DNA from: Nitrososphaera viennensis EN76
GTDB taxonomy: Archaea; Thermoproteota; Nitrososphaeria; Nitrososphaerales; Nitrososphaeraceae
Assembly: GCF_000698785.1 (NCBI RefSeq)
Contig: NZ_CP007536.1
Span: 720,001 to 752,000 of the forward strand
DNA: 32,000 nt
Direction: 5' to 3'
In this document: piece by piece, positions 1 to 32,000 of the stretch
How the letters are laid out: every line of letters starts with the position of its first letter
Numbering within the stretch: the stretch's first letter is position 1
Notes under the pieces: generated by a model
Told to the model about the DNA's origin: nothing
Database searches by the model: none
Seen by the model: the letters and a program-made list of their open reading frames with translations, nothing else
Program-made: the position numbers and the translations under genes

Positions 1-72
1 CCAGGGGTGCAAGGGCGTCGCGCCTTGCAAGGGCCGCGCGGCGGATCCTTTGCTTTTCCTTGCGCGTGTCGT

Positions 73-936
73 TCAGCCAGATGCCCCTCGCAAGACCGAT
101 GCCGCAGAGACGGTGTTTTTCATGAGCATCGCTATCGTCATAGGGCCCACGCCCCCGGGGACGGGCGTTATCCACGACGCCTTTTGCTTTACCGCTTCAA
201 AGTCGGCGTCGCCGGCGAGCTTGCCGCTTATCCTGCTCGTCGCAACGTCAATGACGACTGCGCCTTCCTTGACCATGTCTGCGGTAAGGGTAAAGCGCTC
301 CCGGTTTCCGACCGCGGTTATGATGATGTCGGCCTGCCTCAGGCGCGCGGCAAGTTCCTTGGTCCTTGAATGGCAGACGGTCACGGTGGCGTTGCGTTCA
401 AGGAGCATGAACACGAGCGGCTTGCCCACCAGGTTGCTCCTGTTGATTATCACGGCGTCCTTGCCCTCAAGTGTTATCTTGTAATAGTCGAAAAGCTCCA
501 TCACGCCGGAAGGCGTGCATGGCTTTAGCAACGCCATGCCATTCTGGAGCATGCCGGCGCTGTACGGGGTCAGACCGTCGACGTCCTTTAGCGGGCTGAT
601 TGTGTTTATTATCGCAAACTCGTCAATGTGTTTTGGCAGGGGCAGCTGCACCAGTATGCCGTGCACCTCCGGGTCGTTGTTCAAGAGCTGCACAAGCTCC
701 AGGAGCTCGTGCTGCTTGAAGGTTGCGGCAAGGCGATGGTCCCGGGTGGCGATGCCAAGCTCCTTTGCGGTCTTTTGCTTGCTGTTGACGTACGTAGCAG
801 ATGCAGGGTCGTCGCCTACGAGCACTGTTGCAAGGCACGGGGTGATCCCAGAAGCCTTTAGATCCTCGACTGCCTTTTTCACTCGTTCTTTGACGTCCTG
901 AGCGACAGCAAGCCCGCTTATTATCTGCGCCACCAA
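73..936 (-). CDS. folD: Bifunctional methylenetetrahydrofolate dehydrogenase/methenyl-THF cyclohydrolase (FolD)
   Basis: The translation shows the FolD pattern along its length (VLVGDDPASATYVNSKQK, VQLPLP, PCTPSGV, NRSNLVGKP, PVPGGVGPMT). The track start (TTG at 1038) adds a Cys-rich leader and leaves only 2 bp to the divergent gene. The FolD-like N-terminus VAQIISG starts at TTG 936 / GTG 933, so the start is placed there (uncertain). Confidence 0.9.
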   Translation of the reverse strand: MVAQIISGLAVAQDVKERVKKAVEDLKASGITPCLATVLVGDDPASATYVNSKQKTAKELGIATRDHRLAATFKQHELLELVQLLNNDPEVHGILVQLPLPKHIDEFAIINTISPLKDVDGLTPYSAGMLQNGMALLKPCTPSGVMELFDYYKITLEGKDAVIINRSNLVGKPLVFMLLERNATVTVCHSRTKELAARLRQADIIITAVGNRERFTLTADMVKEGAVVIDVATSRISGKLAGDADFEAVKQKASWITPVPGGVGPMTIAMLMKNTVSAASVLRGASG

Positions 937-1040
937 GCAGAGACAGAGAAAAGGCCGGGCGCTATTTTGCTTTTCCGATTCTTTGCAAGAAAAATGACAA
1001 ACTAAATTAATAAGATTTGCCAAGTTAAAGAGAGTCAATA

Positions 1041-1502
1041 ATGAACGGCCAATTTTTCCAGAGGCGCTGGCTGGATTTCAGGAACGGCCACAGCACCTAC
1101 CTCATCTTTGCCATGGCGTTTTTCCAGTTCGTAGTCATCACCTACACCCTTGCGATAGAGCGTTTTGACGTACTAAAGACAGTGTTCCCAAGCATGGGAA
1201 CATGGGCGGTTGTATTTGTCATAGTGTACATACCGACTGCAGTTGCCATAGGCTATTGGCATCGAAAGAAGCAGTATGCGGTGGAAAACGAGGCGCTCCT
1301 CAAGGAGAACTGGGTATGGGCATGGATATCCATGTACCAGATCCGCCTTATAGAAGGCAAGGCGACGCCGGAAGAGACGCGTCAGGTCAAGGAATTCCTC
1401 GAAGCCATACTAAAGAGACAAAAGAAAGACACGCTCATGACCCACTATCTCGAGGACATCCTAAAGCGCCAGGCTCCCCCTCCTCCTTCTTCTTCCCCCT
1501 AG
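1041..1502 (+). CDS. Hypothetical membrane protein (2 predicted TM helices, Pro/Ser tail)
   Basis: ATG ORF with an AT-rich box about 30 nt upstream. Two hydrophobic stretches (YLIFAMAFFQFVVITYTLAI, WAVVFVIVYIPTAVAIGYW). No recognisable family. Confidence 0.55.
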   Translation: MNGQFFQRRWLDFRNGHSTYLIFAMAFFQFVVITYTLAIERFDVLKTVFPSMGTWAVVFVIVYIPTAVAIGYWHRKKQYAVENEALLKENWVWAWISMYQIRLIEGKATPEETRQVKEFLEAILKRQKKDTLMTHYLEDILKRQAPPPPSSSP

Positions 1503-1504
1503 CG

Positions 1505-2338
1505 CTAGACGCCAAGCTTTCTCTTTATACGCGCAAACTGATAGTCGCGTATGTACTGCCTTATCTCGCGGTCGTGCATGCTGTCGTAGCCGGTGTCCTT
1601 TGGCTTGTACGACAAATAGTAGTAGAGCATGTATATCGCGCCAAGCCGGCCCGTCGGTTTTCCGCTTGCGAAGTACAGGAAGAACCTGCCCAGCGCAAAG
1701 AGCGGGTGGTATCCAAGCGTCCGCATGCTTGCGCCAAACTCGTAAAAGTGGTGGTTCTTGCCGAGTGGGCGTGTGTGCTCAAACCTAACGTCATTGAATA
1801 CCTTGAAAGCATAGCCGTGTCGCGTCGCAGAGTAGAGAACAAGCGACTCGTAGCCCATCTTTTCAGGGTACAGGCCGTGGTGCCTGTCGAAAAACTCTGT
1901 CCTGACAAACCTGCCGCCGCCATGCGGGGCGATAGCGTCTTTGTCTTCATAGTTGCCCGACGCGATTGCTATCTTTTTATCCGCGTCCATGTGGCGCATC
2001 ATTTTTTCAGCATAGTCGCGCTCGTAGACCGTGTCGTCAGTGCTTATCATGTGGTAATCTGCAGGAGGCAGGCGGTGATCCCGCGCGTACTGGATGGCCT
2101 TGTTCCAGTTGCTCACCACCCTTGCGATGTTGTAGCCGAGGTCAGGGTTCGTGATTACATGCAGGGAAGGCCAGCCCGACTGCAGCTGCCGCAGTATGTC
2201 GGCCGTCCGGTCCTTGGAGCCGTCGTCTATCACGATGACGTAAGATGGCGAGACTGTCTGGGCCTTAAGCGAAAGCAGCGCCTCCTCGATGTTGTTCTCA
2301 GAGTTTCTGCACGTCACTATAACAAAATACGAACTCAA
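1505..2338 (-). CDS. Family 2 glycosyltransferase
   Basis: The N-terminus is typical of GT2 (FVIVTCRNSENNIEEALLSLKAQT, VIVIDDGSKDRT with the DxD-type DDG motif). Confidence 0.85.
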   Translation of the reverse strand: MSSYFVIVTCRNSENNIEEALLSLKAQTVSPSYVIVIDDGSKDRTADILRQLQSGWPSLHVITNPDLGYNIARVVSNWNKAIQYARDHRLPPADYHMISTDDTVYERDYAEKMMRHMDADKKIAIASGNYEDKDAIAPHGGGRFVRTEFFDRHHGLYPEKMGYESLVLYSATRHGYAFKVFNDVRFEHTRPLGKNHHFYEFGASMRTLGYHPLFALGRFFLYFASGKPTGRLGAIYMLYYYLSYKPKDTGYDSMHDREIRQYIRDYQFARIKRKLGV

Positions 2339-2387
2339 GGCGCAGGAGATTATGCAATGTTTGAATAAATAAATTAATTCCTGTCTG

Positions 2388-3602
2388 CTAGAGCTTCTCG
2401 CTTCCCTTCATGGTCTTGCTGACAAAGAGCCGCCACCACACTTCAAGGGCAAGCAGAGCCAGCATCTTGTTGACATAGCGCACGTCCGGCTCTTCCTGCG
2501 CCAGTAGCTTTTCGGTCGTTTTTTGCACCCAGTCGCCGCTTATGATGCCGGCCCTGACCACCTCTGAATCCCCGCTGTTGTTGACGTACTGTTTTGTGAT
2601 TTCTTGGTCCCTCTTTTTCCACAGCGAGATAGAGTTTGCGGAAAAGCCCTTCTTGACAGGTTCCATGTGTAGGCGCTCGCCCTTTAGTATGGCGCGCAAA
2701 GGCAGCTTGCCCGTGGCAGACTGGGGGTCATATTTTACCTGCCAGGGCAGGTGCGTGGCAAATTTTGTCATGCGGCCTGAAAGAAAGAGCGACTGGATCT
2801 TGATTCCAAACGCTTTTGAAAACGCCAAGTTGGCTGGCAGCCAGTCAAACAGCAGCTTGCCGTTCCAGTCTGCAAGAAACACCTGGTCAAGCGGTGCGAG
2901 TCTGCTGTTATTGAAATGATGCTTCAAGAGCCCGTAGATCCTGTCCCACGAGAACCTGACCTTTGGACCAAAGACCTTCTCCTGGTCCGGCACCCAGTCC
3001 CGCTCGTGGCACGACACGTAGAGCCTTGCCTTTTCCTTCCACCCGGCTTTTTCCGGCAAAAACGAGAGGTACTTTTGGTACCGAAATGTATAGCCGGCAA
3101 ACAGCTCGTCGCCCCCGTCGCCGGAAAATATTGTCTTTTCCCTGCACGCCTCAAACGCGTACGCCTGGTACAGGTTCCACCGTGGCTCCCCTGCGATTTT
3201 TACAAGCCTCGGCAGGCCGATCAAGACGTCGTCCAGAACAAGCCCGCGAAAATCGCAGCCATATATTCCTGCAATATTTCGCGCCGCCGACACCTCGTCA
3301 TCATCTTCTCCAAACCCCATGCTGACGCACGAGACGTTGATGTCAGGCCGGAATTTTCTCAGCATGGCAAGCGTGAGGACTGAATCCACGCCGCCGCTCA
3401 GGAGCACCGAGACGCGTTTTTCCCTGACGCGCGCAAGGTCGCCCTCGATGATTTTCAATGCCTGCGATTCCACGTTGTTGTTGTCGGCCTTGGCAGGCAC
3501 AAAATCGGATGCGGCAAGCGGCCTTTTGGGCGGAGACCTGCGAGGGTTGTAACGCAGCGTGAGAATGTTTGCTATTGCGTCATAGTCTACAGCTGCAGGC
3601 AC
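2388..3602 (-). CDS. Asparagine synthase-like PP-loop ATP pyrophosphatase (synthetase domain only, no N-terminal glutaminase domain)
   Basis: PP-loop motif VLLSGGVDSV, followed by AsnB C-domain-like sequence (SGDGGDELFAGY). The N-terminus lacks the Cys2 glutaminase domain. Confidence 0.8.
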   Translation of the reverse strand: MPAAVDYDAIANILTLRYNPRRSPPKRPLAASDFVPAKADNNNVESQALKIIEGDLARVREKRVSVLLSGGVDSVLTLAMLRKFRPDINVSCVSMGFGEDDDEVSAARNIAGIYGCDFRGLVLDDVLIGLPRLVKIAGEPRWNLYQAYAFEACREKTIFSGDGGDELFAGYTFRYQKYLSFLPEKAGWKEKARLYVSCHERDWVPDQEKVFGPKVRFSWDRIYGLLKHHFNNSRLAPLDQVFLADWNGKLLFDWLPANLAFSKAFGIKIQSLFLSGRMTKFATHLPWQVKYDPQSATGKLPLRAILKGERLHMEPVKKGFSANSISLWKKRDQEITKQYVNNSGDSEVVRAGIISGDWVQKTTEKLLAQEEPDVRYVNKMLALLALEVWWRLFVSKTMKGSEKL

Positions 3603-3640
3603 TGCCTGAGAATAGCACCATCCTTATTTATTTTAGTCAG

Positions 3641-4231
3641 TCAATCCTTGTCAAGCTCGACCTGTTCAAGGCGCGTCAGCGCCTGGACTATCTCCTTCTG
3701 CAGCTGCTCGATGCTCTTTTCCTCCGCCTTGAACTGCTTCTTTTCAGAGTCGTCGCGAACCTTTTCCGGTATGGGAATAACCTGCACGCGCTCTATCACC
3801 ACCGGCGCCGAGCCGGCCTTTGACATCTCTGCAAGTTTCTGGTCAAGGGCAGAGATTTTGTTTTCAAGGAGTGACGCAAGGTTGTTGCGCATGTCGGCAA
3901 GTTCAGAGTATTCTGCCACCGGCTTTGTGGTTGCTATCCTTTCGTTGAGGGCGTCGAGGTCGTGCTTGTATTTCACAAGCAGGCGGTCGCGCTCAAGGCG
4001 GTCTATCCTGCCGTCCTGCGCGGCCTCGTAGACGCGGGTTATCGCCTCTGCGGCCAGCGTTTTTTCAAACACGAGAGAAGCAAGTTCCGCCTTGGCGTCG
4101 CTTGCAGTCCTCTTTTGCGGTTCCTCTTTCTTTGGCTTTTTCGCCTTTGCTGCTGCCACCCTGTCGATAAGGGCAGCTGAAATGGCGCCTGCCACAGAAG
4201 AGCCTGCAATGACGGCTAGCTCGCCGGACAT
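3641..4231 (-). CDS. Hypothetical membrane-anchored coiled-coil protein
   Basis: N-terminal hydrophobic segment (LAVIAGSSVAGAISAALI), a Lys-rich linker, then long heptad-like E/K/L/R sequence. No family recognised. Confidence 0.55.
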   Translation of the reverse strand: MSGELAVIAGSSVAGAISAALIDRVAAAKAKKPKKEEPQKRTASDAKAELASLVFEKTLAAEAITRVYEAAQDGRIDRLERDRLLVKYKHDLDALNERIATTKPVAEYSELADMRNNLASLLENKISALDQKLAEMSKAGSAPVVIERVQVIPIPEKVRDDSEKKQFKAEEKSIEQLQKEIVQALTRLEQVELDKD

Positions 4232-4268
4232 TCCTACAAAAGTTAGCAGAGCTTACAGAAAAGCTTTG

Positions 4269-4418
4269 CTAGAGCACCTGGCGCTTTATCCAGGTGTATT
4301 TGCGCATCGTGGCTTCAGGGTAGCCGCACTTTGAACAGCGCTTGTGGCGCTTGTGGTACGAGTTGTGGCCGCACCTTCTGCAGCGTATGTGGGTCTTTTT
4401 GCGGGTAAAATTACCCAT
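4269..4418 (-). CDS. rpl37e: 50S ribosomal protein L37e (eL37)
   Basis: Absent from the ORF track because it is under 60 aa. My translation of the minus strand is [49 protein letters not shown]. This matches the eL37 CxxC...CxxC zinc-ribbon pattern and lies directly downstream of the LSm gene. Confidence 0.9.
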
Positions 4419-4460
4419 CGAAGTTGTGCCTTTCGTCACTTTCTTTCACGCACCCTCTCT

Positions 4461-4691
4461 CTACTTTGGAGGCGGAGATATGATGACCACGTTGTCGCCC
4501 CTCACGACAATAGTTCCGAGGTCATTGGACTTGCCCTCCTCAAGGATTTCCACAGAGTCTTCGAGCAACAGGTTCATGTGCTGGTCAAAGCCGTGGAGGT
4601 TTCCCCTGATGACCTTGCCACCTTTCAACTTGATAAGCACGACTTTTCCAAGGCTCTCGTCGAGAACCTTAACTGCCATATCAACGGACAT
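4461..4691 (-). CDS. Archaeal Sm-like (LSm/SmAP) RNA-binding protein
   Basis: Sm1/Sm2 motifs are visible ([28 protein letters not shown] ... [11 protein letters not shown]). The 76-aa size is typical. Confidence 0.9.
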
Positions 4692-4745
4692 GCGATTTAC
4701 CTAGGGTAAGGCGCCTAAATGCCATATATTAAAATTCGCACGCGT

Positions 4746-5456
4746 TTAATCAGCAGCAAGTTCGGAAATCGTCCTGGCAAGGCCGGCTGTTATTTCCTTC
4801 AGCAGGCGCTGCCCAGTTTCAGCAGACGCCTTTTTCGGGTCTCCCCACACGCCATTGCCTGTCATTTTTACAAACGAGCCGGGCGAGTTTGCGATGCTTG
4901 CGTAGGCGGCCTTTGATTTCGTCGGCTTTATTGCGCCTGCCTGCGCCTTTTCCATCCTGACCAGCTCGGGCGCGATGGCAAGGACGAGCGACGTCTCGAC
5001 CTCTCCGGCGTGGCCCAGCTCGTCATTTTTCATCTGGTGCCAGTAATGCAGCACATGAACAGAGACGTTGTCAGGAATTCTGCCGGCAAGGTCCTGGGCA
5101 ATGTACTGCAGAGCGCCAATGTTGCCGTGGTGGCCGTTTATCACGACAACCTCCTTGACGCCGTGCCCGGCGAGGGCCGCGCATGCGTCGCACACCAGCG
5201 CTGACAGGGTAGAGTTGCGCAGCGACACGTGAAACATCGGGTCGTGCTCAAACGAGACTCCGTAGGCTATGGCAGGAAGCACCAGCGCGCCCACCTTTTG
5301 CGCGACCAGTTTTGAGACGTGCTCTGCGATGAGCGCGTCGGTGGACACCGGCAGGTGGGGGCCGTGCTGCTCCAGCGAGCCGACAGGGATTATCGCCCTT
5401 TTTGTCTTTTTGAGCGCGCTCCAGAACTGCGGGTCGCTCATGCCATAGACGGACAT
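4746..5456 (-). CDS. Creatininase-family amidohydrolase (creatinine amidohydrolase / ArfB-type deformylase family)
   Basis: Signature IIPVGSLEQHGPHLPVSTD plus NGHHGN and a later HAGEVETS motif. The true start may be the second Met (5441), since an AT-rich box abuts 5456. Confidence 0.8.
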   Translation of the reverse strand: MSVYGMSDPQFWSALKKTKRAIIPVGSLEQHGPHLPVSTDALIAEHVSKLVAQKVGALVLPAIAYGVSFEHDPMFHVSLRNSTLSALVCDACAALAGHGVKEVVVINGHHGNIGALQYIAQDLAGRIPDNVSVHVLHYWHQMKNDELGHAGEVETSLVLAIAPELVRMEKAQAGAIKPTKSKAAYASIANSPGSFVKMTGNGVWGDPKKASAETGQRLLKEITAGLARTISELAAD

Positions 5457-5488
5457 ATGTATATTTAGGTAAAAGCACGGTGCCGGCG

Positions 5489-6415
5489 TTAAGAACTTGT
5501 CGTCGCCGTCGCCTTTCCCCGGGGCGACTTGTCGTGCACGAGGACCTTGCCCCAGTACACCTCAAGGCGGCCCTCAAGGTACAGCCTGACTGCCTCAAAG
5601 AGCGTCTCTGCCTCGAGCTCCTGGCCCTTTTTCTTTATGGTGTCAAGTGTGTCGCTGTCTGAGACCTTGAACGATTCCTGGCATATTATGGGGCCCTGGT
5701 CGAGGTCTTCGGTGACAAAATGCGCCGTGCACCCAACTATCTTGGCCCCCCTCTCGTACGCCTGGACGTACGCGTAGGCGCCGGGGAACGCAGGCAGGAG
5801 CGACGGGTGTATGTTGATTATGCGGTTTGGGTAGCGCCAGACAAAGTTTGGCGTGAGGATGCGCATATAGCGCGCAAGCACTATCAGGTCGACATTGTAC
5901 TTTTCAATGAGGTCGAGGATGTTTCGCTCCGCCTCGGCCTGGTCGGCGTGGGATACAGAGTGGAACGGGATTCCTGCCTCGTCGGCAACCGGCTTGAGCG
6001 AAGGCTCGCTTCCAATCACGACTGCAAGGTTGGCCTTTATCTCGCCCTTTTTGCGGCCGGCGAGTATCCTCTTTATGCAGTGCGGCTCTTTGCTGACAAG
6101 GATCGCCACGTTTCTCAGCCTGTCCGGTTCCTGGTAGTGGACTTTTATCTCCATCTGGAGCTTCTTGGCAAGGTCCTTGAGGCCGGCGTCGAGATCCTTC
6201 CTCTTTGCCTGCACAAACGACGCCTCCAGCTGCATGCCAAACAGGCCGCGCACCACGTTCTGGTTTATCTTCTCGATGTTGCCGCCGTTCTGGAAGATAA
6301 AGTTGGTAATGTCGGCCACGACCCCTTTGCGGTCCTTGCCCACGACGGTGACTTCGATTATCGTCTTGCTTGCTGCAGCAGCGGCAACCATCCAAGACAG
6401 ATAGCGCCTTGGCAT
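5489..6415 (-). CDS. purU: Formyltetrahydrofolate deformylase (ACT domain + formyltransferase domain)
   Basis: N-terminal ACT-like segment (VTVVGKDRKGVVADITNFIFQNGGNI). Formyltransferase motifs IINIHPSLLPAFPG and HFVTEDLDQGPII. TATA-like tatatat lies about 20-30 nt upstream of 6415. Confidence 0.85.
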   Translation of the reverse strand: MPRRYLSWMVAAAAASKTIIEVTVVGKDRKGVVADITNFIFQNGGNIEKINQNVVRGLFGMQLEASFVQAKRKDLDAGLKDLAKKLQMEIKVHYQEPDRLRNVAILVSKEPHCIKRILAGRKKGEIKANLAVVIGSEPSLKPVADEAGIPFHSVSHADQAEAERNILDLIEKYNVDLIVLARYMRILTPNFVWRYPNRIINIHPSLLPAFPGAYAYVQAYERGAKIVGCTAHFVTEDLDQGPIICQESFKVSDSDTLDTIKKKGQELEAETLFEAVRLYLEGRLEVYWGKVLVHDKSPRGKATATTSS

Positions 6416-6510
6416 GATAAATAAATCTTACATATATAATGACAAGGGCAAGCTCGTACAGGTGAACAAACAGGCGCTTTTTACCCTACACGAGGTGAGA
6501 TTCTACTGTA

Positions 6511-6537
6511 GTGTGTGTGCATGCGTGTATGTGCGTA
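6511..6537. repeat. Perfect alternating purine-pyrimidine tract (27 nt)
   Basis: gtgtgtgtgcatgcgtgtatgtgcgta, intergenic / 5' of ORF 6541. Confidence 0.85.
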
Positions 6538-6540
6538 GAC

Positions 6541-7377
6541 ATGATAGAGGTTGATAATGATAGCATCCACAGGTCGCTGCTGGATGCGGGATACAGGCCG
6601 CGCACAATGGTCAGCGACATGGTGCATGACGCCATAACCAGAGCGTTTGAGCTTCTTGGAGAGTCGTGCGCCGGCCTCCTCATCAACCACCTCTCGGCAA
6701 TGCACAGGCTCCCAAGGCACATAGTTTTGACGAGGTATGACCTCATATCGAGGGCAATAAGCCAGACGTTTGGATACGGATCAGAGGTGTTCATGCACGA
6801 GATCAGGGCAAACCTGCTGAGGAGCCTTCCGCACCTGGACAATTCTCTCACCACCGCAGAGATAATCCACCTGACCCACAAGATCGAGGCGCTCCGGTTC
6901 GTCCGCAACCTCCGGGACGGATATGCGGTCTTTGTCCACAGCAGCTACAAAAGCAAGCAGGAGATACTTGGCTCGTTTTTCCAGCCTGTAAACGCCGGCA
7001 GGCTCGTGAATACAACCACTACCACTACAGCATCAGCAGGCGGTTTTGGTTCAATAATCAAGTATGACGGCGACGGCAACATAACTGCAGGCGGCAGGAC
7101 CTATTGCAATCTGACATCCTGCAAGCATCAATATCATTATTATCCACCGCCATCATCATCGAAAGACCATGCAGCACAGGGCCGCCACGTGCGCAGGAGG
7201 GCCGGCGGTGTGAATGGAAGGAACAGATCTTTTCTTTGCTCCTACAGCATGGATGAAGCCAGCCGGGACTTTGCGAACGTGGTGCTTGCCCACGACCACG
7301 TCATAACTGACCAGCCCTATATCGTATATTCCAAGATAGGATATGCATGCACTCCCCGCACACGGCAGCAGCCATAA
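6541..7377 (+). CDS. Hypothetical protein
   Basis: Long ORF with a plausible globular N-terminal half. The C-terminal half is low complexity (poly-T, G-rich). The track start 6511 lies inside an alternating Pu-Py tract, so ATG 6541 (MIEVDND) is preferred. No family recognised. Confidence 0.4.
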   Translation: MIEVDNDSIHRSLLDAGYRPRTMVSDMVHDAITRAFELLGESCAGLLINHLSAMHRLPRHIVLTRYDLISRAISQTFGYGSEVFMHEIRANLLRSLPHLDNSLTTAEIIHLTHKIEALRFVRNLRDGYAVFVHSSYKSKQEILGSFFQPVNAGRLVNTTTTTTASAGGFGSIIKYDGDGNITAGGRTYCNLTSCKHQYHYYPPPSSSKDHAAQGRHVRRRAGGVNGRNRSFLCSYSMDEASRDFANVVLAHDHVITDQPYIVYSKIGYACTPRTRQQP

Positions 7378-7888
7378 AAACAGCAGGGTGCTTGATGCAA
7401 GCGCCGTCTCAAAGGATGAAGATGAGGAGGAGGGCGACCTGCAGGTTTCATCGCCCTGTCTGCGCACAGGAATGCATGCTCATGCACAGGGATCTGCGGG
7501 GTCAGAGTTGAGCTAATAATAATGGCCCACCCGTCCAGTGAAAAGGAAGGGACTGCAGAAATCTACTACAAGCTCAAGGCGCTTGGAGTAAATGTTAGAG
7601 CCGTGCGAAATATGAACCTGTCGTTACATCAACTGGAGGATTTCCACTACAGGTTGCATGCCTTGTAGAAAAACACCGCAAGCTGTTTGGCAAGAGTTAG
7701 TTTGTTAATATTGATAGCTGTTGATTTTGCCGTCGGTTGCAAGACAACACTCTCGATACATCAACCTTAAATAACGGTAGGGGGAATTGAGCCTGTTGTA
7801 CGTTGAGGCTTGCGTAAAGGCAAGTGCTTTTGAGGTTCCCTAGCTAATGCATTTTCCACCCGCCAAAACCCCAAAACTTTGAGCAGAT

Positions 7889-8083
7889 ATGAGGCCACCA
7901 CAGAAACCCCAAAAGCAGCAACCGCCAAAGAGCTCAAGAAAAGACTATGACTATAACAAGCCGATAGGCAAGTGCGTCGTCTGCTATACCCTTTCCGGCT
8001 GGCACTGCTACGAGTGCGGAAACGACTTTTGCCAGGCCCACTACCACGAGCACAAGGACCGCAACCAGTGCAAGCCGAACTAA
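7889..8083 (+). CDS. Small Cys/His-rich zinc-finger protein (cross-brace, HIT/MYND-like spacing)
   Basis: 64-aa protein with a Pro/Gln/Lys-rich N-terminus followed by CVVC-x7-CYEC-x4-CQAH-x-H-x7-C. Confidence 0.5.
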   Translation: MRPPQKPQKQQPPKSSRKDYDYNKPIGKCVVCYTLSGWHCYECGNDFCQAHYHEHKDRNQCKPN

Positions 8084-8108
8084 AAGTATATTATTTTCCA
8101 CGGATGAT

Positions 8109-8139
8109 TGTGCGTGCGCATACATACACATGCACATGT
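8109..8139. repeat. Perfect alternating purine-pyrimidine tract (31 nt)
   Basis: tgtgcgtgcgcatacatacacatgcacatgt, between genes 7889-8083 and 8130-8489. Confidence 0.85.
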
Positions 8140-8489
8140 TGCGATATACCTCTGAATTCTGCGAGTCGGTGGCCAAGATCCACCAAAACATCGCAATTGC
8201 GGCATGGCTTGAGAAAGGCAAGGCCATAGCCTGGTACGTGGCTCCCGAGATCCCGATACCGGCTGAGGACAAGCAGGTGTCGATGGGCATACAGGCCGAG
8301 CTGATAAAGCCCATCCTAAAGACCAACGAGGACTATTTTGGCAAGAACCGCTACATGATGCTCAGTCAGGAAAATGCCGACATGTTTATGTTCCCCACGG
8401 ACGACCCGGACCACCTGCTCACGCGGGTAGTCGCCAGACCGTACGACCACAACGAGCTGGCTGAGAAAGTGATGGCCAGACTGGCCTAG
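8130..8489 (+). CDS. Hypothetical protein
   Basis: 119-aa ORF with ordinary composition and no recognisable motifs. The start is uncertain because the first codons lie in an alternating Pu-Py tract. Confidence 0.4.
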   Translation: MHMLRYTSEFCESVAKIHQNIAIAAWLEKGKAIAWYVAPEIPIPAEDKQVSMGIQAELIKPILKTNEDYFGKNRYMMLSQENADMFMFPTDDPDHLLTRVVARPYDHNELAEKVMARLA

Positions 8490-8634
8490 TGCGCGCTACT
8501 GCGCCAAGGGGAGCGTAAAGTAGAACGTCGCGCCACCACTGCCAACTATGTTGTTTCAGCCCACATGGCGCCGCCATGCGCCTCCACGATGCGTCTGCAG
8601 TGCGGCCTGGGAACCGCAGCAGTAGCAGCAAAGG

Positions 8635-9099
8635 CTACCTCCTGTCATCGCCTTCTCTTTCTTCTCCTTCTTCGTCCTTTTCAAAGTCCAGCTTGTCTTC
8701 GATCTTTTTCTGGAGCTCCTTGTAGGTCTCGTATTTCTTGGTCCACTTTGACAGTATGAACCACTGCCTTATGCCAAGCACCAGCCACACCAGCACGACT
8801 ACAGTTATCAGTACGCGCACCGCGTCAAACGCAGGGCTAAAGGTCGGCGGGCCGGGTGGGCCAGGCGGGCCACCATCACCGCCGACGCCGCCGTTGTGCC
8901 ACCACCATCCTCCCCCTCCGCCTCCAAATGGAGGCCCGAATGTGGCAAATATGACGACGATTGACACGGGCACTATCACCATGATGGTGACAATCATCAG
9001 GATGAACATCTTTTTGGTCTTGTTTATCTGGTAGATTATCTCGTCCATTATCCGAAATGGGCTGTCGCGAGATTCATCATTGCCCGACGGTGCTGTCAC
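8635..9099 (-). CDS. Hypothetical 2-TM membrane protein with Gly/Trp/Pro-rich loop and acidic tail
   Basis: Two TM segments (MFILMIVTIMVIVPVSIVVIFATF and VLITVVVLVWLVLGI) flank GGGGGGWWWHNGGVGGDGGPPGPPGPP. GTG start; an alternative ATG is at 9048. Confidence 0.5.
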   Translation of the reverse strand: MTAPSGNDESRDSPFRIMDEIIYQINKTKKMFILMIVTIMVIVPVSIVVIFATFGPPFGGGGGGWWWHNGGVGGDGGPPGPPGPPTFSPAFDAVRVLITVVVLVWLVLGIRQWFILSKWTKKYETYKELQKKIEDKLDFEKDEEGEEREGDDRR

Positions 9100-9134
9100 G
9101 AGCTACATGCCCCCGTTGCGTTATAAAAAATGCT

Positions 9135-9149
9135 GGTAACAAAGTTACC
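9135..9149. promoter_or_regulatory. Perfect palindrome GGTAAC-AAA-GTTACC next to the TATA-like box of gene 8635-9099
   Basis: ggtaacaaagttacc is read directly. It sits immediately distal to ttataaaaaa (9121-9130) relative to the minus-strand gene start. Confidence 0.4.
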
Positions 9150-9155
9150 TGTCAG

Positions 9156-9192
9156 CATCATCATAGTCATCGTTGTCATCATCATTATCATT
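9156..9192. repeat. ATC/GTC/ATT triplet repeat (reverse complement of the GAT-type repeat)
   Basis: catcatcatagtcatcgttgtcatcatcattatcatt, at or just beyond the 3' end of the wHTH gene. Its reverse complement resembles the 13377-13409 repeat. Confidence 0.8.
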
Positions 9193-9502
9193 GTAGCTTG
9201 CCGCTCTCCCTTGGAAACAGAGCCTCGTAGGGCTCCAGTATCTCATTCAGTATCGCCCTGCCTTTTTCTGACAGCTTGTATTTTATTATCGTCTTGTTGC
9301 CCCACAGTTCCTCGAACCTCGTCAGCAGGCCCTTTTCAACCATGTCGTCGATTATCACCTTGTGCTTGACGTTGTTAAGCCCGCAGTAGCTCATCAGCTT
9401 GCTCTGGTTGAGCTCGCCGTATTCTGACAGTTTCAGCATGATGTCTTTGCGAATGTAAATCCTGTCGCGGTATTCGTGGACCAATTTAACCAGGTTTTCC
9501 AA
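9188..9502 (-). CDS. Small winged-helix transcriptional regulator (archaeal HTH_45-like)
   Basis: 104-aa protein. Pattern RKDIMLKLSEYGELNQSKLMSYCGLN ... MVEKGLL ... YKLSEKGRAILNEI matches small archaeal wHTH proteins. TTG start. Confidence 0.7.
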   Translation of the reverse strand: MENLVKLVHEYRDRIYIRKDIMLKLSEYGELNQSKLMSYCGLNNVKHKVIIDDMVEKGLLTRFEELWGNKTIIKYKLSEKGRAILNEILEPYEALFPRESGKLQ

Positions 9503-9639
9503 GCTTGGCGGCTGTCAGTACAGGATCAACGGGGTTAGCAAATTTGTTGCTGTCAGCAGGAAGAAGCGGCATGACCATTAGTAGCACCATAGTCCAATCT
9601 TACTAAAAGGGCTTTTTGGCGGAAGTAGATTAAGGGTAT

Positions 9640-9653
9640 GGTAACTAAGTTAC
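9640..9653. promoter_or_regulatory. Second copy of the palindrome, GGTAAC-TAA-GTTAC, in the divergent region between the wHTH gene and gene 9702-10142
   Basis: ggtaactaagttac is read directly, about 20 nt upstream of ttaaaata (9674-9681). Confidence 0.4.
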
Positions 9654-9701
9654 GTGACTTTGGTTGACAACCGTTAAAATAATTCCTGTGCTTGTTTGTG
9701 C

Positions 9702-10142
9702 ATGGCAAAGAACGCAAGACTTGTAATTGCAAAGATACTGGCGGCGGCAACGCTTGCCTTGGTTCTGCCTTTTTTTGCAGGCGGCGTGCCGACGCTGCAG
9801 GCATGGTTGCTTGAGAACGGGTTTGGACCGGCGCTGCAGGCTGGGCTTCCGCCGGTGCTACAGCAATCGTTTGCACAGGTGTTTGGCTTGAGCGCGATAG
9901 TTCTGGCGACCACAGCGTTTGTCGTGTCGCTGGGGCAGAGGTCATTTCTGGTGGCAGGGTTGCTGGCTGCAAGTGGAGTGATCTTCATGATACCGGCGAT
10001 AATGGCTACAGGGTACTTTGCAGTCATCGTGTTTCCGGGCCCAATAATCGGAGTGATTCTGGGGCTTGGCATATTCGGGCTTGGCATCGCAAAGAGCGTA
10101 AGGACCGCAATGGCTACGCCGCTGGCAACCGCGCTGAGGTGA
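9702..10142 (+). CDS. Hypothetical polytopic membrane protein
   Basis: Four hydrophobic helices rich in A/G/L/V. ATG 9702 lies about 25 nt downstream of ttaaaata. The overlapping antisense ORFs look non-coding. Confidence 0.55.
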   Translation: MAKNARLVIAKILAAATLALVLPFFAGGVPTLQAWLLENGFGPALQAGLPPVLQQSFAQVFGLSAIVLATTAFVVSLGQRSFLVAGLLAASGVIFMIPAIMATGYFAVIVFPGPIIGVILGLGIFGLGIAKSVRTAMATPLATALR

Positions 10143-10152
10143 AATGATCAAG

Positions 10153-10180
10153 TGTCAAGAATCAACGGTCAAGAATCAAC
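10153..10180. repeat. Perfect tandem duplication of a 14-mer (GTCAAGAATCAACG x2)
   Basis: Read directly. It lies in the 50-nt gap between gene 9702-10142 and the GTG start of the SRPBCC gene. Confidence 0.9.
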
Positions 10181-10192
10181 GCCAGCCGCCAC

Positions 10193-10579
10193 GTGCCTGC
10201 GCCGGTGGACAGGGTGTGGGAGGTCGTCTCAGACGTTGACAGCGAGCCCAGGTACTACCCCGGCCTCAACTCTGTCAGGAACATCAGCAGGAACGGCAAC
10301 GTGATCGAAAGGGAGGTGACAGTCGGCTTTAGGGACTCGCGCGGAAAGCAGACCGTGATGCTGAACCCCAAGAGGTCGGTAGAGGTGATCATGAAGGAAG
10401 GCGTCATGACAGGCACGAGGACAGTCACGCTGACCCCCCTTGACGGTGGCACAAGGATCGACATTTCCTGGGACATAGAGGTGCCCGGCGTCCCTGCGCT
10501 GTTCAGGGGCAACGTGAAAAACCGCATTGCAAAAGGAACCGAGGAGGCGCTAGACAGGATTGCCAGAGCAGCTCAGTAG
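10193..10579 (+). CDS. SRPBCC (START/polyketide-cyclase-like) domain protein
   Basis: N-terminal pattern PAPVDRVWEVVSDVDSEPRYYPGL, about 130 aa, with the usual beta-rich middle and a C-terminal helix. GTG start. Confidence 0.7.
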   Translation: MPAPVDRVWEVVSDVDSEPRYYPGLNSVRNISRNGNVIEREVTVGFRDSRGKQTVMLNPKRSVEVIMKEGVMTGTRTVTLTPLDGGTRIDISWDIEVPGVPALFRGNVKNRIAKGTEEALDRIARAAQ

Positions 10580-10634
10580 TGGTAGCCTGGCGGCGCAGTC
10601 GCGCAGGCACGCAGCAGCTGGCCTGGCGATTCAC

Positions 10635-11021
10635 ATGGTCGGATTTGCGCTTGGATTCACGTCGATCGGGCTGGTCGTAGGCAGAGTCATCGACATGGAA
10701 TCGGGCCTTGCCGTGCTGACTCCTTTTGCAGACCTGCTGTACGGCCTTGGACTTGTCGTCATAGTGGCAGTCGCAGCCAGAGCCGGCGTCCCGATGAAGT
10801 ATTTGCTTGTAGCAGGGGCAGTGATTGGAGTAGGCCTCTTTTTCAAGTCAGCACCGCACGAGATCCACATTGCTTCCGGCATTGGGTTCGGGCTTGCACA
10901 CAATGGCCATATCGTAATAGGAACTATTCTGATAACCATCTCTGCAGTGGCGCCTGCAGTACTGGCGTTTGTCCACATCAGATCTGGATGGCAGAGAGCG
11001 CAGGAGAGGCAGGAGTCGTAA
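10635..11021 (+). CDS. Hypothetical membrane protein
   Basis: Four hydrophobic segments. The track start TTG 10560 overlaps the upstream gene, so ATG 10635 (MVGFALGF) is preferred. Confidence 0.5.
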   Translation: MVGFALGFTSIGLVVGRVIDMESGLAVLTPFADLLYGLGLVVIVAVAARAGVPMKYLLVAGAVIGVGLFFKSAPHEIHIASGIGFGLAHNGHIVIGTILITISAVAPAVLAFVHIRSGWQRAQERQES

Positions 11022-11048
11022 CAGCAACTCTAGGGTGATTTAGGATAC

Positions 11049-11255
11049 ATGTCGACAACAACAGGATCGAAATTTCCACACAGAAAAGACGGACAGGAAC
11101 ACTACCTAAACATATGGCCCGGAGTCGGGCACTCCGCGCTGGTCATGATCCCTGTAACGCCGGAAATCCAGGCGCAGCTCGATGCTATGACGGTCTATCT
11201 GCGAGAAGCGCTGACGGACAGTAATAATGAGGAAGACTTCAGCGAGGCCAGATAA
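11049..11255 (+). CDS. Hypothetical small protein
   Basis: 68-aa ATG ORF immediately upstream of, and apparently co-oriented in an operon with, the SHOCT protein gene. No motifs. Confidence 0.35.
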   Translation: MSTTTGSKFPHRKDGQEHYLNIWPGVGHSALVMIPVTPEIQAQLDAMTVYLREALTDSNNEEDFSEAR

Positions 11256-11256
11256 C

Positions 11257-11622
11257 ATGAGTGGGAACCAAGACTCAAACCGCATCAGGCGAATCGTAGG
11301 CTGGGGCATGATAGGATTGATAGCCGCAATAGGAATAGCTATTGTTCTATCATTCTACCTTGCACCCCGGCCGCCAGGAGCCTTCTATTTCTTCCCGTTT
11401 CATTTTGGCTGGCTGGGCGGCATCTTCTTGATATTCATAGTCTTTTGGATAGCAAGGTGGCTGCTCTGGCCTTGGAGGGGAGGAAGAGGCTACTATTACG
11501 CGTACCCATACCAGCAAAGGGCGGACGCCGTGTCAATTGTCAGGGAGAGGTATGCGAAAGGCGAGATCACAAAAGAGCAGTTTGAGCAGATGCTGCGCGA
11601 CTTGCGGCAGCAGGAGGACTGA
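11257..11622 (+). CDS. Membrane protein with C-terminal SHOCT domain
   Basis: Two TM helices, then RERYAKGEITKEQFEQMLRDL, which is the SHOCT short C-terminal motif. ATG 11257 follows the upstream stop by 1 nt. Confidence 0.65.
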   Translation: MSGNQDSNRIRRIVGWGMIGLIAAIGIAIVLSFYLAPRPPGAFYFFPFHFGWLGGIFLIFIVFWIARWLLWPWRGGRGYYYAYPYQQRADAVSIVRERYAKGEITKEQFEQMLRDLRQQED

Positions 11623-11672
11623 AGACATTGGCATACGCTGCAGACGGCATAAACGTACGAGGCGCAGAGTGC

Positions 11673-12053
11673 ATGAGCGTCGCGCTTGGCAGAAACAGCA
11701 GTAACAAAGGATTTGGAGGCGCCGCAGGCATTGCAAAGGTGCTTGGCAGGCGGTGGGCGCTTTTGATCCTTGAAAACCTGAGTGGCAGAGAAGCGGCGCG
11801 TTTTGACGACTTAAAGCGCGCCCTTGGAGGAATCAGCAGCACGGTGCTGTCAGAGCGCCTGAAGGAGCTGGAATGCAATAGCCTGATAGTCAAAAAGAGC
11901 TACAAGGGAAGGCCGCCGAGGATAGAATACAGGCTTTCAGACGGCACAAAAGAGCTTGAAGCCATCATGGATGAAATCGGCAGGTGGCAGGCGAGGTGGA
12001 AGAAAAAGAATAAGCCGCCGGCAGGAGACGCGATGAAAAGGCAATCGCTTTAA
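11673..12053 (+). CDS. HxlR-family winged-helix transcriptional regulator
   Basis: LGRRWALLILENL ... RFDDLKRALGGISSTVLSERLKELECNSLIVKK ... PRIEYRLSDGTKEL is the HxlR signature. The start is chosen at the first ATG; the track start is TTG 11628. Confidence 0.8.
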   Translation: MSVALGRNSSNKGFGGAAGIAKVLGRRWALLILENLSGREAARFDDLKRALGGISSTVLSERLKELECNSLIVKKSYKGRPPRIEYRLSDGTKELEAIMDEIGRWQARWKKKNKPPAGDAMKRQSL

Positions 12054-12134
12054 AGAGTTTCGGACCGGAAAAAATTTCTTGTGAAACTCATTTTAGATTT
12101 GGATCGATAACTATAACGGGTAAACAAACAGCAT

Positions 12135-13367
12135 ATGAGGATACTGCATCTTTCCCACGACGGCCTGCCGGATTGGCGGGTCGAAAAAGCGGCGCTGGCC
12201 TCATCAAAGCAAGGCTACGAGGTATTTTTTGCAGGGAAAAAAGTCGCCGGCGGATATGACACGTCAAAAATATTCAATCAGGCGTACGAGATAAACTGGA
12301 CGGCAAAGGCGCTCTATGGAATACCGTATTACTGGCATTCGGTAAGGAGCCAGCTTGCCAGGATACTCAAGCAGGTCAGGCCAGACGTGGTGCACGCCCA
12401 CAACCTCTTTTCGGCAAAGCTCGCCCAAGACCTTGGAGAGCATTTCGTCTACGACGACCACGAATCCTGGTCAAAGCATTCCCTCCTTCTGGGCGAAATG
12501 GAAGAAAAAGCAACAGCGGCGCAGCAGCAACAACAATACATCAGCAGCGCAAACGGCAGCGGCAGCAGTGGCAGTAGCCTGGTACATTCCATCAGGTCCA
12601 TGGCTGCGCGGACCAAGAGGACCGCGGTAAACCGCCATGCGACTAGTTTGTGGACAAAATGGGAGAAGGATGTCCTGGGCTCGTCGGCAGCGACCATCAC
12701 CGTCTCAAACAGGATCGCAAGAGAACTCAGGCTGGCCTCCGGGAATAATAATAATGCAAGGGTTGTCGTTGTCCCGAATTACCCGACGAGGCAGGAGACC
12801 AGCGGCCTGGACAGGCCAAGATACCTTGACAGGCTGTCCTCCGTCTACTCGGGAAGCGACGGCCAGAGCAACGGCGCCAAACTGCCCAACCGCAACATGG
12901 ACGGCCTCTACGACCTGTTTGATTCCAACGACAACAACAGCAATACAGGAAGGCTGACAATACTCGGCTGGCAGCAAGACGCCGATCCTTCCTCAAGGGT
13001 GAGATTCTCAGGGTTCCTCTCCAGAAAAGAGATGTTCAAGGAAATGTCAAACCATTCGATTGGGCTGCTGCCCTGGAAGCGGCACTGGTCCCATTACTTT
13101 GTCAATCCAAACAAGGTCTACGAATACGCCCACGCGGGCCTCCACGTGATGTGCACCTCTTCCTTTGAAACGGTGATAGAGACGCTGCAAGGAAACTGCT
13201 CGACATTTGATAACTACGAGGACCTGGCATCGCAGCTGGAATACTACAATGAAAACATGGACGAGCTTTACGAAAAGAGGGCCAGGACGTTTGAATTTGC
13301 GCACAGCAACCTGGTATGGGAGAATTTCGAGCCCGAGATACTCAGGTCCTACCAATTGACTGGCTGA
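12135..13367 (+). CDS. GT-B fold (GT4-like) glycosyltransferase with low-complexity inserts
   Basis: N-terminus MRILHLSHDG ... GYEVFFAG ... VHAHN and C-terminal NPNKVYEYAHAGLHVMCT resemble group 1 glycosyltransferases. Inserts QQQQQYISSANGSGSSGSS, GNNNNA and SNDNNSN are present. Confidence 0.65.
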   Translation: MRILHLSHDGLPDWRVEKAALASSKQGYEVFFAGKKVAGGYDTSKIFNQAYEINWTAKALYGIPYYWHSVRSQLARILKQVRPDVVHAHNLFSAKLAQDLGEHFVYDDHESWSKHSLLLGEMEEKATAAQQQQQYISSANGSGSSGSSLVHSIRSMAARTKRTAVNRHATSLWTKWEKDVLGSSAATITVSNRIARELRLASGNNNNARVVVVPNYPTRQETSGLDRPRYLDRLSSVYSGSDGQSNGAKLPNRNMDGLYDLFDSNDNNSNTGRLTILGWQQDADPSSRVRFSGFLSRKEMFKEMSNHSIGLLPWKRHWSHYFVNPNKVYEYAHAGLHVMCTSSFETVIETLQGNCSTFDNYEDLASQLEYYNENMDELYEKRARTFEFAHSNLVWENFEPEILRSYQLTG

Positions 13368-13376
13368 GGGGAAAAT

Positions 13377-13409
13377 GAGGATGATGACGATGACGATAAT
13401 GATGATGAT
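13377..13409. repeat. GAT/GAC/AAT triplet repeat (Asp-codon-like) in the intergenic gap between the two glycosyltransferase genes
   Basis: gaggatgatgacgatgacgataatgatgatgat. It is in frame with, but downstream of, the TGA stop of gene 12135-13367. Confidence 0.85.
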
Positions 13410-13439
13410 GCTTGGCAGCAACCAAGGTTGTAGAAAAAA

Positions 13440-14447
13440 ATGCTGAACATACTGCACATCTGGGACCAGGCGGGCGTGGCCTGCGTCCTGGCGAAATACC
13501 AGAGAAGGATGCAAGGGTGCCAGTCAAAAGTCATCATAACAAGCAACGCGGACAAATTCGGGATTTACGACTTTTACAGCAGCAGTAATAACAACAACAA
13601 TAATGATGATAATGACAATATTGCAGACGTTGTTGCCAGCCCCCAGGATTTTGTCGGAACGTGCCTGAAAAGGGCGGAAAAAGCGGATGTGATTCATGTC
13701 CACAGCAGGGCTGATATGGTTCCCATCCTGCGCAAAAGATTCGGCGACTCAAAAGTAATCGTGCTCCACTACCACGGCACAGACATCAGAGGATTAAGGA
13801 AATACAGCCTCCCGCACAGGTCGATTGCCTCCGACATTGCCATCATGGCAATCTACACGGCAAGAAGGATAAAGAACCGGAGCACAAATCCGCAAGCCCA
13901 AAAAATGGCAGACCGGGTTGTCGTGGCGACTCCCGACCTTCTAGAGCTTGCGCCTCCGATGTCGGTGTACGTCCCAAATCCGGTGGACGTGGATCACTTT
14001 CGGCCAATCCGGAAAAACCCTGCTGCAGGCGAAAGGACAGGCCAAAGTGACGATGAGGATAATAATAGTAGTACTAAAGCATTGACATTCAACACCGAGA
14101 CTGCCGATTTGCAACTGGTCATGCAGCATTTCGAAAAAAGCAGGCTGCCCTACGAATTAGAAGTGTACGACAGGACCAAGAACCCGATAAGGTACGGGGA
14201 CATGCCGGCCTTTCTTGGAAAATACAGGGCGTACGTGGACATAAGGTACGTAAACGGCAAGGTCCTGCAAAACCAGAGCAAGACCGCGCTTGAAGCTCTT
14301 GCCTGCGGCTTGAAGGTAATAGACTACAGGGCAAACGTCCACACCCGCCTGCCGCCAGAACACGACCCGCTTGGCATCGCGTCGAGGCTTGTCGGCATGT
14401 ATCACAACTTGCTCGAAAACAAGGGCGCAAGGAGGCTCCAACTATGA
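13440..14447 (+). CDS. GT-B fold (GT4-like) glycosyltransferase, divergent
   Basis: MLNILHIWDQAGVA ... VIHVHS ... and C-terminal SKTALEALACGLKVI resemble the EAMAxGxPV motif region. Contains an N/D-rich insert SSSNNNNNNDDNDN. Confidence 0.55.
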   Translation: MLNILHIWDQAGVACVLAKYQRRMQGCQSKVIITSNADKFGIYDFYSSSNNNNNNDDNDNIADVVASPQDFVGTCLKRAEKADVIHVHSRADMVPILRKRFGDSKVIVLHYHGTDIRGLRKYSLPHRSIASDIAIMAIYTARRIKNRSTNPQAQKMADRVVVATPDLLELAPPMSVYVPNPVDVDHFRPIRKNPAAGERTGQSDDEDNNSSTKALTFNTETADLQLVMQHFEKSRLPYELEVYDRTKNPIRYGDMPAFLGKYRAYVDIRYVNGKVLQNQSKTALEALACGLKVIDYRANVHTRLPPEHDPLGIASRLVGMYHNLLENKGARRLQL

Positions 14448-15265
14448 AGAATTCAGAAACAAGGGGGTACTGGGAAGAGAGGCTTGCAAAGAATTTCGAC
14501 CTGTCCGGCGTGGGCTTTTCCACCCTTGGAAAAAAGTACAACGAATGGATGTACAGGATCCGCAGGCATGTTTTGCTCAAGACGCTAGGAAAGCTGGACT
14601 ACCATCACTTTGGCGACAACAACACGACAAAGATTCTGGACATCGGGGTCGGGACGGGCTTTTACATCGACTTTTGGAAGAAATGGTGCCAGGGCAAGGC
14701 GGCAGTAGCAGCAGTAGACGGAGTGGACATCACAAACGTAGCAGTTGAAAGGATGAAAAAGAAGTATCACGATTCGCAGTTTTATGTCGCGGACATTGGC
14801 GAGAACAACGTGCTTGAAATGTTTGGCAAAAAAAGGTACGACGTCATATCTGCCTTTGACGTGCTTTTCCACATCACCAACGACGAAAAGTACAGGCGGG
14901 CGATACAGAACATCTACGCCCTCCTGGAGCCGGCGGGGATCTTTGTCCTGTCGGAAAACTTTGTGCATTCCAACTTGAGAGCAAATTTTCAGGTGAACAG
15001 GTCAAAAGGGCACATCGAGAGACTGCTTTCAGATACAGGGTTTCAGATAATCGAGCGGACTCCCATGTTCGTACTGATGAACGCCCCCGTCAATTCAGAT
15101 TCAAGGGTGAGAAAGTACTGCTGGAGGTCGCTTACAAGGCTTGTCAGCCGGGGCGAATCTGCAGGATTTGTCATGGGCGCCGCTGTCTATCCGGTGGAGC
15201 GCCTGCTCCTGTCAGTGACTGACAAGGGGCCGTCAACCGAGCTCATCATTTGCAAAAAAGCATAA
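14444..15265 (+). CDS. Class I SAM-dependent methyltransferase
   Basis: Motif I ILDIGVGTGFY, then YDVISAFDVLFHI and LLEPAGIFVLSE. Its ATG overlaps the upstream stop (ATGA), suggesting translational coupling. Confidence 0.85.
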   Translation: MKNSETRGYWEERLAKNFDLSGVGFSTLGKKYNEWMYRIRRHVLLKTLGKLDYHHFGDNNTTKILDIGVGTGFYIDFWKKWCQGKAAVAAVDGVDITNVAVERMKKKYHDSQFYVADIGENNVLEMFGKKRYDVISAFDVLFHITNDEKYRRAIQNIYALLEPAGIFVLSENFVHSNLRANFQVNRSKGHIERLLSDTGFQIIERTPMFVLMNAPVNSDSRVRKYCWRSLTRLVSRGESAGFVMGAAVYPVERLLLSVTDKGPSTELIICKKA

Positions 15266-15321
15266 GTAGGACACAAGAAAGAGATAGAAGGAGAGCTTTT
15301 CTCCCATGGCCAAGTCCCTGT

Positions 15322-16428
15322 TTAGTTTTCCTCGATCTTGCTTTCGAGCAGAGACACGATCCTGTCCCTGACTATTGCAGAGGCTTTGCCCTGTCCAAAG
15401 ACGGCTCTGGGCTTTTTCCCGACAGGCGCCCATTTCTGGACCGCCTCGATTATCGCCTGCGCGTCGCTGCTGCCCACAAGTTTGTTCCACCCCAGGTCGA
15501 CTGTTTCGACCCATTCAGTGTTCCGGCGGGTGGTGATGCAGGGAACCTTCAGGAGAAAGGCTTCCTTCTGGACGCCGCCTGAATCGGTGACTATCTTGCT
15601 TGCGTTGCGCGCCAGCTTGACAAAGTCGACGTACCCAAGAGGCTTTATCATTCTCAGGTTTTTGCAACGCGAGAGGGCAGGGAGGTGGCGGCTGTCTTTG
15701 ATGGCCTTTAGAGTCCGCGGGTGTATTGGAAACACTATTGTCGTGTCCTTGAGCGCCTTTATCGCCTTGATTATGGTCGCCAGGTTGTGCGGCGATGCAG
15801 TAGTGTTTTCCACCCGGTGGATTGTCAGGAGGACGTACGACTTTGGTTCCAGGGACAGCCTGTCAAGGACGTCTGACTTTGCTCCTGCCCGGACTGCTTC
15901 GTCGACGATTTCCACGGACAGGTCGCCGCTGTAGACTATATCGCCCTGAACGGATTCTTTGCGCAGGTTGCCGACTGCCGTACGCGTCGACGCAAACAAA
16001 TAGTTGCTTATGTGATCCGTCAGGACCCTGTTTGTTTCTTCAGGCATCCGCCTGTCAAAGCTCCTCAGCCCCGATTCGACATGGGCCAGCCTTGTTTTGG
16101 ACCCGACAGCGGCCAATGCCCCTGCCAGCGTAGAGTTGGTGTCCCCATAGACCATCACCAGATCAAAACCTGAGCGCAAGAGCACTTTTTCGATCCTCTT
16201 TATCATCTCTCCCGTCTGGTATCCCGGGGTGCCGGACCCCACCTTCAGGTTGATGTCCGGCTTTGGGAGCTTGAACTCTTTGAAAAATATCTCGGACATT
16301 TCAAAGTCGTAATGCTGGCCGGTGTGGATTATCGTGTGCTCGATTTCAGGATTTCTGGCAAGCGCCTTGTGGACTGGCGCAAGCTTGATAAAATTGGGCC
16401 GGGCCCCTACTACAGATGCTATTTTCAA
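15322..16428 (-). CDS. wecB: UDP-N-acetylglucosamine 2-epimerase (non-hydrolysing)
   Basis: MKIASVVGARPNFIKLAPV, HTGQHYD, VYGDTNS, TDSGGVQKEA. The WecB pattern runs along the full length. Confidence 0.9.
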   Translation of the reverse strand: MKIASVVGARPNFIKLAPVHKALARNPEIEHTIIHTGQHYDFEMSEIFFKEFKLPKPDINLKVGSGTPGYQTGEMIKRIEKVLLRSGFDLVMVYGDTNSTLAGALAAVGSKTRLAHVESGLRSFDRRMPEETNRVLTDHISNYLFASTRTAVGNLRKESVQGDIVYSGDLSVEIVDEAVRAGAKSDVLDRLSLEPKSYVLLTIHRVENTTASPHNLATIIKAIKALKDTTIVFPIHPRTLKAIKDSRHLPALSRCKNLRMIKPLGYVDFVKLARNASKIVTDSGGVQKEAFLLKVPCITTRRNTEWVETVDLGWNKLVGSSDAQAIIEAVQKWAPVGKKPRAVFGQGKASAIVRDRIVSLLESKIEEN

Positions 16429-16633
16429 TTTCTTTCAGGAACAAGGTAGCCAGAAGCAGTATTATTGTTATTTGTCACCGAGTTGCTCAGAATAGCAGAG
16501 GGCTTGCAGAGTGATAACCCCTTTACCACCTCTACACAATAAAAAATAAAGCAGAAAGCCAGTAAAATTACCGGCGGGTCCCGGCTTGAACCCCTATCTT
16601 AAACTGAAGGACGTCTTGAATAAAGAGAAAAGG

Positions 16634-17257
16634 ATGATATTCCATCCGAGGTTTTCGCTCGTCTTCATACCCTTGTTCTTTATGGCCAAGTTGATCGACG
16701 GGGTGGCCAAGGCGCAGCACATGCCAGCACCGCTCGGATGGGTGGGAGAGGATGCCCTGGTTCTTTACTATGCAGTATATGGTACGCTCAGTGGCCTCCA
16801 TGTCATTGAATGGCTTGGCGTAGTGAGCCTGTTTGCCGTTGCCATCCACTACCTGTACGTCACCCGAAGGAGGATGCCACTCAAGATAAAGAAGGAAATA
16901 TGGCACGCCACGTTCAAGGCGATATCTGCCTACCTGTTCGACATGATGTTCATAATCTCCGTATTCTTCAGCGCGTCTCTGAATCTGTTGAACGTTCTTG
17001 CCGCCCCACCTGATTGGTTCTCGACTGTGGTCCAGCTATATGGCACGGGAATGCTGGTCTTCAGCATACTCTTTACACGGATAAAACGCAAGATAGGTTT
17101 GGAGGTAAACGACCCTACAACATCTGCGCTGGATCCTATAGAGATTGTAGAAACCTTGTTTACAAGATTTAGAAGCTTGATTAAAAGAAGTTCTCCTTCC
17201 CCAGAGTGGAAGAAAAGGCGGCTCTTGCCCTGTCTTGTCAACAAGTCAACCAGCTGA
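16634..17257 (+). CDS. Hypothetical polytopic membrane protein
   Basis: Several hydrophobic helices. The track start is TTG 16586, so the first ATG (MIFHPRF) is chosen. The antisense ORF 16568-16906 is judged spurious. Confidence 0.45.
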   Translation: MIFHPRFSLVFIPLFFMAKLIDGVAKAQHMPAPLGWVGEDALVLYYAVYGTLSGLHVIEWLGVVSLFAVAIHYLYVTRRRMPLKIKKEIWHATFKAISAYLFDMMFIISVFFSASLNLLNVLAAPPDWFSTVVQLYGTGMLVFSILFTRIKRKIGLEVNDPTTSALDPIEIVETLFTRFRSLIKRSSPSPEWKKRRLLPCLVNKSTS

Positions 17258-17293
17258 ATAAATAATGTCTCCATGCCATTGAAACAACGTGTC

Positions 17294-18958
17294 CTAGTAT
17301 GGAAGGGTTGCGCCCCACTTCCAGAGCGCCTTCCAATGAGAGCCACCGTCCTTTACCGGCTCCACCTCAGAGATGCAATGCCTCTGATTATCGTCGATAG
17401 TATAGTAGGCAGGACAGGAAAAAGATATGGACGCCTTGCCATAGTCTAACGCTGCTTTGTTTGAAGAAGCGATGCCAAACTGGTAAAAATGCGCCACTCC
17501 AGACGGCGGATTGAACAAAACTGCCAAGGGCGAAATGTCCTTGAAATCTCCGATATTGAAATAGGGATTCTCGATGTCAGGCAATTGAAATGAGCTGAAA
17601 ACGGACCATCTATCGTCAGCGGCTGTTTTGTAATACCACCTTGCAAATCTTTCGTCGCTATCGATCTCCATCGCAAGGGCGACGCGCCGGGATTCTGATT
17701 GCAGCGGTACAATGCCTTTGTGAATTTCCTGCTGCCACGGCATTGCGGAGCATGCAACATTTTGATCGCATACTCCCCATGCCCGGGCAACCAGGTACCT
17801 GTTTCCGTTGCTTCCAAATAGAATGTCTGCCCTGTAGCCGTAATCAAGTCCGTCTTTGCAGCAGTTAGGAGATTGGGCTCCCATTCCTGCAAGCACAGGA
17901 CTTCCATTCTGCAAAATGCTCTGGTTCAAGTCCGCAAAATCAACCTCTATTTCCACCCGTTTGGTTGGGAAATGCTCATGCGTATAGATCAGGCCGCTGT
18001 AGTAGGTTGGCAAGTTCCACGAGACATTCTCTGTCTGATGCCCGCTGCTGCCTGTTTTTTCTAAATCCATAGGGACATCCAGGAACGGATGGGACGCGGA
18101 AATGAAAAAGCCTGTTATTATCACGACGCATGCCATCGCGGCGGCCTTTTTCTTTGTTCCATAGGCATTGTGATTCTGTTGTTTGGCAAGCAAGTCATGA
18201 GCATATTTTCTGGCCAATATTGTTGTCGCGGTCCCGATTACGATAACGACCAGAGGAACCAGCACGCTGCCACTGGTCCGGAATGAATAAAACAATGCAA
18301 TCAGCACCGGGCCGCTTGCCATGCCTATACACACAGAAGATAGCAGCGCCTTTCTAATGTCAAATAGCGACGCGACTATTCCGGAGAGGGCAAATGGCAC
18401 AGTCGCGGCATAGATCAAAAGCGGGATGCCAACCGCGTATTCTTGACTAGTGTTGTACAAGATTGCATAAGGGTAATAAGCCAAGAAAAGGCAGGTTGTG
18501 TTCGAAAATACGAATCCTGCTATGGATCTTGATCTGACATGGTTCTTGTTGTTTGCAAAGTCTGCTTTCTTCTTTAGCACTAATCCAACCAGCATTCCGG
18601 TTGATACAGTTACAAAAAGCAGGGCCCATAGCGTCAGCCAGCCCATGTTACCCGGACCAGAATCATAGCACTGCCTATGATCGCAAAATTGAAACAAGAG
18701 CAAAATCAATATCGACAGAGCTGACGCCGACAAAATCAGCCGAAGCAATATACCGCGAAAAGTTGACGAAAGCATTGCCAGAATGGTGCCAAGACACAAC
18801 TCGCTTATCAGAAAGAACCACAGCCTTGCGCCCGAGAATGTAAAAAACGTCCCGTCACCTTTGACGTACAGGCTAAAAGTATATGCTTCAAAGAGAAAGG
18901 GTGCGAGGACAAGACAAGAGATCGTTGAGGCAGGCAGAATCAGGCGCAAAGGCGGCAA
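17294..18958 (-). CDS. Large hypothetical membrane protein (about 9 TM helices plus a roughly 250-aa Cys-containing C-terminal soluble domain)
   Basis: 554-aa ORF. The N-terminal 300 aa are strongly hydrophobic. The C-terminal domain has Trp/Tyr/Cys-rich sequence (SPNCCKDGLDYGYRADILFG ... WGVCDQNVACSAMPW). No family recognised. Confidence 0.6.
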   Translation of the reverse strand: MPPLRLILPASTISCLVLAPFLFEAYTFSLYVKGDGTFFTFSGARLWFFLISELCLGTILAMLSSTFRGILLRLILSASALSILILLLFQFCDHRQCYDSGPGNMGWLTLWALLFVTVSTGMLVGLVLKKKADFANNKNHVRSRSIAGFVFSNTTCLFLAYYPYAILYNTSQEYAVGIPLLIYAATVPFALSGIVASLFDIRKALLSSVCIGMASGPVLIALFYSFRTSGSVLVPLVVIVIGTATTILARKYAHDLLAKQQNHNAYGTKKKAAAMACVVIITGFFISASHPFLDVPMDLEKTGSSGHQTENVSWNLPTYYSGLIYTHEHFPTKRVEIEVDFADLNQSILQNGSPVLAGMGAQSPNCCKDGLDYGYRADILFGSNGNRYLVARAWGVCDQNVACSAMPWQQEIHKGIVPLQSESRRVALAMEIDSDERFARWYYKTAADDRWSVFSSFQLPDIENPYFNIGDFKDISPLAVLFNPPSGVAHFYQFGIASSNKAALDYGKASISFSCPAYYTIDDNQRHCISEVEPVKDGGSHWKALWKWGATLPY

Positions 18959-19180
18959 AATAGGATATCATAATACTGGCATCCTCTGGATAAATTGTTT
19001 ATTGTAATGCCGGCACAGTCAAGACAATTGCATGATCCGATGATGTTGCAGTGCGCGTTATGGAAACTCTTTTCAAAATGTTTGAATCTTAATGTGTCTA
19101 GAGACAAAGCCATGAGAGAAAATGCGTCGCATGCGCCTGGCCCGCTCTCAGGAAAAGTCGGCAGGATGTGGTGAGCGAAA

Positions 19181-20308
19181 TTGCCAGAAGGCAAGAACAA
19201 AGGTCAAAGAGCACGGGTCTTCCAAGGAGGCGGCGCGCTTGGTGCCTACGAAGCCGGCACCTACCAACAGATCTATAAAAAAGTCAGCCAGGAAAACGCG
19301 GACGGCAGGCTGTTTGATATTATCACAGGTACTTCTATAGGGGCCATAAATTCCACGGTCTTGGTAGGACACTATCTCAGGAACAACAGCTGGAAAGGCT
19401 CTGCAGAGAAAATCTTGGAATTCTGGAAAGGACTTATGTGCACCACTATTGCGGATGATCTGTTCGGCAGGAACCCGTTTATCCGCAACTCATGGGACTA
19501 TTTACACGCGACCAATTCCGGCATAGCCGATACAGAAAGTGCCAGAAGGTTCTGGTCGATTTTCGAGTTTGCCTTCACCCCACGCGGGGTACCAAACATG
19601 TATGAATCTGTCCCAACATGGGGCTCCAAGTTCCTCAACCCGTTTACGGATTTCTTGCCGTGGTGGCGGTACGACTATAGGCAATTGAGGAGCTATCTTT
19701 CAAAGTTCGTCGATTTCCCCATAAAAACAAGTCTTGAAAAAGGACAGCCAAGATTGCTTCTCACCAGCGTTGACATTCAGGATTATGCGACACCGGTGGT
19801 ATTTGACAGCTATGAAAAACTGCATGACGCTTCCGTTAATGATGATGTTACCATTGACACAGCAAAAGAGGGAAAAAGTAAAAACAGCAGATGGTTTTCA
19901 GAATACGGAAATTCGGAAAACAGACACATTGTATTTTACGATGGAATCGGCCCAGATCAGGTGCTCGCAAGCGCTCTCGGCAAGTATGCTCTGGACCATC
20001 CTCAAATTGAGGATAAAGCAACTGGAACGGTACGGCAATTGTGGGACGGTGGATACCTAAGCAATACCCCGTTGCGTGAACTCTTGACAGCCCATAAAAA
20101 TTACTGGATGGAATATTTGCGAAAGAACCGTGGAGGCAGCCAAAAATCATTTACGCGGGCCCCAGAGCTTGAAGTGTACATCGTCAACCTGCATCCTCTG
20201 GCACCAAAGGATATTCCACAGGACAAGGATCTTATTGATGACAGAGAGAGAGTGATATTCTATTTCACGATAGGACTACGTACGATGAATACGTTGCGTA
20301 TGTCATGA
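19181..20308 (+). CDS. Patatin-like phospholipase, N-terminal catalytic part (frame-broken at its 3' end)
   Basis: Oxyanion motif VFQGGGALGAYEAG, nucleophile GTSIG (GxSxG) and catalytic Asp in WDGGYLSNTP. TTG start. The last 20 or so residues (VIFYFTIGLRTMNTLRMS) look out of frame. Confidence 0.8.
   Translation: MPEGKNKGQRARVFQGGGALGAYEAGTYQQIYKKVSQENADGRLFDIITGTSIGAINSTVLVGHYLRNNSWKGSAEKILEFWKGLMCTTIADDLFGRNPFIRNSWDYLHATNSGIADTESARRFWSIFEFAFTPRGVPNMYESVPTWGSKFLNPFTDFLPWWRYDYRQLRSYLSKFVDFPIKTSLEKGQPRLLLTSVDIQDYATPVVFDSYEKLHDASVNDDVTIDTAKEGKSKNSRWFSEYGNSENRHIVFYDGIGPDQVLASALGKYALDHPQIEDKATGTVRQLWDGGYLSNTPLRELLTAHKNYWMEYLRKNRGGSQKSFTRAPELEVYIVNLHPLAPKDIPQDKDLIDDRERVIFYFTIGLRTMNTLRMS
20243..20252 (+). 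repeat. (AG)5 dinucleotide repeat at the patatin frameshift site
   Basis: The sequence acAGAGAGAGAGtgat is read directly. Adding one AG unit joins the two patatin reading frames. Confidence 0.9.
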
Positions 20309-20913
20309 CAGACTATATCGACATGGCTAATGCCCTTGTCGAGCTTGCAAGATCAAAGGGCTTTTCAAAAAACGTTGAAGAGATTCTGGAAAGAGAAGCA
20401 AAAACCATTTCAAGGGTCGGCGAATACAGATTTACTACGTATAGGGACCTTTTGTATGGAAAGCCGCGCATATCGAAAGTCTGGCGGATAGACAGGCTAG
20501 AGAGCTCCGGCGCAACATTTGGCAAGGTCACGGACTTTACTCCCTCTTCCATCAGAAGGCTGATCCAATCTGGCGAGATCGATGCCAGGATTTCACTTGA
20601 TAGAATGGAGGTCATCTTTGCCATAGAAGACCTGATTTCTGACGGCATCATGTCGATAGAAGAGGGCGACGAGATAATAAGAGAGGCAAGGGAATTCTTG
20701 ACAACCGAGCAATTGTTATACAGAAAAAGAAAGGAAGAAGTGATAGAGGCTTACAACAGATTTGTCAAGATAATAGAATCCAAAGTCAAGTCGCCTGAGC
20801 GCAAAGAGATGTTGATCAGCCCTGGAAGAGATATTATCGCCATAGTTTCAGAAGCAGACGATGCCAGGCGTGCGAGCAACCATGATGATGAATCAATCGG
20901 CAGACTTGTTTGA
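20305..20913 (+). CDS. C-terminal portion of the same patatin-like protein (separate ORF due to frameshift)
   Basis: This frame stays open upstream to 20242 and reads QRESDILFHDRTTYDEYVAYVMTDYIDMANAL, continuing naturally from ...QDKDLIDDRER in the other frame. That the two ORFs form one protein is inference. Confidence 0.6.
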   Translation: MTDYIDMANALVELARSKGFSKNVEEILEREAKTISRVGEYRFTTYRDLLYGKPRISKVWRIDRLESSGATFGKVTDFTPSSIRRLIQSGEIDARISLDRMEVIFAIEDLISDGIMSIEEGDEIIREAREFLTTEQLLYRKRKEEVIEAYNRFVKIIESKVKSPERKEMLISPGRDIIAIVSEADDARRASNHDDESIGRLV

Positions 20914-20949
20914 ATTGTCGCGCTTTCAGATAGGAGATAGTCAAGCCCG

Positions 20950-21282
20950 GTGAGTTTACCTGAACTTCCTGACCCAATAGGCCGTTTCGTCGATGCGGTC
21001 AACCGAGGCGACACAGGGTCTTTTCTTGACTTTTTTCCTAGCGATGGCGTGGTGGATGACTCTGGGCGGCGCTTCGTTGGTCATGAAGCCATCCGGCGCT
21101 GGAGCGACCGGGAGTTCATCGGTGCAAAAGGGCGCATGACTGTTACAAGTGTCGAGCAAACGAAGAAGAACATAGTCAGCGTCGCGGCTGATTGGGCAAG
21201 CAACTACTTTACGGGTCCCAGCCGCTTTGTTTTTGTGCTCAAAGGCAAAAAAATTCAAGAGATCCGCATCATGAGCGTGTGA
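20950..21282 (+). CDS. NTF2/SnoaL-like domain protein
   Basis: FVDAVNRGDTGSFLDFFPSDGVVDDSGRRFVGHEAIRRW is the typical SnoaL-like N-terminal pattern. 110 aa, GTG start. Confidence 0.6.
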   Translation: MSLPELPDPIGRFVDAVNRGDTGSFLDFFPSDGVVDDSGRRFVGHEAIRRWSDREFIGAKGRMTVTSVEQTKKNIVSVAADWASNYFTGPSRFVFVLKGKKIQEIRIMSV

Positions 21283-21577
21283 CCATCATGAATTACACTG
21301 TCGTTCTTCTGCCTTGTCGCGAGCCCGTGAATTCACCGAGTTTCGCAAGAGGTTTGAATAGAACCATACAGTCTGCCAGTTATTCTTTATTCTAATATAT
21401 CTCTGCTGCGCCGGCGGCGACGCTAGCAAAATAATCATTATGACGGGAATGTTGAAAGCAAAACAGGGTTCGGACCCACAGAGGATGCGAGCACCAAATT
21501 AGAGAAGCAGAAGTCATCTTGGCAGCTGCAAAAGAAGAAGCCCTATTATTCCGATTGTGCAAAAAGACTGCAACAAT

Positions 21578-21925
21578 ATGGATTTTGCTCCTCAAAGAAT
21601 TGCTGACGACATCTTGCCAGCAGAAAAAATCGCGTTCATAGCGTACAACATCGGTGTGTACGAGTCGGTCCAGAAATTCGGCAGCCTCATAACATCTGGC
21701 AAGATAACTGGAGCTACCGATGCAGACAAGGTGGCGGAGCTGCTGGCCGAAACCAGGGCTTTTTACGATTCAGAGATGATATCACAGCTCATAAATTCAA
21801 TGATAAGGGCGCGTGAGTTGGCAGAGGGCGAAAAAACCCCAAATACTATTGGAAGCGTCACCGCAGCCAACGTAGAGTACGTCATGAAGCAATTAAAGGC
21901 GGCCGGAGTGTCATTAGGAAGATGA
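21578..21925 (+). CDS. Hypothetical protein
   Basis: Helical-looking 115-aa ORF starting at the ATG of MDFAPQ. No motifs recognised. Confidence 0.4.
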   Translation: MDFAPQRIADDILPAEKIAFIAYNIGVYESVQKFGSLITSGKITGATDADKVAELLAETRAFYDSEMISQLINSMIRARELAEGEKTPNTIGSVTAANVEYVMKQLKAAGVSLGR

Positions 21926-22135
21926 CAACACAACATATTGAAGATATATCTTTGTTGTCAAGCGCTCGGAAACCAAGAAAATGCTCTGAAAATTGGACTC
22001 CATAGTTTGAAGTCACAAAAAAATAAGACTTTTGGTTTTTGAAACTAACTCCTCTACTGAACTATTTTGTAAAATTCAATTTTGTCGCAAGCCGAATCCT
22101 AATGTGATAAATATCATCAGGTGGAGTCTAGCTGC

Positions 22136-22300
22136 ATGAGCAAAGGCGCAAGCGAAGGCGGGATCGGGACAGAGGAAGCCAAGGATCTAGAACTAGACGA
22201 GGAGCCAAGGCCAGTAAGGAAGGCGGGCAACGCTCCAGTTCCAGAGGCTGAAGATGCTGACCAGAAGAAGAAGCGGAAAGGCACGAGAAAAGTAGGCTAG
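22136..22300 (+). CDS. Possible small highly charged protein (54 aa)
   Basis: My own translation is MSKGASEGGIGTEEAKDLELDEEPRPVRKAGNAPVPEAEDADQKKKRKGTRKVG, preceded by ggtggag. The antisense track ORF 22128-22340 is low-complexity Leu/Ser/Arg and less plausible. Confidence 0.25.
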   Translation: MSKGASEGGIGTEEAKDLELDEEPRPVRKAGNAPVPEAEDADQKKKRKGTRKVG

Positions 22301-22324
22301 TAGACCAGACTCTTTTGAAGATAA

Positions 22325-22354
22325 GCACGCACACACACATACATACATGCGTGC
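22325..22354. repeat. Perfect alternating purine-pyrimidine tract (30 nt)
   Basis: gcacgcacacacacatacatacatgcgtgc, about 40 nt upstream of pdaD. Confidence 0.85.
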
Positions 22355-22391
22355 TAATTAATTAGGTCATTTTGCCAAGTTAGTAGGTGAT

Positions 22392-22979
22392 ATGGAACCA
22401 AGTAGCAGCAATATGCCGGTTGCCAGCCCCCTGTCATACGTGCCAAGGATGATGTTTTTTACAAAGGGAAAGGGCGTGCACAAGGACAACCTTACGAGTT
22501 TTGAGCTGGCGCTGAGAGACGCAGGCATTGCCGACCTCAACCTGGTCTCTGTCTCCAGCATAAAGCCGCCGCATTGCAAGATTGTCGGCACAAAAGAAGG
22601 CAGGATCCATCTTCGCCCCGGCCAGGTGGCATTTGCAGTCATGGCCCGCTCTGCCACGAACGAGCCAAACAGGCTGATTGCCGCATCAGTCGGGCTTGCG
22701 ATGCCCGCCGACGACAGCCAGTACGGGTACCTCTCGGAGCACCACTCGACAGGCGAAACTGCGCAAAAGGCCGGAGACTATGCGGAGGACATGGCCATGG
22801 AGATGCTTGCCACCACGCTTGGGTTGCCCAACGACCCGAGCCTTGCATGGAACCAGAAGGAGGAGCAGTGGAAGCTTTCAGGCAAGATCTACAGGACGCA
22901 GAATTTCACGCAATCTGCGGAGGGCAACAAAGACGGCCTATGGACTACGGTAGTAAGTGCTGCCATACTGATCCTGTAG
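22392..22979 (+). CDS. pdaD: Pyruvoyl-dependent arginine decarboxylase
   Basis: VPRMMFFTKGKGVHKDNLTSFELALRDAGIADLNLVSVSSIKPP contains the PdaD self-cleavage region (VSS). The size is typical. Confidence 0.9.
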   Translation: MEPSSSNMPVASPLSYVPRMMFFTKGKGVHKDNLTSFELALRDAGIADLNLVSVSSIKPPHCKIVGTKEGRIHLRPGQVAFAVMARSATNEPNRLIAASVGLAMPADDSQYGYLSEHHSTGETAQKAGDYAEDMAMEMLATTLGLPNDPSLAWNQKEEQWKLSGKIYRTQNFTQSAEGNKDGLWTTVVSAAILIL

Positions 22980-23228
22980 GTACATGCGCGCGTCCATAAG
23001 AGAAATAATGCGAGTTGTAGGATTCATGCATGTGTTTTTACTAGTAAGAGAGTTCAAATTTGATTGGACCCATCTTAATGAGTGGGCATATACAAGACTC
23101 CTCGGATTTGTGATTTTACGTTGATTGATGAAGAAGAATTTTCACCATATTTAGCGTATTGGCACCAATTATTAGAGATAGATCGTGTTGCTTATATCGA
23201 ACATACTTAGTATTTGCTATAATAACGC

Positions 23229-24218
23229 TTGACCGCTGTTCCCAAAGAACTCATCTATGTTGTAATCAGTAGTGGACTCCTTGTGGTTGTGGGGACCGCA
23301 ATGTGGGAGTTAATTCGATTGCCTGATGTTGGCATGGGGACAAAGGATTCAACTCTTGATGGCAATACACTCAACTCGACATTTTATATGAAGAACAACG
23401 GCCTGCTTACAGTGCACAATGTCCGCGTTACCCTCAATTCAAATGTCGAATTACTAGATATTCAAGAGGGATTCCACACAGAAAAATTTGACATCGTTGC
23501 CAATGGTGAAAGGTCGATAATAATCGACGCACCTAGGCTTTCTACTCAAACCGAAATCGATTTGCGGATTTCAATGAATATAACAGGAAGCAAGAACATA
23601 ACGTTGAAGGGATTTGCGTCATACGATGAGAAAAGCAACATTGTCGAGCTAGAATACAACCGATCTAATCAAGAGTTTGCTCCAAGTATTTTCACCTTTC
23701 TAACCTTCATCATCACCATCCTTTTCATAATACTGGTTGTAGTAATAGTATCTCTAGTTGTCATCACCATCTATGTCATAAGACGGAAACGACGATTTGA
23801 CAGATTGCGCACGGCATTAGACAGCATATCAGAACTTGGAAATTCTTTTAACAAAACAAAAGAGAAATTTGTTGAAGTTATAGAACAGGAAATATCAAGA
23901 GCAAATGCCCAACTTTCCAAAGACATTACAAATAAGACTATACTTTCAACGGATATCTGGGATAAGGCATCACAGAAATGGAAAAAGACATTCTTTGAAG
24001 ATAATGATTATGAAATAGTAAATAGATTCTATACAGAGACAAGAAGAAGAAACGTAAAGGTTGAAACTGCGCCTGATAAGTTGACTGAAGACGAATTGCG
24101 AGTACTAAATCAGGAGTGTTATTATTTATCCCGATTGGCTCTGAATGATGTGCGTTGGCCTCTAAAAAAACAGGGCGAACCCAACAAAAACCAATTTCGG
24201 ATAAATCAACTTAGATAA
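23229..24218 (+). CDS. Hypothetical 2-TM membrane protein (beta-rich ectodomain, cytoplasmic helical/coiled-coil tail)
   Basis: 329-aa ORF in AT-rich DNA with a TTG start. It has an N-terminal TM, an N/T/S-rich roughly 130-aa segment, a long second TM (IFTFLTFIITILFIILVVVIVSLVVITIYVI) followed by RRKRR, then a K/E-rich tail. Confidence 0.5.
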   Translation: MTAVPKELIYVVISSGLLVVVGTAMWELIRLPDVGMGTKDSTLDGNTLNSTFYMKNNGLLTVHNVRVTLNSNVELLDIQEGFHTEKFDIVANGERSIIIDAPRLSTQTEIDLRISMNITGSKNITLKGFASYDEKSNIVELEYNRSNQEFAPSIFTFLTFIITILFIILVVVIVSLVVITIYVIRRKRRFDRLRTALDSISELGNSFNKTKEKFVEVIEQEISRANAQLSKDITNKTILSTDIWDKASQKWKKTFFEDNDYEIVNRFYTETRRRNVKVETAPDKLTEDELRVLNQECYYLSRLALNDVRWPLKKQGEPNKNQFRINQLR

Positions 24219-24246
24219 CCTAACAAATCCCGATGTTGGATTGTGA

Positions 24247-24423
24247 TTATTTGTTAATCTTCCTGAAGACCTTTTGATATACTCTAATTGTTTTCCCCGC
24301 TGAAAGTTTCTTTTGTTGATACCATAGCCCGGATTTGCTGATGCCTAGTCTCTTCCTCTCATCTGGAGTTATTGAAAGTATACGCTGGGAAATCTCCAAA
24401 TTATCATTCCTCTTGATCACCAT
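24247..24423 (-). pseudogene. 58-codon HTH-like ORF, probably the 3' remnant of a frame-broken gene
   Basis: My translation is MVIKRNDNLEISQRILSITPDERKRLGISKSGLWYQQKKLSAGKTIRVYQKVFRKINK, with an HTH-like core LGISKSGLWYQQKK. An upstream ORF in another frame (..MNAKSYFKIEMPLTKLFFRITCERLPILLLARVSGLILMCPHGDQEE) ends overlapping its start. Confidence 0.3.
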
Positions 24424-24862
24424 GCGGGCACATCAAAATCAATCCGCTTACTCTTGCCAATAACAAAATAGGCAATCTCTCGCACGTTATTCTAAAGAAT
24501 AGTTTGGTAAGTGGCATTTCTATTTTGAAGTAGGACTTTGCATTCATGTTCAACTTTACCTTTTCAATCAAAACATTAGCCGTCCGTTCTTTGAGCCGGA
24601 CATGGTAGTTCTGTCACGACGAAATCCGATTTCTTTAACCTCTTCTTTTCTTCCAGCAGCTGTATAACTAACAGGTCAGCAGCCTACCGGAACAACTCTT
24701 GCAAGTCATATTATACTAACGACTCTTTGCTTTCATCAAGTTCATCCAAGAAACCGATTGCAGGGCCTGACCTGATAGCATATACGCTTGCGCAAGCCTC
24801 TGCGCTATAAAAGAACTAACAGCAAGATCTACAACTACGCTTGTATTTGTAGTCCACTGGAA

Positions 24863-24885
24863 ACGCGCACGCACATATACATGTA
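24863..24885. repeat. Perfect alternating purine-pyrimidine tract (23 nt)
   Basis: acgcgcacgcacatatacatgta, in the decayed AT-rich region. Confidence 0.85.
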
Positions 24886-25080
24886 AATAAGGTGCGGGGG
24901 GTGCGATATAAGGATTGAGTTCGGTGCGGTGGATCTGCTTTCCCGAAATTATTGACCCAACCCGATGATTCTATGGTCGAACTGGACATAATAAGAAGAA
25001 AAGACTGAAATCGTCAGTGAATGGGAATGACGTTTTCATCACCCGTGACATCTTCAGGTTGCAGAATGTCAACGAATCAC

Positions 25081-25152
25081 GGGCCGAGATAGATAGCTTT
25101 ATTTTGGCGCGCTATAGGTCAATCGCCACGAGTTCAAATCCCTCTGGGCCCG
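25081..25152 (+). other. tRNA-like remnant / pseudo-tRNA (intact T-loop, 3' T-stem and acceptor 3' strand; degenerate 5' two-thirds)
   Basis: The 72-nt segment is GGGCCGA...GAGTTCAAATCCCTCTGGGCCCG. The ends pair 6 of 7 as an acceptor stem and TTCAAAT is a canonical T-loop. The D arm, anticodon arm and 5' T-stem cannot be folded. Confidence 0.3.
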
Positions 25153-25200
25153 CTACTCTTTAGTATCGGAACCCTGCTTTTTGACCCGTTAGCCATGCTC

Positions 25201-25443
25201 CTAACATAGGAGTTTCAAAATATAAACATGCTTGTAAAAAGCTGTGTTAGGAGCCACCTTTGTATTGGTCAAAAACATTATACGTCCCTTTCTAAGGCAC
25301 CGGACAGCAATGTTTTCGCGCATGGCGTCGCCTTCCTGCTTGGCATCGGCGTAGTAATGGGCCGCGAACATCTCCCTTCGTTCAAAAAAGCCGCGATACC
25401 GAATATCGGAACGGATCCAAAATGAACGAGCCAAAACCTGCAA
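25201..25443 (-). CDS. Hypothetical ORF next to the tRNA-like remnant (coding status doubtful)
   Basis: 80-aa track ORF with no motifs I can support. It lies in AT-rich decayed DNA. Confidence 0.2.
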   Translation of the reverse strand: MQVLARSFWIRSDIRYRGFFERREMFAAHYYADAKQEGDAMRENIAVRCLRKGRIMFLTNTKVAPNTAFYKHVYILKLLC

Positions 25444-25469
25444 AGCAAGACTAGGAAAAGACTAAATCA

Positions 25470-25787
25470 TTGTCAGAATTTCCTTCGTCTGTGGCACAAG
25501 GCGTCCTTATCGATAATGATATTCTTGGTTGGGCTAATAGTCATGAAGATGAGCTCATAAGGATTTACGGCAAGATCGTAAAAGTTGGATCCCCAGATAT
25601 TCCGCGGAGGCAACCAGACCACCTGCTTGCTGCATACTGCAAAGACCGTGATTTCGATATGCTAACTCGCGACAATAAGGCTTACACGTATTATTTTACC
25701 GCCGGCATCAAGACAGTGCAACTATCAAGATATGATTGGGATAAGAAAGGAGACAAGCCAGTCTACCTAATCAAAATTATAGATTAG
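25470..25787 (+). CDS. PIN-like (DUF5615/Mut7-C-like pattern) domain protein
   Basis: GVLIDNDILGW ... PDHLLAAYCKDRDFDMLTRDNKAY ... follows the pattern llDenl ... D..ll..a ... lvT.D.df of small PIN-like nucleases. TTG start. Assignment rests on the pattern only. Confidence 0.4.
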   Translation: MSEFPSSVAQGVLIDNDILGWANSHEDELIRIYGKIVKVGSPDIPRRQPDHLLAAYCKDRDFDMLTRDNKAYTYYFTAGIKTVQLSRYDWDKKGDKPVYLIKIID

Positions 25788-25805
25788 CCGTCAGGCTTCA
25801 GCTAA

Positions 25806-26063
25806 TTATTTGATTTTCATCAGGAACTTTCCTCGCAGCCAATTCTGTATGTTCCACATTAAGCTGGCAGTTGACAGAACAGTGCCGGTCCTTTCTAAGA
25901 CGCTATAAAATGTCGACTCTGCCGGTATGTATTGTTGTACCAGCATAGATACGAAGTAAAGCGATACTACTGAAATCGTGACGATTGTCGCATATCTGGC
26001 CAGCATGTGCGGGCGCGACCGCTTTCCTCGTGTCCCAGAGCTGCGACGTCTTCTGTTCGGCAC
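25806..26063 (-). CDS. Hypothetical small membrane protein with Arg-rich N-terminus
   Basis: 85 aa: MPNRRRRSSGTRGKRSRP followed by one clear TM (YATIVTISVVSLYFVSMLV). Confidence 0.35.
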   Translation of the reverse strand: MPNRRRRSSGTRGKRSRPHMLARYATIVTISVVSLYFVSMLVQQYIPAESTFYSVLERTGTVLSTASLMWNIQNWLRGKFLMKIK

Positions 26064-26220
26064 TGCAAGTCCATTCCACTCGTCAGCTTAAAAGAGCTGT
26101 TCAAAAAAACAGTTTTATTCAGGCGACTATATAAAAAATATCTAATAGGAACCGGACTACTATCAATAAAATAACTTTTTTGTACTTCCCGCCTTTGCCA
26201 AAAAGTTTTTTTAGACAAGG

Positions 26221-26236
26221 TTTATCTATAAAATAT
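26221..26236 (+). promoter_or_regulatory. TATA-like box of the wHTH-pAgo operon
   Basis: tttatctataaaatat ends 16 nt before ATG 26252, consistent with a leaderless or short-leader archaeal transcript. A near-identical box (ctatataaaaaatatct) lies about 96 bp upstream at about 26128-26145. Confidence 0.4.
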
Positions 26237-26251
26237 CTTTATCATGGGTCG

Positions 26252-27076
26252 ATGTCTGCTTTGAGTTTGTATGACGACGAGGATGCGCGGGAGCAGAGAA
26301 CGAGGAAACCCCGAAAAGAGGTGCTAGATGATGCAGCGGACGCCTTTGCGGCTGTCTTCGGCCAGTCTGCAAAGACCCGGATATCAATCCTGCGCGTGTT
26401 GCGGCGGAGCATTAACCCACTGAGATACAAAGACCTGTTGAATAGCGTGCGGTCCGAACTCGGCGGGGGCGAAATGCTGAGCGAACAGAATTTTAACTAT
26501 CACATCAAGGACCTCAAGAAGTTTGGAGTTGTCGATCAGGACATTACCAGCAAATATATTATCACTACCTTGGGTGCCCTTCTACTTTCTGCGTATGAGC
26601 AGGTTAGAAGTCGGACAGGTGGAGATAGCGTCAAGGACAAGCCAGGCTTCGTAGGCGAGCTGAACGTTATTATGCAATCATCGCAGTTTGATGCGGCCGC
26701 TCTTGGAGAGGAGCTCATAAGGCAGCAGCTCTTTATGCCAGTCCCTTCGGCTGACGGGTCGGTCGCCCTTAAGTGGAGAGACGATGACGAAAGCATCGAC
26801 TCAGAAATAGAGTTGCATCAAGACGGAACAATATATGTCAAAGTCATTGTTTACGAAAAGCTGGCGCAGATCGCAGGCTATCAGAGCGAAGATCTTGACA
26901 AGGCCAGCCCGTGGTATGACACGGTAATTTCGCTCGCCAAAGCAATGTACTACTATGTGAGCCGGGCCGCTAGAAGACTTTGGCCTGACGTTCATGACGA
27001 GATAACCATCGAGGACTCTTACCCAATAAACCGGTTCCTGCCGACAGCAAAGCGCAGTGTTGAGGAGAGTGAGTAG
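26252..27076 (+). CDS. ArsR-like winged-helix protein with uncharacterised roughly 150-aa C-terminal domain; pAgo-associated partner
   Basis: Acidic/basic N-terminal tail, then TRISILRVLRRSINPLRYKDLLNSV ... NFNYHIKDLKKFGVVD (ArsR/SmtB-type wHTH pattern). A C-terminal domain with no motif I recognise follows. The stop TAG 27074-27076 is 2 nt before the pAgo ATG. The track start TTG 26180 is judged too long. Confidence 0.75.
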   Translation: MSALSLYDDEDAREQRTRKPRKEVLDDAADAFAAVFGQSAKTRISILRVLRRSINPLRYKDLLNSVRSELGGGEMLSEQNFNYHIKDLKKFGVVDQDITSKYIITTLGALLLSAYEQVRSRTGGDSVKDKPGFVGELNVIMQSSQFDAAALGEELIRQQLFMPVPSADGSVALKWRDDDESIDSEIELHQDGTIYVKVIVYEKLAQIAGYQSEDLDKASPWYDTVISLAKAMYYYVSRAARRLWPDVHDEITIEDSYPINRFLPTAKRSVEESE

Positions 27077-27078
27077 TC

Positions 27079-29397
27079 ATGGAAAGACAACTCTCCAGCT
27101 ACCAGATCAACCTCTTCAGGTACGAAGGTAAGCCGTTCGAGTCAGGCGTGACCTTGGCGGTCTACAAACCGAAAAACGAGGTCCCAGAAGACAAGCTCTT
27201 CCTAGTAGGCCAGGCTACAAAAGCAGTACAGGACAATGCAGGCGAAGGTGCTGTTGCATTCCAGTACGGAACCACTGTTTACTGCTTGTCCAAGATGCCA
27301 AGCAACCTGAAGGATTCGATACCTGTCGCTGACAGCTACAGTAAGGAGATCAACATTTGGTACAGAAACCAAGACCATGTCGCTCACCCAAGCAACCAAA
27401 GTGACCGAGAACTGCTCAGGCGGCTCGTGGCGAAAGCGATCAGCAACCAGCACATACAGAACAAATGGTTTGTCGAGCAGTACAAGATGGTATATCATTG
27501 GTCATTCAGGCTGTCTGAACAGCTATCGCATGGGAAGTTCGAAGTTTACCACGGGTTCGTATTCAGACCTTACATCTACGAGGATGGAACATGCGCCGTC
27601 CTCCTCGACCCAAAATTCAAGTTCGTGCTCAAAGAGACGTTGAGGGATTACATTGCAAGCCTGGAACAGCAGGGCAAGACGAGAGAGGAAATCGAATACA
27701 TCTTGCGCGGAGAGCAGGTAATAGACCACTGTCCAGTCATCGACTGCATGCACCGTAATAACCCTGAAAGCGATTGCAGGCTAAAGGGTTCTGGCAAGAG
27801 GAGGCTGCTTACCGGGCTTGACTTTACACGTAAACCCACGGCGTCGGGTCATGGCGACTTGCTGCAATATCATAGAAACGTAGTATGTAAGAACAATGGA
27901 AAAATTGCGGACATGATGCAGGACTCTGCACCAATTGCGATGATCCAGTTCCCTAATACACCAAGACCGTACGACTACCCGCTGGAAAGGCTCAGGCGCG
28001 AAGTCAGGATGCACGACCTTGATAAAATCGGAAGGATAAAGGTCATGGAATACATGCGGCCGTCGATGGTCAGCCGCTGGAATATGACAAAATCGTTCAT
28101 CCAGTATGTCGACAACGTACCTCTGGCCAACCTTACATTAAGAATATCAAGAGATTTTTCCCAAGCAGGCGAAAGGGGATTCCCGTGGGAGAACTTTGAA
28201 ATGTTGCCCGATGTTCCCCTGGCGTTTGCAAAAGGAAAAGAAGACACCGACCCCATGAGAGGGCTCGAAGAGAACGGTCCTTTTGACCTGAATGATGAAA
28301 GGATAACAAACGTCGAATTCACGATCTATTGTTTTTCAAGAAGGGTGACGCTAGAGCAGATCGAAGAGTTCTACAACGATTTGACAAACGGCTTCCAGGG
28401 CAGACCCCTGTTCAAAGGTTTCCACAGCCTCTTCAACGTCAGGGCGCCGAAATTCGACAAGTCGATGGTCAAGTACAAAATAGAACTGCCACCGCCGCCC
28501 CAAAAAGCAGGGTCAAAAAAATTCGCCTTGGTGATCGTGCCTGCGATATCATTCAAGAAGGCGAAGGAGTACATGCCATTGAAACAACTATTCGTCAAGA
28601 ATGGCATTCCAAGCCAGTTCGTGTTGTCGCAGAATATTGCGCCCGACCTGACTCCGTCGAAATACGTCGGCATCTTGAAGAACCTGGCATTAGAGATTTA
28701 CGCAAAGATAGGCGGAACCGCATGGGCCTTGAGCAGGCCGACAGGAGACGGCAAATGCTTCATCGGAGTCGACTCCATTACGCGGAAAAAGGTCACATAC
28801 TTTTCTGTGCAGGTGTTCAACGGACGCGGCGTATGGATCTGTGGCTGGACTAGGTCTGTCCCCGCTGAGCAATATGGCAAATCTTTACAGGACACTCTCA
28901 CAAACGCCATCAGAATATTTGCAAAGACCCAAGGTGCAATAAAAGAGGTCGTTGCGCATAAGGAAGGCAATGTGTGGAGCTCGGAGACAGATGCAATAAA
29001 GAGTGCGACAGCCCATCACAAGACTAGAGTGGTATCGATAATCAAGACAGGAATAATGCGCGTCTATGACAAATCGAAACAGGACAACATAACAAACCGC
29101 GGGCTCTTCGTAGAATTAGACAAGAATGAGGCCCTGCTAGTCACCAGCGGACCACCACATCCAATACAAGGTTCGCAGAAGGCTCTGACTGTCAGAGTCG
29201 CTTCAGGCTTGGATGGAACGACACTTAAGGACATATGCAACGATGTTTTCCTTCTCTCGACAAGCTACGGAGGATACATTCTGGCTGCAACTTCGAAACC
29301 CGTCACTACGTACTATGCAAATAAAGCAACCAGCATATCTGCCCAAAATGGGCTTGAAGTGTCTGATGATCTTTGGAGAAGCACCTGGTTCATTTAG
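27079..29397 (+). CDS. Long prokaryotic Argonaute (N-L1-PAZ-like-L2-MID-PIWI), predicted slicer-deficient
   Basis: MID/PIWI hallmarks are EYMPLKQLFVKNGIPSQFV (Y498, K502, Q513), LKNLALEIYAKIGGTAWAL (K543) and CFIGVDS (D565). VVAHKEGN replaces the RDG motif (E629). PVTTYYANKA replaces YYAH/YYAD (N748). At 772 aa there is room for N and PAZ-like regions. Confidence 0.9.
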   Translation: MERQLSSYQINLFRYEGKPFESGVTLAVYKPKNEVPEDKLFLVGQATKAVQDNAGEGAVAFQYGTTVYCLSKMPSNLKDSIPVADSYSKEINIWYRNQDHVAHPSNQSDRELLRRLVAKAISNQHIQNKWFVEQYKMVYHWSFRLSEQLSHGKFEVYHGFVFRPYIYEDGTCAVLLDPKFKFVLKETLRDYIASLEQQGKTREEIEYILRGEQVIDHCPVIDCMHRNNPESDCRLKGSGKRRLLTGLDFTRKPTASGHGDLLQYHRNVVCKNNGKIADMMQDSAPIAMIQFPNTPRPYDYPLERLRREVRMHDLDKIGRIKVMEYMRPSMVSRWNMTKSFIQYVDNVPLANLTLRISRDFSQAGERGFPWENFEMLPDVPLAFAKGKEDTDPMRGLEENGPFDLNDERITNVEFTIYCFSRRVTLEQIEEFYNDLTNGFQGRPLFKGFHSLFNVRAPKFDKSMVKYKIELPPPPQKAGSKKFALVIVPAISFKKAKEYMPLKQLFVKNGIPSQFVLSQNIAPDLTPSKYVGILKNLALEIYAKIGGTAWALSRPTGDGKCFIGVDSITRKKVTYFSVQVFNGRGVWICGWTRSVPAEQYGKSLQDTLTNAIRIFAKTQGAIKEVVAHKEGNVWSSETDAIKSATAHHKTRVVSIIKTGIMRVYDKSKQDNITNRGLFVELDKNEALLVTSGPPHPIQGSQKALTVRVASGLDGTTLKDICNDVFLLSTSYGGYILAATSKPVTTYYANKATSISAQNGLEVSDDLWRSTWFI

Positions 29398-29741
29398 CCC
29401 TATGCGAATTTGCCGAAAAGCTAACACCCTTAGGAGTGAAAGAATAAGGCAAGTAGTTGTAGAGTATCAGGCAAAATGGCACTCCTATGTGCTGTGTTTG
29501 GGCTTGTTGAAGTACTTGAAGCCATCTCATAAATGGCTCGCTACCAAAAACCGAGTAGTGGGGAACCAAAATCCAAGGAAAAACGGTCTTCAGTTCAGCT
29601 ATTGCCTTATTTTTGACTGTTGAGATGACTTCTAGGTACTCGTAGCTAACCAGTCGGCATTCCTACTTCCTTGTAAGGTACAGGTCTATCAGCCGGAATA
29701 TCGTGATTACACCTGCAAAGATCTGTTGCTTCTACCGTGGC

Positions 29742-29758
29742 TTTTTTCTATAAAAATC
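29742..29758 (+). promoter_or_regulatory. TATA-like box upstream of the small-protein/ATPase operon
   Basis: ttttttctataaaaatc lies about 40 nt upstream of ATG 29797, with aggag at 29791-29795. Confidence 0.35.
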
Positions 29759-29796
29759 TAGAATGGTTTTATAGAAACGTCATTCTGTATAGGAGT

Positions 29797-29961
29797 ATGG
29801 CGGATGTTTATGACCGGCTTTTCGAAAATCTGTCAAAAGATATACCCAACGATGATACCATTGCGCTACTAAAGGAACTGCTCGGAGTCTATCGCAGCGA
29901 GGGTGTCGACGGAGTCACCCAGAGCCTGAAAGAACGTCTCGAGAAGCTCAAAGGAGATTGA
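29797..29961 (+). CDS. Hypothetical 54-aa helical protein upstream of the SMC-like ATPase
   Basis: MADVYDRLFENLSKDIPNDDTIALLKELLGVYRSEGVDGVTQSLKERLEKLKGD. The track start GTG 29737 lies inside the TATA-like box, so ATG 29797 is preferred. The stop is 12 nt before the ATPase ATG. Confidence 0.4.
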   Translation: MADVYDRLFENLSKDIPNDDTIALLKELLGVYRSEGVDGVTQSLKERLEKLKGD

Positions 29962-29972
29962 CTGGCAGAGAA

Positions 29973-32000
29973 ATGGCAGTAGTCATAAGATCCGCCAAGA
30001 TTGACAGTTTCAGAGGAGTAAACACTGAACGCACCGTCACGTTTTCACAGGGCGTCACGCTTATCCATGGCCTCAACGGCATGGGCAAGACCACGGTTTT
30101 ACAGGCAATCGAGTGGTGTCTGACTGGCGAGATCCCAAGTTTTGAAGGGCCAGACTTTAAGGAAGAGGATGCCATCGTAAATTGCTTCACGGACAAGAAA
30201 TCCGCGTCTGTTATCCTTACGCTAGAAGATACCACTTCCAACAGAATCATGACGGTGGAGCGCCGACGCAGGCGGTCCAAGAGCTCAAGCACAACCAAGA
30301 CCAATACCTCGCTCAAGGTAGGGATTGACGGCAAAGAGTATGAAAATGATCGTGCGGTGGAAATTCTTTCGCAGTTGCTCGGTGTGGGTCTGGAAGACCT
30401 TGCAAAGAACACGTACATCCGGCAGGATGCCATTGACCAATTACTCCATGAAAAGCCGGAGGAGAGGTCCCGGGCCCTCGACACGATCCTCGGCACCGAC
30501 AAGATTCGGGGGTTCCTGGATGCCATCAACGTAAGCACTTCGAGGACCAGAAATTCACTCAAAGAAAAGATAGAGGGGATCGAGATAGGCAGGGTTCAGA
30601 TTGCAACAGCGCTGCAGGAAGAGGCCGAGGAGACAAAGAACCGGCTGCTGGCTGGGGGGATGCACAAAGAAGACCTTAACTTGCAGCAGGCCGTCAAATC
30701 TGCGGGCTCCCTCTTTGATAAGATAACCAGTCTGGCCACTGCAGTTGGCGCCAGACCGCCTGCAAAGGCGGCTATACCCGCTGACCCTTCCGAGCTCTAC
30801 GAGAGCCTCGAGAAGTATGCAAAGGATGCCGATGAAATAGACCGCGCAAGACAGGAAGTTCACTCACAAAAGTCTAACCAGATAGCCAAAATCTCAGCAC
30901 CGATGAGCTCTCTGCAAGGACTCCGGGAAGGGCTGCAACAGTACAGTGGCAAGGACGTGTCATCACTACGCGGCAGTCTGGTTCAGAAGGAGAATGAGCT
31001 GCGCGGAATTGCCGAAGAGCGGACAGCAATATCCCGAGAAATTGCGCGCCTTGGCAGTAATTCCCGAGCCATCGACAATGCGCTCAGGGACTATGAAAAT
31101 GCTAGGCTACAGCTCGACCAAGTCGCTGGAGGGCAAGATGTTCAGGCGCTGAAGAAGGAGGAAGCGGAACTTCAGGCACAGCACAGTTCCAACCTTGCTC
31201 AGCAGAATGAGGCTCGTATCACGGCAGAATCACTTGGTAAGACATTTGAAGAACTGGACAGGCTCGTAACTTCCTACCGGTCAGGTGTTGAGCAGATATC
31301 GTCGCTTGGATTCGACTCTGCGGATGGCAGAGGCACGCAACAGATAGAGTCACTGCAGGCATCCATAGATGAAATGAAGTCCAAGTCAAAGGAGGCCGGC
31401 GAGAAGCAGGTCAGGCTTGCAGGTCTGGTCTCGGAGCTTCGAACAAGCAGTTCTACCATCGCATCTGTTCGGCGCACCGCAGAAGAGCTTGAGGCAAAGA
31501 TATCCGCGTCGATCCAAAAGTTTGGCGATACTGAGGCAAGAACAAAACTCCAGGAGCAAAAGTCATCCAGCCTTCGGGAAATAAAACAATCGCTTGATTC
31601 CTTTAACACATACGATAGCCTCGTCGGGAAGGCAATGGAGTATATCCGTACGGTCCGGCCTCTAAACTGCCCTCTCTGCGAGAGGCCTTCAGAACCGGAC
31701 CATCTTCTGGCATTACTAAACTCAAAGGTGAAAGGTGATATTGCCAAGAAGATTCAAGACCTCTCTGCAAAGGCCACGCAAGAAAGCGAATACCTTGACG
31801 AGCTGGCAAAAGATACAGACGCGCTTTTGGGATATAGAAGGGACCTGGAAGTGCAAAAGACAAGGATTGCTGTCGAACTTTCCCGGCTATCGACCTTGTT
31901 AGGGGTTACAGTTAATGCCGACTTTGATTTTGAAGGAAAAATAAAAGAGCTATTGAAAGAGGCAGATTCTGCCCGGAGCCTTGCAATGGAGTTAGGGGGC
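29973..32000 (+). CDS. SMC/Rad50/SbcC/DndD-like ABC ATPase with coiled coil and CxxC hook (5' partial; continues beyond the window)
   Basis: Absent from the ORF track because it has no stop in the window. I read 676 codons from ATG 29973 without a stop. The N-terminus is IRSAKIDSFRGVNTERTVTFSQGVTLIHGLNGMGKTTVLQAIEWCLTGE (Walker A). More than 500 aa of E/K/L/Q-rich coiled coil follow, with RPLNCPLCERP (C566, C569) as a hook-like motif. Confidence 0.85.
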   Translation, partial: MAVVIRSAKIDSFRGVNTERTVTFSQGVTLIHGLNGMGKTTVLQAIEWCLTGEIPSFEGPDFKEEDAIVNCFTDKKSASVILTLEDTTSNRIMTVERRRRRSKSSSTTKTNTSLKVGIDGKEYENDRAVEILSQLLGVGLEDLAKNTYIRQDAIDQLLHEKPEERSRALDTILGTDKIRGFLDAINVSTSRTRNSLKEKIEGIEIGRVQIATALQEEAEETKNRLLAGGMHKEDLNLQQAVKSAGSLFDKITSLATAVGARPPAKAAIPADPSELYESLEKYAKDADEIDRARQEVHSQKSNQIAKISAPMSSLQGLREGLQQYSGKDVSSLRGSLVQKENELRGIAEERTAISREIARLGSNSRAIDNALRDYENARLQLDQVAGGQDVQALKKEEAELQAQHSSNLAQQNEARITAESLGKTFEELDRLVTSYRSGVEQISSLGFDSADGRGTQQIESLQASIDEMKSKSKEAGEKQVRLAGLVSELRTSSSTIASVRRTAEELEAKISASIQKFGDTEARTKLQEQKSSSLREIKQSLDSFNTYDSLVGKAMEYIRTVRPLNCPLCERPSEPDHLLALLNSKVKGDIAKKIQDLSAKATQESEYLDELAKDTDALLGYRRDLEVQKTRIAVELSRLSTLLGVTVNADFDFEGKIKELLKEADSARSLAMELGG

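Follow-up and report, generated by a model that had tools for sequence, protein, structure and literature searches.

A winged-helix protein, referred to below as the partner, and a full-length prokaryotic Argonaute (pAgo) are encoded by two adjacent genes that form a tightly coupled unit and have been passed on jointly in Nitrososphaeria, Bathyarchaeia and Asgard-type lineages. We describe this pair in Nitrososphaera viennensis EN76 (GCF_000698785.1, NZ_CP007536.1:720001-752000); the 32,000-nt stretch analysed is called the window, and all positions are window positions. As far as the searched literature allows us to judge, the partner family is probably new, whereas the pAgo itself has already been catalogued. 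The features discussed are the following.

25806-26006, minus strand: putative small membrane-protein ORF (about 66 aa from an internal ATG), divergent from the operon, membership in the module uncertain
26167-26213, no strand assigned: inverted repeat and candidate operator, TAAAATAACTTTTT - 19 nt - AAAAAGTTTTTTTA, with arms kept across nine loci
26222-26234, plus strand: TATA-like promoter box TTATCTATAAAAT, with the same box and 25-26 nt spacing in L001, L176 and L177
26252-27076, plus strand: partner gene, 274 aa (ORF and sequence, homologues with their genomic contexts)
26315-26617, plus strand: ArsR-like winged helix-turn-helix, partner residues 22-122 (AlphaFold2 model, sub-threshold Pfam matches)
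26633-27037, plus strand: C-terminal domain, partner residues 128-262 (AlphaFold2 secondary-structure order, weak Foldseek matches, family-only HMM matches)
27064-27067, plus strand: GGAG, Shine-Dalgarno-like, located 11 nt ahead of the pAgo start codon and still inside the partner gene, at its 3' end
27079-29397, plus strand: long-B pAgo gene, 772 aa, N-L1-PAZ-L2-MID-PIWI (Pfam, PADLOC, AlphaFold2, Foldseek)
27730-27888, plus strand: PAZ-region cluster of four cysteines (C218, C223, C233 and C270), which does not vary among 19 clade members
28276-28722, plus strand: MID domain with Y498, K502, Q513, N535 and K543, a conserved 5'-phosphate guide pocket of the YK type (alignments)
28723-29325, plus strand: PIWI domain without the conserved DEDX tetrad (alignments and the table of Ryazansky et al.)

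Conservation of the two-gene unit

The partner reading frame starts with the ATG at 26252 and comprises 274 codons, followed by a TAG stop at 27074-27076; only two nucleotides ('tc') separate this stop from the pAgo ATG at 27079. The two genes lie in different reading frames. A longer partner of 298 aa, initiated at TTG 26180, is unlikely because the conserved TATA-like box at 26222-26234 would fall inside that frame. The original prediction, made from the sequence alone, had placed the end of the 274-aa ORF 2 nt before the pAgo ATG and a GGAG about 12 nt upstream of it; the coordinates were confirmed, with the latter distance measured as 11 nt. It had also suggested co-transcription and coupled translation, and tight coupling is backed by the overlapping or nearly abutting start and stop codons found in relatives. 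No RNA family was detected in an Rfam search of the window.

The partner gene was located directly upstream of this pAgo lineage in 19 of the 19 loci with readable downstream DNA, which belong to Nitrososphaeria, Bathyarchaeia and an Odinarchaeota MAG. Two of these loci, L178 and L179, have a split pAgo, with one gene encoding N-L1-PAZ and a second encoding MID-PIWI. The partner was present upstream of every homologous pAgo for which upstream DNA was available, down to 26-28% pAgo identity; about 155 loci that carry other pAgos, when searched for it, did not contain it. An exhaustive HMMER scan of 1.84 billion (1.84e9) protein representatives yielded just about 12 members of the partner family, and matches of an HMM built from the C-terminal domain alone were confined to pAgo-adjacent ORFs; neither search revealed a family member away from a pAgo. 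The partner stop and the pAgo start overlapped or were at most 11 nt apart in 12 of the 13 loci checked. The identities of the two proteins co-diverge (r = 0.93, Mantel p ~2e-4), with a correlation of 0.96 for the C-terminal domain versus 0.90 for the winged helix, and the flanking genes are entirely different between loci. Many loci come from related Bathyarchaeia MAGs, the family totals just a few dozen sequences, and most loci are unassigned metagenome contigs, with all taxonomically assigned members being archaeal. Failure of the partner to be conserved beside homologous pAgos would have refuted the original prediction, and it was not refuted on this count.

The pair was not described in the literature that we searched for the N. 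viennensis Argonaute, winged-helix pAgo partners and archaeal pAgo operons. It is not mentioned in the Asgard Argonaute paper or the Guaymas paper, and the PADLOC model name 'PprPIWI' occurs in no paper of the literature searched. A paper on MUT7-C also names N. viennensis but deals with another protein. Enrichment of HTH proteins in general in pAgo neighbourhoods has been reported before (Ryazansky et al. 2018, PMC6299218).

Partner, Argonaute and neighbouring genes

The AlphaFold2 (AF2) prediction for the partner, based on a 7-sequence alignment, contains a winged helix composed of four helices (residues 22-36, 40-52, 59-70 and 78-90), a two-strand wing (94-96 and 102-104) and a fifth helix (106-122). 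Mean block pLDDT was mostly 73-92 at residues 31-120 and about 60 at residues 21-30. The model meets the criterion for an ArsR/SmtB-type fold (alpha1-alpha2-alpha3-alphaR-beta-beta-alpha5). Pfam returned winged-helix matches only, all below threshold: DUF7347, the best (E = 1e-4, 22.6 bits versus a cut-off of 27.6), HTH_45 and HTH_20 (11.9 bits versus 27). Because no ArsR/SmtB family model was matched above its curated threshold in Pfam, and none was matched in NCBIfam, we call the partner ArsR-like in fold only. Two homologues carry the JGI annotation 'ArsR family', and the exhaustive HMMER search with the partner gave more than 100 matches restricted to the winged helix.

The C-terminal domain has the order strand-helix-strand(4)-long helix(-strand) in the AF2 model, unlike the SH3-like WYL fold, and no WYL domain was found in the partner with Pfam (E <= 1). 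We take this order to be that of the TBP-like fold (SCOP d.129; beta-alpha-beta(4)-alpha, two-layer), and we take most of the weak Foldseek matches, which include a viral TBP and MotA, to be TBP-like-fold proteins. Since these matches reach a TM score of only 0.15-0.29 over the whole query, a TBP-like topology remains no more than a possibility predicted by the model. The exhaustive HMMER scan detected no sequence relatives of the domain outside the partner family, and a PDB sequence search with the partner returned only noise. The partner had no Aga/APAZ match in PADLOC, and no Argonaute or APAZ structure was among its best 50 Foldseek PDB matches. A PD-(D/E)xK nuclease was considered for this domain on account of its alpha-beta-beta-beta-alpha-beta-like order and conserved acidic residues; it was rejected because the Odin-type branch has S in place of the candidate E185 and the fold matches include no nuclease.

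The original prediction of an ArsR-type winged helix was thus upheld for the predicted fold, not for an above-threshold sequence match. Its statement that the C-terminal region lacks nuclease, SIR2, TIR, PLD and TM signatures was upheld by Pfam, PADLOC and NCBIfam. No link between this domain and known pAgo-associated effectors emerged from Pfam, NCBIfam, PADLOC, PDB sequence searches, Foldseek against PDB and BFVD, or exhaustive HMMER, which supports the further claim that a DNA-binding winged-helix partner is an architecture different from that of known inactive-pAgo systems.

The downstream protein is an Argonaute according to Pfam (Piwi, E = 7e-13) and PADLOC (pAgo, E = 1e-59). Its AF2 model (pLDDT 85, pTM 0.82) aligned by Foldseek with CpAgo, CbAgo, AaAgo, TtAgo and RsAgo over about 800 columns (E = 1e-35 to 1e-30, TM 0.60-0.68), and the model together with the fold alignment shows that the protein is full-length, with N, L1, PAZ, L2, MID and PIWI regions. 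The supplement of Ryazansky et al. 2018 (PMC6299218) already lists it (WP_075054206.1) as 'longB' without the tetrad, with PAZ at residues 184-314, MID at 400-548 and PIWI at 549-749, and gives its MID pocket type as 'YK-putative'. The long-B label used here is this published classification; no tree was built, and the best PDB matches in both sequence and fold are the long-A proteins CpAgo, CbAgo and AaAgo, with RsAgo close behind. The tetrad positions in N. viennensis are D566, E597, E629 and N748, all four variable within the lineage; E629 aligns with the D of RDG in CpAgo, and N748 with the final D. From this non-canonical tetrad we infer that the pAgo is probably non-cutting, although residual activity cannot be formally excluded. 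The four-cysteine cluster, which also appears in alignments of the Odin-type pAgos, L173 and the split N-terminal halves, is characteristic of this pAgo lineage and is probably a site for structural zinc.

The operon sits within a defence island. A 400-nt gap follows the pAgo gene on its 3' side; next come a separate promoter-like element and a gene resembling Lamassu LmuB. No conserved enzymatic effector was found beside the pAgo in Nitrososphaerales-type loci. Gene callers reported the small membrane ORF on two contigs, L007 and L008, and not in L177; the last 32 residues of its product match a divergent 84-aa gene in L001 (pairwise E = 1e-6). Loci from Bathyarchaeia have a divergent gene at the palindrome side and, nearby, a gene for an HExxH protein, whose profile gave nothing meaningful against PDB and PADLOC and which had no Pfam match to Peptidase_M78; an ImmA/CapP-like role for this protein is merely a guess. 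In the Odin-type branch, a PriS-like primase gene (AEP superfamily) overlaps the pAgo stop codon. The N. viennensis locus has no primase gene.

Promoter palindromes and the role of the partner

The sequence TATAAAA begins 25 nt before the partner ATG in N. viennensis, and the TATA-like box is found at a constant distance of 25-26 nt from this ATG in four related loci. We infer from its position that the partner mRNA may be leaderless or nearly so. The right arm of the inverted repeat adjoins the BRE/TATA region of the partner. In an alignment of nine loci (the window, L001, L176, L002, L009, L010, L012, L090 and L091), the arms are conserved and the spacer is free; the proteins encoded there are just 31-55% identical, and the relaxed palindrome pattern is expected by chance 0.17 times per 32 kb. 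At this position, other clades have different palindromes: a perfect one of 30 nt in L173, one with 28-nt arms in L178 and ones with 16-nt arms in Odin-type loci. The site therefore varies in step with the partner. The arms are rich in A/T, and archaeal intergenic DNA often contains short A/T palindromes. In L168 and L170, the pAgos are 97% identical, the partners are 69% identical and the upstream DNA has diverged, with the breakpoint exactly at the gene junction, so that the promoter and the partner probably act as one exchangeable block.

Our leading interpretation, for and against which the evidence is at present evenly balanced, is that the two genes constitute a new long-B pAgo module in which the partner is the dedicated DNA-binding component, serving in autoregulation or as a sensor; there are no binding or expression data, and complex formation is untested. 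In this view, a partner dimer would bind the promoter palindrome and set the transcription of its own operon, and the cassette would thereby bring its own regulator when moving between hosts. The C-terminal domain would serve as the input domain, sensing the Argonaute directly or else a nucleic acid or ligand that arises once the guide-loaded Argonaute has met its target. The activity of the Argonaute, which would act through guide-directed binding rather than cleavage, would thus be linked to expression and possibly to DNA binding at other sites. Lineage-specific accessory genes may provide extra outputs: the HExxH protein in Bathyarchaeia, the PriS-like primase in the Odin-type branch and perhaps the small membrane protein in Nitrososphaerales. 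The original prediction had left it undecided whether the partner is a sensor, regulator or effector subunit; the conserved promoter palindrome tilts the choice towards regulator or sensor rather than effector, a modest preference in the absence of binding data.

Several observations count against autoregulation. The arms in Bathyarchaeia, where a divergent gene is present, could be two back-to-back BRE/TATA promoters, and the A/T-rich composition noted above lessens the weight of the arms. It is unusual for a regulator to be kept with one gene through deep divergence and gene fission; defence regulators are normally shared among many systems, and the observed pattern fits a structural subunit equally well. 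The C-terminal domain tracks the pAgo slightly better than the winged helix does, which hints at a physical interface, and the assignment of its fold rests on weak Foldseek scores.

The strongest rival, which we consider less likely than not, is that the partner is an obligate structural subunit of an Argonaute complex and that any promoter binding is incidental. The C-terminal domain would dock on the pAgo, while the winged helix, and possibly the TBP-like domain, would bind duplex nucleic acid for guide acquisition, dsDNA target search or retention on an invader. This is supported by the strict one-to-one co-occurrence through deep divergence and pAgo gene fission, by overlapping stop and start codons that favour coupled, near-equimolar synthesis, and by a C-terminal domain found nowhere else whose divergence tracks that of the pAgo at r = 0.96. 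Long-B pAgos fused to lambda-repressor-like or Schlafen/AlbA domains provide a precedent (Ryazansky et al., PMC6299218). However, this explanation does not predict lineage-specific conserved palindromes beside the promoter, and the L168/L170 pair, in which the partner differs far more than the pAgo up to the gene junction, indicates that tight interface co-adaptation is not required.

A second rival, very unlikely in our opinion, is that the partner is an effector. Recognition of a target by the pAgo would release or activate it, whereupon it would bind widely across DNA or compete for promoters with TBP, causing shutdown of transcription or replication and an arrest resembling abortive infection. 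Characterised inactive pAgos need an effector encoded with them (Song et al. 2023, PMC10620215), Nitrososphaerales-type loci offer no conserved enzymatic one beside the pAgo, and the possible TBP-like topology, with viral TBP and MotA among the weak fold matches, would suit such a role. However, the effectors of BPAN, BPAS and BPAM are encoded downstream of the pAgo, whereas the partner comes first; the partner has no toxic-domain signatures and its fold matches are weak; and a constitutively co-translated DNA-binding toxin would need tight inhibition, a point on which our data are silent. Finally, the idea that the partner is an ordinary neighbouring transcription factor, adjacent only through the shared ancestry of few related genomes, draws on the small family and its many related Bathyarchaeia MAGs, but it is practically excluded by persistence of the pair at 26-28% pAgo identity in three archaeal phyla or classes, by wholly different flanking genes at each locus, by the overlapping junction and by the absence of any family member without a pAgo.

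Every characterised inactive pAgo switches on a co-encoded nuclease, NADase or membrane effector, and no explanation exists as yet for the long-B pAgos classed as 'other/none' (Song et al. 2023, PMC10620215). The present lineage is a minimal and evolutionarily robust two-gene case, whose sole constant companion is a DNA-binding protein without an enzymatic domain; its recurrence in several archaeal phyla suggests an Argonaute module that works without known killing enzymes. If the partner is indeed a pAgo-coupled regulator or DNA-binding subunit, it would represent a new output mode for prokaryotic Argonaute immunity and would establish, in addition, a new protein family and a PAZ variant that probably bears zinc. 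One member of the module resides in a cultivated ammonia-oxidising archaeon and its relatives in Asgard-type archaea. A bolder reading, which we mention only as a possibility, is that the signalling output of the inactive Argonaute is a transcription factor and not a killing enzyme: guide-directed target recognition would be relayed to the winged-helix/TBP-like partner, which would alter transcription of the module or of other host or invader promoters, or sit on the targeted DNA. Such a system would provide a prokaryotic parallel to Argonaute-directed transcriptional silencing, shared by Thermoproteota and Asgard archaea and older than a pAgo gene fission.

Comparison with known systems

Unlike in SPARTA, SPARSA and SPARDA, which contain a short pAgo and APAZ, the pAgo here is full-length and the partner has no APAZ match. 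Split archaeal Argonautes are exemplified by AfAgo with its N-L1-L2 protein and by SiAgo-Aga1-Aga2. The pAgos of L178 and L179 are likewise divided between two genes, and a parallel to Aga2 may be seen in the small membrane ORF close to the operons of N. viennensis and L001; however, the N. viennensis pAgo is full-length, and the partner belongs neither to the N-L1-L2/APAZ proteins nor to the membrane proteins. An AfAgo-like nature of the split MID-PIWI half was rejected, AfAgo not being among the PDB sequence matches. The Odin-type branch resembles AgaPP in associating a primase with a pAgo. AgaPP is a bacterial VirE-N-type PrimPol whose gene belongs to an integrative element and is 2-8 genes away from that of the pAgo (PMC11724360), whereas the Odin-type primase is PriS-like and its gene overlaps the pAgo stop, and N. 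viennensis has none.

BrxR/CapW (wHTH-WYL) and the repressor-protease pairs CapH/CapP and ImmR/ImmA regulate defence operons. The present module resembles these systems in having a wHTH/HTH protein at the operon head, a promoter palindrome and a putative C-terminal input domain, and the HExxH neighbour in Bathyarchaeia recalls the CapP/ImmA protease logic. The partner differs from BrxR/CapW in lacking WYL, and the HExxH protein differs from ImmA/CapP in lacking a Peptidase_M78 match. Moreover, BrxR, CapW, CapH and ImmR are shared by many unrelated systems, whereas the partner family occurs only with one pAgo lineage.

The combination of a DNA-binding module with an inactive long pAgo is shared with the long-B pAgos fused to lambda-repressor-like or Schlafen/AlbA domains and with the HTH orthogroups og_18/49/73/79 (PMC6299218). 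In contrast to those fusions, the partner belongs to a different HTH family, is encoded by a separate gene and has an extra family-specific C-terminal domain, although its membership in og_18/49/73/79 is not ruled out.

Further close parallels are BPAN, BPAS and BPAM (Song et al. 2023, PMC10620215), together with RsAgo, with which this module shares a full-length long-B pAgo without the tetrad and with a MID 5'-phosphate pocket. As in BPAN, BPAS and BPAM, the pAgo belongs to a simple operon with one co-evolving associated protein in a defence island. Their effector genes (nuclease og_15, SIR2 og_44 and TM og_100) are absent from the position directly downstream of the N. viennensis pAgo. Unlike in those systems, the pAgo here has a conserved four-cysteine PAZ cluster and all assigned members are archaeal; the associated gene lies upstream of the pAgo rather than downstream, and its product is a winged-helix protein with a predicted TBP-like fold instead of a nuclease, SIR2 or membrane protein.

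The two-gene operon and the pairing of its genes

The list of reading frames and the raw sequence bore out to the base the predicted two-gene layout, in which a gene for a 274-aa winged helix-turn-helix (wHTH) protein (hereafter the partner) directly precedes a gene for a prokaryotic Argonaute (pAgo).

The pAgo operon and the unit downstream of it (window coordinates)
26252-27076, + strand, partner gene, 274-codon frame from ATG to TAG (27074-27076)
27064-27067, + strand, GGAG, 11 nt upstream of the pAgo ATG
27079-29397, + strand, pAgo gene, 772-codon frame starting with ATG
29737-32000, downstream unit: promoter-like TTTTTTCTATAAAAATC, 54-aa ORF (29797-29961), then the LmuB-like gene
29973 to beyond the window end, gene for a Lamassu LmuB-like SMC ATPase (PADLOC E = 1e-55); full length, 1120 aa, in the related locus L004 (13722-17084)

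Two bases separate the partner stop codon from the pAgo ATG. Because the pAgo gene is followed by a 400-nt gap and the next unit has its own promoter-like element and 54-aa ORF, we regard the Argonaute operon as consisting of two genes. Both protein sequences were found unchanged in Nitrososphaera viennensis CP104300.1 and in one mock-community metagenome.

When 1.84 billion representatives were searched exhaustively with an HMMER profile, only ~12 full-length members of the partner family were retrieved; all remaining matches were to the winged helix alone. The genomic context was fetched for every retrievable member. Downstream DNA was readable at 19 loci, and in all of them the first same-strand gene after the partner encoded a pAgo of this lineage; three more contigs stop too early to judge.

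Loci in which the partner is followed by a pAgo of this lineage
N. viennensis: one locus
Nitrososphaerales type: three metagenome contigs (L001, L176, L177)
Bathyarchaeia type: eight loci, of which three lie on MAG contigs named as Bathyarchaeia/Bathyarchaeota
Odin-type branch (name taken from Odinarchaeota MAG JAGGXT010000122, the source of locus L168): five loci, with pAgos only 26-28% identical to the window pAgo
L178 and L179: two loci, more distant still

In L178 (2070-5210) and L179 (6001-9111), the partner precedes a split Argonaute, with N-L1-PAZ (387-392 aa) and MID-PIWI (423-427 aa) on separate genes whose stop and start overlap; inside the same lineage, the split either arose by gene fission or is ancestral. 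A ThiF/BilD-like gene cluster lies upstream in L179.

Partner HMMs, either full-length or restricted to the C-terminal domain, gave no match in ~155 loci fetched for more distant pAgos. The partner stop and pAgo start overlapped (TAATG, ATGA) or lay no more than 11 nt apart in 12 of 13 complete loci; in the thirteenth, the Bathyarchaeia locus L010, the pAgo start is ambiguous. Pairwise identities of the partners and of their pAgos were strongly correlated (r = 0.93 over 78 pairs, Mantel p ~2e-4). The flanking genes are wholly different between loci, and therefore the conserved unit is the pair and not a larger island. Within the limits of a small family, these data establish the operon and the fidelity and specificity of the pairing.

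Structural features of the Argonaute and the partner

The pAgo matched Pfam Piwi (E = 7e-13) and the PADLOC pAgo models (E = 1e-59), and its AlphaFold2 model, built with 19 homologues, was confident (pLDDT 85, pTM 0.82). In Foldseek, this model superimposed on CpAgo, CbAgo, AaAgo, TtAgo, HrAgo1 and RsAgo over ~800 columns (E = 1e-35 to 1e-30, TM 0.60-0.68), and the protein is therefore a complete N-L1-PAZ-L2-MID-PIWI pAgo. In the supplement of Ryazansky et al. 2018 (PMC6299218), the protein (WP_075054206.1, 772 aa) already appears as a long-B pAgo whose PAZ is normal, whose MID is 'YK-putative' and which has no catalytic tetrad. In agreement with that listing, our alignments showed conservation of the MID residues Y498, K502, Q513, N535 and K543. 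The tetrad positions are occupied by D566/E597/E629/N748 in N. viennensis, and all four vary freely among the relatives. The pAgo has thus lost the tetrad and retained the guide pocket, whose YK type predicts 5'-phosphorylated guides. Four cysteines of the PAZ region (C218, C223, C233 and C270; pAgo residues 218-270, window 27730-27888) are invariant in every branch of the lineage and are kept in the split N-halves of L178 and L179. From this we infer a probable structural zinc site that is a hallmark of the lineage; to our knowledge, no such site has been described in a pAgo PAZ domain.

For the partner, the sequence libraries returned only sub-threshold winged-helix matches and nothing for the C-terminal half. 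Its AlphaFold2 model, built from 7 sequences, has a mean pLDDT of 75, the majority of 10-residue blocks within the domains scoring 73-94, and comprises two domains:

Residues 22-122, ArsR-like winged helix
Residues 128-262, in the order strand, helix, four strands, long helix, final strand

We take the latter order of elements to be the topology of the TBP-like fold of SCOP. Foldseek matches of the partner were weak and mixed; the best in the PDB were a Roco COR domain and a CENP-N chain, and others included IclR-type regulators and the spermine synthase N-domain. One class recurred, comprising the phosphoglucomutase C-domain, Bet v 1/SRPBCC, KA1 domains, RnlA NRD, a viral TATA-binding protein and phage MotA, which we take to be TBP-like fold proteins. 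No pAgo effector, nuclease, SIR2, TIR, APAZ or membrane protein was among the Foldseek matches. The folds of both proteins are shown at the level of topology only; with weak fold matches for the partner C-domain, its assignment as TBP-like is tentative.

The promoter palindrome, accessory genes and genomic surroundings

Upstream of the partner ATG, at a distance of 39-85 nt, is an inverted repeat (26167-26213). Nine loci were aligned, with partner proteins that share only 31-55% identity with that of the window, and a classic footprint emerged: both arms are kept (consensus AAATAAyTTTTTTGT and CAAAAAAGTTTTwTA) and the ~15-nt spacer is not. Conservation of the palindrome itself is thus shown. 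In the four Nitrososphaerales-type loci, the arms are followed by a further conserved box, TTATCTATAAAAT, with a TATAAAA core that begins at a fixed 25-26 nt from the ATG. We infer that this box is the TATA element and that the mRNA is leaderless. In other branches, a different palindrome occupies this position: L173 has a perfect one of 30 nt, the arms in L178 measure 28 nt, and those in the Odin-type loci 16 nt.

Comparison of the Odin-type loci L168 and L170 (positions 7800-12100) revealed 95-100% identity in the pAgo and downstream primase DNA, 73-86% in the partner gene and <60% upstream, with the break at the partner/pAgo junction. Promoter and partner therefore travel as one block; the mosaic make-up of the two loci points either to recombination or to fast evolution confined to this block. 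Together, these findings on the promoter region are as expected if the partner recognises its own promoter, but fall short of proof without binding data. Both arms are A/T-rich, and in the Bathyarchaeia loci, where a divergent gene begins at this point, a pair of divergent BRE/TATA promoters would account for them equally well. Elsewhere in the window, the relaxed pattern TTTTTG-N10-24-CAAAAA matches only once (21230-21251, intergenic, between a 202-aa and a 122-aa ORF), which is likely due to chance, a second binding site remaining conceivable.

Individual branches carry additional genes at the module, and none of these is universal.

Lineage-specific accessory genes
Divergent gene pair, Bathyarchaeia loci: L002 2264-4127; L009 3406-5158; L010 738-2631; L011 3225-5199; L090 2058-3732; L091 3388-5059; all on the - strand
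PriS-like primase gene, Odin-type branch: L168 10977-11855; L170 10971-11858; L173 3262-4146
Small divergent ORF, basic N-terminus and one hydrophobic helix: window 25806-26063, - strand; L001 7281-7595, - strand

The conserved Bathyarchaeia pair encodes a protein of 150-200 aa and one of 427-455 aa, neither with any library match. The larger has an invariant HExxH, E230, D234 and H266-P267 and no match in Pfam, PDB or PADLOC, and is possibly a new metallopeptidase. In the Odin-type branch, a homologue of the primase small subunit (Pfam E = 1e-12, TIGR00335 E = 4e-21) overlaps the pAgo stop codon, giving a three-gene operon wHTH-pAgo-primase. The small divergent ORF is common to N. viennensis and L001 (pairwise BLASTP E = 1e-6), with a shared C-terminal motif F..LLE...S.A..WN...WLR, and was not called in L177. 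It is possibly a membrane accessory of Nitrososphaerales-type modules, or noise.

The genes around the pAgo operon form a defence island. The LmuB-like unit is a separate defence unit adjoining the operon; four unannotated genes come after the LmuB-like gene in the genome.

Features upstream of the operon in the window
19181-20308, patatin-like phospholipase gene (Pfam Patatin; weak PADLOC phospholipase-effector matches)
19181-20913, the patatin-like gene together with the overlapping 202-aa ORF of unknown function
23000-26000, segment with GC content 0.38-0.45 vs 0.50-0.58 elsewhere
23229-24218, 329-aa predicted membrane protein
25470-25787, 105-aa ORF, no family match

The patatin-like gene and the 202-aa ORF may be another defence pair of the island, and the low GC content of the segment that directly precedes the pAgo operon suggests a recent acquisition. 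Among the metagenomic relatives, the one closest to the module, L001, sits between two other defence-type units (83-7047 and 11318-12691), with a helicase/DUF1156/DUF499 cluster upstream and an HD-domain gene (dGTPase-like, HD_assoc_2) downstream; its flanks are thus defence-type, yet unrelated to those in N. viennensis.

Possible roles of the partner and comparison with known systems

Our working model is that the partner is a dedicated DNA-binding component that autoregulates the two-gene cassette and is linked to the Argonaute via its TBP-like domain; with no experimental data, we consider it as likely to be wrong as right. The partner would bind the promoter palindrome as a dimer, and its family-specific TBP-like domain would serve as the input, either through direct contact with the Argonaute or through a nucleic acid or ligand made when the guide-loaded, non-cleaving pAgo engages its target. 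That the partner binds the palindrome, dimerises or touches the pAgo is inferred, as is a role in defence, in the absence of experiments and of a complex prediction.

The main rival, that the partner is a stoichiometric nucleic-acid-binding subunit, appears clearly less probable than not. It is favoured by the extraordinary fidelity of the association, by the overlapping stop and start codons, and by the divergence of the C-domain, which follows that of the pAgo a little more closely than the winged helix does (r = 0.96 vs 0.90). The autoregulator and subunit models are not mutually exclusive. That the partner is an effector is unlikely, since the gene order speaks against it and no toxic signature was found in the partner.

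The original prediction, of a wHTH/unknown-domain protein tightly coupled to a long Argonaute, was confirmed as an observation, and its interpretation as an undescribed system, with the partner as a possible sensor, regulator or effector, was supported. In the literature searched, no paper describes this partner-pAgo pair. Around long-B pAgos, Ryazansky et al. 2018 reported both orthogroups of HTH proteins and fusions to HTH domains, and the partner may belong to one of these orthogroups. Like the long-B systems of Song et al. 2023 (PMC10620215), the module combines an inactive long pAgo with one co-evolving partner in a defence island, but it does not share what defines them, a nuclease, SIR2 or membrane effector encoded downstream. 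A further resemblance is to defence operons under wHTH control, such as BrxR/CapW; unlike BrxR/CapW, the partner has no WYL domain and is confined to one system. The pAgo itself was already known. The novelty of the module rests on the partner family, which is strictly coupled to a single archaeal pAgo lineage, on the palindrome at the promoter and on the lack of an enzymatic effector.

What the first reader, a model, noticed from the sequence alone, without database searches (positions are those of the whole stretch)
28570..29322. pAgo keeps the 5'-phosphate MID pocket but has non-canonical residues at two catalytic-tetrad positions
I aligned the conserved blocks to human Ago2 by eye (Y529/K533/Q545/K570; D597/E637/D669/H807). 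The MID quartet is present as Y498 (tac 28570), K502, Q513 and K543 in AKIGG. In PIWI the first Asp is present (D565, GVDS, gac 28771). The RDG Asp is Glu (E629, HKEG, gaa 28963). The YYAH/YYAD position is Asn (N748, YYAN, aat 29320). A possible glutamate finger is E597 (PAEQYG). This predicts a guide-binding protein that is deficient or atypical for slicing. Unlike many inactive pAgos, it still appears to have a full-length N/PAZ-like half. That makes a partner-dependent mechanism more likely.
Basis: partly seen in the sequence, partly recalled or inferred. Interest (0 to 1): 0.7.

Follow-up and report, generated by a model that had tools for sequence, protein, structure and literature searches.

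The report
Inactive archaeal Argonaute with partner gene
This is the Argonaute gene of the soil archaeon Nitrososphaera viennensis: it keeps its guide-binding pocket but lacks a complete cutting site, a fact already tabulated in a 2018 catalogue. What has not been described is that it always travels with a small DNA-binding partner gene and carries a conserved four-cysteine motif.

Summary
ORF 27079-29397 (+) encodes a 772-aa Argonaute identical to WP_075054206.1 of Nitrososphaera viennensis. Every quoted residue and codon checks out. HMMER alignments to CbAgo, CpAgo and AaAgo put D565, E597, E629 and N748 on the four catalytic positions.

It is not new. Table S1 of Ryazansky et al. 2018 lists this exact protein as long-B, with a normal PAZ, a YK-type 5'-phosphate MID and no DEDX tetrad.

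Across 19 relatives the MID quartet is invariant, while the catalytic columns drift: D/A/S/G, any residue, D/E/A, N/S/E/G. The clade is therefore very probably a non-slicing guide binder. Asn at position four is tolerated in MpAgo, so only E629 is strictly deviant in this protein.

Three things appear undescribed:
- A 250-285-aa partner (winged helix plus an alpha/beta domain) sits immediately upstream in every locus examined, including one from a very distant relative. It resembles no known Argonaute effector.
- A four-cysteine motif in PAZ is invariant across a deep clade.
- Bathyarchaeia loci add dCTP deaminase and an HExxH protein.

Verdict: a known kind (inactive long pAgo) in an uncharacterised variant. 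Interest is moderate.

The parts
27079..29397 (+). Argonaute gene (772 aa), N. viennensis WP_075054206.1 / AIC15131.1
   Evidence: ORF. 100% identity to P0001. Pfam Piwi. PADLOC pAgo models down to 1e-59. The AF2 model matches full-length pAgos.
27628..28020 (+). PAZ region (residues 184-314, boundaries from Ryazansky 2018), full size
   Evidence: PMC6299218 Table S1 lists it as 'normal'. It is the most conserved part of the family: 20% invariant columns against 9-13% elsewhere.
27730..27888 (+). Four-cysteine motif inside PAZ: D216-x-C218-P-x3-C223 ... C233 ... (H265) ... C270; a putative Zn site
   Evidence: Invariant in 19/19 family members. Also invariant in 15 relatives that share only 18-22% identity. 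Metal binding is inferred, not shown.
28276..28722 (+). MID domain (residues 400-548) with the 5'-phosphate pocket Y498, K502, Q513, K543 (28570-28707)
   Evidence: Codons verified. All four residues are invariant in the family. Listed as 'YK-putative' in Table S1.
28723..29325 (+). PIWI domain (residues 549-749) with an incomplete tetrad: D565 (28771), E597 (28867), E629 (28963), N748 (29320)
   Evidence: Alignment to the catalytic residues of CbAgo, CpAgo and AaAgo. Family variation at these columns. Tetrad 'NA' in Table S1.
29383..29394 (+). Conserved C-terminus ...AWF(I/V/L)-COOH
   Evidence: W770 and F771 are invariant and all 19 proteins end at the same column. In solved pAgos the C-terminal carboxylate helps hold the Mg2+ of the MID pocket; that is established knowledge, and its application here is inference.
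26252..27076 (+). Partner gene (274 aa): N-terminal winged helix (about 21-122) plus a C-terminal alpha/beta domain (about 132-259). Its stop codon lies 2 nt before the Argonaute ATG.
   Evidence: Weak Pfam DUF7347/HTH_45 hits. AF2 model pLDDT 82. A homologue sits in the same position in every locus examined. The family has 27 members, found on contigs whose lengths match the pAgo contigs. A distant relative has one too (hhalign 95%).
25806..26063 (-). Small hydrophobic ORF (85 aa), divergent from the partner gene; membership in the system is tentative
   Evidence: 26% identity over 58 aa (E 5e-7) to an 84-aa gene in the same position and orientation in the closest locus, L001. Absent from the Bathyarchaeia loci.

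Best explanation
This is a two-gene module from an integrated, low-GC island of the N. viennensis chromosome. It encodes a full-length but slicing-deficient Argonaute and an obligate small partner.

Proposed steps, all inferred:
1. The Argonaute loads a 5'-phosphorylated small nucleic acid in its intact Y-K-Q-K MID pocket, helped by the conserved C-terminal carboxylate.
2. It anchors the 3' end in a full-size PAZ that is stabilised by a four-cysteine (probably Zn) site.
3. It base-pairs with complementary invader nucleic acid.
4. It does not cut, because the tetrad reads D-E-E-N here and is not under selection across the clade.
5. Target binding is instead read out through the translationally coupled partner (winged helix plus a TBP-like alpha/beta domain). 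The partner either clamps or silences the bound DNA, or serves as an adaptor for other effectors. In Bathyarchaeia those would be the linked dCTP deaminase and HExxH protein.

Shown here: gene identity, residue mapping, the conservation pattern, the fold and the synteny.
For: - Identity and residue mapping.
- Published classification of this exact protein as long-B, YK MID, no tetrad, normal PAZ: PMC6299218 Table S1. That paper states that all long-B pAgos lack DEDX.
- Family pattern: the MID quartet is 19/19 invariant. D565 is D in only 8/19, E597 is unconstrained, position 629 is D/E/A, and position 748 is never D or H. About 30 more distant full-length relatives have fully degenerate tetrads.
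- Full long-pAgo fold: pLDDT 84.9, pTM 0.82, TM 0.65-0.70 to CpAgo, CbAgo, TtAgo and RsAgo.
- Partner position: a homologue lies immediately upstream, on the same strand, abutting or overlapping the pAgo start in L001, L003-L010 and the window.
- Partner distribution: the family has 27 members, all scoring 272-404 bits. Where contig lengths are given they equal those of pAgo contigs, and no weaker hits appeared in the word-indexed search.
- Depth of the pairing: a pAgo from the distant tier (P0024) has a homologous partner 5 nt upstream (hhalign 95%, E 3.8e-8).
- No nuclease, SIR2, TIR or membrane effector was detected in the partner by Pfam, PADLOC, NCBIfam, PHROGs, PDB sequence search or Foldseek.
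Against: - This protein keeps three carboxylates plus Asn at the four positions, and Asn is tolerated in the active MpAgo (PMC5435312).
- D565 and E629 are perfectly co-conserved (8/8). The other members have a non-Asp residue at 565 with Asp at 629 (10/11). The pair may therefore be under selection in this sub-branch, for metal binding or residual catalysis.
- The partner has no recognisable activity. It is annotated by JGI as an ArsR-type regulator and could simply regulate the operon.
- Nothing here shows the guide type, the target type, a physical complex or a defence phenotype.
- My rough MID-PIWI tree does not resolve long-A versus long-B. The best-scoring solved structures by sequence are long-A.
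Confidence: 0.6

Rival explanations
1. The Argonaute acts alone, like RsAgo, as a guide-directed binder. The upstream winged-helix protein is only the transcriptional regulator of the operon.
For: The partner's only sequence-level similarity is to ArsR/Csa3-type winged helices. JGI names two members ArsR-family regulators. HTH proteins occur in a third of long-B operons without a defined role (PMC6299218).
Against: The pairing persists across pAgos that share only about 20% identity, and the genes abut or overlap. The C-terminal domain is as conserved as the winged helix. No family member was detected away from a pAgo-bearing contig wherever the contig could be matched. Simple regulators are usually swapped more freely.
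Confidence: 0.22
2. The protein is an atypical but active slicer. D565, E597, E629 and N748 form a working metal site, perhaps Mn2+-dependent, with Glu replacing the second Asp.
For: Three carboxylates plus Asn are present at the right topological positions. Asn is an accepted fourth residue. D565 and E629 are co-conserved in 8/8 family members, rising to 10/10 when representatives P0020 and P0021 are added. One of these reads D-E-E-D, and the D/E state is basal in the family tree.
Against: The glutamate-finger column is unconstrained even within the D/E sub-branch: E, S, S, E, Q, K, Q, G, D. Half the family has lost the first Asp while keeping everything else. More distant relatives are fully degenerate. 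The 2018 catalogue scores the tetrad as absent.
Confidence: 0.13
3. The gene is a decaying relic of a horizontally acquired island with no current function.
For: The region around 23-26 kb has low GC (0.38-0.45). A tRNA 3'-end-like fragment lies nearby at 25130-25153. The extra genes seen in Bathyarchaeia loci are missing here.
Against: The 772-codon frame is intact. It matches relatives end to end, with many invariant residues in every domain. The partner is intact too.
Confidence: 0.04

Closest known systems
Long-B prokaryotic Argonautes (RsAgo; the BPAN, BPAS and BPAM systems of PMC10620215; EcBPAN of PMC13535254)
   Same: Full-length, with a YK-type 5'-phosphate MID pocket and no DEDX tetrad. 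This exact protein is labelled long-B in PMC6299218 Table S1. It is encoded in an operon with an associated protein.
   Different: PAZ is full size, whereas almost all long-B pAgos have a shortened PAZ*. The partner is not a RecB-like nuclease, SIR2 or membrane effector. It is not an RsAgo orthologue: NF052569 scores 14.6 bits against a cut-off of 700. The family profile scores RsAgo at only 30 bits and EcAgo at 54 bits.
Long-A pAgos CbAgo, CpAgo and AaAgo
   Same: These are the closest solved structures, by sequence profile (90-92 and 63 bits) and by fold (TM 0.65-0.70). They share a normal-size PAZ and a YK MID.
   Different: CbAgo and CpAgo are active DEDD slicers. Here the tetrad is D-E-E-N and is unconstrained across the family. 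Sequence similarity is confined to MID-PIWI.
MpAgo (Marinitoga piezophila), the active pAgo behind the rule that the fourth tetrad residue (X of DEDX) may be Asn
   Same: It has Asn at the fourth tetrad position according to my own recollection of MpAgo (D446/E482/D516/N624), which I could not confirm here. PMC5435312 itself says only that X may be His, Asp or Asn.
   Different: MpAgo keeps Asp at the third position and binds 5'-OH guides. The protein here has Glu there and a canonical 5'-phosphate pocket.
AfAgo with its upstream N-L1-L2 partner (PMC10954474)
   Same: An archaeal, inactive Argonaute whose function depends on a protein encoded immediately upstream in the same operon (abstract seen).
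   Different: AfAgo is truncated, and its partner supplies the missing N-L1-L2 domains. Here the Argonaute is already full length, and the partner is a winged helix plus a TBP-like domain.
SiAgo-Aga1-Aga2 of Sulfolobus islandicus (PMC11788926)
   Same: An archaeal, inactive Argonaute that works through associated proteins, one of them a membrane effector.
   Different: SiAgo is a short pAgo. No Aga1/Aga2 homologues were detected (PADLOC). The only membrane-like candidate here is an 85-aa divergent ORF shared with just one other locus.

Membership tests
Argonaute/PIWI superfamily, long type | PIWI domain with an RNase H fold | tested here: met
   Pfam PF02171 scores 48.9 bits against a cut-off of 28.9. 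PADLOC pAgo models reach 1e-59.
Argonaute/PIWI superfamily, long type | Four-domain N-PAZ-MID-PIWI architecture | tested here: met
   The AF2 model (pLDDT 84.9) aligns over the full length of CpAgo, CbAgo, TtAgo, RsAgo and hAgo2 with TM 0.6-0.7. PAZ 184-314 is listed as 'normal' in PMC6299218 Table S1.
Argonaute with a 5'-phosphate-binding MID | The Y/K...Q...K motif of the MID pocket | tested here: met
   Y498, K502, Q513 and K543 are present and invariant in 19/19 relatives.
Slicer-competent Argonaute | DEDX catalytic tetrad (X = D, H, N or K) | tested here: not met
   The tetrad reads D565-E597-E629-N748, so the third position is Glu rather than Asp. The columns are not conserved in the family.
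Slicer-competent Argonaute | Guide-dependent target cleavage | not testable with these tools
   This needs purified protein.
Long-B pAgo clade (Ryazansky 2018) | Placement in the long-B branch of the MID-PIWI tree | tested here: inconclusive
   The published table says long-B. My NJ tree of 159 MID-PIWI sequences is star-like and places the family on its own deep branch. Profile scores favour long-A structures over RsAgo and EcAgo.
Long-B pAgo clade (Ryazansky 2018) | No DEDX tetrad, with a YK MID motif | tested here: met
Long-B pAgo clade (Ryazansky 2018) | Shortened PAZ* (usual in the clade but not strictly defining) | tested here: not met
   PAZ is full size.
BPAN / BPAS / BPAM long-B systems | An adjacent nuclease (RecB-like), SIR2 or transmembrane effector gene | tested here: not met
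   The neighbours give no such hits in Pfam, PADLOC, NCBIfam or PHROGs. The protein is absent from the supplements of PMC10620215.
RsAgo orthologues | Reaching the score cut-off of the NCBIfam equivalog NF052569 | tested here: not met
   14.6 bits against a cut-off of 700.

The most novel reading that the evidence does not exclude
The Argonaute with a four-cysteine PAZ and its winged-helix/TBP-like partner define a distinct, deep-branching and mainly archaeal Argonaute system. Its output would not be one of the known enzymatic effectors. The partner would convert guide-directed target recognition into DNA clamping or silencing, or would recruit unlinked or loosely linked effectors: dCTP deaminase and an HExxH protease in Bathyarchaeia, and possibly a small membrane protein in Nitrososphaera. 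A Zn site in PAZ would be essential to this.
Probability: 0.3. Interest if true: 0.7.

Novelty: new variant of a known kind. Interest (0 to 1): 0.4.

Why it matters
The residue-level finding adds nothing to the 2018 catalogue. The context is more useful.

Every characterised inactive Argonaute works through a recognisable effector: a nuclease, an NADase or a membrane protein. This clade has none. Instead it has kept one small nucleic-acid-binding-type partner across very deep divergence, together with a cysteine motif in PAZ that is better conserved than the MID pocket or the PIWI site.

If the pair forms a complex, it would be a new answer to how a non-cutting Argonaute produces an effect. 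It would also be the first handle on Argonaute biology in ammonia-oxidising archaea and Bathyarchaeia. N. viennensis is a cultured organism, so the question can be tested.

Tried and rejected
- Independent long-A/long-B placement. An NJ tree of the MID-PIWI columns of 159 sequences was star-like and uninformative. The Ryazansky supplements hold no tree file.
- Zn-site geometry. It could not be checked because model coordinates are not exposed.
- Bathyarchaeia block genes in the window. tblastn found none of the dCTP deaminase, HExxH, 180-aa, Cys-rich or HD proteins.
- tRNA-like stretch at about 25.08-25.15 kb. Neither ARAGORN nor Rfam calls it, even at E of 1 or less. Only the 3' part looks tRNA-derived, and there is no second copy in the window.
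- Context of the distant tier. The alignment was too divergent for a metagenome scan. A single-protein scan returned one usable locus.
- Plasmid and phage collections. They hold only remote Piwi proteins at 21-27% identity.
- Literature. Searches for the accession, for Nitrososphaera with Argonaute, for zinc in PAZ and for 'PprPIWI' found nothing specific.
- Rejected idea. The partner does not supply missing N-L1-L2 domains as in AfAgo, because the Argonaute is already full length.
Full report
**What is there.** The finding lies inside ORF 27079..29397 (+), which is 772 aa. The protein is 100% identical to 'Piwi domain-containing protein [Nitrososphaera viennensis]' (AIC15131.1 / WP_075054206.1) on a 2.53-Mb contig. 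The window is therefore chromosomal DNA of this ammonia-oxidising archaeon. Pfam finds a Piwi domain above threshold, and PADLOC pAgo models match down to 1e-59.

**Check of the observation.** HMMER alignments to solved prokaryotic Argonautes give an independent mapping:
- D565 falls on CbAgo D541.
- E597 falls exactly on CbAgo E577, the glutamate finger.
- E629 falls on the Asp of the HRDG motif.
- N748 falls on CbAgo D727 and on the AaAgo YSDK Asp.

The D565 and E629 positions are the ones replaced by Ala in the catalytically dead crystal constructs 6qzk and 9jh8. An AlphaFold2 model built on 19 homologues (pLDDT 84.9, pTM 0.82) agrees. It places D565 on the first PIWI strand, E597 at the strand-3/helix-1 junction, E629 at the end of strand 4 and N748 on the C-terminal helix, which is the RNase H-fold arrangement. 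The model superposes on whole long Argonautes (CpAgo, CbAgo, AaAgo, TtAgo, RsAgo, HrAgo1, hAgo2) with TM 0.6-0.7. The N/PAZ half is therefore real.

**Already in the literature.** Table S1 of Ryazansky et al. 2018 (PMC6299218) lists this exact accession. The entry reads 772 aa, type long-B, PAZ 184-314 'normal', MID 400-548 'YK-putative', PIWI 549-749, catalytic tetrad 'NA'. The paper states that all long-B pAgos lack DEDX, are almost always YK, and nearly always have a shortened PAZ*. The one unusual item already visible in that table is the normal-size PAZ. I found no paper that discusses the protein further.

**What the family says about activity.** Nineteen homologues at 38-62% identity come from Nitrososphaera-like and Bathyarchaeia contigs.
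- The MID quartet Y498/K502/Q513/K543 is invariant. So is the C-terminal W-F-x end, which in solved pAgos contributes the carboxylate of the 5'-phosphate/Mg2+ pocket.
- The catalytic columns are not conserved. Position 565 is D in 8, A in 7, S in 3 and G in 1. Position 597 takes seven different residues. Position 629 is E in 8, D in 10 and A in 1. Position 748 is S, N, G or E in the 19-member family, never D or H.
- About 30 more distant full-length relatives have completely degenerate tetrads, and many have also lost the Y/K of the MID pocket.

This pattern indicates a clade selected for guide binding and not for cleavage.

Two qualifications apply. [quoted passage not shown] Only E629 is strictly deviant in this protein. 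Second, D565 and E629 are perfectly coupled (8/8), while members lacking D565 have Asp at 629 (10/11). The D/E state is also basal in a rough family tree. Some metal-binding or residual catalytic role in this sub-branch cannot be excluded. I give it about 13%.

**The partner.** The ORF 26252..27076 (+) is 274 aa, which is also NCBI's call (P0169). It ends 2 nt before the Argonaute ATG. A homologue of 245-284 aa lies in the same place in every locus I could examine, on the same strand and abutting or overlapping the Argonaute start. The loci are L001, L003, L004, L005/6, L007/8, L009 and L010. Their flanks are otherwise unrelated.

A profile search of 5.8 billion proteins returned 27 members, all strong (272-404 bits). 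Several sit on contigs whose lengths equal those of the Argonaute contigs, and nothing weaker was found elsewhere. A pAgo from the distant tier (P0024) also has a 244-aa gene 5 nt upstream. That gene aligns to the partner profile over both domains (hhalign 95%, E 3.8e-8).

The AF2 model (pLDDT 82) shows a winged helix (about 21-122) and an alpha/beta domain (about 132-259). Neither sequence libraries nor Foldseek tie the second domain to any enzyme. The best hints are TBP-like and AdoMetDC-like sandwiches at TM of about 0.25-0.28. The partner is not one of the known long-B effectors (nuclease, SIR2 or membrane protein; PMC10620215).

**A conserved cysteine motif.** Within PAZ, the motif D216-x-C218-P-x3-C223 ... 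C233 ... H265 ... C270 has all four Cys invariant in 19/19 family members. In 15 distant relatives sharing only 18-22% identity, the equivalent D, C, P, C, C and C are six of just 22 invariant columns. PAZ is the most conserved region of the family. A structural Zn site is the obvious inference, but I could not inspect the geometry. I found no report of such a site in pAgo PAZ domains. In the portion of Ryazansky's PAZ alignment that I read, N. viennensis is the only sequence with this insert.

**Wider context.**
- Five distinct Bathyarchaeia-type loci share a larger block: dCTP deaminase (TIGR02274, 156 bits), a divergent pair of about 450 aa (invariant HExxH) and about 180 aa, then the partner and the Argonaute. 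Three of them also carry a roughly 220-aa Cys-rich protein.
- None of these genes is in the window. The two-gene pair is therefore the core.
- In the window the pair sits next to a low-GC stretch and a tRNA 3'-end-like fragment. There is also a small divergent hydrophobic ORF that is conserved in the closest locus. Downstream lies an SMC/Rad50-like ATPase with a CxxC hook that runs off the window. This looks like a defence or mobile island.

**Mechanism.** I think the most likely reading, at about 0.6, is a guide-loaded, non-slicing Argonaute whose target binding is read out through the partner.
- Shown: identity, residue mapping, conservation, fold and synteny.
- Inferred: guide chemistry, the complex, the Zn site and the output.
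- Rivals: the partner is a mere regulator (0.22); the protein is an atypical slicer (0.13); the gene is a relic (0.04).

**Classification.** Membership of the Argonaute superfamily and the long architecture is met, and the DEDX test fails. Long-B membership rests on the published tree. My own tree is unresolved. Profile scores are higher to long-A structures (CpAgo and CbAgo 90-92 bits) than to EcAgo (54 bits) or RsAgo (30 bits). The protein is not a BPAN, BPAS or BPAM system and not an RsAgo orthologue.

**Verdict.** The finding as written is correct but already tabulated, and it is typical of inactive long pAgos. What surrounds it is an uncharacterised variant of that kind: an obligate winged-helix partner without effector features, and a deep-conserved four-cysteine PAZ. 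That is of moderate interest and can be tested directly in a cultured archaeon.

Noticed in passing
window 27730-27888 (C218, C223, C233, H265, C270): A four-cysteine motif (DxCPx3C...C...C) inside PAZ is invariant in all 19 family members. It is also invariant in 15 relatives that share only about 20% identity, so it is better conserved than the MID pocket or the PIWI site. A Zn site is likely. I found no report of one in pAgo PAZ domains.
   Followed up: partly
window 28771-28773 and 28963-28965 (D565, E629): The two catalytic positions covary perfectly. Asp565 always comes with Glu629 (8/8). Ala, Ser or Gly at 565 comes with Asp629 (10/11). The reason is unknown and could be phylogenetic or structural.
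   Followed up: partly
L003 1404-6962; L004 3683-10322; L005 3906-10364; L007 4081-9785; L009 3836-10310: Bathyarchaeia-type loci share a conserved block in otherwise unrelated flanks. It holds dCTP deaminase, a divergent roughly 450-aa protein with an invariant HExxH, a roughly 180-aa protein, the partner and the Argonaute. Three loci also carry a roughly 220-aa Cys-rich protein. This may be an extended system using nucleotide depletion or a protease. None of these extra genes is in the window.
   Followed up: partly
L001 10678-12051; L007 907-2187: An HD plus HD_assoc_2 (dGTPase-like) gene lies close to the Argonaute pair in two loci. Together with the dCTP deaminase, this hints at a link to dNTP metabolism or depletion.
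   Followed up: no
window 29973-32000 (+), runs off the end: An SMC/Rad50-like ATPase (AAA_23, Walker A GLNGMGKTT, long coiled coil, CPLC hook-like motif) starts about 575 bp downstream of the Argonaute. It is not present next to the homologues, so it is probably a separate island gene.
   Followed up: partly
window 25130-25153, within the low-GC stretch 23000-26000: A 24-nt stretch resembles a tRNA T-loop plus 3' acceptor strand (GAGTTCAAATCCCTCTGGGCCCGC). ARAGORN and Rfam call no tRNA, and there is no second copy in the window. It may be an att-site remnant of an integrated element. GC drops to 0.38-0.45 here.
   Followed up: partly
window 25806-26063 (-): An 85-aa ORF with a basic N-terminus and hydrophobic segments is divergent from the partner gene. 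It is homologous (E 5e-7) to an 84-aa gene at the same position in the closest locus, L001. It is a possible small membrane component.
   Followed up: partly
proteins P0024-P0047, P0055, P0080, P0084, P0091, P0121: A wider set of full-length relatives keeps the Cys motif but has lost the catalytic residues. Many have also lost the Tyr/Lys of the MID 5'-phosphate pocket. How such proteins would hold a guide is unclear.
   Followed up: partly
window 19181-20913 (+): A patatin-like phospholipase gene (375 aa) is followed by an overlapping 202-aa ORF with no family match, about 6 kb upstream of the Argonaute pair. It may be another defence-type gene in the region.
   Followed up: no
window 23229-24218 (+): A 329-aa ORF with a central hydrophobic segment has no convincing family match and lies in the lowest-GC part of the window.
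   Followed up: no
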